NCBI GenBank assembly: GCA_029778565.1
Contig: JAKOQC010000249.1
Span: forward strand, 45,611-109,610
DNA length: 64,000 nt
Origin: a bacterium
Lineage (GTDB): Bacteria; Patescibacteriota; Saccharimonadia; CAILAD01; BJGX01
Reading direction: 5' to 3'
A model generated the notes under the pieces. It ran no database searches. It was not told the origin of the DNA and worked only from the letters and a program-made list of their open reading frames with translations. Below, one piece after another: positions 1 to 64,000 of this stretch. The stretch's first letter is position 1; the number at the start of each line of letters is the position of its first letter. Position numbers and translations under genes: made by a program.

Positions 1-1
1 T

Positions 2-1036
2 GCAGCTTTATTTGTACCAATCGTAAAACGCTTCGCCTTTAAGGTAGGAGCGGTTGATAAGCCAAGTAAGATTGCTCGTAAAATACATACCAAAACGATG
101 GCCAGGGGTGGGGGAATTGCAATCTTTTTAAGCTTTCTCATTGTTAATTTAGCCCTTATAGGTCTCCACTGGTGGCAGTTTTGGGGTTTAATTGTGGCTT
201 CTACTATTGTAATGGCAGTTGGATTGCTTGATGATATTAAACGTTTGCCTGCAACAACTAAGCTGATAGTTCAAATTCTGGCCGCATTTGTAGCCATTTT
301 TGTATTTGGCATTCAGATAGAAGGCCTTTCAAATCCATTTACGCAAGGTGTGTTAGCATTCGACCCACATATAACTTTTGCGTTATTGCACCATACTATC
401 CAAATTAATATAATTGCTGTAATTATTACAACTATTTGGCTTGTTGGAATGACCAATACTATGAATTTTGTTGATGGAATAGATGGTCTTTCTGGTGGTG
501 TGGCAGCAATTGCAGCCTTTGTTATGTTTGCTCTGGCTATCGGGCCAAAAGTAGACCAGCCTCAAACCGCAGTAGTGGCGATTGTTTTGACTGGTGGTTG
601 TCTAGGGTATTTGATTTACAATTTTCATCCTGCCAAGATTTTTAATGGTGATTCAGGAGCGTATTTCTTGGGTATGGCACTGGGTATTCTGGCTATCTTT
701 TCGGGTGCTAAGCTAGCTACCGCTGCACTTGTACTTGGCGTGCCAATAATAGACGCTACCTGGGCGGCCTTACGACGTATTCTGCAAGGTCGCTCTCCGT
801 TTAGCGCCGATAGGGGGCATTTACATCATCTCTTACTTGATGTTGGTCTCTCGCAGCGTCAGGCAGCGCTGCTAATATACGCACTTTGTGCCATATTTGG
901 CGGTATTGCACTTATTGCATCACCAGAACAAAAACTTGTGGCTATCTTCTCACTCATAGTTTTAATTATGCTGTTATTCTTGCTACTTACACTCTTGCGC
1001 CGCCGGAAGAATCAGAATAAAAACCAGCTTACGTAA
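2..1036 (+). CDS. WecA/TagO-family polyprenyl-phosphate HexNAc-1-phosphate transferase (MraY/WecA superfamily); 5' end runs off the window
   Basis: Frame is open from nt 2 (AALFVPIVKRFAFKVGAVDKPSKIARKIHTKTMARGGG...), so the ATG at 98 is internal. Motifs RKIHxxxxxRxGGIAIF, LLDDIKRL and NTMNFVDGIDGL plus ~10 hydrophobic helices are typical of WecA/TagO transferases. Confidence 0.7.
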   Translation, partial: AALFVPIVKRFAFKVGAVDKPSKIARKIHTKTMARGGGIAIFLSFLIVNLALIGLHWWQFWGLIVASTIVMAVGLLDDIKRLPATTKLIVQILAAFVAIFVFGIQIEGLSNPFTQGVLAFDPHITFALLHHTIQINIIAVIITTIWLVGMTNTMNFVDGIDGLSGGVAAIAAFVMFALAIGPKVDQPQTAVVAIVLTGGCLGYLIYNFHPAKIFNGDSGAYFLGMALGILAIFSGAKLATAALVLGVPIIDATWAALRRILQGRSPFSADRGHLHHLLLDVGLSQRQAALLIYALCAIFGGIALIASPEQKLVAIFSLIVLIMLLFLLLTLLRRRKNQNKNQLT

Positions 1037-1090
1037 TTGACACCTTAGCACCAGATGTGCTAGTATTTCTATGTAAGAGGGCAAATAAAC

Positions 1091-1474
1091 GTGAATGGTA
1101 AGAACCTTCAAGAGTTAATTAAGAATCTACAAGTCTTTTACACCTGTCCTTCTTGCGGTGCACATTATCGTAATGAGGATATTGCTTTTTTAGGACGTGT
1201 AGATGAGCACTGCTTTATGCAGCTTACCTGCCAGGCCTGCTCATTGCCAATCTTGGCTACTGTACTGCTTGCTAGTCAGATAGAAAAATCTGTTAAAGCT
1301 GACGGTGCACGAGCTAACTTTGCTACTTCGACGCCTCGAAAACGATTTCGCTCCGACTTAAAACGCGGTGAGAAAGCTAAGTTTAGTGGTTCAAGCGAGA
1401 TTAGCAGCTCTGAAATTGCCAACCTTCATCTTTATTTGTCTAATAATTCGACAGATTTACACACTTATTTTTAG
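1091..1474 (+). CDS. hypothetical small protein with CPSCG...CQAC zinc-ribbon-like motif
   Basis: ORF with a GTG start 8 nt after AAGAGGG. Two CxxC pairs. No family recognised. Confidence 0.3.
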   Translation: MNGKNLQELIKNLQVFYTCPSCGAHYRNEDIAFLGRVDEHCFMQLTCQACSLPILATVLLASQIEKSVKADGARANFATSTPRKRFRSDLKRGEKAKFSGSSEISSSEIANLHLYLSNNSTDLHTYF

Positions 1475-1480
1475 TTTATT

Positions 1481-2173
1481 ATGGAAAAAATCAATCTTAT
1501 AGCCCACAAGCGAGAGGTTTTTGGGAAAAAACTTCGTACTGTCCGCAAAGCCGGTGATGTTCCGGCTATTGTCTATGGACAAGAAAAAGAACCAGAGCCA
1601 GTAACCGTTAATGCACACGAATTTACCAAGATTTATGCCCGTGCTGGTCATAACACTATTATCGATCTTAAAATCGATCAAGATGCTAGTGACAACGTTT
1701 TAATTCAAGATGTAGCCACAGATCCTATTAATGGCGATATTACTCATGCCGACTTTTATCGCGTAAATATGAGCCAGGCAATTCGTACCTCGGTACCAAT
1801 CCACTTTGTCGGTGATGCTCCAGCTGTTTACCAAGATGAAGGTACACTACTTACCAATATTGAAGAAGTAGAAGTAGAGACACTTCCAGCTAAGTTGCCT
1901 GCTAATATAGAAGTGGATATTTCTAGTCTTGATGACTTTGAAAAGGCTATTCATATCTCAGATCTTAAGGTTCCAGAAGGTGTAGAGATTCTCGATGATC
2001 CCGAAGAGCTTGTTTGTAAGGTAGATCCACCACGCTCAGAAGAAGAACTAGAAGCTCTTAACGAAGAGATAGTAGAAGAAATGCCTGCCGAAGAAGGTGC
2101 AGAAGCTAGTGAAGAAGCTGGTGAAGCCGAAGGCGGTAGCGAAGATAAGCCCGCTGAAAAACCTGCTGAGTAA
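1481..2173 (+). CDS. rplY: 50S ribosomal protein L25 (general stress protein Ctc form) with acidic C-terminal tail
   Basis: N-terminus KREVFGKKLRTVRKAGDVPAIVYG... matches bL25/Ctc. Glu/Ala-rich C-terminal tail is typical of the long Ctc form. Confidence 0.85.
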   Translation: MEKINLIAHKREVFGKKLRTVRKAGDVPAIVYGQEKEPEPVTVNAHEFTKIYARAGHNTIIDLKIDQDASDNVLIQDVATDPINGDITHADFYRVNMSQAIRTSVPIHFVGDAPAVYQDEGTLLTNIEEVEVETLPAKLPANIEVDISSLDDFEKAIHISDLKVPEGVEILDDPEELVCKVDPPRSEEELEALNEEIVEEMPAEEGAEASEEAGEAEGGSEDKPAEKPAE

Positions 2174-2198
2174 ATTAACCAGCTAATACATTAAAAAT

Positions 2199-2231
2199 AC
2201 CTCAGAATAGATAAGTCTGAGGTATTTTTTT
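2199..2231. terminator. bidirectional intrinsic terminator between rplY and nrdR
   Basis: ACCTCAGA-9 nt loop-TCTGAGGT hairpin followed by a T7 run. An A-run lies upstream on the other strand. Confidence 0.55.
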
Positions 2232-2625
2232 AGCTATGTTCTGCTAGATAGTGAAGATAAGCCTTCTTATCTATTGGTTTAATGGTTGCCAGGGTAAGAC
2301 TAGCTAGTTCTTTGCTCGATACGGTGGCATCGTTTTGCTCTAGTAACTTTATTTCTACCGTATCAGCTAGTTTATCAATCAGTGCATAATCTTTGCTGTT
2401 GCCCTGAAAACTCTGGGCGATACTCATATAGAGCTGAGAGCGGTGATAGGGGGAGGCAGAATTATTTTTGGTGATAGCTACGTGTTGCATATCTGGTTTC
2501 TCAAAGGTAGTAAAGACCCGCTTGCAGTTTCTGCAATACTTACGGCGCCATGTCTGGGTTTGGCTACGAGTAGATCGCGAATTGGTTGTGCTTGTACTGG
2601 TGGAGTTACAAAATACACATTTCAT
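2230..2625 (-). CDS. nrdR: transcriptional repressor NrdR (zinc ribbon + ATP-cone)
   Basis: MKCVFCNSTSTSTTNSRSTRSQ...RRKYCRNCKRVFTTFEKPD matches the NrdR CxxC...CxxC ribbon followed by an ATP-cone-like region. I start it at the internal ATG (2625), not the longer 2757 ORF. Confidence 0.7.
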   Translation of the reverse strand: MKCVFCNSTSTSTTNSRSTRSQTQTWRRKYCRNCKRVFTTFEKPDMQHVAITKNNSASPYHRSQLYMSIAQSFQGNSKDYALIDKLADTVEIKLLEQNDATVSSKELASLTLATIKPIDKKAYLHYLAEHS

Positions 2626-2751
2626 ATCTATATATTGACATACTACTATAAAAAAAACCAGTGGAAAAGGTACCAAATTTCTGGGGACAAGTAATAATAT
2701 GTTCGTATTATGTTTGCTTTTATATCTATAAAAAATTACAATAAAGAAGCT

Positions 2752-4017
2752 ATGCAAAAACTTATTAACCAGTTGCCCAAACCCAAACCATATTCAACAC
2801 TTTATATCGATATGGATTCTTTCTTTGCTTCTGTTGAGCAGTTTTATCACCCCGAGCTTAGAGGTAAACCAGTTGGGGTGGCTACCGGTACGACTGCAGG
2901 GGCCAGTATTGTGGCTGCTTCGATAGAAGCGAAGAGAAGGGGCGTACGAGGAGGGGTAAAAATTGATGTTGCACGACGTTTGTGTCCGGGAATAGCCATT
3001 GTGAGTGATAGCCCACATTCGTATAGAGCTATTCATCGGCAAATAATGGCTGTTTTGCAGGCCACGCCATGCATGGTAGAGGCCAAAAGTATCGACGAGG
3101 CAGTACTAAGAATTCCACATTATATGCAAAATCGTAATGATATTTTTGCTTTAATAAAAGCAATAAAAGCTAATTTATACAAAATGTATAACGAACATAT
3201 ATATTGTTCTATTGGGGTATCGAGCAATATGTGGCTGGCGAAGATGGCAGCGAGTTATAAAAAGCCCAATGGTGTATATATAGTACATAATAAGCTGGCG
3301 GAATTTTATACAGATCATTCTCTCTTAGATCTTACGGGTATTAACTACCGTATGAGACGTCGTTTGCACGCCTTACAAATACTTACACCCCTCGATCTTT
3401 ATTGTGCACCACAACCATTCTTGCGTAGGTCGTTGGGGGTAGAGGGCGAGAAGTGGTATTTTCGAATGCGCGGGTATGAGGTAGATAGACGACCTTTGGT
3501 AAAACAGCGCTCGTTAAGCCATCAAGTTACTACTATTCCAGATTATCCAGATAATTTAGAAAAAATTACAACATATTTAGTAAAGATATCTGATGTTCTT
3601 GGTAGAAGATTAAGAGAAAAGCATCTAAAGGCCCGTTCTGTTTATCTTAGCCTGCGTTTAGAAAATAATACCTACTTGATGAGTGAGTTTAAAAACGTTG
3701 CAGAATTTAATGATTCATTAGTTTTAACCAATTATTTAAAAATGTTGTTAAAAAAACTAGAAATTAATGTAAGGGTTATTAAGATAACGGTAGGTGTGGG
3801 TAAAGTTAGCGAGAGTTGGCAACTCGATTTTGATAGCCATATAAAGCAGAGGCGGGCAAATACGGTGTATGCAGCACTCGATAGGATATCGCAAAAATAC
3901 AATAAGGCCGATCTGGTGCGGTCACTTAAACTGAGTAATAGTGATTTTATAGACTTAGAGCGAGTGGGTTTTGCCGGCGATATTATTCGCCATACTTCAG
4001 ATTTGGCAAACTATTAG
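2752..4017 (+). CDS. dinB: DNA polymerase IV (Y-family translesion polymerase)
   Basis: LYIDMDSFFASVEQFYHPELRGKPVGVA is the canonical Y-family N-terminal motif. SIGVSSNMWLAKMAASYKKPNGV matches the DinB conserved region. Start placed at MQKL (2752) to avoid overlap with nrdR. Confidence 0.8.
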   Translation: MQKLINQLPKPKPYSTLYIDMDSFFASVEQFYHPELRGKPVGVATGTTAGASIVAASIEAKRRGVRGGVKIDVARRLCPGIAIVSDSPHSYRAIHRQIMAVLQATPCMVEAKSIDEAVLRIPHYMQNRNDIFALIKAIKANLYKMYNEHIYCSIGVSSNMWLAKMAASYKKPNGVYIVHNKLAEFYTDHSLLDLTGINYRMRRRLHALQILTPLDLYCAPQPFLRRSLGVEGEKWYFRMRGYEVDRRPLVKQRSLSHQVTTIPDYPDNLEKITTYLVKISDVLGRRLREKHLKARSVYLSLRLENNTYLMSEFKNVAEFNDSLVLTNYLKMLLKKLEINVRVIKITVGVGKVSESWQLDFDSHIKQRRANTVYAALDRISQKYNKADLVRSLKLSNSDFIDLERVGFAGDIIRHTSDLANY

Positions 4018-4035
4018 GTATAATACATCAGATGT

Positions 4036-4112
4036 GGGTCCTTAGCTCAGTTGGCTAGAGCGCTTCCTTGACGTGGAAGAGGTCAGAGGTTCAAGTCCCC
4101 TAGGACCCACCA
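4036..4112 (+). tRNA. tRNA-Val (anticodon GAC)
   Basis: Cloverleaf by eye: acceptor GGGTCCT/AGGACCC, D arm GCTC-AGTTGGCTA-GAGC, anticodon stem CTTCC/GGAAG with loop TTGACGT (U33, anticodon GAC), T loop TTCAAGT, discriminator A and encoded CCA. One A.C mismatch in the T stem and G37 are slightly unusual. Confidence 0.7.
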
Positions 4113-4118
4113 CATTAT

Positions 4119-4141
4119 AAACACCTGCCAGGTGTTTTTTG
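4119..4141 (+). terminator. intrinsic terminator after tRNA-Val
   Basis: ACACC-TGCCA-GGTGT hairpin followed by T6. Confidence 0.5.
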
Positions 4142-4149
4142 TTATAATA

Positions 4150-5943
4150 ATGCTTATGGAAAAGCATCCTCTGCAGTCAAAATATCCTGAGCTACATACG
4201 TCTAAGCCAGTAGAGCACGAGGTTGCCCGTCAGCGCCAGCATGGTGAGCGTATTCCCAATGAGCCGGCACCCAAGCTAGAAGCTTGGCTCCGCTTATTAG
4301 AGAGAACCCACACGGGTAAAGGTGGTAGTGAGGCCCGCCAAGCCGCGCAGCCACAAATATACGAGCGCATAAAAACTCTCTACCATCGTCCAACCCAAGA
4401 GGGCGGCTATATTACCGGTCTTGATGATGCCTCTATAGAACGCTATTTACACCATCAAGCCCGGATTGCCCACGAGCAAGGCCATGGCACCATTGAAGAT
4501 ATTATGGCCCGAGCAAATGACCAAGTGCGAGCCGAGGCCAGAGAGACTATCCGAACCGACCAAGAACGCAGTCTCGATGCTTGGTTGGATTATCTTATCT
4601 CTGATGATGCCACGTACCCAATGTGGTTTAAGTACTACACCTTCCGTAACATTACTCGTCTGGCTGACTATGACAAACAAAAAGGCGAGTTTCCGAAGCG
4701 TTCTAAATCTACTACTGCACCTTTTCCAGATATTAATCGCGAAGCCTTGGCATACATGGAAGACAGCTTAGCCAAACATTATGGCCTGAAAGCCATTGAC
4801 CCAGATAATACTGCCGAGCAAATAACACCAGAGACCAAAGCGCTCTTAGATAGAGATGCTAACTTTGCCAGTCTCTACAAGCGTGCTATTGAATACGCTG
4901 CTCCCAAACACGCCGAGAGTCTTAATGTTACCGATGGTCGCTGGGTAAAGTACGACCAGACAAGTGACAACAGTAAGAGTAAAGAGCTAGCTCACTCACT
5001 GCATGGCTATGGGACGGGCTGGTGTACGGCCGGCGAAGGCATGGCTCATAGCCAACTGAGTGGCGGTGACTTTTATATCTACTACACGAAGAGTGAAGAT
5101 GGTCAGTACTCGGTACCCCGTGTGGCTATCCGGATGCAAAACCAAGCTGGCCAGCAACGCATTGCCGAGGTGCGGGGAATTGAGACCGACCAGAACATGG
5201 AAGCTGAGTTGGTACCGATTGCCGATGCTAAGCTTGCTGAGATAGACTCCGCGGGTGCTGAAAGATATAAGAAATGCTCTGAGGACATGCGCCGTCTTAC
5301 CGAAATAGACAACCTACTTAAAGACAACCCAAATGCTGAGCTCAGCAAAGACCAGCTGAGATTTCTCTACGAACTAGATAGAAAGATTGAAGGCTTTGGC
5401 TATGAGAAGGACCCACGGATTGCCGAGATCTTACAAACTCGTAACCCGAGGGCTGATTTGGCTTTTGTATTAGATCTACAGCCAGAACAAATTAGTCTGT
5501 CTAAAAGTGAAGCCTTGATCGGTAATATACTCTATCACCATGGTGATCTCGAGCTCAGCGACCTCACCACCGCCAAAGGCATATATCTGCCAGCGAATGT
5601 TGGCGGGTATCTCAGCCTTAACAGCCTCACCACCGCCGAAGGCTTACACCTACCCGAGACGATCGGTGGTGATCTCTACCTCAACGGCCTGCACACCGCC
5701 GAAGGCTTGCACCTGCCCAAGACGATCGGTGGTGGCCTCTACCTTAGTGGCCTGACCACCGCCGAAGGCTTGCACCTGCCCAAGACGATCGGTGGTGATC
5801 TCTACCTTAGTGGCCTGACCACCGCCGAAGGCTTGCACCTGCCCAAGACGATCGGTGGTGATCTCTACCTTAGTGGCCTGACCTCGGCCGAAGGTTTACA
5901 GCTACCCGAGACGATCGGTGGGTCTCTCTTCCTCGGGGCCTGA
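4150..5943 (+). CDS. hypothetical protein with C-terminal 20-aa tandem repeats (LTTAEGLHLPKTIGGDLYLSG, LRR-like); interrupted by a 1-nt frameshift, full reading frame would continue to 6155
   Basis: Long ORF. The last intact repeat is followed by a repeat copy one nucleotide short (ctcttcctcggggcctgacc versus ctctaccttagtggcctgacc), which creates TGA at 5941. In the +1 frame two further repeats and a ...KWQWFPEYYEE tail run to TAA at 6153-6155. The 4132 GTG start lies inside the tRNA terminator, so ATG 4150 or 4156 is more likely. Confidence 0.5.
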   Translation: MLMEKHPLQSKYPELHTSKPVEHEVARQRQHGERIPNEPAPKLEAWLRLLERTHTGKGGSEARQAAQPQIYERIKTLYHRPTQEGGYITGLDDASIERYLHHQARIAHEQGHGTIEDIMARANDQVRAEARETIRTDQERSLDAWLDYLISDDATYPMWFKYYTFRNITRLADYDKQKGEFPKRSKSTTAPFPDINREALAYMEDSLAKHYGLKAIDPDNTAEQITPETKALLDRDANFASLYKRAIEYAAPKHAESLNVTDGRWVKYDQTSDNSKSKELAHSLHGYGTGWCTAGEGMAHSQLSGGDFYIYYTKSEDGQYSVPRVAIRMQNQAGQQRIAEVRGIETDQNMEAELVPIADAKLAEIDSAGAERYKKCSEDMRRLTEIDNLLKDNPNAELSKDQLRFLYELDRKIEGFGYEKDPRIAEILQTRNPRADLAFVLDLQPEQISLSKSEALIGNILYHHGDLELSDLTTAKGIYLPANVGGYLSLNSLTTAEGLHLPETIGGDLYLNGLHTAEGLHLPKTIGGGLYLSGLTTAEGLHLPKTIGGDLYLSGLTTAEGLHLPKTIGGDLYLSGLTSAEGLQLPETIGGSLFLGA

Positions 5944-6042
5944 CCTCGGCCGAAGGTTTACAGCTACCCGAGACGATCGGTGGTGATCTCGACCTCAGAG
6001 GCCTGACTTCGGCCAAAGGTTTACAGCTACCTAAGACAATCG
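5563..6042 (+). repeat. eight tandem 60-bp coding repeats (two copies identical)
   Basis: Direct inspection: 60-nt periodicity ...accaccgccgaaggcttgcacctgcccaagacgatcggtggtgatctctaccttagtggcctg... Antisense and out-of-frame ORFs here are repeat artefacts. Confidence 0.85.
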
Positions 6043-6266
6043 GCGGGGTAATTAGTATCTATAATCTACCCACTAGCGAAAGGTTATTACTCGAAAAGGA
6101 GTATCCACAATTTGCAGATAAATGGCAATGGTTTCCTGAATATTACGAAGAATAAGAAGAAGAAGAACCAGAAGAGATAGAGGAATAATTAAAAATAATG
6201 GTTAAAATTGTTTGTTAAGTGCAAGATTGTCTTTATTTGCAATAAAAATAATTGCAATACTTTCTC

Positions 6267-6455
6267 TTGTATAAATACATAATTTCTTGGTATAATAACA
6301 CGTAGTTACATAAGACGAAGTAGCAGACCTCACCAACCTGCGAAGTCTCGCTGGTATATGGCGTACATATGCAAAAGAGAGATCCGCCATGGATAAACCA
6401 AGTGGAACCTCCCAGACCGTTCTGGGACTTGGTAGATAGGGCGGTTTTTGTTTTA
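6267..6455 (+). promoter_or_regulatory. thrS promoter plus structured leader with T-box-like antiterminator element and U-tract
   Basis: TTGTAT-18 nt-TATAAT at 6267-6296. In the leader: helix ACCAAG (6397-6402)/CTTGGT (6428-6433), a 7-nt bulge UGGAACC, inner helix UCCCAGA-CCGT-UCUGGGA, the whole enclosed by CCGCC (6384-6388)/GGCGG (6440-6444) and followed by UUUUUGUUUU. GUGGAACC matches the T-box core GUGGNACC. ACC (Thr) codons occur in an upstream hairpin loop GCAG-ACCUCACCAACC-CUGC. Confidence 0.35.
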
Positions 6456-6467
6456 TAAGGAGAAATC

Positions 6468-8285
6468 ATGACAGATGCAAACTTAGATAAGATTCGCCAT
6501 AGCCTAGCACATATAATGGCAGCGGCCGTGCAAAAGCTTCATCCAGAAGCTCAGTTTGGCGTAGGTCCGGTAATAGAAAATGGGTTTTATTACGATATTA
6601 AGCTCGATAACCCACTTGATGCTCAGGAGCTGAAAAAAGTACAGAAAGAGATGAAGAAACTTATCTCTGCCAAAATAGACTTTGTACGCGAAGAGTGGCC
6701 GATAGATGAGGCTATAAAGTACTTCAAAGAACATAAGCAAGGTTTTAAGGTAGAGTTACTACAAGATTTAAAAACAAAAGGTACCACGGCAGTGGCAGAT
6801 GCTGGCGATTCAGATTTAATTGACAATTCAGTTGAGAAAATTACAACAGTTAGTGTATATAAAACAGGCAATTTTATCGATCTTTGTCGTGGCCCACATA
6901 TAAAGAACACCAGCGAAATAGATGTTGATAGCTTTAAGCTCGATAAAGTAGCTGGAGCCTACTGGCGGGGTAATGAAAACAATCCTCAGATGCAACGTAT
7001 CTATGGGGTGGCTTTTGAAAACAAGGCTGGTCTCGAAGTGTATCAGCAAATGGTAATAGAAGCTGAGAAGCGAGATCATCGCAAGCTGGGTCAGCAACTC
7101 GATTTATTTACCTTTTCTGATTTGGTAGGTCCTGGTCTGCCACTGTACACACCCAAAGGTACAGTGCTTATTAATCAGCTCAAAGCCGCATTAAATGAAA
7201 TTAGTAATAAGTATGATATGCAGCCAGTATCTATTCCTCATCTGGCAAAGCTTGATTTATATAAAATCTCTGGGCATGCTGAGAAATTTGAAGATGAGTT
7301 ATTTAAGGTAGAAAGTCATTACAAGCAGGAGTTTGTGCTTAAGCCAGTAAATTGTCCTCACCATACCCAAATATACGCATCGCGGCCACGTAGTTATCGC
7401 GACTTGCCAATTCGTTATATCGAGCAAACCATGCAATATCGCGACGAAAAGCCAGGGCAAATAGGTGGCTTACAACGTACTCGTGGATTTACCGTTGATG
7501 ATGGACATACATTCTGTCGAGTTGATCAGATAAAACATGAGGCCGAGATGATAGCCGAGATTATTGAGAGCTTTTATAAAAACTTAGGATTATGGGGTAA
7601 CCATTGGGTTTCACTCTCGGTTAGAGATCCTAAAAAACCTGAGGCTTACATTGGCGAACCATCTGATTGGGATGAGGCCGAGCAAATGTTAAAAGAAATT
7701 GCCCAAGAGAGAGGCTTGGATGCTAAACGAATGGAAGGCGAGGCGGCTATTTATGGGCCAAAGCTCGATTTTATGTTTAAAGACGCTCTCGGGCGCGAAA
7801 CTCAGCTTGCCACCATTCAGCTCGATTTTGCTATGCCAAAGCGTTTTGAGCTGGTCTATACGGACGAGACAGGTAAAGAAAAGAATCCAGTTATGATCCA
7901 TCGGGCAATTTTAGGATCGTTTGAGCGCTTTATTATGTTATTAATAGAACATTTTGCCGGAGCATTTCCGGTATGGCTGGCACCAGAACAGGCAAGAGTA
8001 TTGCCGGTATCAGATAAATTTAACAAATATGCACATGAAGTTGCATTAAAACTAAAAGAAGCAGGTGTACGTGTAGAAACAGATGATAGCTCTGAATCTT
8101 TAGGCAAGAAAATTCGTAATGTTGAGATGATGAAGGTTCCATACGCACTTATTGTAGGAGAAAAAGAGCAAAAAAGCCGCTCGGTATCTGTACGCCGCTA
8201 TCAAAAAGGCGATGAAGGTCAGCAGAAAGTTAATGTATTTATAACAACATTATTGAAAAATATATCTGATAAGTCACTCAATTAG
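6468..8285 (+). CDS. thrS: threonyl-tRNA synthetase (short form lacking the N-terminal TGS domain)
   Basis: Begins with the N2 editing-domain motif RHSLAHIMAAA. Class II core with VNCPHH zinc site, HRAILGSFERFIMLLIEHFAGAFPVWLAPEQARVLPV motif 3 and C-terminal anticodon-binding domain. Confidence 0.9.
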   Translation: MTDANLDKIRHSLAHIMAAAVQKLHPEAQFGVGPVIENGFYYDIKLDNPLDAQELKKVQKEMKKLISAKIDFVREEWPIDEAIKYFKEHKQGFKVELLQDLKTKGTTAVADAGDSDLIDNSVEKITTVSVYKTGNFIDLCRGPHIKNTSEIDVDSFKLDKVAGAYWRGNENNPQMQRIYGVAFENKAGLEVYQQMVIEAEKRDHRKLGQQLDLFTFSDLVGPGLPLYTPKGTVLINQLKAALNEISNKYDMQPVSIPHLAKLDLYKISGHAEKFEDELFKVESHYKQEFVLKPVNCPHHTQIYASRPRSYRDLPIRYIEQTMQYRDEKPGQIGGLQRTRGFTVDDGHTFCRVDQIKHEAEMIAEIIESFYKNLGLWGNHWVSLSVRDPKKPEAYIGEPSDWDEAEQMLKEIAQERGLDAKRMEGEAAIYGPKLDFMFKDALGRETQLATIQLDFAMPKRFELVYTDETGKEKNPVMIHRAILGSFERFIMLLIEHFAGAFPVWLAPEQARVLPVSDKFNKYAHEVALKLKEAGVRVETDDSSESLGKKIRNVEMMKVPYALIVGEKEQKSRSVSVRRYQKGDEGQQKVNVFITTLLKNISDKSLN

Positions 8286-8291
8286 ACCAGC

Positions 8292-9155
8292 ATGTCGAAA
8301 ATGATTACTATTCTTGGCCCAACAGCATCTGGAAAGACTGTTATGGCGGTAGAACTAGCTAAAAAGTTTAATGGTGAGATAGTTTGTGCCGATAGTCGCA
8401 CTATCTATAAGAATATGAATATCGGTACGGCTAAACCTACAAAAGTAGAACAACAAAACGTTCCTCATCATCTATTAGATATCGTTTTGCCAGGTGAAGT
8501 ATTTAGTGTATTAGAATTTCAAAAGCTAGCAAGGTCTTGTATTGCAGATATTCAAAAGAGAGGTAAGCTACCGTTCTTAGTTGGCGGGAGCGGACTCTAT
8601 ATAGATTCGGTTTTATTTAATTACTCATTTCAGCGCAGCTCTGTGGGCAGAGTAGTGACCAAAAATTTATCGCTACAACAATTGCAGAGTAGAGTAAAGG
8701 CAGAGTTTCCAGAAATTGAATTAAATAATTCAGACATACATAATCAACGTCGGTTAGAGCAAATCTTAAGTCGTGGGATGGTAAAAAGTGATGACAGAAA
8801 AAAACAGAAAATTGATAGCTTAGTGTTAGGTTTGGACATAAAAATACCAGTATTAAAGAAAAATATAGCCCAAAGAACAGAATCTATGTTGAATAAAGGT
8901 TTTATTCAAGAAGTAGAAAATATCATCTCTACGTTTGGTGAGGATTGCCCGCAATTACATACAACCGGATACAAAGAAGTTTTAGATTTTATTCATTCTG
9001 GCACAACCAAAAACCAGCTGGAACTACAAATTAACTCGGCTACCTACCAACTAGCTAAGAAGCAAATAACTTGGTTTAAACGCAACCCTGATATTATTTG
9101 GGTGAATACCTTTGCAGAGGCAGAAAGAAACGTATCAGATTACCTTAAGCTTTGA
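8292..9155 (+). CDS. miaA: tRNA dimethylallyltransferase
   Basis: ILGPTASGKT P-loop, then ...VCADSRTIYKNMNIGTAKPT, typical of MiaA. Confidence 0.85.
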   Translation: MSKMITILGPTASGKTVMAVELAKKFNGEIVCADSRTIYKNMNIGTAKPTKVEQQNVPHHLLDIVLPGEVFSVLEFQKLARSCIADIQKRGKLPFLVGGSGLYIDSVLFNYSFQRSSVGRVVTKNLSLQQLQSRVKAEFPEIELNNSDIHNQRRLEQILSRGMVKSDDRKKQKIDSLVLGLDIKIPVLKKNIAQRTESMLNKGFIQEVENIISTFGEDCPQLHTTGYKEVLDFIHSGTTKNQLELQINSATYQLAKKQITWFKRNPDIIWVNTFAEAERNVSDYLKL

Positions 9156-9167
9156 TACAATAAGTGT

Positions 9168-10553
9168 ATGAAAAAAACCGCAGCAATTTTGGCTGCCAAA
9201 GTAGTTAAGTCGGCATCACGCATAAAAAAAACCGCAGCCACAGCTGCTCCGGGTTATTTGGCTGAGCGGATTGATCCAAACCTGTTAAAAAAGTTGGGTA
9301 GCATTAATTTTCCTGATGGTGTTGTGTTGGTTACAGGTACAAATGGTAAGACTACTACGACAAAGGTATTAGCCGACGTCTTGCGAAATGGGGATATTTC
9401 TTTTGTGAACAATCGCGCCGGTTCTAACCTGAGCAGAGGTGTTATTAGCTCGATACTGACCGAAGCGAATTTAAGAGGTTTTACCCAGGCACGCGTTGGA
9501 TTATTTGAGGTAGATGAAGCCTATTTACCAGAAGTGGCTGCCGCCCTACAGCCCAAAATGGTGGTGGTGACAAATTTATTTCGAGATCAACTTGATAGAT
9601 ATGGAGAGCTGGATAGTATTGCCAATAAGTTTCGGCAAGCGTTTAAGAATCTGCATTCTACTACTTTGGTCTTGAATGCTGATGATCCATTGGTGGCTAG
9701 CCTTGGTATGAAACTCAGTGGAAGTCTAAAGGTCTTGTACTTTGGTATATCTGATAAGTCGGCTTTTAGGGCATTACAACACGATAACAGTGCCGATAGT
9801 ATTGTTGACCCATTTAGTGGTGATACATTGCGCTATACACACCGGTATTTTGGCCATATTGGTCTTTATACTACCAAATCACATTCGTTTAGCCGACCCA
9901 AGCCACAAATAAATGTTACTAAACTAATAAAATCTAGTGAGAAAAGTATAAAAATAAATGTAAAAACTACAACGGAATTACTTTCCGTATCTGTAAATCT
10001 TTCAGGAAACTATAATATATACAATGTTCTGCCAGCATTTGCCACGGCACAATTATTTAGAATAAATAACACCATAGTTTTGCAGACACTTGCCAATCTT
10101 AGTGCTGCTTTTGGTAGAACCGAGGCAATGCAAATAGATAAGACAATTTTCGACCTTTATCTAATTAAAAATCCAACAGGTTTTAACCAAGTGATACAGT
10201 CATTTATACAGAAAGACTCTAAATGCCCACTTATACTTGCTATTAACGATAATATTGCTGATGGACGTGATGTATCTTGGTTGTGGGATTGTGCAATTGA
10301 AGATTTTGCATCTAGAGTAGGCCCCGTAATTCTTACAGGCACCCGGGCTCTGGATATGCAACTCCGGCTAATATATGCTGGCTATAAAGGCAAGATAATA
10401 ACCGAGACAAATGCCAAAAATGCACTTAAAACTGCTCTTGGGTTGGCAAAGAATAATCGAGTAATAGTACTTCCTACATATACTGCTATGTTATCTCTTA
10501 GATCTCTTATTAATGAAGCCAACGATGAAACCAGCAAGGAGTTTTGGCAATGA
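9168..10553 (+). CDS. murT: Mur-ligase-family lipid II isoglutaminyl synthase subunit MurT
   Basis: VTGTNGKTTTTKVLADVL Mur-ligase P-loop and central domain, DUF1727-like C-terminus. Immediately followed by, and overlapping, a GatD-type amidotransferase. Confidence 0.7.
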   Translation: MKKTAAILAAKVVKSASRIKKTAATAAPGYLAERIDPNLLKKLGSINFPDGVVLVTGTNGKTTTTKVLADVLRNGDISFVNNRAGSNLSRGVISSILTEANLRGFTQARVGLFEVDEAYLPEVAAALQPKMVVVTNLFRDQLDRYGELDSIANKFRQAFKNLHSTTLVLNADDPLVASLGMKLSGSLKVLYFGISDKSAFRALQHDNSADSIVDPFSGDTLRYTHRYFGHIGLYTTKSHSFSRPKPQINVTKLIKSSEKSIKINVKTTTELLSVSVNLSGNYNIYNVLPAFATAQLFRINNTIVLQTLANLSAAFGRTEAMQIDKTIFDLYLIKNPTGFNQVIQSFIQKDSKCPLILAINDNIADGRDVSWLWDCAIEDFASRVGPVILTGTRALDMQLRLIYAGYKGKIITETNAKNALKTALGLAKNNRVIVLPTYTAMLSLRSLINEANDETSKEFWQ

Positions 10554-11266
10554 GAAAACTACGAATTTTACACCTATATCCTGATAGGATGAACATTTAT
10601 GGTGATATGGGGAATATTATTTGCCTACAAAAACGTATGGACTGGTTTGGCTTAAAGCATGAATATATTACCAACACTGTAAGTGAAAAGCTGAGTGGTA
10701 AGTTTGACCTTATTTTTATGGGAGGTGGGCAAGATAGGGGGCAGATAGCTGTAGGGAGTGATTTACAAACCAAACAAGCGATTATTAAAGATCATATTAA
10801 CTCTGGTGTACCAGCTTTGACTATCTGTGGTGGTTATCAGTTATTTGGTAAATACTTCCTTACAAAAGATTCGGGAAAAATAGAAGGAATAAGTGTGTTT
10901 GATGTTGTAACAAAAGCAACAGAATTGAGAATGATAGGTAATATCGTCTGTGTAAGTGACGAATTTGGTACAATTGTCGGGTTTGAGAATCATAGTGGCG
11001 CTACACAACTTGGTGATAGTGCTCAACCACTAGCTAAGGTAATAAAAGGCTATGGAAATGATGGTAAATCTGGTTTTGAGGGGGTAATTTATAAAAATGC
11101 CATTGGTAGCTATCTTCATGGCCCGCTCTTACCTAAAAATCCTTCTCTAGCAGACTTTCTTATTGGCACAGCGGCCCGAAATATTGATAAGCAATTTATA
11201 TTAAAAAACATTGACGATAGTGTAGCTATGCTAGCAAATAGTTATGCTCAAAAATTACCACAGTAG
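10544..11266 (+). CDS. gatD: glutamine amidotransferase GatD (CobB/CobQ-like), partner of MurT
   Basis: LRILHLYPDRMNIYGDMGNI, GGGQDRGQ and catalytic ICGGYQLFG Cys motif. Gene pairing with murT. Confidence 0.75.
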   Translation: MAMRKLRILHLYPDRMNIYGDMGNIICLQKRMDWFGLKHEYITNTVSEKLSGKFDLIFMGGGQDRGQIAVGSDLQTKQAIIKDHINSGVPALTICGGYQLFGKYFLTKDSGKIEGISVFDVVTKATELRMIGNIVCVSDEFGTIVGFENHSGATQLGDSAQPLAKVIKGYGNDGKSGFEGVIYKNAIGSYLHGPLLPKNPSLADFLIGTAARNIDKQFILKNIDDSVAMLANSYAQKLPQ

Positions 11267-11381
11267 GGTAAAAAACTTTTATTAACTGTCTAGATTTTTT
11301 ATTCATTTACCTCTATAATCAGGAGTAAATATCGAATAAACGCATAAATGAACACATTTATGCAGGACGATAAGGTGGAAG

Positions 11382-12053
11382 ATGTTTGAACAATTGTTTG
11401 GATCAAAAACTCGAGTAAAACTACTTAGCTTGTTTTATAACAATCCCGAGCGTCCTTTTTACGTCAGAGAAATTACTCGCAAAATTGACGAGCAGATTAA
11501 CTCTGTTCGTCGGGAACTGCAAAATTTACTAAATATTGGTATTGTCCGCTCGGTTAACCAAGGTAACCGATTGTATTATGAAGTTAACCCTAAATATAAG
11601 TTTTATAATGAATTGCAGGCGATCTTCTCTAAAATTCCTGCTAAATCAAAAGCTATTAAACAAACCAAAGAAGATGACCATATCTTAAAAGAACTCAAAA
11701 AAGCCGGAAATGTACGTATGGTTTTCCTAAGTGGGGCATTTGTACGAGGCAGTAACCAGTCGATAGATATCTTTATTGTTGGCGATATGAACAAGGCTAA
11801 GCTTGCCAGTATAGTAGCTGAGCTCGAGAAAGAAATGAGTCGAGAGTTAAACTACACTGCAATGCGATTAGAAGATTTTGACTACCGTCGTAACTTAAGT
11901 GATAGATTTTTGCTTGATATACTCGATGCAAAAAAAGCTGTTCTTTTTGATAGTCTAGGCATCTTTGAAAAAGAGAAGAAAGATCAGCCAGAAAAAATTC
12001 CTGTTATTGATCAAAATGAAGATTACTCAACAGTAACAAAATCGGCGGTATAG
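11382..12053 (+). CDS. hypothetical winged-helix (ArsR-like) domain protein
   Basis: N-terminal KTRVKLLSLFYNNPERPFYVREITRKIDEQINSVRRELQNL resembles a wHTH. The rest is unassigned. Confidence 0.3.
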   Translation: MFEQLFGSKTRVKLLSLFYNNPERPFYVREITRKIDEQINSVRRELQNLLNIGIVRSVNQGNRLYYEVNPKYKFYNELQAIFSKIPAKSKAIKQTKEDDHILKELKKAGNVRMVFLSGAFVRGSNQSIDIFIVGDMNKAKLASIVAELEKEMSRELNYTAMRLEDFDYRRNLSDRFLLDILDAKKAVLFDSLGIFEKEKKDQPEKIPVIDQNEDYSTVTKSAV

Positions 12054-12056
12054 GGT

Positions 12057-13091
12057 ATGAAAAAAGTACGCCACATTGTCGTAGTATCACCCTTATCGTT
12101 CTTATACTTACTCGGCACGATTATTTTGGTATGGCTTACTATACAGCTATCGGGCATTATATTGTCACTGATTGTGGCTGGTATTTTTGCAATTGCCCTT
12201 AATCCACTCGTTACTTTTTTAGAAGAAAAGCTAAAAATTCGTCGTGGTTTTGCCGTGGCAATAGTAATTATCAGTATAGTGGCGGTATTTGCTTTTATTA
12301 TGTGGCTAATCATTCCAACTACAATTACGCAGGCTCAGACTCTGGCAAAAAATTGGCCATCATACCAAACAAAGCTTAAAGACTATACTTCTCATAACAG
12401 CAACCTATCATGGGCATATCAGCGTGGTGAACAGTTATTCCGAGATAATACAAGTCGTATCTCTAATAACCTAACGAGCATCTCACTGAGTTTAGCTGGT
12501 GGTCTCTTTAGCTTTCTTACTTTCTTTGTCTTCTTAATTTATATGTTAGCCAGTGGTCGCCGGTTTGCGGTAATACTTTCTGGTTTGTTACCTAAGAAGG
12601 CCTGGCGTATACAGTTTGTGAGTATTATGCATGATGTTTCTAATAAACTTGGACATTGGCTACGTGGGCAACTAGTATTGTGCTTTATTGTCTTTATATT
12701 AAGTTATATTGGTATGTCGATACTTGGTATAGATTATGCATTAACCTTGGCATTATTTGCTGGTCTAATGGAGGCAGTACCGATGGTGGGTGCATACTTA
12801 GGTGCAATACCAGCAGTAGCCTTCGCCTTTGTTACTACTGGATCTCTCTGGAAGACCGCTGCGGTTGCAGTACTGTTCTTGGTAATCCAGCAGCTAGAAG
12901 GTAATATTATTGTGCCTCAAGTAATGAAGAAGGCGGTGGGTGTGCACCCTATGATTGTTCTCTTAGCAGCAATGGTAGGTGGAACGCTGCTTGGTTTTGT
13001 TGGTGTGCTCATAGCTGTGCCAGTCACGGCAGCTTTATCGGTAATATTTTCGAGTATGCGCCAATATTATGATGATAGGATAGAGAAGTAA
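12057..13091 (+). CDS. AI-2E family (UPF0118/PerM-like) membrane transporter
   Basis: ~8 TM helices, LNPLVTFLEEKLKIRRGFAVAIVI and C-terminal EAVPMVGAYLGAIPAVAFAF pattern typical of the AI-2E family. Confidence 0.6.
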   Translation: MKKVRHIVVVSPLSFLYLLGTIILVWLTIQLSGIILSLIVAGIFAIALNPLVTFLEEKLKIRRGFAVAIVIISIVAVFAFIMWLIIPTTITQAQTLAKNWPSYQTKLKDYTSHNSNLSWAYQRGEQLFRDNTSRISNNLTSISLSLAGGLFSFLTFFVFLIYMLASGRRFAVILSGLLPKKAWRIQFVSIMHDVSNKLGHWLRGQLVLCFIVFILSYIGMSILGIDYALTLALFAGLMEAVPMVGAYLGAIPAVAFAFVTTGSLWKTAAVAVLFLVIQQLEGNIIVPQVMKKAVGVHPMIVLLAAMVGGTLLGFVGVLIAVPVTAALSVIFSSMRQYYDDRIEK

Positions 13092-13119
13092 TCGATAAAA
13101 ATTGTTATAATAGAGTCTT

Positions 13120-13653
13120 ATGGAAATAACCAAAAACAATCAGGATAGCTTTTTACTTGTCACTAAACAGGTAGATGTAGCTATTAACCCAACAGGTGAG
13201 TCAAAAGCAGGTGTGGTATTACAAACTACCTCTGAACATACATATGCGCCTACAAAAGACCAAATAGTTTTTGATGGACCAGGCGAATATGAAGTAAAAA
13301 ATACAATGATCGATGCAGTTGGCTTAAAAAACACAACTGGATTTGTTGTTACATCATCTGGTTTGCGAGTAAGTTTTGTACATACCGACGAAAATAACCT
13401 CGATGAGTCCCAGATAGAGGCTTTGGGCAACCCGGATATTCTAATAATTAAGGTATTCGGAGATAAAGCCGAGTCACTCAATAAGCTTATTAGTGAGTTG
13501 GAGCCCAGTATTGTTGTACCCTTTGGCTACAGCGAAGATCAATTAAAGTCACTTTCGGCAGAATTTGGAAAAGACATTACTCGAAGTGCTAAGCTTAAAG
13601 TTAGTAAAAAGGATGTCTCGATAGAAAATCAACAACTTATTGTCTTAGAGTAG
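13120..13653 (+). CDS. hypothetical protein
   Basis: ORF only. No motif recognised. Confidence 0.3.
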   Translation: MEITKNNQDSFLLVTKQVDVAINPTGESKAGVVLQTTSEHTYAPTKDQIVFDGPGEYEVKNTMIDAVGLKNTTGFVVTSSGLRVSFVHTDENNLDESQIEALGNPDILIIKVFGDKAESLNKLISELEPSIVVPFGYSEDQLKSLSAEFGKDITRSAKLKVSKKDVSIENQQLIVLE

Positions 13654-13660
13654 GCAAGTA

Positions 13661-13693
13661 GTAACAAAAAAGCCACCATTTATTGGTGGCTTT
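13661..13693. terminator. bidirectional intrinsic terminator (AAAAAAGCCACCA-TTTAT-TGGTGGCTTTTTT)
   Basis: Perfect 8-bp GC-rich hairpin flanked by an A-run and a T-run. Sits between convergent genes. Confidence 0.65.
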
Positions 13694-13708
13694 TTTGTTA
13701 ATAGAGTA

Positions 13709-13948
13709 TTATTTCTTGGTTGGGTTCTCGGTTGCAGCAGCCAATTCCTTGGCGTTTAGTTGGGTTTCATACTTGCGTAGAGTACGAATTGTAGAAGCAG
13801 CCAGCTTTAAGCGAACCTTCTGGCCATCTATTACCAGGGTCTTCATTTGTAGGTTTGGCTTCCAGGCTTTTGGAGTGGCTCGCAAAGAGTGTGAGCGGTT
13901 ATTACCAAACTGTTTTCCTTTACCGGTGATATCGCATTTGTATGACAT
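13709..13948 (-). CDS. rpmB: 50S ribosomal protein L28
   Basis: MSYKCDITGKGKQFGNNRSHSLRATPKAWKPNLQ matches bL28. Confidence 0.85.
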   Translation of the reverse strand: MSYKCDITGKGKQFGNNRSHSLRATPKAWKPNLQMKTLVIDGQKVRLKLAASTIRTLRKYETQLNAKELAAATENPTKK

Positions 13949-14044
13949 AACCAGACTAGTGTAACAGGTTATAAATTAAATTTCAAGTCTAAAAAGAAGG
14001 TATTCTTTTGCGTTCAAACCTATATCTGCAGTACTATAGAGACT

Positions 14045-14680
14045 ATGCATATCGATATTATTACATTAGTAATGTATCTCATTATCCTGGTTATAGCTCT
14101 GACTATACACGAGTTTTGCCATGCCTGGGCTGGACATTTACTGGGAGATGTAACCGCCAAACAACACGGGAGACTTACTCTTAACCCATTGGCACATATT
14201 GACCCGCTAACAACCCTACTATTACCGATTGGGTTGATTATGCTTGGCTCGCCAGTTGTGTTTGGTGCGGCTCGACCAGTACCATTTAACCCATATGCGG
14301 TGCGATATGATAAATGGGGTGTAGTTTTGGTAGCAATCGCCGGTCCACTGAGCAATTTGGCTATGGCAGTTGTGGTAGGTCTGTATCTACGCTTTGTACC
14401 TATCTCGGGAATATATGGTCAATTTTTATTACAATTTGTAATAGTGAATCTAGCTTTCTTTATATTTAATATGATCCCATTTCCGCCACTAGATGGAAGT
14501 AGGGTATTATATGCTATTGCACCTGCATCAATTCGCGACATTATGGATAGAATTGAAAATTACGGTATTGTAGTGGTATTTGTGTTTATTTTGTTCTTAT
14601 TTCCGCTTATCACTCCATTTATCACCAGAAGTGTACAGTTTTTACTAAACCTTATCGTGGGTGGCTCAGTAGGCCTGTAG
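14045..14680 (+). CDS. site-2 protease family (M50) membrane zinc metallopeptidase
   Basis: HEFCHAWAGHLLGD HExxH motif within a TM helix. Polytopic membrane protein. Confidence 0.55.
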   Translation: MHIDIITLVMYLIILVIALTIHEFCHAWAGHLLGDVTAKQHGRLTLNPLAHIDPLTTLLLPIGLIMLGSPVVFGAARPVPFNPYAVRYDKWGVVLVAIAGPLSNLAMAVVVGLYLRFVPISGIYGQFLLQFVIVNLAFFIFNMIPFPPLDGSRVLYAIAPASIRDIMDRIENYGIVVVFVFILFLFPLITPFITRSVQFLLNLIVGGSVGL

Positions 14681-14888
14681 CGTGCTAGAATAAGAATGAG
14701 TTCTGCTACGCCCGCACTTTACTAAGGTTACATATTTTTTCTGCTTAGACATTTTACTAGGGAATCTTAGATTACTCTTAAGGAAAGCCTTAGGATGTTG
14801 CGGATACCCACCTGAACTTTTTTTCAGGAAAAATACTAGCCTTGCGGCGATGCGGACTCTAAAGAAATTATAAAAAAAACGGCGCTTT

Positions 14889-15446
14889 CTAGAGTTGAAA
14901 GTGTCGTTTTATTTTAGCTTCGTCTTCGAGATGGCTCGCAACAATGAGTCGAATTTTTTGACCGAGATTATAGCGAGCTCTGGTGGTTTCAACATATTTT
15001 ATCGGGTTATATGGTGAAAGCCAAAGACCTTTGCTGTAGTTGTAGAAATGAGCATTTTTAAGGTCAAGAATAATTTGATTACGTATTGCTTTCTGGCTCT
15101 CTGGTATATCAAAGGTAACAAGGTAATAGCGGCCATCCCATCGACCAGTGGTTGGGATACTAGCTCGGGTCTGTTCGCGTTGTAGTTTAGTGCGACCCTT
15201 CTGAGTGATAGTGTAGACTTTCTGGTTATCGAGTATTCCGACACTTATATAACCCTGCTTGGCAAGGAGCGCTAGTGTATCAGTAATACGTCTCGAAGCG
15301 GTGGTGGTTTTTGAATCAGAAAATACCGATACCAGGCTTGGTTCGGTGGTAATTTTGCTTTGCCGCAAAAGGTCTTTCTTGGCAATAAAAGAAAGTATTT
15401 GAGCTGATTTGGTTAGATTCTGCACTAAAATTACTCTTACATACAT
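14889..15446 (-). CDS. PaaX-like transcriptional regulator
   Basis: N-terminal wHTH-like region plus WDGRYYLVTFDIPESQKAIRNQIILDLKNAHFYNYSKGLWLSP, matching the PaaX middle-domain pattern WDGxWxLVxYDxPE...GFGxLxxGxWxSP. Confidence 0.4.
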   Translation of the reverse strand: MYVRVILVQNLTKSAQILSFIAKKDLLRQSKITTEPSLVSVFSDSKTTTASRRITDTLALLAKQGYISVGILDNQKVYTITQKGRTKLQREQTRASIPTTGRWDGRYYLVTFDIPESQKAIRNQIILDLKNAHFYNYSKGLWLSPYNPIKYVETTRARYNLGQKIRLIVASHLEDEAKIKRHFQL

Positions 15447-15521
15447 AGTATGTCATAACATAAGCTTTATGTGAATAGTATTATCAGAACTACTTTGTGA
15501 TATCTGGTATAATTTTTTCAT

Positions 15522-15598
15522 CGGGGTGTGGCGCAGTTGGCTAGCGCGTACGGCTGGGGGCCGTGAGGTCGGCAGTTCGAGTCTGCTCACCCCGACCA
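15522..15598 (+). tRNA. tRNA-Pro (anticodon GGG)
   Basis: Acceptor CGGGGTG/CACCCCG, D arm GCGC-AGTTGGCTA-GCGC, anticodon stem TACGG/CCGTG with loop CTGGGGG (U33, GGG, G37), T loop TTCGAGT, encoded CCA. An extended -10 (TGgTATAAT) lies at 15505-15513. Confidence 0.8.
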
Positions 15599-15715
15599 GT
15601 CAAAATATCCAAGCGTAGCTTGGGTACTTTGACTGGAAGAATGTATGAGAACTGCCATATTTTGCTCTAGCACAATGGCAGTTAGCGCGAATGAATAGTA
15701 TTCAATTCGAGCGCT

Positions 15716-15735
15716 GTCTGCTCACCCCGACCAGT
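15716..15735 (+). repeat. 20-nt direct repeat of the tRNA-Pro 3' end (GTCTGCTCACCCCGACCAGT), att-like scar
   Basis: Exact copy of 15581-15600, preceded by a degenerate TTCGAG of the T loop. Intervening 115 nt contains perfect hairpins CCAAGC-GTA-GCTTGG (15609-15623) and AACTGCCAT-16 nt-ATGGCAGTT (15650-15683). Confidence 0.6.
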
Positions 15736-15793
15736 AATTATTTTGAAATAGCTATGCTTTACATTTTGCGACGTTGGTCGTAGTTTAGAACTA

Positions 15794-15946
15794 ATGGGTA
15801 AACTTATAACTATTACCGTAATCGTGTCGTTATTGTTGATGTATGGCAAGTACATGGCAGATATGCAGCAGCAGGCTGTGCAAAATCTTAACAATATTAC
15901 GCATTTATATAGTCATGCCGAAGAAGTAGCTGCACAGCTGCACTAA
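15794..15946 (+). CDS. possible small hydrophobic protein (50 aa)
   Basis: MGKLITITVIVSLLLMYGKYMADMQQQAVQNLNN... Below the ORF-track cutoff. One predicted TM helix. No RBS checked. Confidence 0.15.
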   Translation: MGKLITITVIVSLLLMYGKYMADMQQQAVQNLNNITHLYSHAEEVAAQLH

Positions 15947-15976
15947 AACAAGTCTAAGTGCTATACTAAATAAGTT

Positions 15977-16384
15977 ATGGCTGATTCTGTATTTACCAAG
16001 ATGCTTAAGGGTGAAATCCCACGAGAGATTATCTATAAGGACGATGTGTGTTTTGTTATTCCAACCATCGCGCCTCATACAGAAGGTCATGTAATGGTGA
16101 TACCGATAAAACAGGTGGCAAATTGGGAAGACTTAGATCCTAAGACCTATCAACACTGTATGGAGGTTGTGCAAAAAATGGGGAAGATATTAAAAAAAGT
16201 ATATCAATGCCCAAAGGTTGGGTTAGAAATTGTTGGATTTGAAGTGCCTCATGTACATATAAATGTAATTCCGTTCTATAAGATAGAAGACATGGATCAT
16301 ACGAGTGCTAAAGAGGTAGAATTTACCACATTACAGCCGGTTGCCGAGAAGATTCGTACAGCAATAAAGCAGGAGGGAGCATAA
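15977..16384 (+). CDS. HIT-family (histidine triad) nucleotide hydrolase
   Basis: HTEGHVMVIP and HVHINVIP (HxHxHxx) histidine-triad motif. Confidence 0.75.
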   Translation: MADSVFTKMLKGEIPREIIYKDDVCFVIPTIAPHTEGHVMVIPIKQVANWEDLDPKTYQHCMEVVQKMGKILKKVYQCPKVGLEIVGFEVPHVHINVIPFYKIEDMDHTSAKEVEFTTLQPVAEKIRTAIKQEGA

Positions 16385-16388
16385 AATA

Positions 16389-17171
16389 ATGATATTTATT
16401 GTAATATTACTTTCAATTGTACAGGCGATTACAGAATTCCTGCCTATCAGCAGCTCAGCTCACTTATTGTTAGTACCCTGGGCTTTCAATCTAACTGATC
16501 CGGGATTGGCTTTTGATGCTGCAATTCATATTGGTACGGCTCTTGCATTGCTGGTCTTCTTCTGGAAAGACTTTTGGAAGATGGTAAAGACCAAAGATAG
16601 ACTTCTTTGGTACATAGTTGTTGCATCTATTCCAGCGGGCGTAATTGGATTCTTTGGTGATAAGTTTATCGAGAAAACTCTGCATGCTAGCAGTTATGCA
16701 CCACTCATTGTTGGTATAGGAATGATTTTCTTCTCATTACTGCTGTACTATGTTGATACGGTTGGTAAAAAGAAAGAGCAAGAAAAAGAAATTACGCTAA
16801 AGCAAAGTTTATTTGTAGGCTTTGCCCAGGTTCTTGCCTTTATACCCGGTGCTTCGCGATCTGGTGTAACTATTACCGCTGGTCTCTGGCTAGGCTTTAC
16901 TCGTAAAGAGGCAGCCCGGTTTAGTTTTTTACTTGCTACTCCTATCTCATTAGGAGCCGGTCTATATAAACTCTTAGAATTAATTAAAAACCCTAGCCCA
17001 ACACTTTCTAACTTTGATATTCTTGTAGGAATTATAGTTACCTTTGTTGCCGGTATCGTAGTAATTAAGTGGTTATTAGATTACCTCAAAAACCACTCAA
17101 TGTTGTTATTTGTAATATATAGAATCGTAATTGGATTGGCAGTAGTAGGGCTATGGCTGATACGGAGGTAA
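16389..17171 (+). CDS. uppP: undecaprenyl-diphosphate phosphatase
   Basis: AITEFLPISSSAHLLLV and PGASRSG motifs of BacA/UppP. Polytopic membrane protein. Confidence 0.85.
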   Translation: MIFIVILLSIVQAITEFLPISSSAHLLLVPWAFNLTDPGLAFDAAIHIGTALALLVFFWKDFWKMVKTKDRLLWYIVVASIPAGVIGFFGDKFIEKTLHASSYAPLIVGIGMIFFSLLLYYVDTVGKKKEQEKEITLKQSLFVGFAQVLAFIPGASRSGVTITAGLWLGFTRKEAARFSFLLATPISLGAGLYKLLELIKNPSPTLSNFDILVGIIVTFVAGIVVIKWLLDYLKNHSMLLFVIYRIVIGLAVVGLWLIRR

Positions 17172-17557
17172 TTGTCTATTGTGACGGGGGTAGTCGGGGC
17201 AATCCTGGGCCTTCAGCTTCAGGTGTTGTAATAAAATCTACAAAAGGTAAGGTTTTGGCTGAATATTGTGAATTCTTGGGCGAGCGCACCAACAATTATG
17301 CAGAATATTCAGCAGTAATTTTGGCACTGCAAAAGTTGCACGAAATGGGGGTGAGCAAAGCTGACTTTTATTTAGATAGTCAGTTGGTGGTACGTCAGCT
17401 GAATGGGGAGTACAAAATAAAACATCAAGATATGAAGTTATTATTTGCAAAAGTCGAAGAATTATCTCGAGGAATTGAGGTGAGCTATACGCATGTTTTG
17501 CGCGCAGACAACAAAGAGGCAGATGCAATGGTTAATAAGTGTTTAGATGCTGAATAG
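17153..17557 (+). CDS. rnhA: ribonuclease HI
   Basis: VYCDGGSRGNPGPSASGVVI...NNYAEYSAVILALQKL matches the RNase H1 catalytic DEDD fold motifs. Confidence 0.75.
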   Translation: MADTEVIVYCDGGSRGNPGPSASGVVIKSTKGKVLAEYCEFLGERTNNYAEYSAVILALQKLHEMGVSKADFYLDSQLVVRQLNGEYKIKHQDMKLLFAKVEELSRGIEVSYTHVLRADNKEADAMVNKCLDAE

Positions 17558-17599
17558 ATTACTATAGACAATTGTATAATATTATACTAAAATAATAAT

Positions 17600-18064
17600 G
17601 TGAGTTAGCGCACAATCGCTCGTTTTTTACGAGAGGAAAGTCCGAACAGCACAGAGTACAGTAGTTGCTAACGGCAACCTAGGGTAACCTACGGGAAAGT
17701 GCCGCAGAAACTATACCGCCCCTCACCATATCACTTGAGTTACGAGTGATATGGTGAGGGGTAAGGGTGAAAAGAGTGTCCTCGCTTGCGAGGAGTAAGT
17801 TTTAATCACACAGTGATCAATATTTACAGGTAAGAGCTCACAATCTTAGTTGGTGACAATTAAGAGTTGGTAAACCCTGCTGGCTGCAAGATTAATGGAT
17901 CCTTCTACATATTGTAGACAAGTTACTCGCTTGAGAAATAGGATATATCGCATGATCCCACGCCATCTGATGGTGCGGGACGCCCGGAAACGGGAAGATA
18001 GATGATTGTGGTCTCTCACTATGCAATGGTGAGAGATACAGAATTCGGCTTATAACTAACTCAC
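17600..18064 (+). ncRNA. rnpB: RNase P RNA (bacterial type)
   Basis: P4 strands GAGAGGAAAGUCCGAAC (17631-) and ACAGAAUUCGGCUUAUAA (18036-) with compensatory pairing CCGAA/UUCGG. P1 GUGAGUUAG (17600-17608) pairs with CUAACUCAC (18056-18064). No ORF on either strand. Confidence 0.85.
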
Positions 18065-18068
18065 ACCA

Positions 18069-18098
18069 GAAAAAGCTCTATTGAATAGGGCTTTTTTG
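18069..18098 (+). terminator. intrinsic terminator after rnpB
   Basis: AAAAAGCUCUAUUGAAUAGGGCUUUUUU imperfect hairpin plus U6. Confidence 0.5.
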
Positions 18099-18114
18099 GT
18101 ATAATAAAGCAAGC

Positions 18115-19536
18115 ATGAAAAAACGCAGCGAGCTGGCATTTTTGCTTATACATATACCAATAGACTATCTTATGATTGTTTTTGGATTTGCTCTGGCGTA
18201 CTTAATTCGAGAAGGGCAAGCCAAACCGTTTGCCTATTCGATAGCAGGACGACAGTACCTACTCGGTCTTTTAGTACTGTTGATTAGTTGGTTAGTAATT
18301 TATGCACTCTTTGGTTTATATAGTTTTAGTAGCGCTCACCGTTCGCGTTTGAGCGAGTTTAGTCGTATCGTGGGGGCTTCGGCAATTGGTACTACACTAC
18401 TAATTATTTTCGATTTCTTTTCTACTAATCCAATCTTTCCGTCGAAGGCTGTACCAATATATGCATTCTTGTTTGCTACGGTTTTAGTCTGTTTAGCTCG
18501 ATATAGTCTTTATTTATTACAACAGCTTTTATATCGCTATCAATTTGGAACTCACAATACGTTGATATTAGGTAGTGGCCCAGCGCGGATAGAGCTCGAG
18601 AATGTATTGAATAATATGGCACGTGGATACCATATTGTTGCAAATAATACTACAAAAAGTTTTTTTAGCCAGAAAAATTGGCAAGAACTTCAGAGCAAGT
18701 ACAATTTAGATGATATCTTTTATATCGATAACAGTGAAGATGCAGAAGCAATAACAAAGCTATTATTGTTTTGTCGACAACATCAAGTACAGTTACATGT
18801 GGTACCAACTATTCGTGAGCTCTATGGCACTACTATGAAAACCGCCCGACTTGGTGATATGGCGTTACTAGAAGTAATAGCAACACCCTTAGATGGTTGG
18901 GGGCGGGTTGTTAAGCGAATTGTTGATCTCTTATTGTGTATGGCGGTACTCTGCATAGCTCTACCGGTAATGGCAATAATCGCAATTCTGATTAAAATCT
19001 TTGATAATGGTCCGGTGTTTTATACGCACAAAAGAATTACTCGTTCGAGTAAACCATTAAAAATCCTCAAGTTCCGTAGTATGAAACAGATGTACTGTAC
19101 TGGCGGAAAATATGACGGCAAGACAGATTTAGAGGTTTTAAAAACGTTTAATGATCCAGAGTTAATTGCAGAGTTTAAGCGTGATCAAAAAGTGAAGAAT
19201 GATCCGCGTGTAAGTTCGATTGGTCGTTTTTTACGTCGCACCAGCTTAGATGAATTACCGCAGCTGTTTAATGTATTAGCAGGACAGCTCAGCTTTGTAG
19301 GGCCTCGACCGATTGTAGAAAATGAACTTAGTCGCTATGGTGATGAATCGGGAATTTTCTTACATATTAAGCCGGGTCTAACTGGACTATGGCAGGTTTC
19401 TGGCAGGAATGATATTGACTATGATTCTCGGGTAAAATTAGACATTTACTATATAGAAAATTGGAGTTTGGGACTAGATATCTCTATTCTGTTTCGAACA
19501 ATTCCGGTTGTTCTATTTGGTAGAAGTGGATATTAG
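18115..19536 (+). CDS. polyprenyl-phosphate glycosyl-1-phosphotransferase (WbaP/EpsL-type bacterial sugar transferase)
   Basis: Four N-terminal TM helices. C-terminal domain has [45 protein letters not shown], diagnostic of the Bac_transf family. Confidence 0.8.
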
Positions 19537-19542
19537 GAGTTT

Positions 19543-20649
19543 ATGAGGGTAGCAATTGTACATGATTGGCTCACTAACCTAGGTGGAGCAGAACGAGTAG
19601 TTGAGGTATTAAGCCGAGAGTATCCAGAGGCACCAATTTATACCAGTGTGTATGATGATACTCGATTAGATTTGTTTAAAGACAAGCAAATTACTACCTC
19701 ATTTTTGCAACATTGGCCATTTTCAAAAAAACGACATCAGCTCTATCCAACACTCAGAAGGTATGTCTTTGAGAGCTTTGATTTTTCAGACTATGATTTG
19801 GTCATTACATCGGCAAGCGCTGAAGCTAAAGGAGTAATTACTCGTAGTGAGACCCTACACGTAGCCTATATTCATACGCCTACTCGTTATTATTGGAGTG
19901 GTTATAGCGACTATGTAAAAAATCCCGGATATGGTGTACTTAATCCGCTTATAAAGCTGATTCTCCCGAGACTGGTAAAAACAATGCGTTATTGGGATTA
20001 TGCGGCTGCTGCACGGGCCGATGTGGTGATAGCTAATTCACAAACGGTTGCCCGGCGTATTAAAGAGTATTATAACCGTGAAGCTAGAGTGATTTATCCA
20101 CCGGTAAATGTAAAAAGATTTGCAAACCCTATAACAAAAAATGAAGGCTATTATTTGGTTGTAAGTCGCCTTATACCATATAAGCGAATTGATCTGGCAG
20201 TGCAGGCTTGCAACGAGCTTGGTAAAGAATTGATTGTGGTAGGTAAGGGCAGCGAACTAGGAAAACTACGCAAACTTGCAGGTAAAACAATTCGATTCGA
20301 TACTGAGGCGAGTGATGAGGCAGTGGTAAAATATATACAAAAGTGCAAAGCGTTCTTGTTTGCGGGCTTTGAGGATTTTGGTATTACACCGGTAGAAGCA
20401 ATGGCTGCGGGTAAGCCAATAATTGGGTATGCTAACGGTGGTTTGGGTGAGACAGTCATTAACGGTACTACCGGTATTTTGTTTAAACAACAAACTATAC
20501 GTGATATGAAGGATGCGATAGAAAAATTTGAGCAAACCACATTTAGTGCAGTAAAAATAGCACAGCATGCTCAAAATTTTTCTGAAGCTATTTTTGCAAA
20601 GAAAATGAAAGAAGTGATAGATGAAGCCCTCACTAAAAAACAGACCTAG
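19543..20649 (+). CDS. GT4-family glycosyltransferase
   Basis: GT-B fold pattern, EDFGITPVEAMAAGKPIIG (E-x7-E region) typical of GT4 retaining glycosyltransferases. Confidence 0.7.
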   Translation: MRVAIVHDWLTNLGGAERVVEVLSREYPEAPIYTSVYDDTRLDLFKDKQITTSFLQHWPFSKKRHQLYPTLRRYVFESFDFSDYDLVITSASAEAKGVITRSETLHVAYIHTPTRYYWSGYSDYVKNPGYGVLNPLIKLILPRLVKTMRYWDYAAAARADVVIANSQTVARRIKEYYNREARVIYPPVNVKRFANPITKNEGYYLVVSRLIPYKRIDLAVQACNELGKELIVVGKGSELGKLRKLAGKTIRFDTEASDEAVVKYIQKCKAFLFAGFEDFGITPVEAMAAGKPIIGYANGGLGETVINGTTGILFKQQTIRDMKDAIEKFEQTTFSAVKIAQHAQNFSEAIFAKKMKEVIDEALTKKQT

Positions 20650-22066
20650 ACCAACCCTATTACAGGCAATGGCAATTGCTGCTGGAATGATTTTTGTGGC
20701 TTTTTTGATAGTTTTTGTGGTTAATAAAGTAATAAGTACAACAATACCCACTCCAAAGGAACTTCAATACAGCCATTTGTATGAGTATTTTAGTGGTAAA
20801 ACTAAGCCCACCAAAACTCTAATAGTTTTTGCGAATAATGCGGAGCAACGTTTTGGTGGGGGGTTTCTTGGTTCGTATGCAATCTTGCAGGGTAACAACG
20901 GAAAATTTAATCTGAGCGATGTAAATAATATTTACAATATAGACTATGACACGGTAAATGCTAAGCTGGGTATTCCGGTGCCAGAATACATGAAATACTT
21001 GGCTCCGTATTTGAGTCTGCGTGATAGTGGCTTGGTTCATAATTGGCCTACGAATGCTCAAGAAGCAATGAAATTTTACAATGCTGATACAGGTGATAAT
21101 GTAGATGCAGTGATAGAAGTAACACCCCAGGTCTTGCGTGAGTTATTAAAAGAAACCGGCCCAGTTACTCTAAAAGACTATAATCTGACTATTACAGATG
21201 AGAATTTTCTCGAGAAAGTACAGTTAGAAGTAGAGGCCGGAAAAGATAAAATTGCCGGAAAAGACCCAAAGGCTGGTATCCTTACTGGCCTTGCCCAGGT
21301 ACTAATGCAACGTTTGGCCGCTCAGCAGAATATTCAAACACTTGCTCATTATTCAAATCTGTTTACTAAACTTGCTAATGAAAAACATATTTTACTCTAT
21401 AGTAATGATCCAACCGTACAGGCCCAAATAGAGGAGCTCGGCTTCTCGGGAAGTATTAAAAAGACCGACTATAATTATTTTCAGATAACAGAGGCTAACT
21501 TTGGGGCTGATAAGAGCAGTCCGTTTATCGAACAAAAGGTAAATTATGATCAAACAATACTGCTAGATGGCACCAGTAGTGTTGTTGTTGATATCTCTCG
21601 CCGTCACACAAAACCGCAAAGTTTTCCGTATACAAATCCTTATACCAACAAACCAGACTGGCTAATAAAAAGTAATATTTCGTATATGCAAGTTCTTGTG
21701 CCATACGATTCACAACTAAAAAGTTTTTCTGGGGTTGATAAGATTACTACCAGTTATGAGAAGCCCATCCAACAACTTAGTTATATTTCTCTGTTAGGTC
21801 CACTTGGTCCGCCCCAGACTGTTCGGCTGAATTATTCTGTGCCACAACATTATGATGTTGGCAGAAACATTACGGTAAATCTTCTAGTGCAGAAACAATC
21901 GGGTGGTTGGCCATATGGCTTGGTATATCGCTTGCACACACCAGCAGGGTATCACTTGGTGGCAAGTAGTGATAACCATACAGCCGCAATAGATGCCAAT
22001 ACTACCGAGCTTCGTGCTACAATTAATACAGATGCCATCTTGAGTTTTGTATATGAAAAAGACTAA
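20621..22066 (+). CDS. hypothetical membrane-anchored extracytoplasmic protein
   Basis: N-terminal TM anchor (AIAAGMIFVAFLIVFVV), the rest predicted outside. Sits between the glycosyltransferase genes and the MacB-type ABC pair. Confidence 0.3.
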   Translation: MKPSLKNRPRPTLLQAMAIAAGMIFVAFLIVFVVNKVISTTIPTPKELQYSHLYEYFSGKTKPTKTLIVFANNAEQRFGGGFLGSYAILQGNNGKFNLSDVNNIYNIDYDTVNAKLGIPVPEYMKYLAPYLSLRDSGLVHNWPTNAQEAMKFYNADTGDNVDAVIEVTPQVLRELLKETGPVTLKDYNLTITDENFLEKVQLEVEAGKDKIAGKDPKAGILTGLAQVLMQRLAAQQNIQTLAHYSNLFTKLANEKHILLYSNDPTVQAQIEELGFSGSIKKTDYNYFQITEANFGADKSSPFIEQKVNYDQTILLDGTSSVVVDISRRHTKPQSFPYTNPYTNKPDWLIKSNISYMQVLVPYDSQLKSFSGVDKITTSYEKPIQQLSYISLLGPLGPPQTVRLNYSVPQHYDVGRNITVNLLVQKQSGGWPYGLVYRLHTPAGYHLVASSDNHTAAIDANTTELRATINTDAILSFVYEKD

Positions 22067-22094
22067 TCAAAAAAAATCTCACAACGTTATTTAC

Positions 22095-22763
22095 ATGAAG
22101 TCACTCAGCAAACGCTACGATGATGAGGCGGGTGTTTTAGATGCTCTAAAGGGAATTAACCTTGAAATAAAAGATGGTGATTTTATTGCTATTATGGGAC
22201 CATCTGGCTCGGGTAAATCGACACTAATGAATATAATTGGTTTACTCGATAGACCAACTGCAGGTGTATTTTTATTGGATGATGTAGATATTGCTACACT
22301 TTCTGAGAAAGAACTGGCTCGTTTGCGACGAGATAAGATTGGTTTTGTGTTTCAGAGTTTTAATCTGTTGCCGCGGCTGAATGTTTTTCAGAATGTTGAG
22401 CTTCCAATGGTCTATGCCAGAAAAAGTAAGTCCGAACGCAAGCTAAAGGTTGCCGAGGTTTTAGAGAAGGTAGGGTTGGCCGATAAGGCAAAAAATCGAT
22501 CAAATAGAATGAGTGGTGGCCAGATACAACGTGTGGCAATTGCTCGTGCACTCACTAACAACCCAAGTCTTATTCTTGCCGACGAACCAACTGGTAATCT
22601 TGATACTAAAACCGGAGAAGAGATAATGGATTTGCTAAAAAGCTTGAATCAGCAAGGAGTAACTATTGTACTCGTTACTCACAATCCTGAAGTAGGAAAG
22701 TATGCCAACAAGATCGTATGGGTAAAAGACGGCTTACTTACTAAGAAGAAGGTGCCGGTATGA
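22095..22763 (+). CDS. ABC transporter ATP-binding protein (MacB/LolD/FtsE-like)
   Basis: Walker [10 protein letters not shown], signature [15 protein letters not shown], Walker [12 protein letters not shown]. Start moved to MKSLSKRY so it does not overlap the upstream gene (longest ORF starts at 22047). Confidence 0.85.
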
Positions 22764-24007
22764 TTTTGCAAAATATCAAAATGGCGCTTATTAGTATTCG
22801 TTCGGCCAAAATGCGTTCGTTTTTAACGATGCTCGGTATTATTATTGGCGTTTTTGCCGTCTTAGTTATGATAGGCATTGGCGATGGGGTAAAGAGTCAA
22901 GTTTCTAGTCAAGTTTCGAGCTTGGGCTCTAATTTACTTACAGTTACATCTGGACAGATAGGTGGTAGCGGGACGACTGCAAAGAATGGACAGCAACAAA
23001 AAGGTGGTGGTGGGTTTAATTTTGCCAGCTCGGTTGGTACATCTACACTTACTTCTCAAGACGTAAAAACAATCGAACAAACTAAGAATGTTACTGCAAC
23101 CGCACCATTTAATATTGTTTCTTCCAATGTAGCTTACCAAGATTTATCAACAAGCTCACCATTTATCTCTGGGACAACTGCAAACTATAGTGATATTCGA
23201 CAGCTCAAGTTAGAGAATGGTGCATTTTTTACAACAAAAGATAACGATAATAATGCAAAAGTAGCAGTTTTAGGGGCTGATACTAAGCAAAATCTATTTG
23301 CTGATGGTGATGCGCTAGGTAAAGAGATTGTTATACGAGGGCAGAAATTTACCGTGGTGGGCGTGATAAAAAAATCTGACACAGGCGCGGGTTTTGGTGC
23401 CAGTTCTGACGATATTGTCTATATTCCTATTAACACAGCCAACCAAGTTACGAATTCAAACCAAATATTCCGTATTCTAGTGCAAGTAAATGATCCAAAA
23501 AACATCTCGTCTACACAAAACGCTATTAAAGACGCCTTAAAAACAAATCATGCTGGTCAAGAAGACTTTAGCGTACTTACCCAAGAAGACCTGCTTTCTA
23601 CCTTTAATACAATTCTCGATCTTCTTACTGCCTTTGTGGTAGCAATTGCATCAATTAGTTTGTTGGTAGGAGGAATAGGTATTATGAATATAATGCTTGT
23701 AACCGTGAGTGAGCGTACTAGAGAAATAGGTATACGCAAAGCTATTGGTGCAACCAGTGGTAATATACTTAGTCAGTTCTTAATAGAAGCAGTTATACTT
23801 TCGGTAATTGGTGGATTACTGGGTCTGGCACTCAGTTACGTTGCTGGCTTAGTAGTGAAAAAGTTTGCTGGTATCACACCAGTATTTAGCCTTAAAGCGC
23901 TTGTGCTTGCCCTTGGTGTGAGTTTGTTTGTGGGAGTTGTGTTTGGAGTTGCCCCAGCCATTAAAGCCGCTCGTAAGCGCCCTATACAAGCCCTAAAGGC
24001 ATTGTAG
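22760..24007 (+). CDS. ABC transporter permease (FtsX/MacB-type, 4 TM with large extracytoplasmic loop)
   Basis: N-terminal TM, long loop, C-terminal three TM with ERTREIGIRKAIGAT motif typical of FtsX-like permeases. Start overlaps the ATPase gene. Confidence 0.8.
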   Translation: MILQNIKMALISIRSAKMRSFLTMLGIIIGVFAVLVMIGIGDGVKSQVSSQVSSLGSNLLTVTSGQIGGSGTTAKNGQQQKGGGGFNFASSVGTSTLTSQDVKTIEQTKNVTATAPFNIVSSNVAYQDLSTSSPFISGTTANYSDIRQLKLENGAFFTTKDNDNNAKVAVLGADTKQNLFADGDALGKEIVIRGQKFTVVGVIKKSDTGAGFGASSDDIVYIPINTANQVTNSNQIFRILVQVNDPKNISSTQNAIKDALKTNHAGQEDFSVLTQEDLLSTFNTILDLLTAFVVAIASISLLVGGIGIMNIMLVTVSERTREIGIRKAIGATSGNILSQFLIEAVILSVIGGLLGLALSYVAGLVVKKFAGITPVFSLKALVLALGVSLFVGVVFGVAPAIKAARKRPIQALKAL

Positions 24008-24011
24008 AAGT

Positions 24012-24659
24012 TTAGAAAACAATATTGTAGAGTCTGTCTTGTAAAGTGGTTGTATGATCACCACTACAACTAGCTGGATCTTTTTTAAGGTTATATTCAC
24101 TGGCTTTATTTGGTATGTCATTATCTCGAGCTATAAGCTCGGCGTCTGTCTCACTGCCATAGTTAATTAATAACTTGTCTTCCGATCTAATAACTATGCC
24201 GCTTAGTGAATCAAGTTTGCGTCCATTGAGTAGGTAGGTTACCTTATTCTCTGGGTTGTCTTGATATACTTTACCAGCGAGATTTACATAACCTTTCTGA
24301 GCCGAGGAATTAATATTTTCGAGGAATTGAGCATAGGTAACTCCATTAGCATGCACATGAATAACATCATAAACATTATTGTGCATATGAGCGCGGTGAA
24401 GGGGGTCAGAATCGTCATTAATAGAGCAGCTGGCGACTTCTTGGTAGAATGCTGGTTCGGGAAACATTTGTTGTTGTCCGTTAATCCAAACCTGCCAATT
24501 GGCATGATAATGTGTGGCGTGGTCGGGCTTGTAGGTAATAAATCGAAAAAGAGCAAAAAGTACTAATCCAACAAGCACACCAATAAGAATGGAGTTAACA
24601 ATAACAAGCGTATTTTCTGTTTTTTCTGGTTGTGAAGTGGGTTTTTTTGCAGCTTTCAT
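24012..24659 (-). CDS. hypothetical membrane-anchored protein
   Basis: Single N-terminal TM, His-rich extracytoplasmic domain. No family recognised. Confidence 0.3.
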   Translation of the reverse strand: MKAAKKPTSQPEKTENTLVIVNSILIGVLVGLVLFALFRFITYKPDHATHYHANWQVWINGQQQMFPEPAFYQEVASCSINDDSDPLHRAHMHNNVYDVIHVHANGVTYAQFLENINSSAQKGYVNLAGKVYQDNPENKVTYLLNGRKLDSLSGIVIRSEDKLLINYGSETDAELIARDNDIPNKASEYNLKKDPASCSGDHTTTLQDRLYNIVF

Positions 24660-24671
24660 TACTCTATAGTA

Positions 24672-24699
24672 CCAAAAAACCTATCTTATTCGATAGGTT
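24672..24699 (-). terminator. intrinsic terminator downstream of rplT
   Basis: AACCUAUC-GAAUAA-GAUAGGUU hairpin followed by a U-run on the minus strand. Confidence 0.55.
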
Positions 24700-24718
24700 T
24701 TATATCTGGAATCTATTA

Positions 24719-25060
24719 TTACTTAGCTGCTTTAACAACAGCCTCAAATGCTTTTGGCTCGTTAACGGCAAGTTCTGCCAAAGTTTTGCGATCGAGTTTA
24801 ATCTCGGCTTTCTTTAAACCGGCAGTTAAAACAGAATAACTTGTACCATTAATACGGGCAGCGGCACCAATACGTGTAATCCAAAGTGATCGCATATCTC
24901 TTTTTAGATTACGACGATCTCTATATTGATAACTCATTGCTTTTAGTACGGCTTCGTGGGCTTTACGATAACTACTTCGGCGAGTTTTGCTGTAGCCTTT
25001 GGTAAGCTTGAGTACTTTTTTATGTCGTTTGGTGGCTGTTACGCCGCGTTTTACTCTCAT
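24719..25060 (-). CDS. rplT: 50S ribosomal protein L20
   Basis: [41 protein letters not shown]... matches bL20. Confidence 0.9.
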
Positions 25061-25061
25061 C

Positions 25062-25256
25062 TTAGATTCCTAACATTTTCTTAACGTTTTTACTATCACC
25101 CTTAGCAGCATCGTGTTCTAGCGTGTAGGCACGTTTACGTGCAGCTGATTTTAGCGTAAGTTTGTGCGCCCGTGTAGCTTTACGGTGCATTACTTTTCCG
25201 CTACCAGTAACTTTTACTCGTTTAGCGACTGTTTTGTTAGTCTTAATCTTTGGCAT
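25062..25256 (-). CDS. rpmI: 50S ribosomal protein L35
   Basis: [33 protein letters not shown] matches bL35. Confidence 0.9.
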
Positions 25257-25848
25257 CTTCTTGCTTTCTTTGACTTTTAACTTCTTTTTTTAGTCCGACA
25301 ACGATAGACATATCGCGTCCGGCTAAGCTTGGATCTGACTCGATAATAGCGATGTCGCTAAGCCCTTCAAAAAATTTATTGAGCACTGCTCGACCTAAAT
25401 CTTGATGAGTCATCTCGCGACCCTTAAAGCGGGCAGTAATTTTTACTTTATTGCCAGCATCTAAGAATTTACGAGCAGCTTTACGCTTAACTTCTATATC
25501 GTGGTCACCAATTTTTAATCCCATTCGAATCTGTTTGACTTCGATGGTTTTCTGCTTTTTACGACTCTTAGCGGCTTGTTTTTCTTGCTCGTACTGGTAC
25601 TTACCCCAATCGAGCAATTTACAAACCGGTGGTTTCGCACCAGGAGAAACTTCGGCTAAGTCGTATCCTTGCTCTGAGGCCATCTGTAGGGCCTGCGAAA
25701 GAGTTACGACGCCAAGCTGTGAACCATCAGCACCCAACAAACGTACGGTTGGGGATTTTATCTCATGATTCAACTTAAAACGTGGTTTTTTCAGTGATTT
25801 CTCCTTAAAGCTCCAGACAATAGTAACACGAATAGCTTGGCAAATCAA
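25243..25848 (-). CDS. infC: translation initiation factor IF-3; non-AUG start (TTG at 25848 or, more likely, CTG at 25794 six nt after AAGGAG)
   Basis: IKSPTVRLLGADGSQLGVVTLSQALQMASEQGYDLAEVSPGAKPPVCKLLDWGKYQYEQEK matches IF-3 N and C domains. infC-rpmI-rplT order conserved. There is no in-frame ATG near the N-terminus. Confidence 0.85.
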   Translation of the reverse strand: MICQAIRVTIVWSFKEKSLKKPRFKLNHEIKSPTVRLLGADGSQLGVVTLSQALQMASEQGYDLAEVSPGAKPPVCKLLDWGKYQYEQEKQAAKSRKKQKTIEVKQIRMGLKIGDHDIEVKRKAARKFLDAGNKVKITARFKGREMTHQDLGRAVLNKFFEGLSDIAIIESDPSLAGRDMSIVVGLKKEVKSQRKQEDAKD

Positions 25849-26663
25849 GACTCTTCTGTTGATAATAATTTGTCGCTTTGGTCTTGGGTAAGCTCAAAAC
25901 CACGCTTTACAATAAGGCGAAGTTTCTTGCTGTGTAAACCAATAGAAACTGGCTTTTTCAGTACCGCACCAAATGGGTCACGAATAGTGCCGGCTGACTC
26001 AATCTGCGCCACCTTAAACGGTAGGCGAAATTGCAGCTGGCTTGATTGCACGTGATTATTCTTAAAGGCGAGGTTTTGCAAAATAGGAGTCGACTCGGTT
26101 TCGAGTTCGTGTTTCTCATAGCCTTCAATAACGAGCGACTTAGAAGGGTGCATACTATCAAATTGTTTGTTCAGGAGTTTTATTGATCCTGTAGGGGATT
26201 TTATTTGTAATTTTTTGTCAATAAAAAATTGTGTAGTACCATCTTCTGGAAGATCTGTAATCTTTAATTGATAGTCGAAAAGCATAAAGTACTGATTAAT
26301 AGAGCAGAGGGTTATCTCAAAGAGTTTACGTTGCGCAATGGCCTTACAGGCATCTTTGTGGTTTTTGAGACCAAGTTTTTGGGCGAGAGTATTTTTGGTA
26401 AGAGGAATGTAGCCAATTACAGCGTTATCATCAAGAAGTTTTGCATAGCTAAGCAGGGCAGAGAAGGTATCTTGTTTGCCTACACAAATATATGCCGAAG
26501 CCGCCTCAGTTTGTTGCTTAAGAATCGTTCCAATCGTAGTAAAATCTTCAACAATATGAAACTCTGCAGTTACATTAAGCTTGCTTGCCCAATCCCTAAG
26601 ATAGGTTAAAAGTGCCTCGTTTTCAGCAGACTTATTATCGATAAAGAGATGATAGTTACTCAT
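25845..26663 (-). CDS. DAGK_cat/YegS-like lipid kinase family protein with degenerate GGDGT motif
   Basis: ICVGKQDTFSALL (in place of GGDGT) and NAVIGYIPLTKNTLAQKLGL (matching LGIIPLGTGNDFARSLG). Weak call. Confidence 0.35.
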   Translation of the reverse strand: MSNYHLFIDNKSAENEALLTYLRDWASKLNVTAEFHIVEDFTTIGTILKQQTEAASAYICVGKQDTFSALLSYAKLLDDNAVIGYIPLTKNTLAQKLGLKNHKDACKAIAQRKLFEITLCSINQYFMLFDYQLKITDLPEDGTTQFFIDKKLQIKSPTGSIKLLNKQFDSMHPSKSLVIEGYEKHELETESTPILQNLAFKNNHVQSSQLQFRLPFKVAQIESAGTIRDPFGAVLKKPVSIGLHSKKLRLIVKRGFELTQDQSDKLLSTEES

Positions 26664-26668
26664 AATTG

Positions 26669-27025
26669 TTAGGTAGTCTTACACTTGGCATTTAGTTGAG
26701 CGCCTTTTTCAACTAAAATATTGGCCGATTCAACACTACCATCCACACTGGCGCAATTTTTTATTTGTACTTCATCGGTAAAACTAGCACTACCTTTATA
26801 TTTGCCTTCAATAATCCCTACACGGGCGTTGAGATCGGCAGTAACATTTGCATTGTTTCCAACTTCAATGAGACCACTTGTAGTTACTTCTCCAGTATAG
26901 CGACCATCCAACAAGATATCGCTTTCAAACTCTACAGTGCCGGCAGCTATAGTTTGTGCCCCTAGGAAAAATTCTGGGTGAACACTAAAACCATGATGGG
27001 TACTTTGTTGTTTATTCCACCACAT
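26669..27025 (-). CDS. bactofilin-family cytoskeletal protein
   Basis: Repetitive beta-helix pattern GxVxGxIxAxxVxIxxxGxVxG (TIAAGTVEFESDILLDGRYTGEVTTSGLIEVGNNANVTADLNARVGIIEG...). Start trimmed to MWWNKQ to avoid overlap with the next gene. Confidence 0.55.
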   Translation of the reverse strand: MWWNKQQSTHHGFSVHPEFFLGAQTIAAGTVEFESDILLDGRYTGEVTTSGLIEVGNNANVTADLNARVGIIEGKYKGSASFTDEVQIKNCASVDGSVESANILVEKGAQLNAKCKTT

Positions 27026-27554
27026 CTTTTTGAGCCTTTTCTCTGTCGAGCGCCTTTTGTAGAGCAATAGTCTCTTCGTCTGAGAGGTTATATTTACTTA
27101 AGCCATCTCGTATTTCCTTAGCATATACTCGAGTACCGGTACGAGCGTGTACACTCGAGAGTACAACACCATTATTATTGTTATCGAGCAAGGCAAGAAC
27201 AAAACTTTGGTTACCGCCAGTATCACCAAATGGATTAAACCGAATAAGCGCCTGCTTAGAGATAGCAAACTTAGAGTTTTGGTGCATTTTGGCAACGAAT
27301 TCGGCCATCTCGTCTATTTTGTTTTGGGCATCAGCTACGTTATGGCTATATTCCTTAATAAGGTCTTCTACTTTTTTTGCACTAGCTCCTTCGAGAAATT
27401 GGCCATATTTTTTTTGTAATTGCCAATACCGCCATTGAGTAAAACCAATTACACCAATGCACGCAAAAAGTATCAAAACAAATAAGCTCGTCTGCATAGT
27501 ACCCCTATTATATCTGGCTAGAGGACTAGCCACAAGAGAAAGTGCCGTGTACAA
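27012..27554 (-). CDS. DUF4446-like membrane-anchored protein
   Basis: N-terminal TM, then ...LIRFNPFGDTGGNQSFVLALLDNNNNGVVLSSVHARTGTRVYAKEI, reminiscent of DUF4446. True start may be the internal MQTS (27497). Confidence 0.35.
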   Translation of the reverse strand: MYTALSLVASPLARYNRGTMQTSLFVLILFACIGVIGFTQWRYWQLQKKYGQFLEGASAKKVEDLIKEYSHNVADAQNKIDEMAEFVAKMHQNSKFAISKQALIRFNPFGDTGGNQSFVLALLDNNNNGVVLSSVHARTGTRVYAKEIRDGLSKYNLSDEETIALQKALDREKAQKDVVE

Positions 27555-27564
27555 TAGCAGCTAT

Positions 27565-27891
27565 ATGGCAAAAAAGAAGAAACATCGCAAGTCTAGCCGC
27601 TCACGCAAGCAGAGAATGCAAGCTACTTCTGCAAATGTAACAGCTTCAAATAATGGGGTGAACCAACGAGAACCTGAATCTGTTGCAGCAGTTACTCTTG
27701 CAGCTAAAAATGAGCAAAAACCCAGCAAGAATCAGATGACTTATGATGATGTTGAGTTAAGCTATGTAAAAGAAGATGTAACTAAGACAGTTGTCTTGGT
27801 TGGGATTATCTTAGCTATCTATGCTGCTGTTTGGTTACTAATGACCTATACCAACCTTAGTATGCAGATTTTGCATATTTTTTCTCGATAG
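27565..27891 (+). CDS. hypothetical basic protein with C-terminal TM helix
   Basis: MAKKKKHRKSSRSRKQR... C-terminal hydrophobic helix. Longer 27457 start would overlap the convergent gene. Confidence 0.25.
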   Translation: MAKKKKHRKSSRSRKQRMQATSANVTASNNGVNQREPESVAAVTLAAKNEQKPSKNQMTYDDVELSYVKEDVTKTVVLVGIILAIYAAVWLLMTYTNLSMQILHIFSR

Positions 27892-27896
27892 ATAAT

Positions 27897-29414
27897 TTAG
27901 CGCTGGGCAACTTGTGGTCGATACTGTAATGCTTCGGTGAAGTGAGTTATATTAATCTCTTTACTGTTGTCGAGGTCAGCAATAGTGCGTGCAACTTTTA
28001 AGACTCGCATGTATGATCGGGCAGACATATTAAAATGATTGTATGCTTGGCTGGCTAGCTCTTCTACTTCATTATTAAGCATACAGTATTGCTTAACTAA
28101 TTTATTGTCCATTTCGTGATTGCATGTAGCATATGATTCTGCAAACCTTTTAGCCTGAATCTCCCGAGCTGCTTTTACACGTTTAGCAACGGTTTTTGTG
28201 TCTTCTTCATTGTGAATTTCAAACAAGGCTTTGCGCTCGGTCTTAGTGACTTCAACAATAAGATCGATTCTATCAAGTAATGGGCCAGATACTTTTGTAC
28301 GATAGCGATTAATCTGGCTTGGTGAACAATTACATGTATTGCTCGGGTCGCCATCATACCCACATGGGCAGGGGTTTTGTGCTGCAACTAAAAGAAACTG
28401 AGCTGGAAACTGATATGTAGCACTGGCGCGCGAAACAGTAATTGTTCCATCTTCGAGTGGTTGGCGCATTACCTCGAGTACATGCCGTGGGAACTCAGGT
28501 AATTCATCTAAGAAAAGTACTCCTCTATGTGCGAGACTAATTTCGCCTGGTTTAGGATGGGTACCGCCACCAATTAGCGCAATATCGCTCGCTGTGTGGT
28601 GAGGACTACGTAAGGGGCGAGTAGTAACAACTTCTGAGTTATTGTGCCCAGCCAAGCTGTGAATGCGGGTAATTTCGAGCATCTCTGAATAACTTGGTGC
28701 AGGTAGTAAGCCAATAAGTGCTTTTGCGAGCATAGTTTTGCCGCTCCCAGGTGGGCCGGAGAGGAGAATATTATGATTGCCAGCGGCGGCAATTTCGATG
28801 GCTCGGCGAGCTTGGTGTTGGCCATAAATTTCTGTCATATCTACGCTTGCCGCCCTAGTATTGGCCTGAATAACGGTTTTGTTGAGTGGCAAGAGAGTTA
28901 TCTCGCCAAGTAGATGTTGATAGAGTTCGAACAAGTTTTTTACCGGTATGACTTCTATGCCTTCAATAATAGCCGCTTGTTTAGCAGAGTCGGCCGAGAT
29001 AAAGAGCCGGGTAAAGCCAAGTTCTACAGCCATTTGTGCCGTAGCTAATGCTCCAGAAACTGCTCGAGTGCTACCGTCAAGCCCAAGCTCGCCATAAAAT
29101 AAGCTATTCTGAGGAATTTTTTCTATTTGGTTACTCGCCAAAAGTAGACTTGTTGCCATAGCGAGGTCGTAACTTGAACCGGTTTTTGGGATGTCGGCTG
29201 GAGCAAGATTGAGGGTAATGCGGCGTGGTGGGAGATGTAGTCGTGAGTTTTTTAGCGCCGAGCGCACTCTTTCTTTAGCCTCATCGACAGCTTTATTGGC
29301 CAGACCAACAATAATGAAGGCCGGCAAACCGTTATACATATCGGCTTCTACCTCTACTAACTGAGCTTGTAAACCAATATGACTAATAGTATGTACTTTT
29401 GCTAACATTTTCAC
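27897..29414 (-). CDS. comM: YifB/ComM-family Mg-chelatase-like AAA+ ATPase
   Basis: N-terminal Lon-like domain, Walker A LLSGPPGSGKTMLA, Walker B VLFLDELPEF, C-terminal MCM-like helix bundle. Overall YifB architecture. Confidence 0.85.
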   Translation of the reverse strand: MKMLAKVHTISHIGLQAQLVEVEADMYNGLPAFIIVGLANKAVDEAKERVRSALKNSRLHLPPRRITLNLAPADIPKTGSSYDLAMATSLLLASNQIEKIPQNSLFYGELGLDGSTRAVSGALATAQMAVELGFTRLFISADSAKQAAIIEGIEVIPVKNLFELYQHLLGEITLLPLNKTVIQANTRAASVDMTEIYGQHQARRAIEIAAAGNHNILLSGPPGSGKTMLAKALIGLLPAPSYSEMLEITRIHSLAGHNNSEVVTTRPLRSPHHTASDIALIGGGTHPKPGEISLAHRGVLFLDELPEFPRHVLEVMRQPLEDGTITVSRASATYQFPAQFLLVAAQNPCPCGYDGDPSNTCNCSPSQINRYRTKVSGPLLDRIDLIVEVTKTERKALFEIHNEEDTKTVAKRVKAAREIQAKRFAESYATCNHEMDNKLVKQYCMLNNEVEELASQAYNHFNMSARSYMRVLKVARTIADLDNSKEINITHFTEALQYRPQVAQR

Positions 29415-29492
29415 CCCCTTAACGTTTGTACTTTTACATCATATTATACGAACGTTGTACGAAAGGCAAGCATAAAAATAGTACTATCTTGG

Positions 29493-30554
29493 TTAACCCC
29501 TATACCATTTTGCAGCAGATTCGGGTGGTACCGAATTAATCACCATACTGGTAGCTACTTCAAAACCTCCCCACGTATTGCTACGTCCACATACTTTCAC
29601 AACTAAACGCTGGTGTTGTGAAATGCCATTTTCGAAAAAGAAATTGAAGCTAATATTGTGACGTGTGAGTTTGGCGCAAAACCGCTTTAGATGACGTGCA
29701 ATATAGAGTTTGTCGGTCTTTTCGAGTTCGATAGTGGAGGTAATTTTGCGTTTTGGTACTATCCAGTATTCGAAGGGCCATTGGCTAGCATATGGGCAAA
29801 ATACAATAAACCGAGAGTCTTCACAGAGTACCCTAACCTTATGATTCTTTTCATAAGCAATAATATCGTCGTACGGATCCCGACCATTTGTTTTGGCGTA
29901 TTCCTCGATTATTCTCGATTCATCAACAAACTTTTGGGGGACAAACGGCAAAGCAAAGATCTGGCTGTGTGCATGGGCAAGGCTAGCTCCAGCATCAAAT
30001 CCGTCGTTATGAAAGACTAGCACGTACTCTATGCCATGCTCATGAGTAAGGTGCGTGGTACGTTGCTGAAATACATCGATTACTTTTGCTATCTGACCCT
30101 CACTTAGATAAGCCAAGGGTTTGTTAGCCAACGGGGTATCAATAATTATTTCTTGTTTACCATAAGCCTGAGGATTGTCTGGGCTAAGACTAGGAAATTT
30201 ATTCTCAACTGCTTTCACCAGCCAATCACCGTGCTTGTTCTTAAGGCTATAAAATTCGCGATTTCTATCGAGACGTGGACTCTGTGCGGTCTCGATAAGT
30301 TTCTTGTCTGGATTATGCATATCATAAGGGCGCGAACCACGTGATGGAGCTACGATGACATAATATTCGTTAAGATAGTCTCGACGAATCTGAGTATCAA
30401 TGCCGCGGGTATCTAGCTTTATACCCGCATGTTGGGGGGTGAAATGCGAGAAGCAAGCAGCTGCGTTTGGTGGGGTTTGACTCTTGGACTGATGCTTGGT
30501 TGTCTCGGTTCGGGCAGCATGATAATTGCTATGAGTTTGGTCGGAGGAATTCAT
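29493..30554 (-). CDS. galactose-1-phosphate uridylyltransferase-like (GalT/HIT-like nucleotidyltransferase) with low-complexity N-terminal extension
   Basis: Active-site HAHSQ (H-x-H-x-Q) and FCPYASQWPFEYWIVPKRK region match the GalT family. Confidence 0.5.
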   Translation of the reverse strand: MNSSDQTHSNYHAARTETTKHQSKSQTPPNAAACFSHFTPQHAGIKLDTRGIDTQIRRDYLNEYYVIVAPSRGSRPYDMHNPDKKLIETAQSPRLDRNREFYSLKNKHGDWLVKAVENKFPSLSPDNPQAYGKQEIIIDTPLANKPLAYLSEGQIAKVIDVFQQRTTHLTHEHGIEYVLVFHNDGFDAGASLAHAHSQIFALPFVPQKFVDESRIIEEYAKTNGRDPYDDIIAYEKNHKVRVLCEDSRFIVFCPYASQWPFEYWIVPKRKITSTIELEKTDKLYIARHLKRFCAKLTRHNISFNFFFENGISQHQRLVVKVCGRSNTWGGFEVATSMVINSVPPESAAKWYRG

Positions 30555-30608
30555 TATTCTTATGCTACCAGCATTGCGCTCTTTCTGTAAAGACGTAATA
30601 ATAAAGGA

Positions 30609-31721
30609 ATGAAGAAAAAAATATTGGTTTTATCAGCTAAAACAGGGGGTGGGCATCGGGCCGCCGCTCTGGCGGTGCTTGAGGCATTTAATCATATTGA
30701 GCACGATCTAGAAATTACTCATTACGATTTTATTGAGAATGCTCCACGTCCCTTCGACGACCTACCAAAGTATTACTCGACAATTACCAAACTTCCACCA
30801 GCATATGGTTCGATATTTAAGGCTACAGAAGGAAAACGCCAGGCAAAGTTCTCAACTGATACTATTGCTCGACTTTATAAAACTCATTTAGAGAAGGTAA
30901 TAAATCAATTTAATCCCGATATTATTTTATCTTTCCATTTTGGGGCTAACTGCCTTATGCCCGTTATTGAAAGCATGGGTAAGACTATACCTTACATTAC
31001 TGTAGTAACAGATCTAGCTACGGGTCACCCAATGTGGTTTGATGAACGTGCCAGCGCTTGTATTGTACCGAGCCATGAAGCCTACGTACGTGCTCGAACC
31101 TATGGAATGCCAGCCAGTAAGTTACACATTATTGGTCTTCCTATTAATCGTCAGTTTGGCTTAGAGAAGCGTTCTAAAGAAGAAATTCGCCAAAGTCTTG
31201 GGTGGCCAACGGATAGACCAGCCATCTTGGTGATGACCGGTGGCGATGGGCTCGGTAAGATTAATATGCTCTCTCGACGGATAGACAATACCAAATCGAT
31301 TGAAGCCTCAGTAGCGATTATTGCTGGGCGCAATGCTACTCTCGAGAAAAATTTAAGTAAAAGAAATTGGAAGAAACCAACAATTATCTATGGATTTCGC
31401 GATGATATTGCCGATATGATGCACGCTGCTGACGTATTACTAACCAAAGCAGGCCCTGGAACCATCGTAGAGGCCATTGTAAGCCGTTTACCAATCGTTA
31501 TCTATGACTTCTTGCCTGGGCAAGAAGAAGGCAATCTAGAGTACGTAGTGAGTAATCACGCAGGGGTTTGGGCGTCGACAGCCACGCTTGCCACGCGAGC
31601 TACACATGATATCTTAAATGGCAATATTACGATTGGTGGGGCGGCGTATGAGAAAACCAGGTTACGTCACGAGCATGCTGCCGAGAAGATTGCTGAATTT
31701 GTTAAGCACTATCCTCTATGA
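30609..31721 (+). CDS. GT28-family diacylglycerol glycosyltransferase (MGDG synthase/UgtP-like)
   Basis: MKKKILVLSAKTGGGHRAAALAV N-terminal motif typical of MGDG synthase/UgtP/MurG-like GT28 enzymes. GT-B C-terminal domain. Confidence 0.55.
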   Translation: MKKKILVLSAKTGGGHRAAALAVLEAFNHIEHDLEITHYDFIENAPRPFDDLPKYYSTITKLPPAYGSIFKATEGKRQAKFSTDTIARLYKTHLEKVINQFNPDIILSFHFGANCLMPVIESMGKTIPYITVVTDLATGHPMWFDERASACIVPSHEAYVRARTYGMPASKLHIIGLPINRQFGLEKRSKEEIRQSLGWPTDRPAILVMTGGDGLGKINMLSRRIDNTKSIEASVAIIAGRNATLEKNLSKRNWKKPTIIYGFRDDIADMMHAADVLLTKAGPGTIVEAIVSRLPIVIYDFLPGQEEGNLEYVVSNHAGVWASTATLATRATHDILNGNITIGGAAYEKTRLRHEHAAEKIAEFVKHYPL

Positions 31722-32908
31722 AAAGATTGTTGATTGTATCTGATCTGTTTGCACCCTCTATAGGTGGTACCGAGACGGTAACCGATGCCATGGCAACTAA
31801 TTTGCCCAAAGTAGGCTATCAGACTACCGTAGTAGCTCCAGCTGTTGCCCATAAAACAACACCCTATACGGAAAAATCTCAACATGGGTATTCAATTGAG
31901 CGTCTGCGCTCGTTCTCACCACACCTACAAAAGAACTTACGCTTTGGTTTTAGACCGTACAAACAACTTGTTCAATATCTTGATCAGGTTGGTCAACCAG
32001 ACATAATTCATGCCAACAATCTCTTTCCATTAAGCCGCGCGGCGATAAAATATGCGCGTCGTCATAACATTCCATTGGTAATTGGCAGTCATTTAATGCC
32101 AGAAAGTATTACATTTGGTTTAAGTTGGTTTAAGACCCTTCAGCGCGGTTTAAATCGCTTTGGCTGGCGTTATATAGCCAGAGTATATAACAAGGCCGAC
32201 ATTGTTATGAGCCCTACCAATACTGGTATTCGTTATCTTAAGCGTAATGGCTTGCGAGTACCAACCCGAGCAATCAGTAATGGTATAGATTTGCTCACCA
32301 ACAAACCTATTCACACAGATAAGACAATCTTGCGCAAAAAACTTGGTATATCTGGTGATTTGGTGTTGATGTATGCAGGACGACTAGGAGTAGAGAAGAG
32401 AATTGATGTAATAATTACGGCCTTTGCTAAAGAATATGCCACCTTTAATGCCAAATTAATACTGTTGGGTGATGGCAATGCGCGTAAACAATTACGTCGC
32501 CAAGTAAAAAATCTTGGTATCGAGAAAAATGTTATCTTTACTGGTTATGTTACCGACCACGAACGCAAGCGAGAATATTTAGCCGCAAGTGATGGGTTTG
32601 TAATAGCGAGCCCCGTAGAGCTGCAAAGTTTGGTAACTATGGAGGCCATGGCAGTAGGCTTACCAGTGTTGGCCGCAAGAGCAGGAGCGCTACCAGAACT
32701 TTGTCAAAATGAAGTAAATGGCTTTACCTTTGCAGATGGTAATACCAATCAGCTGGCCGATAGAATGTTTAAGCTCTTAAGTAGTGAAAAACTTCGTCAG
32801 AAGTTTTCGAAAGCGAGCCTAGAAATTATATCGCAACATGATATTACTGATACCTGGAAAAAGTATGACGAGATGTATGCAGAGGTATTAGAGAAGTATA
32901 AAAAATAG
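31718..32908 (+). CDS. GT4-family glycosyltransferase
   Basis: GT-B fold. MEAMAVGLPVLAARAGALPEL E-x7-E region of GT4. Confidence 0.65.
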   Translation: MKRLLIVSDLFAPSIGGTETVTDAMATNLPKVGYQTTVVAPAVAHKTTPYTEKSQHGYSIERLRSFSPHLQKNLRFGFRPYKQLVQYLDQVGQPDIIHANNLFPLSRAAIKYARRHNIPLVIGSHLMPESITFGLSWFKTLQRGLNRFGWRYIARVYNKADIVMSPTNTGIRYLKRNGLRVPTRAISNGIDLLTNKPIHTDKTILRKKLGISGDLVLMYAGRLGVEKRIDVIITAFAKEYATFNAKLILLGDGNARKQLRRQVKNLGIEKNVIFTGYVTDHERKREYLAASDGFVIASPVELQSLVTMEAMAVGLPVLAARAGALPELCQNEVNGFTFADGNTNQLADRMFKLLSSEKLRQKFSKASLEIISQHDITDTWKKYDEMYAEVLEKYKK

Positions 32909-32933
32909 CCTCAAGATATATATTTGAGGCTAA
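32909..32933. terminator. bidirectional terminator GCCTCAA-GATATATAT-TTGAGGC
   Basis: Perfect 7-bp inverted repeat between convergent genes. Confidence 0.5.
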
Positions 32934-32950
32934 GTGCAGTTCTTATGTGC

Positions 32951-33241
32951 TCAGCGCCCGCAGGTGCAATTCTCGCAACGAAACTCACAGGTAATGACAG
33001 TAGTGACTGCCAGTGTGACAGGCACCTCTCTAGTAGGCGTAACAAATTGAATTGACTTGAGCTTTTCTCTAAATTCTTTCTTGGCAATTGCTTCGGCAAC
33101 GGTATCTTCATCGAGAAGCTCATCGATTTCATCTAAGAGAGCATCAGTATCACTCAGATCACGTTTTGTGACTTCGGGTATGTCTTCGACTTCTTCTACT
33201 TTGTCTTGCTTCTGACTGCTCTTGGTATTTTGTTGCTGCAA
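32951..33241 (-). CDS. small acidic protein with Pup-like DALLDEIDELLDE helix and C-terminal Cys/Thr-rich tail (CEFRCENCTCGR)
   Basis: Clean ORF flanked by a terminator. No family assigned. Confidence 0.3.
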   Translation of the reverse strand: MQQQNTKSSQKQDKVEEVEDIPEVTKRDLSDTDALLDEIDELLDEDTVAEAIAKKEFREKLKSIQFVTPTREVPVTLAVTTVITCEFRCENCTCGR

Positions 33242-33351
33242 GGTACACTCCTTGTCTATCGGAGAAATATATTTATACCAAAAAATTATTTACAGCACAA
33301 GCATAAGCATTCTTGACATTTTACCCTATAACAGGTAAAATCTCTTCTTAT

Positions 33352-33751
33352 GGGGCTGTATTAGCTTTGACATATGGAACTTTGAAAAATATTCGCAAGC
33401 CGGGCCGGAATGCACGTTAGCCGTTCCAAAACACTTTAAGTGCCAATACACTTATTAGCAAGGTAAAGGCTGCTTTTGCAGCTCCTAGCCTTGCGCCAGC
33501 ATTTGCCTAATACGCTATGCCGCTTACTACCCAGACACCAGATAGGGTAACAAGCGTCGATTATCTGGATGCGGTCTTACCACCTCTCTGGGCGAGATCT
33601 AAGTAAAAATAAAGAGAGCAAGCAACTTGAGCGCTCTTGTCGGTTTTTTACACTCTTGGGGCTTGTAAAATCCCTTTAGAATCGACTATGCTTGAAGACG
33701 ATATTTTTTCAAACCGTATGGACGCGGGGGCAGAACCCGCCAGCTCCACCA
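33352..33751 (+). ncRNA. ssrA: tmRNA (SsrA)
   Basis: 5' GGGGCUG pairs with 3' CAGCUCC-A-CCA including the G3.U70 alanine identity pair. 3' end GGACGCGGG...CCCGCCAGCUCCACCA is near-identical to canonical tmRNA. TTGACA-17 nt-TAAAAT promoter at 33313-33341. No ORF. Candidate tag reading frame ...AAFAAPSLAPAFA-UAA at about 33453-33497. T loop (GGCAGAA) is atypical. Confidence 0.75.
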
Positions 33752-33756
33752 AAAAT

Positions 33757-33780
33757 GCCTAACCTTTGTTGGGCTTTTTT
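33757..33780. terminator. terminator after ssrA (GCCUAAC-CUUU-GUUGGGC + U6)
   Basis: 7-bp stem with one G.U, then a T-run. Also sits at the 3' end of the convergent small membrane-protein gene. Confidence 0.5.
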
Positions 33781-33992
33781 GATACTATTCGTTTCTTTTT
33801 GAACGTTATTACTCCTACGGCAAGCATAACTATACCAACCGGAAAGGTAACTATGCCAAGCATAGAAATGACCAGTAGGGCTGGGTTGTTGGTGGCAAAA
33901 TAACCAGTCAGACATAGGGGCAGTACAAGTACCAAAACTGTACCCAGTATTACCATGGTAGTGCTACTCATCTTTGATATTAGTTTACTCAT
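33759..33992 (-). CDS. small two-TM membrane protein immediately downstream of the giant surface-protein gene
   Basis: MSKLISKMSSTTMVILGTVLVLVLPLCLTGYFATNNPALLVISMLGIVTFPVGIVMLAVGVITFKKKR. ATG 1 nt after the stop of the 1108-aa gene, suggesting an operon. Confidence 0.3.
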   Translation of the reverse strand: MSKLISKMSSTTMVILGTVLVLVLPLCLTGYFATNNPALLVISMLGIVTFPVGIVMLAVGVITFKKKRIVSKKPNKG

Positions 33993-33993
33993 G

Positions 33994-36900
33994 TTATGTG
34001 TGGTGGTTTTTCTTATCTGTAACGTAGAGGATATAAGCCAAAAGAGAGGCAAGAAGCAATATGCCAATAATGGATGACCACCAGATGAAGATATAAGTTC
34101 GATTAGGATTGTTATTGCGTGTCCTGCCAGTGTTATCTGGGTTGTTATTATTGCTATCGACTATTGTAACAGTGCCTTCAATAGTGCCAGCTGGATGCAA
34201 TACATATCCATTCGTGTTATCTGTTACTGTTTTGGTAGTCGGGCTTACTGGGCTTGGTGTAGGAGGAATTGGCGTATCTTGGAATGTCCAGTATGTGTTG
34301 CCACCACTGTTTATACTGTCGTAAGCAATCATTACAGACGCATTAATATTATTGCTATCACTTACATCTAGATACTGCAAAGTACGGCTGCCTTGCGCAT
34401 CTATTTGCCAAGGAGTACCCGGAGAAGAAGATACGAGTGTGAGTAGTTCTGTAGCGGAGCCGCCTTTTAGGATGAGATCTCCCAGTATGGTCTCGGTACC
34501 ACCAGCAGGGAAGGTGAGAGTATCGGCCGAGGCTACAATTTTGGTTAGGTTATTAAAGGTAGTGCCCATAATAATCTGGTTGCTGCCATCGAGGATTACT
34601 GTTCCGCCATTAGCATTAAAGGTAGAGCCAGTATTGATAGTAAAGTTACCGCCTACAGTCATGTTGGCACTCGTTGCAGTAAAAGTACCATTATTAATAA
34701 CACTAAAGTTACTATTTATATCTAGCGTGTTATATGTGCCAAGGTTAAGATCGGTGCCATCGATAACAAGATTATTAGCGTTTAGGCCTGTAAAACCATT
34801 GAGAGAATTAGAAGAATCAATCTGTAGTATCCCCGATAAATCGTTAAGCGTTCCTGTACCAGAGAAGGTACCAAAAACATAGAGAGAATCTGTATTGCCC
34901 ATGACTATTACTGGATTGTTACCTAGTGGAAAAATACAGTCTGAGCCGACCGAAAAGTAACCCGCCGATTTATTGAACGTTACTAAATTAATGACCGCAT
35001 TGCCACAGAATGCATTCTGATCTTTAGCACCATAAAAAGTAATAGTACCACCGTTAGCATCAAAGGTAGCACCATTATAATTGACAGTAAAATCGCCACC
35101 TATCGACATTACCCCGGCTGGTGCAGTAAAGCTAGAAAAGCTACCCTGAGAAAAATTTGTAAAAATATCAACCGAAGAGAAGTTACTAAAGTCCACGCTA
35201 ACATTAGCTGCAATAAATACACTCCCGCCAACCAATAAGCTATCAAAGCCGGTTAAAGCGTTGGCAGAGCCAATAGTAAGCAGAGAAGCAGAACTAAGAA
35301 AACTTAGTGTACCAGTACCATTGAAGTTACCATTGAGAATAATATCACCAGAATTTGTAAATGTAGGATTATTACCCAACTCAAAACTACAATCAGAATT
35401 GAAAGTTTTTGTGCCAGTATTGGTAAACCTAACCTGATTAAATGTTGCCCCGCCACAGATTATTGTAGCTGTACCATCACTAAACTCAGTGGTGCCCCCA
35501 TTGGCATTAAAAGTAGCGGCCGGGTTGATTGTTAATGCTTTCTGAAAATACATTGTGCCCGTAGGTGCAATGAAAGTGCCAGAATTTATTGTAACCGTAG
35601 AAGGAAAGTTAACACCAGTCACCGGCACAGTAACACTACCTCCTGTCTGGGTGTATGTTCCAGTTAGACTAAACGTTAAGAAACTACTAAAGTCGAGTGT
35701 CGCGTTAACCTCTGCAAATGAACCCGCTGACAGGCCCGAAAACCCAGACAACGATCCGGCACTATTGATTGTCAGGAGGTTTCCGGTAGCTGCCGAGGCT
35801 ATGGTGAGTGTGCCGCTACCAGAGAGTGTACCGTTTAGGATGAAATCTGTGGTCGTACCACTGCCAATAGTTGGGTTATTGCCAAGTGGCAAGCTACAAT
35901 CGCTACCAATAGTTTTTACACCAGCTGTATTAGTAAATGTCACCAAATTAAACACAGCACTATTACATGCAATAGATGCCGTAGTTGTACCGTTAAAATT
36001 TACTGTTCCACCATTTGCTGTAAAGCTACCTGCCGTAATACTGAATGCACCACCTATAGACATCGTTCCACCTGGGGCCGTAAACGATCCCGAACTCATG
36101 CTAAATGCTGTACTAATGGTAAAGGGAGTGTAGCTCCCAGCATTAAAACTACCTCCGGCAATTGTAAGATTCGCTACAGAGAGCCCCGTAAACCCGGATA
36201 GACTAGAGCCGCTATTGAGGGTAAGGGTGCCGGCAGACTGTGTTAGGGTGCCCGTCCCAGACAGCGTGCCGTTTAGCACAACCCCTTGTGCAATAGTCGG
36301 ATTGTTACCAAGCGGTAATGTACAAGTACTATTGACTGTCTTAGCTGCAGTGTTATTGAAAGTTACCAGATTAAACGTTACACTTCCACAACTAAGAGTT
36401 GACGTTGAGCCGGTAATGTTAACTGTGCCACCATTCGCATTGAAGGTAAGCCCAGCTGTGAAGTTCAGACCTGAAGCACTAAGGGTTCCGGACGGAGCTG
36501 TGAATACAGATGTTGCACCTAACGAAAAGCTTCCAGTCACAGCAAAAGTGGTATAGCTGCCAGCATTTAAAGTACCGTTGATTGTTACATTACTTCCTGA
36601 GTTTATACCCGAGAATCCGGAAAGAGTACCCGTTGTGCCCAATATGAATGTTCCTGTTGTAATAGAGAGTGTGCCGCTGCCAGAAAGTGTACCATTTACA
36701 GTAATGGCATTGGTAATAGCGGGGCTGCTCCCTACCGGAATAGTGCACCCAGAACTAATTGTTTTTAGGCCCGTATTGGTAAAGGTTGCCGTATTGAGTG
36801 AAATACCATTACAAGCTATTGTTGCGGCACCACCTGAGAAGTTGACCGTACCGCTGTTGTGGTTAAAGGTCGGAGTGCCCGTTACTGTAACAGCGCCACT

Positions 36901-37320
36901 AATAGATGTTGTGCCAGAACTCGCAGTGAATGTCCCACCAGAGAGCGTAAAGGCCGCCATCGTGAATGACTGATTGGATGCAGTAAAACTCCCAGTAGCC
37001 TGCGAAAATGTGGTTGTAGTTGCGAAGGTGCGAGCTAAGGTGATTGTGCCAGTATACCCAGCAGCAATGGTTAATGTGGCCACACTTGCTGGCGCACCGG
37101 CATCTATCGTCGAATTCTTGGTCGACGTTGCATTAAAGGTAACCGTATCGCCAGCTATCGGACAGGTATCGGTAGTCCAGTTTGCACAGGTACTCCAGTT
37201 ATTATCAGCCCCACCACCATCCCAGGTGAGAGAAGCGGCGTGAGCGTGCAGGGGGTTAGCAAACAGAGATAAGAGGCTCGTAAACACTAAAAGAACCACT
37301 ACAGAGTAAGTAAGTAGCAA
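33994..37320 (-). CDS. giant (1108 aa) secreted, C-terminally membrane-anchored repeat protein, Thr/Gly/Asn/Ser-rich beta-helix-like; putative surface adhesin
   Basis: Signal peptide MLLTYSVVVLLVFTSLLSLFANPLHAHA. About 8 degenerate ~110-aa repeats (FNANGGTVN...C...FNLVTFNNT...S.C.LPLGNNPTI...LNGTLSGSGTL). Pro/Thr linker PPTPSPVSPTTKT, then C-terminal TM IFIWWSSIIGILLLASLLAYILYV plus KKNHHT. Confidence 0.6.
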   Translation of the reverse strand: MLLTYSVVVLLVFTSLLSLFANPLHAHAASLTWDGGGADNNWSTCANWTTDTCPIAGDTVTFNATSTKNSTIDAGAPASVATLTIAAGYTGTITLARTFATTTTFSQATGSFTASNQSFTMAAFTLSGGTFTASSGTTSISGAVTVTGTPTFNHNSGTVNFSGGAATIACNGISLNTATFTNTGLKTISSGCTIPVGSSPAITNAITVNGTLSGSGTLSITTGTFILGTTGTLSGFSGINSGSNVTINGTLNAGSYTTFAVTGSFSLGATSVFTAPSGTLSASGLNFTAGLTFNANGGTVNITGSTSTLSCGSVTFNLVTFNNTAAKTVNSTCTLPLGNNPTIAQGVVLNGTLSGTGTLTQSAGTLTLNSGSSLSGFTGLSVANLTIAGGSFNAGSYTPFTISTAFSMSSGSFTAPGGTMSIGGAFSITAGSFTANGGTVNFNGTTTASIACNSAVFNLVTFTNTAGVKTIGSDCSLPLGNNPTIGSGTTTDFILNGTLSGSGTLTIASAATGNLLTINSAGSLSGFSGLSAGSFAEVNATLDFSSFLTFSLTGTYTQTGGSVTVPVTGVNFPSTVTINSGTFIAPTGTMYFQKALTINPAATFNANGGTTEFSDGTATIICGGATFNQVRFTNTGTKTFNSDCSFELGNNPTFTNSGDIILNGNFNGTGTLSFLSSASLLTIGSANALTGFDSLLVGGSVFIAANVSVDFSNFSSVDIFTNFSQGSFSSFTAPAGVMSIGGDFTVNYNGATFDANGGTITFYGAKDQNAFCGNAVINLVTFNKSAGYFSVGSDCIFPLGNNPVIVMGNTDSLYVFGTFSGTGTLNDLSGILQIDSSNSLNGFTGLNANNLVIDGTDLNLGTYNTLDINSNFSVINNGTFTATSANMTVGGNFTINTGSTFNANGGTVILDGSNQIIMGTTFNNLTKIVASADTLTFPAGGTETILGDLILKGGSATELLTLVSSSPGTPWQIDAQGSRTLQYLDVSDSNNINASVMIAYDSINSGGNTYWTFQDTPIPPTPSPVSPTTKTVTDNTNGYVLHPAGTIEGTVTIVDSNNNNPDNTGRTRNNNPNRTYIFIWWSSIIGILLLASLLAYILYVTDKKNHHT

Positions 37321-37675
37321 TTGGTGGATTGACTTGTGCTGATCTTTTTTCTTTTTGATTTTGTTTTACCCTATGATTTTTTCAATCAACTAGTTATATT
37401 GTATCGAACCTATTGAGATTAGTATATATATAAGTATAAGAATTAAACCAAAGCATAAAAAAAATCGAGCCGCAATTTGGCTCGAATACATTAATTTCTT
37501 TCTATTATTTATTTTGTTAAAACAAATTGACGGGGCTTTATGCCTCCGCCAATCTGTAAAAAAGAGCTTTGTTTTTGTTTTGAGTAATTTTAGTGTGCAG
37601 CACTAAATCCATAATACTGGTTAAGCATAAGCCTTGTCAACAACTTTTTTCAAAGTTTTTTTAGTTTTTTTGCAA

Positions 37676-38716
37676 TTATTTTTTTTCGCTAGTAAATTTA
37701 CCGTCACGCGCAAACGAATTATTGGCCAAAAGTTGGGCAAAGATTTTTTGAGCTTCGGCAACGTTTTGGCTCTTGCCGTCCCACTTTGCCATTACTGGGT
37801 CTTGCACGGCGCGCGAGAATGAGAAAGTAATAGGCCAGGGTTGTTTGCCGGCGCTTCCGATAGCATTCAGATTGGCTGTAGCCATATCAGGAGATTGGCC
37901 GCCAGATAAGAACACGATACCGGCTATATCTTTTGGTACACGCTCGTTAAATACCCCTAACGTGGCGTTGGCAACAGCATGCGGGTCGGATTGTTGCGGA
38001 TTATCTTTGCCAGCCAGCACCATGCTTGATTTTAATATCACACCAGATAAATCAACTTTGTAAGCAGTAAGCAGCTCAAACAATACTCGTAATACAACCG
38101 AGAGTGTATCTTGGCAGGCCTTCTGGCTATGTGTGCCATCATAAAGAACTTCTGGCTCTACAATAGGTACCATTCCAGCGGCTTGAGCCAAAGAAGCATA
38201 ACGAGCCATAGCGTGCAGGTTGGCATGTATAGCAGTAGAGGTAGGAAGTTTGCCTGCCTCATCTATAACAAATGCAGCCCGCCATTTGGTAAACCTCGCA
38301 CCCATTTTGTAATACTCAGTCAGCCGTTCGGCGAGGCCATCGAGGCCTTCAGTAACTGTTTCACCAGGGAAGTTAGGCAGGTCTACAAGCCCGCCATCGA
38401 CTTTTATACCTGGTATTATGCCTTGTTCTTGTAAATAATCAGCAAATGGCTTGCCGTCGTCAGTGGTTTGGCGAATTGTTTCGTCGTAGAATATTACACC
38501 GCTGATGTATTGTGCGACATTGGGTGTAGTAAAGAGCATTTGGCGGTATAGGCGTCGCATTTCTTCGGACTGTTCAATATTGAGGGCTGCAAAACGCTTA
38601 TTAGCACTTTTTGTCGACTCATCGGCAGCTAAAAGCCCCTTTGGATCTGATAATAGCTGACTTGCAATAGAAGAGAGGGAATTCATAGTACCTCTAGCAT
38701 AAGCAATATTCACCAA
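37676..38716 (-). CDS. fbaA: fructose-bisphosphate aldolase, class I (eukaryotic type)
   Basis: KGLLAADESTKSANKRF, RQMLFTTPNVAQYISGVIFYDETIRQ, GIIPGIKVDGGLVDLPNFPGETVTEGLDGLAERLTEYYKMGARFTKWRAAF match the class I aldolase TIM barrel including the Schiff-base Lys region. Confidence 0.85.
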   Translation of the reverse strand: MVNIAYARGTMNSLSSIASQLLSDPKGLLAADESTKSANKRFAALNIEQSEEMRRLYRQMLFTTPNVAQYISGVIFYDETIRQTTDDGKPFADYLQEQGIIPGIKVDGGLVDLPNFPGETVTEGLDGLAERLTEYYKMGARFTKWRAAFVIDEAGKLPTSTAIHANLHAMARYASLAQAAGMVPIVEPEVLYDGTHSQKACQDTLSVVLRVLFELLTAYKVDLSGVILKSSMVLAGKDNPQQSDPHAVANATLGVFNERVPKDIAGIVFLSGGQSPDMATANLNAIGSAGKQPWPITFSFSRAVQDPVMAKWDGKSQNVAEAQKIFAQLLANNSFARDGKFTSEKK

Positions 38717-38850
38717 TAATTCAAGTTAACAGAAGAAAATGTACTGATTTTATACATATACTTAATGCTATAGCACTTAGTATATGCGAAATTATTTTCT
38801 GCTAACAGATATAAAATGCAAATGAACACTAAAAATAACTGTACTAATAT

Positions 38851-39300
38851 TTAACGTTTAGACTGAATATCGCGGCTAGCATCGCGTAGCATATCACGCT
38901 TTTTTATTGTCTGACGTTTGTCATAGGCCTTTTTACCACGCCCAAGCCCTATTTCTACTTTAATAAGGTTGCGCTCTAGACCCATTGCTAGAGGTAAAAC
39001 AGTCATGCCGGCTGACTGCACGGCTTCTCGAAGCTCAACAAGCTCTTTCTTTTGCAGTAATAGCTTGCGATTACGGGTAGGATCGTAATCTTTGGTGTGC
39101 GAAGCATGTTTGTAGGGGGTGATAGTAGCATTGGTGAGAAATGCTTCATTACCACTAAAGTGCACAAAGCTACCTTTAAGGCTAATTGCACCAGATCTGG
39201 CACTCTTGGTTTCTTGGCCACTCAAAACAATACCAGCTAGATACGTTTTACTGATATCATAGTCAAATTTGGCGCGTTTGTTCTTGGCTAAGATTTTCAT
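38851..39300 (-). CDS. smpB: SsrA-binding protein
   Basis: AKNKRAKFDYDISKTYLAGIVLSGQETKS...LLLQKKELVEL matches SmpB. Confidence 0.9.
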   Translation of the reverse strand: MKILAKNKRAKFDYDISKTYLAGIVLSGQETKSARSGAISLKGSFVHFSGNEAFLTNATITPYKHASHTKDYDPTRNRKLLLQKKELVELREAVQSAGMTVLPLAMGLERNLIKVEIGLGRGKKAYDKRQTIKKRDMLRDASRDIQSKR

Positions 39301-39347
39301 AGTTCTTATTATAGCCTACTTGATGCTAAATCAGATATAATAGCAAT

Positions 39348-40952
39348 ATGGAACTCCCAAAACAGATAGTCTTTCAGGCTATCGAGCAAGCTTATACTAA
39401 CGAATTTCAAGAGAAACTCCCGACAGGAGTGAGTTTAGACTATTGCGAGGCAAAGTTTGGTGATTTTGCATCGAATATTGCCATGCAATTAGCTCCTAAA
39501 TTACAACTCTCACCTAGGGAAGTGGCTGATTCTTTAGCTGAAGAAGTGCGGAAAGTAAAAGATATTGATACTGTTGAGGTGGCTGGGCCGGGGTTTATTA
39601 ATATCACACTCAGCAACGAGACGTGGTGTAGATATGCCGAAAATCTTACTCAGTTTGGTAACCTAAATCAGGCAAAACCTCAAAAAGTACAAATAGAGTT
39701 TGTTAGTGCTAACCCTACCGGTCCATTAGTACTTACCAATGCTTGGCAAGGATACTATGGGGATATTTTAGCCAATATCTATTCTAGCCAGGGCTACCAA
39801 GTAGCCCGAGAATATTATCTGAATGACGGTGGCAACCAGATAATAGCTCTTGGTGATGCTATTCAACAGAGCCTGGGTAAGGATTTTTCTGAAGAACGTG
39901 CCAAAGAGCTTTATAGAGGTGAGTATGTAGATGCAGTTGCCAAGACAATTAGTGAAGAGTATGGAGACGCTAGCCGGGTTTTAGCTACTCAGCCAGCAAT
40001 AATTGGTAAACGTGCAGCAGAAATTATTCTCGACCATTATATACGTCGTGATCTCGAGCATTTGGGTGTGCATTTTGACACAATCTTTTCTGAAACTATT
40101 GCAGATACGAAGGCTACCTTAGCTAGACTGAAAGAAGCCGGGCTTCTAAAAGAAAAAGAGGGGGCTATCTGGCTGAATGGCGAAAAGATTGGTCTCGATA
40201 AAGATGAGGTGTTGGTGAGGAGTTATGATAAAGGTGAAACCTACTTCCTAAAAGATATCGCTTATCAACTTAATCGCATAGAGGATAGGGGGTTTGAAAA
40301 AACTATTACCATTGTGGGCCCAGATCATCACGGTCAAGCCATACGGCTTGTAAAGACACTCGAGGCACTTGGCCACACGAGTTTTACCGAGCTGTCGACT
40401 CAAACTATCCGCCTTATCAAAGATGGGAAAGAGTTTAAGATGAGTAAACGGGCCGGTAATTATATCCTCCTTGCCGATTTCCTTAATGAGGTGCCAACCG
40501 AGGCAGCTCGATTCTACTTTGGCATGCGCGACACTAATAGTCATATGGATTTCGATATTGATCTTGTAAAAGAGCGATCACAGAAGAATCCGGTATATTA
40601 TGCAATGTATGCCTATGCCCGGGCATGTTCACTCCGTTCTTTAGCTAAAGAGAATAATCTAGTGACTGCCAATAATCTTTCACCAGACAACCTATCGGCA
40701 CCCCAGCGTGAGTTGTTGCGACAGATTAGTCAGTTACCAGAAATATTGCAGGCAATAACTCAAAATCACAAGGTACACCTTCTGCTTCATGCGACATTAG
40801 AAGTAGCACAGTGTTTTCATGAGTGGTACGAGCAAGAAAAGATAGTAGGTAGTGATGATGCTCAGCACAAACTCGCCCTACTCGATAGATTCTGCTCTAT
40901 TTATGAGGTAATCTTTTCTATTCTTGGAGTAACTCTCTTAGAAAAAATGTAA
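39348..40952 (+). CDS. argS: arginyl-tRNA synthetase homologue with HIGH motif replaced (PLVLTN) but canonical KMSKR present
   Basis: FVSANPTGPL...GDILANIY...REYYLNDGGNQI matches the ArgRS Rossmann core, and C-terminal DALR domain (YYAMYAYARACSL). Translation of 39700-39780 checked by hand: the HxGH tetrapeptide is absent. Confidence 0.75.
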   Translation: MELPKQIVFQAIEQAYTNEFQEKLPTGVSLDYCEAKFGDFASNIAMQLAPKLQLSPREVADSLAEEVRKVKDIDTVEVAGPGFINITLSNETWCRYAENLTQFGNLNQAKPQKVQIEFVSANPTGPLVLTNAWQGYYGDILANIYSSQGYQVAREYYLNDGGNQIIALGDAIQQSLGKDFSEERAKELYRGEYVDAVAKTISEEYGDASRVLATQPAIIGKRAAEIILDHYIRRDLEHLGVHFDTIFSETIADTKATLARLKEAGLLKEKEGAIWLNGEKIGLDKDEVLVRSYDKGETYFLKDIAYQLNRIEDRGFEKTITIVGPDHHGQAIRLVKTLEALGHTSFTELSTQTIRLIKDGKEFKMSKRAGNYILLADFLNEVPTEAARFYFGMRDTNSHMDFDIDLVKERSQKNPVYYAMYAYARACSLRSLAKENNLVTANNLSPDNLSAPQRELLRQISQLPEILQAITQNHKVHLLLHATLEVAQCFHEWYEQEKIVGSDDAQHKLALLDRFCSIYEVIFSILGVTLLEKM

Positions 40953-40958
40953 CTTGCT

Positions 40959-42914
40959 TTAAATGGGCAGGCTAAAAAGCCCATCCTTACTAACAAAGTA
41001 GAGCAGGTTATTTTTCTCATCGACAGTAAAATTGGTAATATTAGTTGTGTTATTTACAACTAACTGCTTTTGAAATACCGCGCTATTACCCTGGATAGTT
41101 AACAACGTAAACGAATTGTTACTGCTGTCGAGTAAGAAAAGCGATTCTGGAGAAGAACGGTAGCCAAGCTGTATGACATTATCAAGAGACGGTATACCGG
41201 TAGTGGTAAAGCTTTGGGCTGTATTCTGGCTATATTGGCGAATATTACCTGACTTATTTGTAGTATATATTGTGTTTCCCACAACAAAGCTAACAGCATC
41301 CTTTAGGCTCGGATCGTTTGTCTTTAAGTAATTTGTTTGTGGGCCAAACTGATTACTGCCAACAGAGCGAAAACGGTAAATTTGGCCAGCGGACGGCATT
41401 AAAAAGTAGAGATTGCCAGCATAGGTGGCGGTGGCTTGTGCGCTGGGCCAGAAACTTGCACTCGTACGTGCTTCTGTGACGGTTAAATCTGGTTTAACTG
41501 AGAACACCGATGACTGGGTCAGGGCATAGGTAAGAGGAGAGTCTGTCGATGAAACGAGCCATTTGCTATCAACTAAGCTGGTTTGGGTTTTATTTGTTGT
41601 CTTGTTAGAGCTAGTAATGTAGCCTAGAAGCCTACCAGTAGCTGGATTTAACAAATTGAGTTGTGTTGAAGTGCCGGTTAACAGAGAATACGAAAAGTTG
41701 TTCTCACTAAAGGTTTTTGTGGCACTCACCCGAAAGATATTATGAATTTCATCGAGTTGAACTTGTGAGTATTGTGCAATCTCATCAAGCGTTGGTTGTT
41801 TATGGCCTGAGGCATACTTATTAAGTGTGGTTTTTTCGGTTGCACTAAGGCTAGATATTTCTTTTAGAACTTGGTTAAACTGTGCCTCTGAGTTACTTGT
41901 GTCTTGGTTGGTTTTGCTTGCTTGGGCATTTGTATACAGACCTTGAATCTTCTGATACTCTGTTGATGTTTTGCTATTACTACCAAAAATATTCCAAGCG
42001 ATAATACTAGCAATAATAATAGCTATCACTCCACCAATAATAAGTAATGCTCTCAGTGGGTTTGGATTAATATACGTACTCCATAGCTTTGTCCAGAGTG
42101 ATTGTAAACGATGTGTAATGGCTCTTACTGGTTTTGTTTTGTGAGTATGGGTACTAGGTTGGCTTTGAGTAGTTTTCTTGGAGATGATACGCGATTTAAC
42201 AATCCTGTAGTGTCGTTTAATATTGTGGTGAGCTTTGGCAATAATTCCAGTAGAAGCAAGTACGGGCAACTTGCCAAGAGGTGACTGAGATTGAGTGTCA
42301 AAGTTAATGATTAGGTTAAACCAAGCAGATTCAACGCGACCATGGGTAGTCAAATGTACTGAATAGGCTATTTCTTCTAAGCTATTTGATTTTGGGTTAT
42401 TACTGCTTTCGGCGAGGGTAATAAAAAGATGTTTTAAATCTTTGTGTGATCCAGAAATAATTTCTGAAAACTCAAGAAATTCTTCTGGCGTATAAACCTC
42501 GTGTAGGCGATGTGAGCTGTCTTCGGCAATAATATAGCCTTCACCACAGGCCGAGACGAGAAACTCGCTCTCAGTAATAGTAATGATGCAAATACTATAC
42601 TCGTATTCTTGTCGGTGGTCTTTGTAGTAGTGTCGAATTTCTTCCATACCTGTGTTAATGGCACGAATAGACCGACTAAAGCGCTTAAAATTGTCATCTT
42701 CAATTTCTGCGCGGTAATAATGATCTTCAAAACTTACAATGGCACGTTCGAATACTTGCTGATGCACTTCTCCAGGAATATATGCCAGAAAGAACGTTTC
42801 GCCGTAATGATTGTTATTAGAGTGAGAGTTTAAGACTTGGAAGTGAAAGTTGGCTGCTGTTGGCAAACCTTTTGCGGGAGAGGCTGTCTTATATGTACAT
42901 AACTCTCTTTCCAT
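40959..42914 (-). CDS. hypothetical bitopic membrane protein (N-terminal cytoplasmic domain, central TM, ~350-aa Ser/Thr/Asn-rich extracytoplasmic domain)
   Basis: TM helix LRALLIIGGVIAIIIASIIAWNIF near residue 290. No family recognised. Confidence 0.3.
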   Translation of the reverse strand: MERELCTYKTASPAKGLPTAANFHFQVLNSHSNNNHYGETFFLAYIPGEVHQQVFERAIVSFEDHYYRAEIEDDNFKRFSRSIRAINTGMEEIRHYYKDHRQEYEYSICIITITESEFLVSACGEGYIIAEDSSHRLHEVYTPEEFLEFSEIISGSHKDLKHLFITLAESSNNPKSNSLEEIAYSVHLTTHGRVESAWFNLIINFDTQSQSPLGKLPVLASTGIIAKAHHNIKRHYRIVKSRIISKKTTQSQPSTHTHKTKPVRAITHRLQSLWTKLWSTYINPNPLRALLIIGGVIAIIIASIIAWNIFGSNSKTSTEYQKIQGLYTNAQASKTNQDTSNSEAQFNQVLKEISSLSATEKTTLNKYASGHKQPTLDEIAQYSQVQLDEIHNIFRVSATKTFSENNFSYSLLTGTSTQLNLLNPATGRLLGYITSSNKTTNKTQTSLVDSKWLVSSTDSPLTYALTQSSVFSVKPDLTVTEARTSASFWPSAQATATYAGNLYFLMPSAGQIYRFRSVGSNQFGPQTNYLKTNDPSLKDAVSFVVGNTIYTTNKSGNIRQYSQNTAQSFTTTGIPSLDNVIQLGYRSSPESLFLLDSSNNSFTLLTIQGNSAVFQKQLVVNNTTNITNFTVDEKNNLLYFVSKDGLFSLPI

Positions 42915-42984
42915 AAAACCCCTTTTTATTAGCTTAACATCTTATCTATAGGTTACCAAGTAGATTTCTCGTATAATGAAATAA

Positions 42985-45807
42985 ATGGAGAGGTATAATG
43001 CAGCACAAAAGCAGGCGATAGCCCATGGTGAGGGGCCAGCTTTAGTTGTGGCCGGGGCTGGTACAGGTAAGACAGCTGTTATTACACAGAGAATACTTCG
43101 ATTAATAGAATCTCGCCGAGTGGCTCCAGAAAAGATATTGGCTTTAACATTTACCGATAAAGCCGCTGCAGAAATGCAAGATAGAGTAGACGATATATCG
43201 CCCATTGGATATATCGATAGTACAATAACTACATTTCATAGTTTTTGCGCTGAAATATTACGTGGTTATGGGGTAGAGATGGGCCTAAGTACTGATTTTA
43301 CAATTATTTCGGGCTATCAACAGGTAGTAATTTTGCAGTCTGTAATAAACGAACTTGACCTGGTTTACTACAAAACCAATAGTAGCCCATATAGCTTTGT
43401 AAATGCAGTACTTGGTTTTCTGGGACGCCTGAAAGATGAGGGGATAACCGAGCAAAAGTTTGCCCAATTTGTTAAACAGAGCAAGCTAGAGGGTGAAGAA
43501 AAAGAGCGAAACGTAGAGCTTTCTCATATCTTTACGGCTTTCGAAAAAGCCAAGCTAGAACAAAATTGTCTTGATTACTCAGACTTATTGGTCTGTTGCT
43601 TGGAGCTTTTTCAGTTAAGAAAAGAGGTTTTAAAGTATTTTCAACAACAATATGAATATATTTTGGTTGATGAATACCAGGATACTAACTACGTTCAGAA
43701 CGAAATAGTAAAAATATTATCAAAAAAACATCGAAATTTGTTTGTTGTTGGTGATGATGATCAGTCAATTTACCGATTTAGAGGTGCAGCTATTAGTAAT
43801 ATATTGCACTTTATCGATGATTTTCCGGATGCGAAGCAATTTGTACTTACTCAAAACTATCGTTCCACACAGCAAATTCTAGATGTTAGTTATCGTCTTA
43901 TTAACCATAACAATCCCTATCGACTAGAAACTCAAAACAATATCAACAAAAAGTTATCATCTACCCAAAAAGGTAAGGCACCAGAAGTAAATTTCCTTGC
44001 AACTCAGCCCATGGAAGCAGAATGGGTAGTTAATAAGATAGAAAGTCTCATTAAATCCGGTACCCCCTCGAATGAAATTGCTATTCTCTTACGTAAGAAC
44101 AATCAAGCCGAAGTCTTTACCCATCTATTAGAGAAAAAATCTATTTCTTATGAGCTTAGTCAGAACAAAAAACTCTTTGAGCAAGAGCCAGTAAGGTCAC
44201 TTATTAATCTTATAAAGGCTATTAATAACCCAGACGATTCACAAGCACTCTATCTGGTATTGGTTGGGCACATCTATTCTTTGCCAATCGATGAAATAGT
44301 AAGTGCAAGTGCGGCTGCACACAGGGCACGGATAAGCCTTGAAGAATATCTAAATACAAGTAATGAAAGCCCAAATGGCGGCAAACAAGCGCTAGATGAT
44401 ATTAAAGAACTACGCCAAAATGCGCTTACACTAACAGGAGGGCAAATACTTTACTCCTATCTAGAAAAATATCATATTATTCAAAATTTAGTAGATAAAT
44501 CTGAGTCTGATTATAATGCTGTTTTGCAGTTACAATACTTATCGCAATTTTTCTCGCTCATTCGAGACTACGAAAGGACTGTTGCAACCCCCAATCTCTA
44601 TGGCTTGTATCAGTATTTCGAATTAATGCATCAAAGTGAGGTAGATATTGTCTCAGAAGTAGCACCGCTTGATCAGTCAGCTGTGCAGATATTGACGGTA
44701 CATAAAGCAAAAGGGCTTGAGTTTAGTGCTGTATTTTTAGTTGATATGGTAGAGCAGACATTTCCAGCCACACGGCGCCCAGAACCTATTAGAATACCAG
44801 ATGGCCTACTAGAGGGCAGTGATAGTGCTGATATCAACTGGCATTTACTTGAAGAAAGACGGTTGTGCTACGTTGCTATGACAAGAGCAAAAAACACTCT
44901 CTATATAACAGGTTCGGCTGATCATGGTGGCAAGCGATCCAAAAAACCCTCCCGATTCATTACTGAAGCAACAAATTATACTCCTAAGAAATCAGAACTT
45001 TCTCAGATAAAATCGGCCTTTGCTGATTTTCAACCCACGCTAGCAGCAAAAACCAGTAAGAATTTTGATCCTACGCAGAAGTACTTTGATGAAGGTGGCT
45101 GGCTTCATTTGAGTGCCAATCAAGTAGCTGACTATCTGCGTTCGCCCAAAGAATTTTGGTATTTTGATGTTTTACAACTACCCAAAGGCCCGTTTCATTC
45201 TCTGGTATATGGTTCGGCTATACATGCCGCTATAGAGTATTATTATAGCCGTGTAATACGTGATCAAAGGGTAAATCTGAATGAGTTACATACAGTATTT
45301 GATAATTCTTGGAAGAGTGAAGGGTTTGTGTCGTTTCAGCACGAACAAGCAAGGCGTAAAAAGGGGAAAGAAGTGCTAGGACGGTTTTACAAGGAGCAAC
45401 AAGCCAAAAAAGACTTCCCTAAATGGGTAGAAAAAGCATTTACACTGCGATTACCAGAAGTAAAAATGGTTATCCGGGGTAGATATGATGCAGTTTTTGA
45501 TAGGCAGGGAAAAATAGAGATAAGTGACTTTAAAACTGGTGAGGTTAAGGATGAAAAAGCTGCTCAGAAGAAGCTAAAAGACAGTATACAAATGGCGATT
45601 TACGCCTTAGCGTGGGAAAAGATAGCCAAAACACCGGTAGAATCTCTCAGTTTAAACTTTCTTGAAAAGTCTATTCTTGTGAAGCAGCAACCAATAGACG
45701 AAAGTGTGGTTATTGCTAAGTTAAATAAAGTGCGCGATGGTATACTAAGTAAAGAATTTAGTCAGAGTGGTGAAAGTAGAGTAAATTTTGGAAGTTTTAT
45801 CGAATGA
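42985..45807 (+). CDS. UvrD/PcrA-like SF1 helicase fused to a C-terminal PD-(D/E)xK (RecB/Cas4-like) nuclease domain
   Basis: Walker A AGAGTGKT, helicase motifs (YILVDEYQDTN, VVGDDDQSIYRFRGA, QNYRST, VHKAKGLEF). C-terminus GRYDAVFDRQGKIEISDFKTGEV...QMAIYALAW is a D...D/E-x-K nuclease core with trailing Q..Y motif. Confidence 0.7.
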   Translation: MERYNAAQKQAIAHGEGPALVVAGAGTGKTAVITQRILRLIESRRVAPEKILALTFTDKAAAEMQDRVDDISPIGYIDSTITTFHSFCAEILRGYGVEMGLSTDFTIISGYQQVVILQSVINELDLVYYKTNSSPYSFVNAVLGFLGRLKDEGITEQKFAQFVKQSKLEGEEKERNVELSHIFTAFEKAKLEQNCLDYSDLLVCCLELFQLRKEVLKYFQQQYEYILVDEYQDTNYVQNEIVKILSKKHRNLFVVGDDDQSIYRFRGAAISNILHFIDDFPDAKQFVLTQNYRSTQQILDVSYRLINHNNPYRLETQNNINKKLSSTQKGKAPEVNFLATQPMEAEWVVNKIESLIKSGTPSNEIAILLRKNNQAEVFTHLLEKKSISYELSQNKKLFEQEPVRSLINLIKAINNPDDSQALYLVLVGHIYSLPIDEIVSASAAAHRARISLEEYLNTSNESPNGGKQALDDIKELRQNALTLTGGQILYSYLEKYHIIQNLVDKSESDYNAVLQLQYLSQFFSLIRDYERTVATPNLYGLYQYFELMHQSEVDIVSEVAPLDQSAVQILTVHKAKGLEFSAVFLVDMVEQTFPATRRPEPIRIPDGLLEGSDSADINWHLLEERRLCYVAMTRAKNTLYITGSADHGGKRSKKPSRFITEATNYTPKKSELSQIKSAFADFQPTLAAKTSKNFDPTQKYFDEGGWLHLSANQVADYLRSPKEFWYFDVLQLPKGPFHSLVYGSAIHAAIEYYYSRVIRDQRVNLNELHTVFDNSWKSEGFVSFQHEQARRKKGKEVLGRFYKEQQAKKDFPKWVEKAFTLRLPEVKMVIRGRYDAVFDRQGKIEISDFKTGEVKDEKAAQKKLKDSIQMAIYALAWEKIAKTPVESLSLNFLEKSILVKQQPIDESVVIAKLNKVRDGILSKEFSQSGESRVNFGSFIE

Positions 45808-46304
45808 ATAATCATATCCACAGAGACCAAGAATGGCTCGAAAATATGTTAGCCGACATCTGGTATAAGTACTTTTTTGATGTTGAGCAATCGAACAACG
45901 TAACTATACGATATGGCAGAAAAGCTAAACGGCGTCTAGGGTCTATCAGTCTCGATAGAGTGGACGGAGTAACGTCAATAATTACTATAAACCCACTCTA
46001 TCAAGACGAGATGGTTCCAGAATATGTTGTAAAAGCTACCATAGTACACGAAATGACCCACTATGCACACGGATTTAATTCTCCTCACGAGCAAAAACAG
46101 CGGCACCCTCATTCTGGAGGGGTAATACGCAAGGAATTTGCCGAACGAGGTCTAGAAGATCTTTATCTTAAGCAACAGAAGTGGTTAAAGGACAACTGGA
46201 TAGGTGTAGTCGAGAAGTATTTTGGACCGCAAAAACCAATATATAGAGTACGACGCAAAAGTACCTCACAATCGATCAAAATTAGCCCATGGTGGATGAG
46301 CTAA
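45804..46304 (+). CDS. DUF45/YgjP (SprT/WLM-like) zinc metallopeptidase-fold protein, translationally coupled (ATGA) to the helicase-nuclease
   Basis: IVHEMTHYAHGFNSPHEQ (HExxH...H) resembles the YgjP/DUF45 HELxHlxxxNHsxxFW motif. Confidence 0.45.
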   Translation: MNNHIHRDQEWLENMLADIWYKYFFDVEQSNNVTIRYGRKAKRRLGSISLDRVDGVTSIITINPLYQDEMVPEYVVKATIVHEMTHYAHGFNSPHEQKQRHPHSGGVIRKEFAERGLEDLYLKQQKWLKDNWIGVVEKYFGPQKPIYRVRRKSTSQSIKISPWWMS

Positions 46305-46433
46305 ATTATTATAAACATAACTTGCTTAGCAAATTAGTCCGTCATAAAAGCAAAAAACAAAAATCTGCACATAAATTAACAACAAAAAACTTATGGTAAA
46401 ACTATTGAAAAATAGCATTAATTATGATATAGT

Positions 46434-46784
46434 GTGTTTATGAAACAGCGAAAAGTATCAATAACGCAAGGTAATAATATAGTTGCACAAAGTTCGGGCT
46501 ATACATTAAAGCAAAAGGCCTCTATTAGAAGTCGCGAGCGACTCAATAAGTTAGCAGTTACTAAAGCAAGAAAGTACTTACTGTTTGCTCTTATTACTTT
46601 TGTATTTACTCAAATAATCAAATTCCTTACTAACAGTGTCTTTTGGAATGGAAGTGAAACTCCAACAGGAGTATTGTTCTTGTTTGTAACTTACCTTCAG
46701 ATAGGATTATTGTTATTTACATTTATCTTTTTGGTAAGTGCTGCTTACCAAGCATTGAAACGTATTTTTTCTGATATAGCCTAA
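46434..46784 (+). CDS. hypothetical membrane protein
   Basis: Two predicted TM helices. No motif. Confidence 0.25.
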   Translation: MFMKQRKVSITQGNNIVAQSSGYTLKQKASIRSRERLNKLAVTKARKYLLFALITFVFTQIIKFLTNSVFWNGSETPTGVLFLFVTYLQIGLLLFTFIFLVSAAYQALKRIFSDIA

Positions 46785-46835
46785 AACTTAGTATATTCGT
46801 ATTGTGTTCGTACATTTCAACTGTATAATGGATGT

Positions 46836-47912
46836 ATGATTACTTTTTTATTGTTCTTAATGGTTGTTATTCTCATAGTTGGTTTTTTAGGGCTGTATCT
46901 TTCGTTTCAGGGTAAATTAGCACGTCTAAAAGATGACTCTTCACTTGGTTATATCAAGCAAGATCTTGAGGCTCTTAACCAGACGCTTAGTAAGACCCAA
47001 GAAGCGATGCATGAACGTATTGATCGCAATAACGCCACTATGCAAAGCAGTATGCATAAACAAATGAGCGAGTCATCTCGACTAATTCAAGAAGTAACTA
47101 CGCGTCTCACCAAGCTTGACGAAACTAATCGTAGGGTAGTAGACGTAGCCGATGAGCTAAAAACCCTACAAAACGTACTGTCCAACCCTAAACAACGGGG
47201 TGTACTTGGTGAATACTATTTAGGTGAAATTCTCAAGAACACCATGCCTCCAGATAGATATCAGCTGCAATATAAATTTAAAAATGGTGAGATAGTTGAT
47301 GCAGCTATTTTTTTAGATCAGGGAAAAGTATTGCCGATAGATTCAAAGTTCAGTTTAGAAAACTATAATCGAGTAGTTGAGGCAAAGGATAAAGAGAAGC
47401 GAGATGCGCTTATTAAACAGTTTAAAGTCGATTTAAAAGCCAGAATTGATGAAACCTCTAAATATATTCGTCCAGATGAGAATACGATGGATTTTGCCTT
47501 TATGTTTATACCTTCCGAAGCCATATATTATGACCTCCTTGTAAATAAAGTAGGTACTATCCAGACGAGTTCTCAAGACTTAATAGAATATGCATTTCGA
47601 GATAAACGGGTCATTATTGTCTCACCGACATCATTTATGGCATATTTACAGACGGTTATGCAGGGATTGAGGAGCTTGCAAATAGAAGAACAAGCCAAAG
47701 AAATACAAAAACGTGTAGGTCAGCTAGGCAAGCATCTAATAAATTATGATGAATATATGCACAAGCTGGGTAATTCTCTTGGTACTACGGTGAACCACTA
47801 CAATACTGCCCATAAAGAATTGAAGAAAATAGACAAAGATGTAGTAAAAATTGCTACAACCGATGAAGCCGTTGAGCAGCTGGTTATTGAGAAGCCTCAT
47901 TTAGAAGATTAG
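46836..47912 (+). CDS. rmuC: DNA recombination protein RmuC
   Basis: N-terminal TM, long coiled coil, C-terminal RmuC nuclease-like domain (YIRPDENTMDFAFMFIPSEAIYYDLL...). Confidence 0.6.
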   Translation: MITFLLFLMVVILIVGFLGLYLSFQGKLARLKDDSSLGYIKQDLEALNQTLSKTQEAMHERIDRNNATMQSSMHKQMSESSRLIQEVTTRLTKLDETNRRVVDVADELKTLQNVLSNPKQRGVLGEYYLGEILKNTMPPDRYQLQYKFKNGEIVDAAIFLDQGKVLPIDSKFSLENYNRVVEAKDKEKRDALIKQFKVDLKARIDETSKYIRPDENTMDFAFMFIPSEAIYYDLLVNKVGTIQTSSQDLIEYAFRDKRVIIVSPTSFMAYLQTVMQGLRSLQIEEQAKEIQKRVGQLGKHLINYDEYMHKLGNSLGTTVNHYNTAHKELKKIDKDVVKIATTDEAVEQLVIEKPHLED

Positions 47913-47916
47913 CTGT

Positions 47917-47982
47917 GATATAATTTAGAGTATGAATCCCGTTAGAAAAACTTTCGGGATAGAAAGGGTATTCTAACGGGAT
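47917..47982 (+). promoter_or_regulatory. trpS promoter (extended -10 TGaTATAAT) and leader hairpin occluding the SD and AUG
   Basis: TGATATAAT at 47917-47925. 12-bp inverted repeat ATCCCGTTAGAA (47936-47947)/TTCTAACGGGAT (47971-47982) with inner CTTTC/GAAAG stem. The GAAAGGG SD and the AT of the ATG start lie inside the stem. Confidence 0.4.
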
Positions 47983-48964
47983 GAAAACAGTATTTTCAGG
48001 ACTAAAACCAAGTGGTGATATGACAATCGGCAACTATCTTGGAGCAATGAAAAACTGGCCTTATCAGCAGGGTCTAGCTAGAACAATCTTCTTTGTACCC
48101 AATGCACATGCTATAACTGTTCGCCAAGACCCTACAGAACTAAAAAAACGAACATATGATTTAGTAGCTTGGTTGATTACTGTTGGTTTAGATCCAAAGA
48201 AATCGATAATTCTTGTTCAGTCTAAAGTACCAGCTCATGCCGAGTTGTGTTGGATTCTCGATAACTACGTTACAATGGGCGAGCTCAGTAGAATGACCGA
48301 ATATAAAGATAAGTCACAAAAACTTGGCCCCGAAGGACAGTTAGTCGGCCTGTTTAACTACCCAGTATTAATGGCAGCAGATATTTTGCTTTACGATGCC
48401 AATGAAGTACCTGTAGGAGAAGATCAGAGACAGCATCTAGAGCTGGCACGTACGATTGCTGAGAGATTTAACCGTCTTTATGGTAATACCTTTGTTTTAC
48501 CCAAGGCAACAATTCCCAAAACTGGCGCTCGCATAATGGGTCTTGATGATCCTACTAAGAAAATGAGTAAGAGCGATCATCCTGATAGCTTTATTATGCT
48601 TGCCGAAACAGCTGATAGTATACGTAAGAAAATTAAACGGGCTGTTACTGATTCAGACAATAGAATAATTTATGACAAAAAGGGTAAACCAGCAGTTTCT
48701 AATTTAATAGAGATATATGCAGGCTTTAGCGATGAAACAATCTCTGTTATCGAAAAGCGGTTTGTAGGTAAAGGCTATGGCGAGTTCAAGGCAGAGCTAG
48801 CAGAGCTAGTGGTAGAGAAGTTATCTCAATTACAGGCCGAGTTTTATAAAATTCGCGATAATGAGGCAATGTTAGACAAAGTAATAGACTCGGGAAGTGC
48901 TAAAGCTGCCGAAATTGCGAACGAAAAGCTACGTGAAGTTAAAGAAAAAATTGGTTTATTGTAA
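47981..48964 (+). CDS. trpS: tryptophanyl-tRNA synthetase
   Basis: SGLKPSGDMTIGNYLGA (TIGN form of HIGH), KMSKS at TKKMSKSD. Length typical of bacterial TrpRS. Confidence 0.9.
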   Translation: MKTVFSGLKPSGDMTIGNYLGAMKNWPYQQGLARTIFFVPNAHAITVRQDPTELKKRTYDLVAWLITVGLDPKKSIILVQSKVPAHAELCWILDNYVTMGELSRMTEYKDKSQKLGPEGQLVGLFNYPVLMAADILLYDANEVPVGEDQRQHLELARTIAERFNRLYGNTFVLPKATIPKTGARIMGLDDPTKKMSKSDHPDSFIMLAETADSIRKKIKRAVTDSDNRIIYDKKGKPAVSNLIEIYAGFSDETISVIEKRFVGKGYGEFKAELAELVVEKLSQLQAEFYKIRDNEAMLDKVIDSGSAKAAEIANEKLREVKEKIGLL

Positions 48965-49017
48965 AATATACCACGTACTCTAACAGGTATAGATGTAATA
49001 AATACGTTAAAAAGCAT

Positions 49018-49596
49018 TGACATTAGCATAAGCGTTTGCTACAATAGTCTTAACATTGTTCTTTCAAATAAAAATAAAAACCAACACAAAAACCATGCCA
49101 CAAATTCTTTACGCATTCTATGACGATACTTGATCTCTATAAAAGTATCTCTATTTAAACCAATTTCAACCTAATACGGTAGGGGAAGTCTGGCTCATAA
49201 AAGGCAGCCCCCTTGCTTTTTATAGCCAGTTTTTCCCTACTGTTCGAGGGGCAAACTAAGATAGTAATTTCTGCTGTTCTGTTAAGTTATTTGTACCTTG
49301 TCTATCTTCACCCGAAGGAGTCGGCTAGGACTTGCTCTCTAATTCTTTGGAGCGCGAATCCTGGCCGGTCTGCCATACGGATGGTTGGGAAGTCGTCAAC
49401 CGTGTATTTCAGTAATTGATGCATATATGCGCCTTGACAGCTTACAACGGCTACTTTCGGTTCTGCTGAGAGTTGGCCTTCGGGCCAGCGTGTGCCATTT
49501 AGTTAATTCTATTAAGGGCAGATACGTTGGCCCGTAACCAAATTTTGTTGAAAAGTAACCACTTTACTGCCAGTAGGGTGGTTTTTTATTTGTTTT
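49018..49596 (+). ncRNA. candidate ~540-nt noncoding transcript of unknown identity (consensus promoter to intrinsic terminator, no ORF over 68 aa)
   Basis: TTGACA-17 nt-TACAAT at 49018-49046. Terminator CCACUUUACU-GCCA-AGUAGGGUGG + U6 at about 49562-49596. Internal long imperfect hairpin 49181-49253 (GUAGGGGAAG...CUUUUUAUAGCCAGUUUUUCCCUAC) and a GGCC-UUCG-GGCC tetraloop hairpin at 49473-49484. Confidence 0.25.
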
Positions 49597-49640
49597 CGTG
49601 ATAGTATACCTTAGTAAATTGTACCTGGAGGTAAGTCAGT

Positions 49641-49985
49641 ATGCCTACAAAGCTTACACATGGTGCTTATACAAGAGATAGTAAGTATGAGGTTGTGCAG
49701 CATCGCTATGCTGCTTCTGGGTTTGCTGCTTATGTAGAGTGCTTAGAGGTAGTAAACCCACCTGATGGTATGCCTAGGTATATTATTCACTGGTATTACA
49801 TAAAGGATGCGGTTTTCTCAGGGGATCATAGCTGGTATTTCTCTTCATTAAGTGCAGCTCAAAAAGCTTGGGATAAGTTTTGGAGACAATCTCAAAGTGA
49901 ACCTAAGGAACGGTTTAAAAATCAAGAAGGATTTATTTATTATGAATACAATAGCAGCGATTCTCCATGGTATTACGTAAAGTAA
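49641..49985 (+). CDS. hypothetical Trp/Tyr-rich protein
   Basis: ORF with GGAGG RBS. No family. Confidence 0.3.
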   Translation: MPTKLTHGAYTRDSKYEVVQHRYAASGFAAYVECLEVVNPPDGMPRYIIHWYYIKDAVFSGDHSWYFSSLSAAQKAWDKFWRQSQSEPKERFKNQEGFIYYEYNSSDSPWYYVK

Positions 49986-50319
49986 CCCTAACCCTGTGTT
50001 AGGGTATTTTTTATTGTTATTAATTTTTGACATAATAATAGGCAACTTATGCACAATATCCACAAGCCGAGCTAAAAGTGTTCGGTTTTTTACAAATTAC
50101 ATAATTATTTAATTTAGCTCGCTCAAGCATTACACAAATTGAACTGCAAAATAGAATTTACAAAATATTACAACACTAGTCTTAAGAATAAAATAAGTAT
50201 TCATTAGCATTTTCTAGTATCACAAAATAAAAAATGTATGCAATATTGAATAGATTATTTGATCAAATAGCATAATTTGATGGAAATGCTCTAAACCAGT
50301 ACAATAGAAGGTACAAATT

Positions 50320-50718
50320 ATGCTTTCACAACGTTCTGTCATACTACTTTCTATATTTGGGCTCGTTTTTTCATTTATTATCTCTACTCTAGGGGTGGTA
50401 TATGCCTTATTTACGTATACGCCTGCTAAATTGGGTCCAGCGGGTATTACTTTTTGGTTTATTGGCATACTAATAAGTGTAGGAAGTGTTATAGCTTTGC
50501 TTGGTTTCTTGTGGAAGTTACGTCACGAAGAACATCGTTTGACCGCTGCAAAGGCACTTACTAGCTCTTTGCGTACAGGTTTCTTGGTGGGTTTTACGGT
50601 ATCGATTTTATTGGCTCTCTCGAGTTTGAGAAGCCTAAGTATTCGTGATATTATCTTATTTATTCTTGTAGTAGTGGTAATAGAAATCTATTTTCGTACC
50701 AGAAAGAAAAGAGTATGA
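50320..50718 (+). CDS. hypothetical membrane protein (3-4 TM)
   Basis: Hydrophobic ORF overlapping the pheS start by 4 nt. Confidence 0.3.
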   Translation: MLSQRSVILLSIFGLVFSFIISTLGVVYALFTYTPAKLGPAGITFWFIGILISVGSVIALLGFLWKLRHEEHRLTAAKALTSSLRTGFLVGFTVSILLALSSLRSLSIRDIILFILVVVVIEIYFRTRKKRV

Positions 50719-51701
50719 CCTCACAGAACGACATAATTAAGGCCCTAGAGGCTGATTTAGTGCAAGCGAGCAACGAGCATGCAATTGCGCAAGTTAAATC
50801 TAAATATCTTGGTAATAATAGTTTTATTTCTGAGCAACTTCGCTTGTTGCCAGGCTTAGCCCCAGAAGAAAAAGCCCAAAAGGGTAAAGAGCTGAATATT
50901 CTCAAAAACCAGATAGAACATGCAATTACCGAGGCACGCGAGCAGTTATTGTCATCACAGCAATTTCCAATAAAAGACATATCTCTGCCAGGGCAGAGAT
51001 TTAAGCAGCCCTATGGGCATATGCATCCTGCGAGTAGGGTGTTACAAGAAACCTATAAGATATTTTCAGATTTAGGCTTTGCGGTGGTAGATAGCGGCGA
51101 GATAGAGACTGATTGGTATAACTTTGAGGCTCTTAATATGCCCGAAACTCACCCGGCGCGTGAAATGCAAGACACATTTTATATAAAAAACAATGGCAAG
51201 TTAGATGTTTTGCCCCGTACGCACACGTCTGGAATGCAAGTACGGTTTATGGAGGCAAATAAACCGCCATTTAAAATTATTGTACCTGGCAGGGTGTTTC
51301 GGAATGAAGACGAAGACGTTACTCATATTTGGGCTTTTCATCAGATAGAAGGCCTGGTTGTGGGCGAGGGGGTATCGATGGCACAGCTAAAGGGAACATT
51401 GCTACATGTTGTGCAGGGAATTCTAGGGCCAGAGGCTGACATTCGTTTTCGGCCTAGCTACTTTCCGTACACCGAGCCATCTGTAGAGCTCGATTGTCGT
51501 TATAAGGGTCAGTGGTTAGAGTTGGGTGGAGCAGGAATGATTAACCCTGTAGTACTGCAAAATGGTGGTATAGACCCCGAAAAATATACTGGTTTTGCCT
51601 TTGGTTGGGGTGCTGAGCGAATCGCTGCTATTAAATATGGGCTCGATGATTTACGCGAGCTGTGGCGACCACGCTTTGAATTTTTGGAGCAATTTGTATG
51701 A
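50715..51701 (+). CDS. pheS: phenylalanyl-tRNA synthetase alpha subunit
   Basis: Class II motifs: HPARDMQDTFY-like (HPAREMQDTFYI), FRNEDEDVTHIWAFHQIEG, RFRPSYFPYTEPSVELD, GWGAERIA. Confidence 0.9.
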   Translation: MTSQNDIIKALEADLVQASNEHAIAQVKSKYLGNNSFISEQLRLLPGLAPEEKAQKGKELNILKNQIEHAITEAREQLLSSQQFPIKDISLPGQRFKQPYGHMHPASRVLQETYKIFSDLGFAVVDSGEIETDWYNFEALNMPETHPAREMQDTFYIKNNGKLDVLPRTHTSGMQVRFMEANKPPFKIIVPGRVFRNEDEDVTHIWAFHQIEGLVVGEGVSMAQLKGTLLHVVQGILGPEADIRFRPSYFPYTEPSVELDCRYKGQWLELGGAGMINPVVLQNGGIDPEKYTGFAFGWGAERIAAIKYGLDDLRELWRPRFEFLEQFV

Positions 51702-54481
51702 AAGTAAGTATACAATGGCTTAATAGCTATCTAAAAGAAAGACTTTCGACTAACGAAATAGTAGCCGCACTAGAACGCACCGAAGTTGAGATAGAAGAAG
51801 TTATTACACCACCAAAGCTAGATAAAAAAGTTATTACTGCCAAAGTGGTTAATGTAATAGACCATCCAAATGCTGATAAACTTAGGCTCGTTGATATTGA
51901 GTTTGGTAAAACAAAACGCCGGGTTGTATGTGGCGCGCCAAATGTTCGAAAAGGTTTGGTAGTGGCATATGCTCAGCCAGGCAGTGTGTTGCCAGAGGAT
52001 TTTGTTATTGGTGAGAGAGAAATTCGTGGTGAGAAATCGGCCGGCATGTTGGCCTCGGCGAAAGAGCTTGGCATGGGTAATGATCATAGTGGTATAGTAG
52101 AGCTCGACCCTGATCTCCCCCTTGGAATATCATTGTGCGACATAGAGAATATGGCCGATATTGTGGATGTTAAGACGCCAGCAAACCGATGGGATTTATT
52201 GTCGGTTTTGGGTTTGGCGCGCGAAATTTCTGCTAATTCTTCTAAAAATCAGGTTGTAGAACCAAAACGTGAGAAAATAGAATATAAAAACAGAGAAGTG
52301 GTGAAAGTCAAGGAAACTGGGGAGTGTGAACGATTTATTAGTGCGGTATTTAAAATTGATAGCAATGCAGAGACACCGGCTTGGATTGTGGAAAACTTAG
52401 AGGCGGCGGGGATGCGAGCTATACACCCCGTTGTAGATATTACTAACTTTGTCATGTTAGAGACTGGACAGCCTAGCCATGCGTATGACAGTAAAAAACT
52501 CAAGGGTGCTTTGCAAGTGCGTTTTGCCCGGGCCGGTGAACTCCTCTCTACTTTGGACGGGGTTGAAAGAAAACTGACAAAAGAAGATTTAGTTATTGCT
52601 GATAATTCCGGCGCAATTGGATTGGCGGGTGTAATGGGTGGAGCAAGTAGCGAAGTAAGCACTCAAACTCAAGAAATTGTACTAGAAGTTGCTAATTTTA
52701 ACAAAACCACTGTTCGTAGAAGTGCACTGCGCCATGGTTTGCGTTCTGAGGCGAGTACTCGATTTGAAAAAGGGCTACCTCTCCCTCTTCCCTGTTTCGC
52801 TTTTGAGCGAGCTGCGCAGTTACTTAAAGAAATTTGTAAGGCCGAACTTATTGGAGACGTAAATGATCAATTATATGCTTGGCCGTGGATTTCGTTTGTT
52901 GGTTTGCGTCAACGTCGCGCAGAAATGGTACTGGGTACAAAGCTGAATGAAAAAGAAATAATTGAAGGGTTGCGTGCGCGTGGGTTTAGTGCAGAACACT
53001 TTTCTCTTTCTGCCGAGGCTAAAAAACATCTTGGCAAGCCATATGTATATGGTGCTAGCTTTAAGAAAAACGGCGAAGAAGCTTTTGACTGTTCATATTT
53101 AGTAGAGAGAATATATTCAAAAATTGGGATTGCAATTGGCCATACTGCTCAGCAACAATTTAACTCTGGAAAGCCTGTCGAAAAAGATAATCTCAAACCT
53201 GGAGATTTAGTGTTTTATTCGGGTCATTGGGAAAAATTAGACGCCAAAAGCCGTGGCGATATTGGACATGTGGGGATGTATTTGGGTAAAAACCAAGTTA
53301 TTGAGGCAAGTGAATACGAGTTTGACACCAAAATTGGCAAGTATATAAAACGCAAAACTGCCGACGTACGCTATACTACGCTTGATAGTTATACGAGCAA
53401 TCCTACTTTTAAAGGTGCGCGACGGTATACTGAGAGCTTTAATCATATTATTGCTGTTGTTGCTCCCTGGTGGCGTACTGATATTGTAAAAGAAGTTGAT
53501 TTAATTGAAGAAGCCGCCAAAATATTGGGGTATGAAAATATGCCGAGCAAGTTGCCCGAATTACCGCCTATGGAAACGGCAGATCATCAAATGTTACCTG
53601 GATTAATGGGTATGCGCGAAGATTTAGTAGCTGCAGGATTATTTGAAGTAACTACGTATTCATTTGTTAGCGAGCAAGACTTGCTTGATACTCATATTGA
53701 TCCCACGAGTGTGTTGGCAATAGAAAACCCAATGAGCAAAGAACAGGCCTATTTACGTAACTCGCTTTTAAGTAGTCACCTACAGACAGTAGCTCGTAAT
53801 AATACATTCTATGAAAAAGAATATGGTTTTTTTGAGCTTGCTCGAATATACGAAAAATCTCCCCGCTCTAAAACATTAGCCCAAGAGAGCTGGCGACTAG
53901 CGATCTGTGCAGTTGGTAAAAACGGTCTCGAAAGGATAAAAAGTGTGCTCGATATGTGTGAAAGTCGCTACCAACTAAGGTTGGCGTACAAGCGCAGTGA
54001 AGAAGCCAATTTCTTACCCGGCCGAACAGCCACCCTACAGAGCCAGAGAATACCTGAAGTTAGGGGATTATATGGACAGGTTAAACCTATTTGTCTAAAA
54101 AAATTCTCAATTAGTGATGAGATAGTGTTTGCCGAAATTATATTGCCTGATCAGTCTATTTTTGCAGAAAGCACCCAAAAATCGGTGTCCCTTCTCCCCT
54201 ATCAGCTTGTTAGCCGCGACCTTACGCTCGAGTTACCCAATGAAGTTCTTTGGCAAAACATTGCATTGATTGTAAAATCGCAGAAACGTATATCTCGGGT
54301 GCAATTTCTACAGGAATTTGCCAGTGAAGAATTAACAAAAACAAATAAGAAACGGGTGAGTATGCGAATTTGGATTGATTGCGGGGCTAATCCTAGCCAA
54401 AAAGAGATAACAAAATATATGAGTGCTATAGAAAGTACCTTACTTGCTGACAAAACGCTAAAGCAAGTCAAAATAGTCTGA
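51698..54481 (+). CDS. pheT: phenylalanyl-tRNA synthetase beta subunit carrying a ~148-aa NlpC/P60 Cys-His hydrolase domain inserted in the B5 region
   Basis: B1, tRNA-binding (KVVNVIDHPNADKLRLVDIEFG) and B3/B4 editing domains, then B5...LGTKLNEKEIIEGLRARGF. Insert residues ~436-583 (GKPYVYGASFKKNGEEAFDCSYLVERIY...LKPGDLVFYSG...IGHVGMYLGKNQVIEAS). Then canonical B5/B6 resumes (IIAVVAPWWRTDIVKEVDLIEEAAKILGYENMP) through to the C-terminal anticodon-binding domain. Confidence 0.85.
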   Translation: MKVSIQWLNSYLKERLSTNEIVAALERTEVEIEEVITPPKLDKKVITAKVVNVIDHPNADKLRLVDIEFGKTKRRVVCGAPNVRKGLVVAYAQPGSVLPEDFVIGEREIRGEKSAGMLASAKELGMGNDHSGIVELDPDLPLGISLCDIENMADIVDVKTPANRWDLLSVLGLAREISANSSKNQVVEPKREKIEYKNREVVKVKETGECERFISAVFKIDSNAETPAWIVENLEAAGMRAIHPVVDITNFVMLETGQPSHAYDSKKLKGALQVRFARAGELLSTLDGVERKLTKEDLVIADNSGAIGLAGVMGGASSEVSTQTQEIVLEVANFNKTTVRRSALRHGLRSEASTRFEKGLPLPLPCFAFERAAQLLKEICKAELIGDVNDQLYAWPWISFVGLRQRRAEMVLGTKLNEKEIIEGLRARGFSAEHFSLSAEAKKHLGKPYVYGASFKKNGEEAFDCSYLVERIYSKIGIAIGHTAQQQFNSGKPVEKDNLKPGDLVFYSGHWEKLDAKSRGDIGHVGMYLGKNQVIEASEYEFDTKIGKYIKRKTADVRYTTLDSYTSNPTFKGARRYTESFNHIIAVVAPWWRTDIVKEVDLIEEAAKILGYENMPSKLPELPPMETADHQMLPGLMGMREDLVAAGLFEVTTYSFVSEQDLLDTHIDPTSVLAIENPMSKEQAYLRNSLLSSHLQTVARNNTFYEKEYGFFELARIYEKSPRSKTLAQESWRLAICAVGKNGLERIKSVLDMCESRYQLRLAYKRSEEANFLPGRTATLQSQRIPEVRGLYGQVKPICLKKFSISDEIVFAEIILPDQSIFAESTQKSVSLLPYQLVSRDLTLELPNEVLWQNIALIVKSQKRISRVQFLQEFASEELTKTNKKRVSMRIWIDCGANPSQKEITKYMSAIESTLLADKTLKQVKIV

Positions 54482-54536
54482 CTTTTTCTTAGAATAAGAG
54501 GTATAATAGGAGAAATATTAACATCAATAGATAATT

Positions 54537-56039
54537 ATGCCAAAATCGCCAAAACCCGATAGTCAACCATATGCTCACCGCTTTGCACTACCAAAGTCGC
54601 TAAGTAAATCTGGGCAAAAACCAAGTATGCTGGCTCGAATGCAGTTTGTGGTTCTTGGTGCACTTTTGGCTTTTTTGTGTATTAACGGAGCTGTAGCCGC
54701 TGCGCTAACTGGCAGAATTTATCCTGGCGTATCTGTAGCCGGACACGATTTAAGCTTTAAAACTCGCGCCGAGGCGATGCAGACTTTACGGCAAATCCAA
54801 ACCAAGCGAAATTTTACCCTCAAAGTAGGTGATAAAGTATTTACTACTACTGATGCCGAGCTGGGATCGAATTACGATCTCATAACTACAGCCAATACTG
54901 CCTATAGTGTCGGCAAAAATGCAGCCTTGCCAGTTTTTGGTATCTTTACCAGTGAGCGAAATGGACAACTTGGTCTTGCATACAATTTAGATTTGGTAAA
55001 ACTAAAGGCTTTCACTTCTTCTGTGGTACAGTCGGTTGGCCACGATCCTATTAATGCCACATTGGTAATAAATGAAGGGGTAATAACTGATCAGCCCGAC
55101 CAAGATGGACTACGTATAGATCAAAAAGCACTTAATCAAATAATTCAGTCGGCACTTAGTGATGGCCAAGATGAAAATATTACCTTGCGACCAGAAGTGC
55201 AAAAAGCCGATATCCAAGTGGCCGATTTAGCACCGGCGCGAGCGAGCGCCGAAACTCTGTTGAGTAAACAAATAATACTATCCTATAATGGTAAAAATTT
55301 TGTGGCCGATAAAAACGCTATTGGTCATATGATAGTTTTTGAAGCTCAAGATGGAGCTGATGGTAAAAAACACTTGGTAGCCAAAATATCTCCAGAACAA
55401 GTTGCTGGCTATGTACAATCGGTTGCTAATCAAATAAACATTGCACCCAAAAACAAGATAATAACGGTAGCCAATGGCACTAGTTCGGTTACACAAGAAG
55501 GCGTAGATGGTTTGGCAGTTAATCAAGATCCGGCAATTAATGCAATTGTAGCCGGGCTCAATGCCAATCAGGATGTTAGTTTTAGTCTAACAGCTTCTCC
55601 AGTAGCGTTTAAGACGCAGACCAATGCTTTTGGTGGAATTGGTGGATTGGACTATCCGCAGTACATTGAGGTTTCTCTGCGCCAACAGCATTTGTGGGCT
55701 TGGCAAGATGGTCAAGTAATCTTTAATGCCCCAATTACCAGTGGTGCTACTGGTGCAGGTTTTGGAACAGTAACAGGGACCTTTGCGATTTATGCCAAAG
55801 AACGCAGTCGATATCTTAATGGTGCACAATATGGTTATAACTATAATGTTTTTGTTGATTACTGGATGCCATTTTATAACGGTTACGGATTGCATGATGC
55901 CGACAGGTGGCGCTCAAGCTATGGTGGCCAGGACTATTATTATGGTGGCAGCCATGGGTGCGTAAATATGTCAGGTAGTTCAGCGGCATTTTTATATGGT
56001 TGGGCACCGATTGGTACACCTGTTTGGGTGCATAGTTAA
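54537..56039 (+). CDS. L,D-transpeptidase (YkuD domain) with N-terminal membrane anchor
   Basis: C-terminal ...FYNGYGLHDADRW...GGSHGCVNMSGSSAAFLY has the YkuD catalytic His and SHGC(V/I)(N/R)M Cys motif. N-terminal TM LARMQFVVLGALLAFLCINGAV. Confidence 0.65.
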   Translation: MPKSPKPDSQPYAHRFALPKSLSKSGQKPSMLARMQFVVLGALLAFLCINGAVAAALTGRIYPGVSVAGHDLSFKTRAEAMQTLRQIQTKRNFTLKVGDKVFTTTDAELGSNYDLITTANTAYSVGKNAALPVFGIFTSERNGQLGLAYNLDLVKLKAFTSSVVQSVGHDPINATLVINEGVITDQPDQDGLRIDQKALNQIIQSALSDGQDENITLRPEVQKADIQVADLAPARASAETLLSKQIILSYNGKNFVADKNAIGHMIVFEAQDGADGKKHLVAKISPEQVAGYVQSVANQINIAPKNKIITVANGTSSVTQEGVDGLAVNQDPAINAIVAGLNANQDVSFSLTASPVAFKTQTNAFGGIGGLDYPQYIEVSLRQQHLWAWQDGQVIFNAPITSGATGAGFGTVTGTFAIYAKERSRYLNGAQYGYNYNVFVDYWMPFYNGYGLHDADRWRSSYGGQDYYYGGSHGCVNMSGSSAAFLYGWAPIGTPVWVHS

Positions 56040-56082
56040 GACAATATAGTCTCATATAAACATAACTGGTATAATAGGGTGT

Positions 56083-56541
56083 ATGGATCCCCAACAATCT
56101 CCTCCTAACCCAAATACTGTTCCTGCACCACAGCCAACAATCGAACAGATTGCTGCACAAAAAGGTGCTGCACCAAACCTACAACCATCCGCAGAGGCTA
56201 ATAATCCTGGGGTAGAAATTCAAAGCGGACAAGCAGAACTTGCACCTACGCCGAGTGTGGGCGCACCAGTTGCTAACACCCCATCAGCCGCAGTAGTAAG
56301 TACAAATACTCCTCCCCCGGCGCAAGTTGTGCATACTGGTAGTGTGCAAGGTCGTGCGCTACAAGCTCAAGACTTGGCAAATCTTTCAGCAAGTGATGAC
56401 GACCTAATAGAAAAAGAATGGGTAGATACTGTTGATAATGTGATTGAAAAAGATGAGGATGATCCCCTAACTGAGGATGTTGATCACAATACCGTGAGCC
56501 GAGCATATCAAAAGCAGCGATTTAATCTGGATGTCTCATAA
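56083..56541 (+). CDS. hypothetical Pro/Ala/Gln-rich acidic protein
   Basis: Low-complexity ORF directly upstream of the coupling-protein-like ATPase. Confidence 0.25.
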   Translation: MDPQQSPPNPNTVPAPQPTIEQIAAQKGAAPNLQPSAEANNPGVEIQSGQAELAPTPSVGAPVANTPSAAVVSTNTPPPAQVVHTGSVQGRALQAQDLANLSASDDDLIEKEWVDTVDNVIEKDEDDPLTEDVDHNTVSRAYQKQRFNLDVS

Positions 56542-56568
56542 ATTAAGAAATAACACCACCAGATATAT

Positions 56569-59073
56569 ATGAACCAATTTGTCATTTTTACTAGTATTTT
56601 GTTTCTGCTATTTGCCAGTGGTATATCTGTCTTAGCATATTTTTTGTTGCGCAAACGTGCACGGCATAGCAAAGATATTGAACGATCTCTGAAGATGGTA
56701 CCACTATTGGTCAAGCTTCCACCTCAAGAAGTAGGTGAAGATGGACGTGACAGCCGAGAGCTTATTAAAGAAAACATTGCCAAGGCTGAAGGTGTGTTTA
56801 ATTTATTAAGTGGTATAGCGACCGAAAAAGCTTCATATTATGGCAAAAAATACATTAGTTTAGAAATTATTGCTGAAGGAAAGTTGATTAACTTTTATAT
56901 TGTAGTACCCGTCAGTCTACTGAGTGCTGTGCAAAAAGCCCTAGTAGCCGGATATCCCAATGTACAGATAGAAACCGCCCAAGAAACAAATATATTTTCT
57001 GACAAAAGCAAAATAGCTGGTGTGCAGGGCGGTGAATTAGTCTTAGCTAAAGAAAGTATCTACCCTATTAATACCTACAAATCCACAGACTTCGACCCAT
57101 TGTCTGGTATACTCTCGGGACTAACCAACTTGGGCGATGGTGAGGGTGTGGGGATACAAATTCTTATTCGTCCGGCGGGAAGTGACTGGACTAAATATGC
57201 CCTAAAGCGTAGTAAAGAACATTTAGACCCGAGTAGCTCAGAAAATAAAGCCCTTAGTTTTGGCTCGGATGTATTGAAAGCACCATTTAAAGCACCAAGC
57301 TCGAGTGACAATGATAAAAAACCCGATAAACAACCCACTGCTATCGACCAGCGCAAGAGTGAGACAATCGAAGATAAGGCAAAATCGCCCGCTTTTGAAA
57401 CATGTATTCGTTTAATTGCTAGTTCTGACAATCCAGCACGTGCTCATGTAATGATTCAAGATTTACAACTTGGGTTTGCTCAACTCAGCCAGGGCGGCAG
57501 TAATGGTTTTAAATATCAAAGTGCTGATTCACCACAAGAAATTGCCACAAATTTTATTTTTAGATTCTTTCCTGTTGCCAAAAAGAAGAATGTATTGAAT
57601 GCGGTCGAACTCGCTACGATTTTTCATCTGCCAAGCGAGGTAATTGGTATTGCAACACAGCTCGAACGCAAAGCGGTAAAAGAAGTAGCTGCTCCAGCCG
57701 GTCTTCCTACGGAAGGCCTGAGAATTGGTGTAAACGAATATCGAGGGACAAACACACCGATCTATATTACCCAAGATGATAAGCGCCGCCACATTTACAC
57801 CATTGGTCAGACAGGAACAGGTAAATCAACCATGCTTACTAACTTAATGCTCCAAGATGCATATGCTGGTAAGGGTTTTTGTTTTATCGACCCAAATGGT
57901 GACGAGGCTGAGAAGTTTTTGGGACGAATTCCGGCTAATCGCGCTGAAGATGTCATTTACTTCAGTCCGGGAGATACAGAATTTCCTCTAGGGTTTAATA
58001 TTATGGAGTACGATCGTAATCACCCCGAACAGCGCGACTTCTTGGTGCAAGAAGCAATTTCAATGCTATATAAACTCTACGATCCGCAACATCAGGGTAT
58101 TATTGGCCCACGGTATGAACACTGGTTTCGAAATGCTGCTCTCACCGTTATGGCCGACCCAGAAGGTGGTACATTTATAGAAATACCAAAAGTATTTACT
58201 GACGATGAGTATTTAAAGAAGAAATTCAAATACGTTACCGACCCAACGGTGCAAGACTTTTGGACGGGTGAGATGGCTCAGACAGATGCACATTCTAAGA
58301 GTGAGATGCTAGGATGGTTTGTTTCAAAATTTGGTGCGTTTGCTAATAACGCCATGCTTCGCAATATTATTGGCCAGAAGACTTCAGCATTTAACTTCCG
58401 TCAGATAATGGATACCAATAAGATTTTGATTGCCAACCTCAGTAAAGGTTTGCTTGGTGAGTTGAATGCCAAATTGCTTGGTATGATATTTGTGATTAAG
58501 TTACAAATGGCAGCTATGAGTCGGGCCGATACACCCGAAGATCAGCGTGTAGATTTTGCTCTGTATGTCGATGAGTTTCAGAATATCGCTACCGATAGTT
58601 TTGCTACAATTCTTTCTGAAGCCAGAAAATATCACTTTAATCTTATTGTAGCCAACCAGTATATTGAACAAATTGATGAGCAAATTCGCGATGCGGTATT
58701 TGGTAATGTTGGTAGTATGATTATTTATCGAGTAGGTAATGATGACGCTGAGTATATTGCAAAACAATTCTCACCACAGTATGATGCCAGCGATATCGCC
58801 AATATCCCTAATCACTACGCTGCTGCTAAGATTATTGCTGATGGTATTCCCACAACCCCATTTAGTTTGCATGGTGACCCGCCGGTTGATGGAAATGTTA
58901 TTAATACTAATTTGCAGAATGCTATGCGCGATCTTTCTCGAGCTAAATACGGACGACCAAAAGCAGAGGTTGATGCTGAAATTGCTCGGAGCCTGAGTGA
59001 CAGTTTACCCACCGAACCAGCGGGTGGCGACGCAGCTGCTGGTGGTATGGGTACAGAACAGACTGGAAATTAA
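56569..59073 (+). CDS. VirD4/TraG/TraD-family type IV coupling-protein-like ATPase (N-terminal TM anchor)
   Basis: N-terminal TM. Walker A IGQTGTGKSTML, Walker B FALYVDEFQNIA. C-terminal IVANQYIEQIDEQIRDAVFGNVGSMIIYRVGNDDAEYIAKQF matches the TraG-D_C pattern (Qs..QL...yG..a..i.gN....i.f...d..tA). Confidence 0.55.
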   Translation: MNQFVIFTSILFLLFASGISVLAYFLLRKRARHSKDIERSLKMVPLLVKLPPQEVGEDGRDSRELIKENIAKAEGVFNLLSGIATEKASYYGKKYISLEIIAEGKLINFYIVVPVSLLSAVQKALVAGYPNVQIETAQETNIFSDKSKIAGVQGGELVLAKESIYPINTYKSTDFDPLSGILSGLTNLGDGEGVGIQILIRPAGSDWTKYALKRSKEHLDPSSSENKALSFGSDVLKAPFKAPSSSDNDKKPDKQPTAIDQRKSETIEDKAKSPAFETCIRLIASSDNPARAHVMIQDLQLGFAQLSQGGSNGFKYQSADSPQEIATNFIFRFFPVAKKKNVLNAVELATIFHLPSEVIGIATQLERKAVKEVAAPAGLPTEGLRIGVNEYRGTNTPIYITQDDKRRHIYTIGQTGTGKSTMLTNLMLQDAYAGKGFCFIDPNGDEAEKFLGRIPANRAEDVIYFSPGDTEFPLGFNIMEYDRNHPEQRDFLVQEAISMLYKLYDPQHQGIIGPRYEHWFRNAALTVMADPEGGTFIEIPKVFTDDEYLKKKFKYVTDPTVQDFWTGEMAQTDAHSKSEMLGWFVSKFGAFANNAMLRNIIGQKTSAFNFRQIMDTNKILIANLSKGLLGELNAKLLGMIFVIKLQMAAMSRADTPEDQRVDFALYVDEFQNIATDSFATILSEARKYHFNLIVANQYIEQIDEQIRDAVFGNVGSMIIYRVGNDDAEYIAKQFSPQYDASDIANIPNHYAAAKIIADGIPTTPFSLHGDPPVDGNVINTNLQNAMRDLSRAKYGRPKAEVDAEIARSLSDSLPTEPAGGDAAAGGMGTEQTGN

Positions 59074-59152
59074 TATACTGCTTAAGCCTTGCATAGCTAT
59101 TGTAGTATGTACTACAATAAAGCATAAGCAATTGTATATTTAAAGGAGAAAG

Positions 59153-61504
59153 ATGAAAATCGTAAATTTCCGAGATGTCGTCACTAACTTTAAGATTGGT
59201 GGCATCTCAAAAAACAAAATCTCGTTCTATGCCAAACGTCTTACTAAGGAAACTTCAGCACGACGACTGGCTTCACTACTTTTAGTCGGCCTATTAGTAT
59301 TCCAGTTTATTACGTTTATTGCTCCACCATCAGCTGGGCGGGCAGCAAGCTGTACGTCGAATGACATTATTAACTGTGGTATTGGTGATAGAAGTAACCA
59401 AGGTGTTTTAAATGCATTCAAAAGTACTGGTGCGATACAGCTTCTATACCAGGCAGGTGTTACCGATAATGATGTTTTAAATGGCCAAGCCAATGCTAAT
59501 ATTTGTCGTACACCTGGCCTGCTTTCGATGGGTCGAACCCAAGCGCCGGGATCATTCTTATATCCGGGTCATAATGACATATGGATTGGTGATGCGAGTA
59601 GCCGCTGGCTACAAAACTGTTTTGCAGGTGAATTACTGAACGTAAAAGTACAGGGTAGCACAATAGGTACGGGTGATCCCAATGCTTGGTACCAAGTAGG
59701 TATTCTCTACGACTGTGGTAACTTGGTATTTATTCCCACCTCGCCACATCAACAACCAAAAACCATTACCTGTTCAAGCTTGAATGTCTCTAGCTTTACA
59801 GCTACTGTTGGTCAACCAATCGTAGTTGCTGGTTATGCACACGGAGACAACATTAGTGCTGGCGAGTTAGTCGATATGGCCTATGGCGCCTATGATAGCG
59901 GTACTAATAACCTAGTAGGAGGTATTCCCCAAGGAAATCCCCTGGGGGCACAAGGTGTACCGCATGATGCAAATAATAACTTTATTGATAATGCTGGGCG
60001 AGCGTTTACCTTTAATCAACCAGGTACCTACGATCTTAGACTGCTAGTTGGATATGATAATAATGGGCAAAAATTGTTTGCCGCTGGTAGTGCTGCCGGA
60101 GATTGCGCTCGTACTGTTACTGTTACTCAACAAATGACATTACGATGTGCACAGCTAGATATTGTCGCCAAAACTGGCAATACGCCATTTACTCCAGGCC
60201 TAAAAGGCACAGCAGGCGTTGATGGTACTTCGGGTACAAAACCCTATCCTTCTAAATTCGAATATATTCTTTTGCAGAAATATACAGGCCCAGACAATCC
60301 AAGTTTGCCGATTGTTACCTATAACGGTGTAAAGTATTTAGAAGGTAATCCTAGTGGCGGGACTACTCGAATTACACACACCAATGCCAATCCTGCGGTC
60401 TATACCGACCCCGCATCTAGTCCAGCTTTCTCTGCTACAGAATTCAAACAAACTACACCAGGTGATTTCTTAATTATTCTCCGAGTAACCGACCAGAATA
60501 ATACAACTGCGCCAGAGAATCCAAACAACTGTTTTGTACCATTTACTACCACCCCTCCACCTGCAGAGTTTGCTTGTAAAACTCTCACTGCTGACCCTGC
60601 TACAGGTACCGCTCCACTGAAGGGAGTAAATCTAACCGCAACTGCAACAGTCAAAAATGCAGTGGTTAAATCGTACCAATTTGACTTTGGTGATGGCAGT
60701 GCTAAACAAACAGTTACGAGCAGCCAACTTACCGCCTCTACAAAACACGACTATAACAATCCGGGTAAATACACAGCGACTGTTAGTATAACAACCGATA
60801 GGGGTACCACGACAGATACCCAAACGTGTAAGACGGTTATTAATCCAACACAGGTGCAATATACGAAAAATGTAGCCAATATGACCCTGCTTACGAATGA
60901 CGGCAAACCCACCGACGCGAATAATCAGGTAGCAAAAGCCGGAGATACATTGCGCTACCAAATAGCAATTTGTAATGCTAATGGTGCACCCATTAATAAC
61001 TATGTATTCGAAGATGATGTAACCGACCTATTGTATTATGCTGATTTGGCAGACTTGGGCGGTGCTACCAAGGTAGTTAAAAATGGACAGACCAAGCTTG
61101 TCTGGCCTGCGACCGATATTGCCTCGTTGCCGAATGGAAAGTCATGTACTGATAGCTCAGGAAATATTATTCCAGCTAACTTTAGTGCACACTTTAAATC
61201 ATTTACTGTTAAGGTAAAAGATCCTATTCCAACCAAACCAAATGTACCACTCGACCCATCGGCCTACGATTGTAATATACAAGATAATTTCCATGGCTCT
61301 ATCGTTACTACTCCAATTGGTGTAGTACCAGCCAAACAAGTAGAATGTGCTGCGCAAAAATTACCACAAACTGGTGCAGGCATACCAATCTTTGTTATTT
61401 CGTTCTTTGCCGCGAGCTCAGTATTCCTATTCTTCCGCAACAGATTACTCAAACGTGAGCTAAAACTGGTCGAAACATTATCTGATGATGAAGGAGGCAT
61501 GTAA
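59153..61504 (+). CDS. LPXTG-anchored surface protein with PKD-like domain
   Basis: N-terminal signal/anchor (LASLLLVGLLVFQFITFIAPP). PKD signature YQFDFGDGSAKQTVTSSQLTASTKHDYNNPGKYTATVSITTDRG. C-terminal sorting signal LPQTG + hydrophobic stretch + RNRLLKR. Confidence 0.6.
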   Translation: MKIVNFRDVVTNFKIGGISKNKISFYAKRLTKETSARRLASLLLVGLLVFQFITFIAPPSAGRAASCTSNDIINCGIGDRSNQGVLNAFKSTGAIQLLYQAGVTDNDVLNGQANANICRTPGLLSMGRTQAPGSFLYPGHNDIWIGDASSRWLQNCFAGELLNVKVQGSTIGTGDPNAWYQVGILYDCGNLVFIPTSPHQQPKTITCSSLNVSSFTATVGQPIVVAGYAHGDNISAGELVDMAYGAYDSGTNNLVGGIPQGNPLGAQGVPHDANNNFIDNAGRAFTFNQPGTYDLRLLVGYDNNGQKLFAAGSAAGDCARTVTVTQQMTLRCAQLDIVAKTGNTPFTPGLKGTAGVDGTSGTKPYPSKFEYILLQKYTGPDNPSLPIVTYNGVKYLEGNPSGGTTRITHTNANPAVYTDPASSPAFSATEFKQTTPGDFLIILRVTDQNNTTAPENPNNCFVPFTTTPPPAEFACKTLTADPATGTAPLKGVNLTATATVKNAVVKSYQFDFGDGSAKQTVTSSQLTASTKHDYNNPGKYTATVSITTDRGTTTDTQTCKTVINPTQVQYTKNVANMTLLTNDGKPTDANNQVAKAGDTLRYQIAICNANGAPINNYVFEDDVTDLLYYADLADLGGATKVVKNGQTKLVWPATDIASLPNGKSCTDSSGNIIPANFSAHFKSFTVKVKDPIPTKPNVPLDPSAYDCNIQDNFHGSIVTTPIGVVPAKQVECAAQKLPQTGAGIPIFVISFFAASSVFLFFRNRLLKRELKLVETLSDDEGGM

Positions 61505-62127
61505 TGGCAGATAGAGCCGAGCTAGAGCCAGAAAGTGGCGCCGAGAAACTTGAGGTAAGCCAACTAAAAAAACTCGAGAAAGAAAAAGCACCAGAGGTTA
61601 GTAAAGCTGAGATAGAAGCTGGAGAAAAAGATTTGGCTCGCCGCCATGAAGCGGCCGAGAGAAATCTGAGTGCTGAAAAAAAACGTGAAGCTGATGCCGA
61701 GAAGAAGCGCGAGGCTGACCTAGAGAGAGAACGCAAAGAAGCTGAAAAACTCGAGAAGGTCGAGAAAAAACCACCAAAAGCCAAACCAGCGGCAAGCTAT
61801 ACCAAAAAAGAAAAGGCAACTGTTTATAAAAAAGAAATCAAGATGGTGCAGGCTCAGTTGCCACGCCGTAGTAAAACTTTTTCGAAAGTAATTCATAACC
61901 CAGCTGTAGAAAAAGTATCGGATGTAGCCGGTAAAACAATTTTGCGCCCCTCGGCACTTATTGGCGGTAGCGTTGTTGGCTTAGCAGCAGGCGTGACTGT
62001 TTATGCCATTGCTCGATTCTATAATTACGGCATGCCTAATTGGCTTTTACCAATACTTCTTATATTGGGTGCGCTGCTGGGTATTGCTGCAGAGCTTATT
62101 CTCAACAGATTTCGAACCACTGAATAG
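61504..62127 (+). CDS. hypothetical protein: charged Glu/Lys/Ala coiled-coil N-terminus, C-terminal two-helix membrane hairpin
   Basis: KEKAPEVSKAEIEAGEKDLARRHEAAERNLSAEKKREADAEKKREADLERERKEAEKLEKVEKK... then GGSVVGLAAGVTVYAIA / LLPILLILGALLGIAAELIL. Confidence 0.3.
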   Translation: MADRAELEPESGAEKLEVSQLKKLEKEKAPEVSKAEIEAGEKDLARRHEAAERNLSAEKKREADAEKKREADLERERKEAEKLEKVEKKPPKAKPAASYTKKEKATVYKKEIKMVQAQLPRRSKTFSKVIHNPAVEKVSDVAGKTILRPSALIGGSVVGLAAGVTVYAIARFYNYGMPNWLLPILLILGALLGIAAELILNRFRTTE

Positions 62128-62195
62128 TTTTACAACAAGAATTATTTCCTCGAGCCACTAAACTGGTGTAAAATAGTAACCATAAGCTTCTTCAA

Positions 62196-63041
62196 GTGAG
62201 GCAAATGGTTTTTGCTATGCTAAAAAAATATTTTCTCCCAGTTGTAAGTCTCATCTTGGCACTGTTATTCGCCTCAATAGCAACTTTTTCTGTTCGGGCA
62301 GATACGATTAGTCAAAGCTATACTGCTGCGGTAAATATTCCTGCTGGTTCACTGGTTGCTTTACAACAAGGCAGTAGCTCGCAGATAGTGCCAGCAGACT
62401 CTAGCAATACTGATAGTCTTCTTGGAGTGACGGTGGCTCCGCAGGCTAGTTTGGTAAACCTCAATTCAAACAATGGTAATACGTTGGTGGTTACATCGGG
62501 TAATGCGGTAGTTTTAGTAAGTAATATTAATGGCGATATTGCCAAAGGCGACTCATTAACAACTTCACCTATTAGCGGTGTAGCGATGAAAGCTACAGCA
62601 CCCGGTAGAATTGTCGGGATAGCAACAAATAGCTTTACTGCTGCGCAGGCGAGTTCACGACAAAAGATTGCAGACAAAAAAGGTGAATCAAGTGAAGTCT
62701 CGCTTGGTCAGGTGTCGGCAAATATTATGGTAGGTAACTATCAAAATCAACCCACCCTAACAGGCAATGGCATAATATCTGCCGTTCAGGCAGTTGCTAC
62801 CAGCACAACAGGCAAAAGTATTTCAACCGCGCGAGCTCTTTTGGCCTTACTGGTACTACTTATCTCGGTGGTTATTTCGGTACTTATTCTTTATACGGCA
62901 GTGGCTAGCAGTATCCGCTCGATAGGTCGTAACCCACTTAGTCGCCACTCTATTTTACAGAGTTTGATACAAGTAATTATTGCAGTGGTTGTAATAATGC
63001 TTTCTGGGTTTTCAATAGTATATTTAATTATTGGGCGTTAG
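62196..63041 (+). CDS. hypothetical exported Ser/Thr/Ala-rich protein with C-terminal two-helix membrane hairpin
   Basis: Signal peptide MLKKYFLPVVSLILALLFASIATFSVRA. C-terminal LLALLVLLISVVISVLILYTAVASSIRSIGRNPLSRHSILQSLIQVIIAVVVIMLSGFSIVYLII. Confidence 0.3.
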   Translation: MRQMVFAMLKKYFLPVVSLILALLFASIATFSVRADTISQSYTAAVNIPAGSLVALQQGSSSQIVPADSSNTDSLLGVTVAPQASLVNLNSNNGNTLVVTSGNAVVLVSNINGDIAKGDSLTTSPISGVAMKATAPGRIVGIATNSFTAAQASSRQKIADKKGESSEVSLGQVSANIMVGNYQNQPTLTGNGIISAVQAVATSTTGKSISTARALLALLVLLISVVISVLILYTAVASSIRSIGRNPLSRHSILQSLIQVIIAVVVIMLSGFSIVYLIIGR

Positions 63042-63045
63042 ACAT

Positions 63046-64000
63046 ATGAAACAAGAACACACCAAACCAAATTCAGCAAAAAGTGTAAAAGTAATTGCGC
63101 TATTTGATTGTATTGCTCAGACTGAGCCAGTAGCCGAGGCAAGTGTGGGTGGTGTAATGCAATTTGCTACTGGAGAGGCTGGACTGATTTGGCAGGTATC
63201 AGAAAAGTCAGTGACAGTTTTGCTCTTAGCTCGTGAATCTAAAGTAGTAGTTGGTACTACAGCCAAGTTAGCCGGGAATAGCTTGTATGTGAGAGCTGAC
63301 AATAAAGTGCTTGGGCACAGCGTCGATCCACTTTTGCAGACAATCGATGGGAAAAGTATTACACCATCAGGCAGCCCCCTGCCGGTATTTGGGGCCGCAC
63401 CAACTTTTCATGAACGGGCAATAGTAAATGAACAACTCGAAACAGGTGTGTTAATGGTAGATACGTTGTTTCCAATTGTAAAAGGTCAGCGCATTGCGAT
63501 TATTGGTGATAACAAAACCGGAAAGACCACTTTTATGACTCAGGTGGCGGCTCATCAAAAAAACCAAGATTGTGTAATTGTGTACGTTGCCATAGCCAAA
63601 CGTCGTTATGATGTCGCGCGTTTGCAACAACGTTTAGAAAATGCTGGAGTAATGGATAAGACAATCTTGGTTGTAGCCGATGCTTTCGATAGTCTACCAG
63701 CGGCATTTATTGCCCCATATGTAGGTTGCGCATTGGCAGAAAATTTTTGGCGACAGGGCAAAGACACTCTCGTCATTTATGACGATCTCAGTGCGCATGC
63801 CAAACTTTATCGAGAGCTCTCACTCTTATTAAAACAACCACCGGGCCGAGATGGCTATCCGGGAGATATGTTTTATATGCACTCTTCATTGTTAGAGCGT
63901 GCCGGCAAAATACACCGTAACGGTGCTACCCAAACGGTTTTAGCGGCGGGTACCAACCCCACAGGAGATATAACCGGTTATCTTTCGACAAGTTTAATTT
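63046..64000 (+). CDS. atpA: F1 ATP synthase alpha subunit (3' end beyond window)
   Basis: GQRIAIIGDNKTGKTTFMTQ Walker A. ILVVADAFDSLPAAFIAPYVGCALAENF and IYDDLSAHAKLYRELSLLLKQPPGRDGYPGDMFYMHSSLLERA match the F1-alpha consensus. ORF open to the end of the window. Confidence 0.85.
   Translation, partial: MKQEHTKPNSAKSVKVIALFDCIAQTEPVAEASVGGVMQFATGEAGLIWQVSEKSVTVLLLARESKVVVGTTAKLAGNSLYVRADNKVLGHSVDPLLQTIDGKSITPSGSPLPVFGAAPTFHERAIVNEQLETGVLMVDTLFPIVKGQRIAIIGDNKTGKTTFMTQVAAHQKNQDCVIVYVAIAKRRYDVARLQQRLENAGVMDKTILVVADAFDSLPAAFIAPYVGCALAENFWRQGKDTLVIYDDLSAHAKLYRELSLLLKQPPGRDGYPGDMFYMHSSLLERAGKIHRNGATQTVLAAGTNPTGDITGYLSTSLI

Follow-up and report, generated by a model that had tools for sequence, protein, structure and literature searches.

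The phenylalanyl-tRNA synthetase (PheRS) beta subunit encoded in the window (the whole 64-kb stretch of Saccharibacterium DNA that was analysed) carries, nested within its B5 domain, an entire cysteine peptidase domain of the NlpC/P60 family (MEROPS C40), canonical and non-permuted, which is complete and, as judged from its sequence, apparently active. Our best reading, to which we give about an even chance, is that this domain is a second, cytoplasmic gamma-D-glutamyl peptide hydrolase, devoted to a YkfC-like handling of wall peptides and carried on PheRS. The association of PheRS with a nested cell-wall-type cysteine peptidase, seen in Saccharibacteria and in some of their ultra-small relatives, appears to be undescribed: the initial annotation had taken such a fusion to be new, and full-text literature searches found no published account of an NlpC/P60-PheRS fusion. 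The features of the locus are as follows.

50715..51701, + strand: pheS, PheRS alpha subunit, 328 aa (Pfam tRNA-synt_2d, 296.6 bits; Phe_tRNA-synt_N, 49.1 bits)
51698..54481, + strand: pheT, PheRS beta subunit with nested peptidase domain, 927 aa (ORF; NCBIfam; AlphaFold2; PDB fold matches)
51830..52129, + strand: B2 / tRNA_bind (OB-fold), aa 45-144 (PF01588, 62.4 bits)
52325..52840, + strand: B3/B4 editing domain, aa 210-381 (PF03483, 196.3 bits)
52880..52987, + strand: B5 N-terminal half (strand, helix, helix, first hairpin strand), aa 395-430 (model secondary structure; solved-PheT alignment up to residue 430)
52988..53455, + strand: insert, aa 431-586, comprising linker SAEHFS, complete NlpC/P60 (C40) domain and linker ESFNHIIA (profile, alignment, insert-only AlphaFold2, Foldseek)
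53006..53431, + strand: NlpC/P60 catalytic core, aa 437-578, from the helix preceding GKPY through the C-terminal GARRY strand (alignments to solved enzymes)
53456..53542, + strand: B5 C-terminal half (second hairpin strand, PWWRxD motif, helix), aa 587-615 (PF03484; solved-PheT alignment resumes at 587)
53543..54139, + strand: B6/B7 catalytic-like module (tRNA_synthFbeta), aa 616-814 (PF17759, 110.7 bits)
54200..54430, + strand: B8 anticodon-binding domain (FDX-ACB), divergent, aa 835-911 (PF03147, 22.4 bits, below the 31.1 cut-off; model)
54537..56039, + strand: PG_binding_4 + YkuD L,D-transpeptidase downstream of pheT, 500 aa (Pfam)

With every domain present and its editing residues intact, the host PheRS beta subunit looks fully functional. 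The ORF and the match to TIGR00472 pheT_bact (565.7 bits against an NCBIfam cut-off of 402.65, split into two stretches) agree on a 927-aa PheT with an extra domain, as first proposed. The stop codon of pheS and the start codon of pheT overlap by 4 nt (gtATGAaa), and pheT is translationally coupled to pheS. The B3/B4 domain, previously noted as still present upstream of the insert, keeps Thr249, Asn250, His261 (E. coli betaH265), Gly314 (betaG318) and Glu330 (betaE334), as mapped by alignment to 7n8y_B and with residue roles taken from PMC3275996; these positions are invariant or near-invariant among 117 homologs, and the editing site is invariant across relatives with an intact insert, a degenerate one or none. 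The B8 region has a ferredoxin-like strand/helix pattern modelled with high confidence. In alignments to solved chains, every N-terminal position, beginning with residue 1, pairs with one of cytoplasmic PheT, leaving no space for a signal peptide.

The insert stands where the turn of the B5 beta-hairpin would be, with about 156 residues in place of about 10. Alignment to solved PheRS beta chains equates residue 430 with 435, and residue 587 with 446, of the E. coli-type protein, boundaries that agree with an insertion between EGLRARGF and IIAVVAPWWRTDI, as originally described. The AlphaFold2 model shows the expected elements of the N-terminal half of B5 (E399-404, H405-412, H418-427, E431-434), and the PF03484 match covers profile positions 37-67 only (aa 582-612, 50.3 bits). 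The proposed NlpC/P60 identity withstood the profile search, with PF00877 matching aa 446-541 at 65.2 bits (cut-off 23, E 6e-18; scores for the nested domain 65-70 bits), and both the aligned catalytic residues and the fold concur. Its most similar NCBIfam models are p60, RipC, RipA/B and MepS, and the nearest free-standing NlpC/P60 domains are about 45-53% identical to it. The whole-PheT AlphaFold2 model (mean pLDDT 91.5) is confident over both junctions, and the insert modelled by itself (pLDDT 89.5, pTM 0.86) superimposes in Foldseek on DL-endopeptidases of the NlpC/P60 family (TM up to 0.86, rmsd 2.1-2.5 A); the matches include Acd24020, Acd33800, CwlT-like proteins, YkfC, MepS, LytE, CwlO and RipA/B, as well as RipD (4jxb). 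In the PDB, the fold of the whole protein is best matched by beta chains from bacterial PheRS, which are 775-836 aa long and all lack the insert.

Residue-by-residue alignments of the insert to 8v3w_H, 9ubf_A, 7cfl_A, 4xcm_A and 4hpe_A pair Cys465 (nt 53090-53092) and His524 (nt 53267-53269) with the catalytic Cys and His of solved NlpC/P60 enzymes, and Glu536 (nt 53303-53305) with their third-residue His; the motifs first quoted for the domain are all present, and these are the Cys, the His and the third polar residue that had been singled out in them. The gamma-D-Glu S1 site has been defined as Tyr226, Trp228, Asp237, Ser239 and a small residue at 257 (PMC2954226). All the equivalents are kept in the insert, as Tyr449, Tyr451, Asp464, Ser466 and Ala484, and among 98 homologs with intact Cys and His the Tyr, the Asp, the small residue and the aromatic/hydrophobic residue occur in 98/98 and the Ser in 91/98. 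Cys465, His524, Asp464 and Tyr449 are invariant in these 98 sequences, which are otherwise only 41-88% identical. Three positions are derived in the Saccharibacteria subfamily: the equivalent of the conserved Arg255 is His in 77/98, the Cys+2 residue is Tyr where Gly is usual, and the third triad residue, Glu in the window PheT, is Gln, His, Met or Thr in relatives (Met/Thr in 22/98). Because of these changes, its specificity may have shifted from the canonical one. The insert of a second subfamily (B) is wholly canonical, with both the Arg and the third His kept.

The insert occurs at the same B5 hairpin in at least 150 independent protein clusters from NCBI, JGI, ENA and Logan assemblies, on contigs of up to 651 kb. 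Its carriers form a large Saccharibacteria-type clade, through which it was passed down vertically, and subfamily B, found in Parcubacteria-group bacteria. An unusual architecture, together with an imperfect 18-nt direct repeat (14/18) on the insert flanks, could suggest that the assembly is chimeric, that a frameshift has fused two genes or that a functionless selfish element, intein-like or transposon-borne, has recently inserted. Yet the reading frame is continuous and without a composition break, the insert evolves with a dN/dS of 0.06, the model is confident across the junctions, and the repeat coincides with the family-wide GARRY motif and the variable end of a B5 helix and is not kept in relatives. 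Chance or a chimeric assembly is excluded by the recurrence of an identical architecture in independent clusters numbering well over 100 and drawn from four data sources. Misassembly, which had been named beforehand as the outcome that would overturn the finding, is thus contradicted, and an artefact or recent selfish insertion, vanishingly improbable in our view, is refuted by the comparative data.

Purifying selection on the insert matches that on the editing domain in strength. The NlpC/P60 core has a dN/dS of 0.056 against a 91%-identical relative (L001); dN/dS is 0.063 for the insert versus 0.078 for the whole of pheT; mean pairwise identity is 0.52 for the insert, 0.54 for B1/B2, 0.60 for B3/B4, 0.37 for CLM and 0.32 for B8. 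Cys and His were nonetheless lost in 22/130 main-clade clusters (about one sixth), in 4-8 events. These inserts are reduced to 107-136 aa and their identity falls to 0.375, while the other PheT domains are still conserved and the junction motifs (HFS at 434-436, NH at 582-583, G-x-R-R-Y) stay invariant. In the nearest relative of the most eroded form (P0399), which has the same synteny, the insert is wholly deleted. No compensating change was visible in PheT after the Cys/His losses or the deletion. From this erosion and the one deletion, the insert is evidently dispensable for PheRS and, elsewhere, kept for its own predicted catalysis.

According to this reading, PheRS would carry in the nested domain a second enzyme that is independent of it. 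This cytoplasmic thiol amidase would cut the bond between gamma-D-Glu and the diamino acid in soluble peptidoglycan-derived peptides, passing through an acyl-Cys465 intermediate, in an activity resembling that of cytoplasmic YkfC in cell-wall peptide recycling by Bacillus and Chlamydia. We infer the gamma-D-Glu peptide substrate from the conserved pocket residues only. An epibiont deprived of most amino-acid synthesis could thereby regain D-Glu, the diamino acid and L-Ala from fragments of its own or its host's wall. PheRS would serve chiefly as a scaffold that is abundant, is expressed constitutively and has a surface loop tolerant of insertions, aminoacylation and peptide hydrolysis being probably mechanistically uncoupled. 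To judge from the peptidoglycan genes of the window (an MraY-type transferase, MurT/GatD, UppP and the L,D-transpeptidase), the organism builds peptidoglycan with gamma-D-Glu/Gln stems; among the ORFs of at least 200 aa in the window, which covers about 8% of the genome, no gene for importing or recycling muropeptides was recognised.

This hydrolase reading is better supported than either a purely structural or regulatory role or additional tRNA proofreading; the initial annotation had listed a regulatory module and extra proofreading among its three options without choosing between them. As a mainly non-catalytic element, the insert could be a sensor of a ligand such as a muropeptide that tunes PheRS, a docking module or an entrenched filler of the B5 hairpin. 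Versions without Cys and His do survive in more than 20 clusters with their junction motifs, and non-catalytic NlpC/P60 proteins such as RipD exist. We consider this unlikely: the invariance of the four active-site residues in intact sequences speaks against it, and shrinkage, divergence and finally deletion after Cys/His loss are what the loss of an enzymatic function would leave behind, and do not fit a conserved role in binding or structure. Less probable again is a substrate in translation, with the domain acting as an extra cis- or trans-editing deacylase on mischarged or modified aminoacyl-tRNAPhe, or transferring phenylalanyl groups via Cys465 in an LRAT-like manner. Other aminoacyl-tRNA synthetases have acquired inserted hydrolytic editing domains, permuted LRAT-like members of the NlpC/P60 superfamily reportedly handle esters through acyl-Cys intermediates, and the derived pocket (Arg to His, Tyr at Cys+2) leaves room for another substrate. 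Proofreading is disfavoured because the B3/B4 site is intact with or without a functional insert, because the S1 site is built for gamma-D-Glu and would be unexpected for an alpha-aminoacyl ester, and because the catalytic pair was lost repeatedly, and the domain deleted once, without change in the editing residues. Subfamily B is moreover entirely canonical, and all fold matches are peptidoglycan endopeptidases, with no permuted acyltransferase among them.

Regarding the cell-wall or self-lysis function also put forward at the outset, hydrolysis of cell-wall peptides is the best-supported part, while self-lysis is unlikely since there is no export signal. The domain might act outside the cell, on the organism's own or a host's wall, following release by lysis or unconventional export, as a moonlighting autolysin or host-attack enzyme. 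In structure and sequence it is closest to autolysins that are secreted and to hydrolases of phages or contractile systems, Saccharibacteria live as epibionts on other bacteria, and the conserved downstream neighbour is a wall-active L,D-transpeptidase, present in the same position in four other loci (L005, L006, L007 and L008). Against this very unlikely role stand the lack of room for a signal peptide and the position of the domain inside a 927-aa subunit of a cytoplasmic alpha2beta2 enzyme. Lineages in which the insert is dead or missing keep the YkuD neighbour just as well, and subfamily B loci lack it; its presence is therefore a matter of conserved gene order and not a sign of linked function.

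Among known systems, the free-standing C40 DL-endopeptidases (C. difficile Acd24020 (7cfl) and Acd33800 (9ubf), CwlT-like 4hpe/4fdy, B. subtilis LytE/CwlO, E. coli MepS and M. tuberculosis RipA/B) share with the insert their fold, the order of Cys and His, the GKPYxxG, FDCS, GDLxF, GHVGxY and GARR motifs and the S1 residues. They differ in being secreted or wall-anchored and in carrying signal peptides along with SH3b, LysM or coiled-coil modules, whereas the insert is internal to a cytoplasmic synthetase subunit; and where they have the third triad His, Arg, and Gly at Cys+2, the insert has Glu, mostly His in place of Arg, and Tyr. Nearer in location is YkfC (3h41), a stand-alone enzyme that has two SH3b domains and selects a free N-terminal L-Ala through its Asp256/Tyr118 pair (PMC2954226); Chlamydia, a bacterium with a reduced genome, has a YkfC that works as an NlpC/P60 peptidase in the cytoplasm (PMC9928106). 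YkfC has the same S1 signature and is among both the sequence and the fold matches of the insert. The insert has neither SH3b nor the Asp256/Tyr118 pair, Thr483 occupying the Asp256 position, and hence does not belong to the YkfC subfamily, even if similar in action. Since these features, which confine YkfC to free tripeptides, are missing, UDP-MurNAc-peptide precursors are possible further targets, and their cleavage would be harmful unless controlled.

Synthetase editing domains include B3/B4 of PheRS, the INS/YbaK-like domain of bacterial ProRS, CP1 of Leu/Ile/ValRS and ThrRS N2 / AlaRS. They resemble the present case as hydrolases nested in or fused to a synthetase by lineage-specific or ancient accretion, and ProRS INS, like the PheT insert, interrupts a domain that the class II enzyme already had. 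To our knowledge, they have unrelated folds, act on aminoacyl-tRNA and include no papain-like thiol peptidase; the pocket of the PheT insert, in contrast, still fits gamma-D-Glu, and the B3/B4 site is kept alongside. Glutathionylspermidine synthetase/amidase unites in one cytoplasmic polypeptide an ATP-dependent ligase and a CHAP-family thiol amidase, a papain-like Cys/His enzyme of the wider NlpC/P60-CHAP group. It is an end-to-end fusion, its ligase is not a tRNA synthetase and both activities concern one metabolite, whereas the insert and PheRS have no evident shared substrate. The approximately 22 degenerate PheT relatives without Cys and His recall RipD-type non-catalytic NlpC/P60 proteins (4jxb); however, the window insert keeps its catalytic residues, and the degenerate inserts shrink, with one deleted, unlike conserved binding modules.

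The union of a phenylalanyl-tRNA synthetase (PheRS) beta subunit with an NlpC/P60 domain is real, ancient, and vertically inherited. ORF calling in the window recovered pheT as one uninterrupted frame, and its product matched the pheT_bact equivalog (NCBIfam TIGR00472) in two stretches with 565.7 bits, against a cut-off of 402.65. The gene pair and the domains of PheT (residue numbers of its protein; Pfam matches, above threshold unless stated) are as follows:

50715-51701: pheS, directly upstream of pheT and overlapping it by 4 nt (gtATGAaa)
51698-54481, + strand: pheT, 927 aa
PheT aa 45-144: tRNA_bind
PheT aa 210-381: B3_4
PheT aa 446-541: NLPC_P60 (PF00877), 65.2 bits for the whole protein against a cut-off of 23
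PheT aa 582-612: second half only of B5 (profile positions 37-67)
PheT aa 616-814: tRNA_synthFbeta
PheT aa 835-911: FDX-ACB, weak (22.4 bits against a cut-off of 31.1), confidently folded in the model

Alignment to solved PheRS beta chains ran up to window residue 430 (435 in E. coli-type chains) and resumed at 587 (446), so that ca. 156 residues take the place of ca. 10 in other bacteria. In an AlphaFold2 model of full-length PheT, obtained with 117 homologs as input (mean pLDDT 91.5; ca. 90-96 in the insert, residues 431-586), B5 comprises strand 399-404, helices 405-412 and 418-427, strand 431-434, and a return strand 584-589. As the chain exits B5 after strand 431-434 and re-enters it as 584-589, the domain occupies the position of the turn in the B5 beta-hairpin ("wing"), which it replaces. 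Insert-less relatives read lgf/EVKKGKTELV/itvPtwR at the hairpin site, and the window PheT reads GF/SAEHFS-[domain]-GARRYTESFNHIIA/VVAPWWR. Fold matches of the PheT model were bacterial PheRS beta chains only (775-836 aa), none of which contains a peptidase-type domain.

The initial annotation had described an extra NlpC/P60 segment inside B5, and its coordinates, motifs, and size estimate all agree with the ORF, the Pfam matches, and the PheRS alignment; the HMM search that it proposed returned PF00877 with 69.7 bits for the insert alone. A chimeric misassembly, which it had named as a possible source of error, is ruled out by the continuous frame, a GC content without a break across the insert, more than 150 independent clusters with the same arrangement, and a dN/dS of 0.06, and the chance that the architecture is an artefact is practically nil. 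A mobile-element footprint was also rejected: flanking repeats were short and imperfect, and the best one (14/18 nt) was judged a chance match since it falls on the family-wide GARRY motif. At the junctions, the motifs His-Phe-Ser (aa 434-436, nt 52997-53005) and Asn-His (aa 582-583, nt 53441-53446) were near-invariant among the HFS-type (Saccharibacteria) members sampled and survived even in members without catalytic residues. Both were missing in Parcubacteria-type embedded domains (subfamily B) and in relatives of the 'EKFD…LDD' type. They may have a role in packing the two hairpin strands, or some other role.

As judged from its sequence, the host synthetase is intact. The earlier statement that the B3/B4 editing domain is retained holds, with B3_4 in place at aa 210-381 and the editing residues all mapped. 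Alignment to 7n8y_B identified window Thr249, Asn250, His261, Gly314/315, and Glu330 as equivalents of the editing site (references: T. thermophilus Thr249, Asn250, His261, Gly315, and Glu334; E. coli H265, G318, and E334), the residue roles of which have been described (PMC3275996). Because each of these residues was either invariant among the 117 homologs or conserved in 90% or more of them, the possibility that the peptidase replaces a decayed editing site was ruled out. No second pheT was found within the 64-kb window.

The insert is a complete canonical NlpC/P60 (MEROPS C40) domain, with a predicted papain-like alpha+beta fold. Pfam, NCBIfam, and PDB sequence and fold searches with the insert returned NlpC/P60-type proteins only, with p60, RipC, RipA/B, and MepS as its top NCBIfam similarities. 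Modelled alone (pLDDT 89.5, pTM 0.86), it gave 63 Foldseek matches in the PDB at E <= 0.001, and the best 50 of these 63 were all NlpC/P60-family enzymes of the non-permuted kind (target-normalised TM up to 0.86, rmsd ca. 2.1-2.5 A). These canonical DL-endopeptidases include the diffocin hub-hydrolase, C. difficile Acd24020 and Acd33800, CwlT-like proteins, and YkfC, as well as MepS, LytE, CwlO, SagA, and RipA/B. Residue-level alignments showed that Cys465 and His524 coincide with the catalytic residues of 8v3w_H, 9ubf_A, 7cfl_A, 4xcm_A, and 4hpe_A: Cys465 corresponds to the catalytic Cys of FDCSG, His524 to the His of HVGIY, and Glu536 to the His that serves as third residue in the "HA" motif. 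Helix 465-474 of the model opens at Cys465 and its strand 524-530 at His524, and the order Cys then His is the non-permuted NlpC/P60 arrangement. The third triad residue of these enzymes is usually His, with Asn, Gln, and Glu also known. Among 98 relatives with an intact insert (catalytic Cys and His kept), this position was occupied by Gln (37), His (20), Glu (19), Met (12), or Thr (10), so that the 22 relatives with Met or Thr would have a dyad only.

The gamma-D-Glu S1 site of BcYkfC is formed by Tyr226, Trp228, Asp237, Ser239, and a small residue at 257, and family members possessing these S1 residues together with the triad most likely bind X-L-Ala-gamma-D-Glu (PMC2954226). The window equivalents are Tyr449, Tyr451, Asp464, Ser466, and Ala484.

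Residues at the S1-equivalent positions in the 98 homologs with the Cys/His pair intact.
Position 449: Tyr in 98/98
Position 451: Trp 62, Tyr 21, Leu 9, Phe 4, Met 2
Position 464: Asp in 98/98
Position 466: Ser in 91/98, Gly in 7
Position 484: Ala, Cys, Ser, or Thr in 98/98

The catalytic and gamma-D-Glu-binding residues are under strong purifying selection. Derived features of the Saccharibacteria subfamily are a His at the Arg255 equivalent (77/98), a Tyr at Cys+2, where most free-standing domains have Gly, and the variable third triad residue. The window also contains overlapping MurT (Mur ligase middle domain plus MurT_C) and GatD (GATase_3) genes at 9168-11266. The MurT/GatD pair amidates the D-iso-Glu of lipid II to D-iso-Gln; its occurrence in the window indicates that stem peptides made by the organism itself probably contain iso-Gln, and this may influence what the embedded peptidase prefers.

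A whole-protein search revealed 120 clusters with 41-100% identity, all having the insert at the same spot; the named clusters were Candidatus Saccharibacteria, and the closest genome record to the window pheT was a Candidatus Saccharibacteria MAG. An exhaustive insert-only search of 1.84 billion representatives identified about 30 proteins of PheT length, the other matches being ordinary free-standing NlpC/P60 proteins with up to ca. 53% identity. Some distant matches came from other Patescibacteria, whose PheTs have the domain at the identical hairpin; one cluster is named Parcubacteria group bacterium. Inserts of 100 aa or more were present in 158 of the 263 PheTs compared, and the other 105 had none. 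A neighbour-joining tree of PheT cores displayed one all-insert clade of 130 sequences, together with eight small insert-bearing groups scattered among insert-less Patescibacteria PheTs. In a neighbour-joining tree of 172 peptidase domains, the embedded domains fell together with P0250 as the sole exception, and bootstrap support for this grouping was moderate (two exceptions at most in 29/50 replicates). P0250 is a stand-alone protein of 198 aa, in which the C-terminal half of B5 (…FVIEIPHDRLDLRSKENLIKEL) comes after a subfamily-B-type NlpC/P60 domain and which is therefore PheT-derived; it could stem from a pheT that was split or truncated, or be a domain escaped from PheT.

Subfamilies A (Saccharibacteria type) and B were both well supported, B having the canonical Arg and a third His, and few residues were common to both yet rare elsewhere. 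The most economical scenario would be one ancient insertion with later losses and perhaps transfers. Given the moderate bootstrap and the few shared residues, a single origin is likely rather than proven, and two separate insertions into the same B5 hairpin could also account for the pattern. The core of P0145 (973 aa) falls among Parcubacteria-type proteins close to P0196 and together with the insert-less P0272, and its insert is of the Saccharibacteria type, nearest to P0150 and P0154. Such a conflict between core and insert suggests that the insert-bearing segment was recombined or transferred. Two subfamily-B PheTs of 831-838 aa, P0200 (locus L004, 2019-4535) and P0219, have the insert and no N-terminal B1/B2 (tRNA_bind) module. 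At L004, a 134-aa ORF without detectable homology lies between pheS and pheT, and it was ruled out as the missing B1/B2 module.

Comparison with a 91%-identical relative yielded dN/dS values of 0.063 for the insert, 0.056 for the peptidase core, 0.067 for B3/B4, and 0.078 for the whole gene. The catalytic Cys and/or His were lost in 22 of the 130 main-clade clusters, in 4-8 independent events by parsimony, and these degenerate inserts were mostly shortened to 107-136 aa.

Mean pairwise identity by region, intact versus degenerate group.
Insert: 0.52 versus 0.375
B1/B2: 0.54 versus 0.64
B3/B4: 0.60 versus 0.63
CLM: 0.37 versus 0.48
B8: 0.32 versus 0.375

The most eroded insert (107 aa) belongs to P0116, the closest relative of which, P0399 (783 aa), has a plain short hairpin in place of the insert. 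P0399 shares 64% identity with P0116, 50-53% with intact-insert proteins, and 31-33% with insert-less Patescibacteria PheTs, and its locus displays the same pheS-pheT-YkuD gene order as its relatives. Inserts can thus be followed across relatives from intact through inactivated and eroded to deleted, demonstrating that the NlpC/P60 domain is dispensable for PheRS. Structural entrenchment, at first thought likely because the main clade was then without an insert-less member, is ruled out by the clean deletion in P0399.

The gene order pheS, pheT, PG_binding_4/YkuD L,D-transpeptidase, small ORF, and large ORF is conserved in Saccharibacteria (window 54537-59073; relatives' loci L005, L006, L007, and L008), the YkuD gene being followed by a small ORF of ca. 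120-150 aa and a protein of ca. 810-830 aa (DUF8128 / T4SS-ATPase-like). This order is kept at only 43-47% PheT identity, with the insert intact, dead, or deleted, and pheS-pheT-YkuD was not found in subfamily B loci. Being independent of the state of the insert and missing in subfamily B, the synteny is uninformative and was not counted as evidence of a functional link. Other products encoded in the window are an MraY-type transferase, MurT/GatD, UppP, and sugar transferases; neither a second NlpC/P60 gene nor obvious muropeptide recycling genes occur among the window ORFs of at least 200 aa. Further features of the window are:

4132-5943, + strand: 603 aa, no Pfam-A match at the thresholds used
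15522-15598: tRNA-Pro(GGG), found by ARAGORN, below the Rfam gathering score
17600-18068: RNase P RNA match of 469 nt to a 367-position model, and thus with sizeable insertions
33352-33751: tmRNA, found by Rfam and not by ARAGORN
33994-37320, - strand: 1108 aa, no Pfam-A match at the thresholds used
40959-42914, - strand: 651 aa, no Pfam-A match at the thresholds used
56569-59073, + strand: 834 aa, no Pfam-A match at the thresholds used

The embedded domain would best be viewed as an independent cytoplasmic gamma-D-glutamyl peptide hydrolase acting, like YkfC, on soluble cell-wall peptides, with PheRS as its constitutively expressed carrier. YkfC of Bacillus and Chlamydia acts on such peptides in the cytoplasm (PMC9928106). 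The decay series shows that selection in most lineages keeps the catalytic machinery of the domain itself; a non-catalytic sensor or scaffold appears unlikely. No homology of the insert to the B3/B4, YbaK/INS, CP1, or AlaX/N2 editing folds was detected in the Pfam, NCBIfam, and PDB sequence and fold searches, and a tRNA-directed hydrolase or transferase is a quite improbable alternative. Secreted NlpC/P60 wall hydrolases differ in having an export signal or wall-targeting partners: the N-terminus of the window PheT aligns with cytoplasmic PheT from residue 1, and its Pfam domains besides the insert are PheT domains only. An extracellular moonlighting lysin is thus very hard to credit.

There is a slim chance that the C40 domain was recruited to translation-linked chemistry. 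It might act on (mis)acylated or N-blocked tRNAPhe, the acyl group being hydrolysed or transferred through a Cys465 thioester; or it might sense or cleave cell-wall peptides and in this way set how fast tRNAPhe is charged, which would link wall turnover to protein synthesis in these epibiotic ultra-small bacteria. Chemistry of this kind is not known from any synthetase. On the placement of the insert relative to tRNA, the M. tuberculosis PheRS-tRNA paper says nothing of B5.

Few enzymes are as conserved as aminoacyl-tRNA synthetases, and lineage-specific domain gains in them have repeatedly pointed to new biology (editing, signalling, regulation). An apparently active peptidoglycan-type cysteine peptidase within an essential synthetase, across a phylum-level group of host-dependent bacteria that includes relatives of human oral Saccharibacteria, is of high interest for synthetase evolution and Patescibacteria biology. 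As an independent cytoplasmic gamma-D-Glu peptidase, the domain would provide a missing step in cell-wall peptide recycling or scavenging by amino-acid auxotrophs and a striking case of an essential protein carrying an accessory enzyme; were it to touch tRNA or regulate charging, it would define a new class of synthetase accessory domain. Under either reading, the insert is a clean phylogenetic marker, and its intact, inactivated, eroded, and deleted states offer a natural series on the gain and loss of nested domains. Covalent cysteine-protease inhibitors might also be directed at the embedded peptidase as a lineage-specific target.

Automated annotation labels some members as "C40 family peptidase, partial" or "phenylalanine--tRNA ligase beta subunit-related protein", and no description or discussion of a PheRS-NlpC/P60 architecture was found in searches of full texts available without subscription. 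In contrast to permuted NlpC/P60 members (LRAT-like, YaeF/YiiX C92), in which the Cys lies near the C-terminus, the insert has Cys465 before His524; PF05708 matched PheT only partially (profile positions 84-127), with 25.4 bits for the whole protein (cut-off 27) and 31.2 for the insert alone. The YkfC subfamily is characterized by SH3b domains and Asp256, whereas the insert has no SH3b domain by Pfam and Thr483 at the Asp256 position (Thr in 79/98), so that the domain would work like a gamma-D-Glu peptidase and is not a member of that subfamily. Both component families are well known, as is domain gain by synthetases; what is new is the nesting of a papain-like peptidoglycan peptidase within a synthetase.

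Follow-up and report, generated by a model that had tools for sequence, protein, structure and literature searches.

The 64,000-nucleotide stretch of a Saccharimonadia contig analyzed here (the window) raises the question of what an ATPase resembling conjugative coupling proteins does beside a putative surface protein, and whether its neighbors form a secretion system, part of one, or the remnant of a conjugative element. The original prediction drew five same-strand ORFs (A to E) into one candidate type IV secretion- or conjugation-like module. All five are present on the forward strand at the predicted positions (Table 1), with intergenic gaps A-B, B-C, C-D, and D-E of 27, 79, −1, and 68 nt. 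A Pfam scan of ORFs of at least 120 aa in the rest of the window, leaving out those at 2230–2757 (−), 25243–25848 (−), and 27457–27891 (+), returned housekeeping genes only, with aminoacyl-tRNA synthetase (aaRS), L,D-transpeptidase (LDT), and ATP synthase genes flanking A-E. The same scan found no VirB4, VirB6, relaxase, or sortase in the window, in agreement with the prediction for the first three.

Table 1. Positions of the genes and protein features discussed, numbered from the first nucleotide of the window
Feature	Nucleotides	Residues	Strand	Basis or remark
TM9 family, small 4-TM membrane protein	50320..50718	132 aa	+	four hydrophobic segments
A	56083..56541	152 aa	+	ORF directly upstream of B
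A, conserved C-terminal two-helix module	56380-56538	~50 aa	+	alignment
B, T4CP-family ATPase	56569..59073	834 aa	+	Pfam and motifs
B, single N-terminal TM helix		1-29	+	hydrophobic segment
B, DUF8128 domain, VirB4-NTD-like fold	56656-57708	~30-380	+	
B, RecA-like NBD	57718-58968	384-800	+	
B, Walker A, GQTGTGKS	57805-57828	413-420	+	
B, all-helical insert inside NBD		487-615	+	
B, Walker B, YVDEFQN	58564-58584	666-672	+	
C, surface protein	59153..61504	783 aa	+	PKD and sorting signal
C, extended conserved signal peptide		1-64	+	alignment
C, PKD in variable Ig/PKD middle	60599-60835	483-561	+	Pfam PKD_4, E 2.3e-13
C, conserved DUF11-like domain	60905-61357		+	
C, LPQTG	61361-61375	737-741	+	
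D	61504..62127	207 aa	+	start overlaps C stop by 1 nt
D, cytoplasmic motif	~61861-61950		+	conserved
D, C-terminal 2-TM hairpin	61951-62112	150-170 and 176-203	+	
E	62196..63041	281 aa	+	N-terminal signal peptide, C-terminal 2-TM hairpin

Judged by its sequence, B is a T4CP-family ATPase, as had been proposed. It scores 25.7 bits with TraG-D_C and 22.8 bits with TrwB_AAD_bind, above the Pfam cut-offs of 22 and 20.5, and when 46 members of its family were polled, TraG-D_C was matched by all 46, TrwB_AAD_bind by 45, T4SS-DNA_transf by 34 (best E 1.2e-11), and AAA_10, weakly, by 16; the VirB4-NTD Pfam family was not among the hits of these 46. The top NCBIfam matches of B are TraD, TrbC, and VirD4-like, and its sequence matches in the PDB are DotL and TrwB. 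8dol is among the fold matches; fold alone does not separate T4CPs from VirB4. The protein ends in a low-complexity tail.

Two small genes accompany the ATPase. In 52 of 72 loci the gene directly 5' of it is A-like, at a median gap of ~7 nt. A is acidic (pI 4.06; Pro+Ala 24%) and contains no hydrophobic segment; a Pro/Ala-rich, acidic, disordered-looking N-terminal part precedes its conserved module, whose consensus reads A.D.DLIEKEWV.KAK.I...T..DPY...L.ADYLKKRYG. We found no credible Pfam or PDB relative of A, and infer that it is a cytoplasmic partner of B. The second gene, TM9, belongs to no Pfam family; of the 64 loci with sufficient flank, 43 have it 5' of the ATPase. Its family profile matches a window ORF at E 2.6e-8; in most Saccharibacteria TM9 is directly 5' of A, and in the window pheS, pheT, and LDT intervene. 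In other Patescibacteria classes, a different small gene occupies the A position beside the ATPase.

C is a neighbor of the ATPase at 32 of 67 loci, and is conserved over residues 21-200 and 560-783. Its signal peptide has an N-region of ~35 aa containing FYAKRL, followed by a hydrophobic helix and an AxA-type cleavage site (ANA|AS in most homologues, GRA|AS in the window); at every locus this region marks one protein only, C itself. An N-terminal domain of ~130 aa follows, with a near-invariant CGN motif at its end. The predicted PKD domain was recovered, and an NCBIfam DUF11-type repeat scores 21.9 bits, slightly under its 24-bit cut-off; the smallest family members (~265 aa) consist of signal, DUF11 domain, and anchor only. 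As had been proposed, C carries an LPxTG-type sorting signal. It is conserved, and 29 of 36 cluster ORFs have it 44-47 residues before their C-terminal end; no LPXTG-anchor HMM matched. The motif is followed by a TM segment, a basic stretch (RNRLLKR), and a conserved cytoplasmic tail of unusual length. Sortases are present in S. epibionticum.

D is always paired with C, and the two occur together in 31 of 67 loci. The N-terminal half of D is variable, charged, and Glu/Lys-rich; a conserved cytoplasmic motif, sR.FSK.IH.P.VEK.SE....TVARP, precedes the hairpin, and no credible Pfam family was found for D. At 30 loci C and D are on the other strand from the ATPase, and in three plus the window they share its strand; their adjacency to B persists even where they are inverted. 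Gene order suggests a functional tie of C and D to B; against it, C and D are dispensable in the laboratory, and about half of the loci lack them near the ATPase.

E differs from the other four. It has Ser+Thr of 21% and two hydrophobic segments at its C-terminal end, and it matches no Pfam family; its hairpin reaches T4SS_pilin only below threshold (E 0.073). Homologues occur in only three of 81 loci (L003, L005, and L017); in L017 the homologous part covers 229 aa of a 659-aa ORF ~7 kb distant. A fourth locus, L084, has a gene of E's size at E's position. In L003, L005, and L084, E or its equivalent sits between D and atp genes; in L005, E is followed by b-like and delta/OSCP-like genes, and in the window atpA starts at 63046, 4 nt past the E stop. 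E probably stands outside the conserved module, as a lineage-specific gene of the closest relatives only, and would group with the adjoining atp genes.

The proposed five-gene module therefore survives in part. The grouping of A, B, C, and D, seen together in dozens of genomes, is beyond chance; the association of E with them is not, and the five ORFs do not form a single unit. The conserved core consists of TM9, A, and B, with C and D as an accessory pair; TM9 lies outside the interval originally delimited.

In 80 Patescibacteria loci the ATPase gene is in the core chromosome. Synteny in relatives places the module at one core locus across Saccharimonadia, the commonest order being ComM / 4-TM protein / A / B / D,C (reversed) / gyrB-gyrA. 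The window lineage departs from this order: TM9 and A are separated by pheST and LDT, the C-D pair has been flipped to the ATPase strand, and the atp operon replaces gyrBA on the 3' side. B is as conserved as PheS across the same loci (53-59% versus 54-61%), and the GC content of the module, 0.426, is close to that of the whole window, 0.41. No integrase, relaxase, or repeats were found near the module. No T4SS gene turned up in the window either, nor in the 8 kb around the ATPase at any of the 80 loci, which counts against a link to a T4SS. Relatives of the module occur in other Patescibacteria classes, with housekeeping genes as the neighbors of the ATPase. The module is a vertically inherited chromosomal set across Saccharimonadia.

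Transposon data from a cultured relative, Southlakia epibionticum ML1, bear on which of these genes matter. The SEML1_0140-0144 region encodes, in order, ComM, a 117-aa protein, a 139-aa protein, a 1019-aa ATPase, and, on the minus strand, proteins of 193 and 535 aa (Wang et al. 2023, Tables S1/S2). The ATPase is annotated 'TraM recognition domain' and the 535-aa protein DUF11, and gyrB, gyrA, and PAP2 come after the latter (Wang et al. 2023). Order, strands, and sizes match the common Saccharibacteria arrangement, and we paired the genes by synteny and size. The Tn-seq calls are NE/GD/GD for the TM9 counterpart (SEML1_0140), GD/ES/ES with 0 insertions post-selection for that of A (SEML1_0141), ES/ES/ES for that of B (SEML1_0142), and NE, dispensable in co-culture, for those of D and C (SEML1_0143 and SEML1_0144) (Wang et al. 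2023). Linked through synteny, the counterparts of A and B are thus called essential and those of C and D dispensable. The essentiality call for A could stem from a polar effect on B.

A second DUF8128 paralogue (SEML1_0293; 12220-15438 in L078) is 36% identical to B and shares its domain architecture (DUF8128 E 1.6e-73) and its T4CP Pfam matches. Unlike the B counterpart it is called NE/NE/NE, and it adjoins a Sigma70_r4/HARE-HTH gene rather than A, C, or D. The 'non-essential T4CP' mentioned in PMC12102498 is probably this paralogue.

A VirB4 T4SS is on record here only for the cultured relative S. epibionticum (SEML1_0006-0019), where it is essential and was described as a system that 'lacks recognizable coupling and relaxase proteins'. 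VirB4 proper of Patescibacteria is a separate gene there, SEML1_0008. We suggest, with moderate confidence, that the locus encodes a domesticated type IV coupling protein module in which B and A serve a relaxase-less chromosomal T4SS encoded elsewhere; B, with A, would most likely be the unrecognized coupling ATPase of that system. B would assemble as a membrane-anchored hexameric motor, with A as its adaptor, regulator, or first substrate, and the two would recruit substrates and energize their transfer through the chromosomal T4SS. Sec would export C by way of the extended signal peptide, and sortase would attach it to the wall, where it would act as a surface or adhesion protein with a variable tip; D may contact the conserved cytoplasmic tail of C, or B, at the membrane.

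The ATPase may, however, work without a T4SS, because T4CP-like genes occur in more Patescibacteria genomes than VirB4 (2,918 versus 2,417 of 3,035) and are seldom near virB4 (148 of 5,713). A tentative alternative is that B, A, and the small membrane proteins TM9 and D form a T4SS-independent translocase of the single Patescibacteria membrane, moving DNA or nucleoprotein in or out (archaeal Ced/Ted-like) or a dedicated protein. B has built in the kind of domain, VirB4-NTD-like, with which VirB4 docks onto small membrane subunits, and its conserved neighbors include a small membrane protein and a small gene upstream; the different small gene of other classes, amid housekeeping neighbors, and a weak CedD match (E 0.0035) point the same way. 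Yet the neighborhood has no conserved polytopic protein that would form a channel, full-length plasmid homologues serve as coupling proteins beside a VirB4 system, VirB4 absence in MAGs can reflect incompleteness, and C, the one evident cargo nearby, is dispensable although B is essential. The same contrast, between dispensable C and D and essential A and B, also makes it improbable that B, A, and D serve as an export and sorting system dedicated to C, with an ATPase complex recognizing its extended signal peptide and cytoplasmic tail. C is indeed most conserved at its cytoplasm-facing ends (the N-region and the ~20-aa tail past the LPxTG-TM), its passenger domains vary, and C and D still adjoin B despite inversion; but about half of the loci lack C or D nearby, the signal region occurs on one protein per locus, and its hydrophobic core and cleavage site are of ordinary Sec type.

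It is improbable that B is an FtsK/HerA-type DNA translocase for segregation or repair that merely resembles a T4CP, with gyrB-gyrA adjacency reflecting a role in DNA topology. B belongs to the T4CP family and not with FtsK or HerA, and the test that the original prediction set for its own refutation, an FtsK/HerA classification plus no other T4SS components anywhere in the genome, does not refute it. An integrated conjugative element, or a remnant or part of one, is scarcely credible even though the nearest characterized relatives of B are plasmid coupling proteins and LPXTG adhesins do occur in Gram-positive transfer operons, since core synteny at one class-wide locus between housekeeping flanks, strong purifying selection at a PheS-like rate, normal GC, the lack of relaxase, integrase, VirB4, VirB6, and repeats, essentiality in a relative, and the lack of plasmid relatives of A, C, D, and TM9 in the operons examined all contradict it.

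How, then, does the module compare with known systems? Canonical T4CPs (TrwB/VirD4) have two N-terminal TM helices and lack a ~350-aa cytoplasmic N-domain; B differs from VirD4, TrwB (R388), TraD, DotL, and Cagbeta in having one TM helix and a VirB4-NTD-like domain, and is only 15-17% identical to them. It also differs from VirB4 (TrwK of R388; T. pseudethanolicus VirB4), scoring 12.3 against a TIGR00929 cut-off of 643, and is not encoded with VirB3, VirB6, or VirB8. Sequence and profile searches found no similarity of A, C, or D to T4CP partners or Gram-positive LPXTG transfer proteins. By analogy only, A recalls the adaptors of CagZ-Cagbeta, TraM-TraD, and DotL, small proteins beside a coupling ATPase, and C recalls PrgB and PrgC of pCF10, LPXTG proteins encoded in a Gram-positive transfer operon with the transfer machinery.

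The closest parallels to B are on plasmids. Its ATPase domain matches 352 plasmids, and almost all of these belong to monoderm bacteria or to archaea. The full-length profile matches a B. subtilis protein (NZ_CP032854, WP_121549396.1, 886 aa) at 3.8e-63 and an S. aureus protein (p2010-15611-1, WP_142255045.1, 854 aa) at 7.3e-22, with DUF8128 N-domain E values of 3.7e-30 and 3.2e-7; further matches are to Natrinema (1.8e-48), pTC (4e-34), and Streptomyces (1.1e-22) plasmids. The VirB4-like ATPases of five plasmids did not match the B family profile. The B. subtilis and S. aureus genes lie directly 5' of a 'replication-relaxation family' relaxase, in a transfer operon with a VirB4-like ATPase, whereas window B is encoded on the chromosome, away from relaxase and MPF genes and with partners (A, TM9, C, and D) specific to Patescibacteria, and Patescibacteria B has an extra N-terminal TM helix that is not seen, by eye, in the Bacillus protein. 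In sequence, B is homologous over both domains, and thus over its full length, to coupling proteins that monoderm conjugative plasmids encode, with the same size and architecture.

All five plus-strand open reading frames of the original prediction, here called A to E, were found at exactly the coordinates it had given (see table). The five-gene stretch has a GC content of 0.426, against 0.41 for the window; a promoter scan returned promoter-like sites no more often than expected by chance, and a terminator scan found no clear plus-strand terminators between the five genes. Pfam scans of the remaining ORFs of at least 120 aa, all but three short ones, returned housekeeping functions only. This housekeeping set includes ThrRS, ArgRS, a TrpRS/TyrRS-type synthetase, PheRS, MurT/GatD, glycosyltransferases, a ComM-like gene, UvrD/AddA-like, RmuC, SmpB and bactofilin genes, RNase P RNA and tmRNA. 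The same scans found no VirB4, VirB6, relaxase or sortase among ORFs of at least 120 aa in the 64-kb window, confirming what had been predicted for the first two and for relaxases.

Features of the window and of protein B (nucleotide positions in the window, or residues where marked aa)
Feature	Position	Strand	Properties
A	56083-56541	+	152 aa, acidic, pI 4.06, Pro+Ala 24%, no hydrophobic segment
B	56569-59073	+	834 aa; single hydrophobic helix at N-terminus
B, Walker A	aa 413-420		GQTGTGKS
B, Walker B	aa 666-672		YVDEFQN
C	59153-61504	+	783 aa; PKD domain E 2.3e-13; LPQTG aa 737-741
D	61504-62127	+	rich in Glu/Lys; two-helix hairpin at C-terminus
E	62196-63041	+	signal-like N-terminus, Ser+Thr 21%, hairpin at C-terminus
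TM9 homologue	50320-50718		profile E 2.6e-8
atpA start	63046		4 nt past the E stop
Retained ancestral gene order	14045-29414		M50 peptidase, RNase H, RNase P RNA, L20-L35-IF3, ComM
tRNA-Val	4036-4112		beside the 603-aa ORF
603-aa ORF	4132-5943	+	no Pfam family
Large surface protein	33994-37320	-	1108 aa; signal peptide, C-terminal TM anchor; no LPxTG or Pfam family
PheT	51698-54481	+	NlpC/P60 cell-wall hydrolase domain at residues 446-541, E 5.8e-18

The 603-aa ORF lies in the window's sole GC-rich stretch (0.51 against about 0.40) and carries a C-terminal tandem repeat, GLHLPKTIGGDLYLSGLTTAE; its tRNA-adjacent position and odd composition suggest a foreign origin. In PheT, the NlpC/P60 domain sits between the B3_4 and B5 domains, as it does in the related loci L082 and L084, so that a peptidoglycan hydrolase fold is oddly fused into a subunit of a tRNA synthetase; an L,D-transpeptidase gene follows.

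We set the locus against 80 related ones, all taken from named genomes, using tblastn, de novo ORF clustering and family HMMs; counts of neighbours refer to loci with sufficient flank. The commonest Saccharibacteria order is IF3-L35-L20 (minus strand), a ComM-like gene (minus), a small four-TM membrane protein of about 130 aa (TM9), A, the ATPase, D (minus), C (minus), gyrB and gyrA. An A-like gene lies immediately 5' of the ATPase in 52 of 72 loci, at a median gap of about 7 nt; TM9 is near the ATPase in 43 of 64 loci, gyrB in 53/67, C in 32/67 and C together with D in 31/67. Because C and D oppose the ATPase in 30 loci and share its strand in three, the same-strand layout of the window is derived. 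This lineage has been rearranged: pheS, pheT and the L,D-transpeptidase gene now separate TM9 from A, the C-D pair has been flipped, and downstream the atp operon stands in place of gyrBA. The ancestral order upstream is retained at about 14-29.4 kb of the window, and some 21 kb of other genes lie between ComM and TM9, so that the upstream neighbourhood of the module is broken in this lineage.

Outside this class, other Patescibacteria have the ATPase in a housekeeping neighbourhood (ribonucleotide reductase, Ddl, UvrD-like, SpoIID, MIP), again with a small gene, bearing a different C-terminal motif, immediately 5' of it. In five non-Saccharimonadia loci (L068, L069, L074, L076, L081), the A position holds a different protein of 120-200 aa whose C-terminus is basic, rich in Trp and amphipathic (for example, SSWRWLAQWCLRRLKQVHLAIKK). 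The ATPase seems always to have a small partner upstream, though not a homologous one between classes. Within Saccharibacteria, A is conserved only over its C-terminal ~50 aa (A.D.DLIEKEWV.KAK.I...T..DPY...L.ADYLKKRYG), and our searches returned no credible family or structural relative for A and no credible family for TM9; a marginal 36-residue match of A to YoeB (E 0.005) was taken as chance.

The gene for B is a vertically conserved part of the chromosome; most genomes pair it with A, and about half also with C and D. Between the same genome pairs B is about as conserved as PheS (53-59% against 54-61%); A, C and D evolve far faster. The five-gene grouping originally proposed stands for A and B in most genomes and for C and D in about half of them, and fails for E, which is too restricted and is atp-linked. 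We do not count E as a likely member of the module because its homologues are confined to three loci (L003, L005 and L017) and because it abuts atp genes. In L003 and L005 it is flanked by D and atp genes, as is a gene of the same size in the same position of L084. We found no credible family for E; a match of its hairpin to T4SS_pilin is sub-threshold (E 0.073) and missing in the L005 homologue. The GRNP loop of the hairpin recalls c-subunit loops, and the membrane carboxylate is absent. Between E and atpA, L003 and L005 carry b-like (205 aa) and delta/OSCP-like (145-174 aa; OSCP 22.0 bits, cut-off 22.3) genes that are absent in the window and in L084; around the atp operon, neither an a nor a c subunit gene of ATP synthase turned up in window 62196-64000, L003, L005 or L084. 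ATP synthase is reported to be dispensable in Southlakia epibionticum.

Near its C-terminus, C reads LPQTG-AGIPIFVISFFAASSVFLFF-RNRLLKR, that is, an LPXTG motif, a hydrophobic segment and basic residues, which bears out the predicted sorting signal; the motif recurs in 29 of the 36 ORFs of its cluster. The tail is atypically long: the L of LPQTG and everything after it make up 47 residues, with a further conserved cytoplasmic stretch of about 20, and anchor HMMs (Gram_pos_anchor, TIGR01167) gave nothing at E ≤ 0.1. At its other end, C opens with an extended signal peptide (window 59153-59344, alignment A4): a strongly conserved cytoplasmic N-region of about 35 aa (MFrKlvSNLpFsPaLvgQlgFYAKRLrKEe.tRR), then a hydrophobic helix, which most homologues follow with a cleavage site of ANA|AS type. 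This extended signal, with its FYAKRL motif before the hydrophobic core, resembles in principle the extended signals of YSIRK or ESPR type; a role as marker of a substrate family is ruled out locally, as it occurs in a single copy in each locus. A ~130-aa domain with a near-invariant terminal CGN motif and a DUF11-like domain are also conserved, the PKD/Ig middle is variable, and the smallest family members (~265 aa) retain the signal, DUF11 domain and anchor alone. D carries a conserved cytoplasmic motif, R.FSK.IH.P.VEK.SE....TVARP, just before its two-helix hairpin; it matched no family, and its scattered sub-threshold hits, including VirB3 (0.068) and ATP-synt_I/ATPase_gene1 (0.2-0.3), were taken as noise.

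B exceeds the Pfam cut-offs for TraG-D_C (25.7 bits, cut-off 22) and TrwB_AAD_bind (22.8, cut-off 20.5) and falls below those for FtsK_SpoIIIE (17.3, cut-off 24) and DUF87 (17.1, cut-off 23.2). Among 46 family members, TraG-D_C is found in 46, TrwB_AAD_bind in 45 and T4SS-DNA_transf in 34 (best 1.2e-11); VirB4-type AAA_10 is matched by just 16, weakly. NCBIfam and PDB sequence searches led to TraD, TrbC, VirD4-like, DotL and TrwB proteins. B lacks the FtsK motor signature, four-TM N-terminus and gamma domain of FtsK/SpoIIIE, as well as the central domain with HAS-barrel and the NurA or defence partner of HerA, and a role as FtsK replacement is ruled out by a genuine, essential FtsK of its relative S. 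epibionticum, which also has two sortases. The type IV coupling protein (T4CP) class assigned in the original prediction thus survives the comparison with FtsK and HerA on which it had been staked. Nor is B a VirB4 by sequence: the VirB4-NTD family (Pfam CagE_TrbE_VirB) is absent from the match list of the 46 family members, TIGR00929 (VirB4) scores 12.3 bits against a cut-off of 643, and the VirB4-like ATPases of plasmids are not matched by B-family profiles.

The Patescibacteria family of which B is a member is very large: a word index returned more than 5,000 matches, and the best 120 share 50-100% identity, with nearly all of the source-named sequences among those 120 labelled Saccharibacteria or Patescibacteria. 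B homologues carry the precomputed Pfam domain PF26449 (DUF8128) at the N-terminus. Searched alone with HMMER, exhaustively, this domain matched 1,356 cluster representatives (50% identity) and, among the matches listed, is N-terminal or nearly so in proteins of up to ~2,000 aa; a cluster look-up gave no names for the divergent ones. The DUF8128 profile matched no PDB sequence, and its likeness to the VirB4 NTD emerged from fold comparison alone. B has the two-domain fold of VirB4 (NTD plus RecA-like CTD); its modelled nucleotide-binding domain carries a helical insert (aa 487-615) where the T4CP all-alpha domain is expected, and TrwB aligns to the model with a TM of 0.62-0.65. VirB4 also has a helical bundle there, so the insert does not tell the two classes apart. 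B is shown to be a homologue of T4CPs that is anchored in the membrane and bears a domain resembling the VirB4 NTD.

A tblastn search of 72,556 plasmids with the ATPase domain of B matched 352 records, nearly all from monoderm bacteria or archaea, including Bacillus (95), Streptomyces (75) and Staphylococcus (33) as well as haloarchaea and Sulfolobus. A gene for a 'replication-relaxation family' relaxase directly follows that of the homologue on plasmids of B. subtilis, S. aureus and Streptomyces; on those of B. subtilis and S. aureus, the homologue is within a transfer operon that also carries a distinct ~850-aa VirB4-like ATPase, and in Natrinema and Sulfolobus pTC it adjoins VirB4/TraC-like genes. 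The DUF8128 profile matched the Bacillus (E 3.7e-30) and S. aureus (E 3.2e-7) T4CPs and none of the Natrinema, Sulfolobus pTC or Streptomyces proteins. The full-length profile matched all five (Bacillus E 3.8e-63, S. aureus 7.3e-22, Natrinema 1.8e-48 and Sulfolobus pTC 4e-34, both over the ATPase part, and Streptomyces 1.1e-22), and neither profile matched the VirB4-like ATPases of the same plasmids. Together, these contexts and profile scores identify B, at the level of sequence, as homologous over its full length to a true subtype of the coupling proteins that serve monoderm conjugation. The plasmid transfer operons examined held no relatives of A, C, D or TM9. The best plasmid match, at 35% identity and E 1e-63, is to an ATPase-only protein of 395 aa, lacking the N-domain, on a Sulfitobacter mediterraneus plasmid (NZ_CP081110, 99994-101181), in an alphaproteobacterial host and surrounded by transposase/recombinase genes; it may be a fragment from a Patescibacteria-like source.

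Saccharibacteria and other Patescibacteria rely on host bacteria. Their chromosomal, relaxase-less type IV secretion system (T4SS) was the first found to be essential to its bearer, and its coupling protein was reported missing; the essential system of S. epibionticum, SEML1_0006-0019, is stated to lack recognisable coupling or relaxase proteins (PMC10633639). We took gene and Tn-seq data for S. epibionticum ML1 from Tables S1/S2 of that study (Wang et al., 2023), assigning counterparts of the window genes by synteny and size, not sequence. Genes SEML1_0138-0147 equal the common Saccharibacteria arrangement in order, strands and sizes.

Tn-seq calls at the S. epibionticum ML1 locus (where three calls are given, successive samples P0/P1/P2)
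Gene	Description	Strand	Counterpart	Call
SEML1_0138	YifB/ComM			NE
SEML1_0140	117 aa		TM9	NE/GD/GD
SEML1_0141	139 aa		A	GD/ES/ES; zero insertions after selection
SEML1_0142	1019 aa, 'TraM recognition domain-containing'		B	ES/ES/ES
SEML1_0143	193 aa	-	D	NE
SEML1_0144	535 aa, DUF11	-	C	NE
SEML1_0145/0146	gyrB / gyrA			ES / GD-ES-ES
SEML1_0147	PAP2			GD/ES/ES

The call for SEML1_0141 could reflect polarity on 0142; Wang et al. mention neither gene in the body of their paper (PMC10633639). A second paralogue, SEML1_0293 (PF10412/PF12696/PF01935), is NE/NE/NE and adjoins a Sigma70_r4/HARE-HTH gene (PMC10633639). The same pairing as at SEML1_0293/0294 recurs in a second, distant genome, at 11065-15438 of related locus L078, where the paralogue (DUF8128 E 1.6e-73) is 36% identical to B; both DUF8128 ATPases are almost adjacent there. 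Quinonero-Coronel et al. (2025) counted 5,713 VirD4-like genes in 2,918 of 3,035 genomes, just 148 of them near virB4, and called the S. epibionticum T4CP non-essential (PMC12102498); that gene is probably SEML1_0293.

B may deliver substrates to the T4SS channel, a role supported indirectly by an essential S. epibionticum T4SS that has no recognised T4CP and by the essential call for SEML1_0142. On balance, we lean towards B, with A, as a candidate T4SS coupling ATPase, with C a sortase-anchored surface protein and D its partner, both accessory. B would couple to a relaxase-less chromosomal T4SS encoded elsewhere in the genome, with A acting as its adaptor, regulator or substrate; C would leave by Sec and be anchored by sortase at the surface, where its tips vary, and D would be its membrane partner.

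The main rival, somewhat unlikely in our judgement, is that B serves an autonomous translocase independent of the T4SS, which is suggested by a B family that is found more universally than VirB4 and hardly ever in linkage with it. Within 8 kb of the ATPase, none of the 80 related loci has a relaxase or MPF (VirB4) gene. A bolder form, which we regard as improbable, is that the DUF8128 ATPase, A, the four-TM protein and D constitute a minimal Patescibacteria translocation machine, both essential and self-sufficient, that acts independently of the VirB4 T4SS and carries DNA, nucleoprotein or some key protein between the epibiont and its host. Such a machine would be an evolutionary intermediate, with a VirB4-type docking domain retained on a VirD4-type motor, and a central, hitherto unrecognised component of the epibiotic lifestyle. 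We disfavour an FtsK/HerA-like ATPase, a dedicated exporter of C and an ICE remnant; the last, which the original prediction had kept as an option, is contradicted by normal GC, a locus kept across the class, and the failure to find integrase, relaxase or MPF genes, or patchiness, at the module.

The missing coupling ATPase gains a concrete candidate, the gyrBA-adjacent DUF8128 ATPase of the SEML1_0142 type, called essential in the published Tn-seq table and now told apart from its dispensable paralogue SEML1_0293; A is named as candidate adaptor or substrate, and C and D as accessory surface proteins. Which factor couples substrates to this essential T4SS of the epibionts can thereby be tested directly. 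Patescibacteria T4CP-like genes and the DUF8128 Pfam entry were already known. In the searchable literature, we found no paper on DUF8128, a 'Pam' pilus link or the module. Nor did that literature yield any account of DUF8128 having a VirB4-NTD fold or occurring in the coupling proteins of Bacillus and Staphylococcus plasmids, of a conserved TM9-A-B(-D-C) module, or of one paralogue being essential and the other dispensable.

Coupling proteins of the TrwB/VirD4 type have two TM helices at the N-terminus and no large cytoplasmic N-domain, whereas B has a single TM helix and the 350-aa DUF8128 domain instead. Because the T4CPs of Bacillus and Staphylococcus plasmids also have DUF8128, the canonical two-TM N-terminus marks the proteobacterial subtype and not the whole T4CP family; the N-terminal membrane helix appears to be an addition in the Patescibacteria version. 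The comparison shows that DUF8128 is a VirB4-NTD-like fold common to Bacillus and Staphylococcus plasmid coupling proteins, and its fold and distribution bear on the kinship of VirD4 and VirB4 ATPases. They support a monoderm-conjugation origin of the Patescibacteria system, and the monoderm homology of B agrees with the published nesting of the Patescibacteria VirB4 clade in MPF-FATA.
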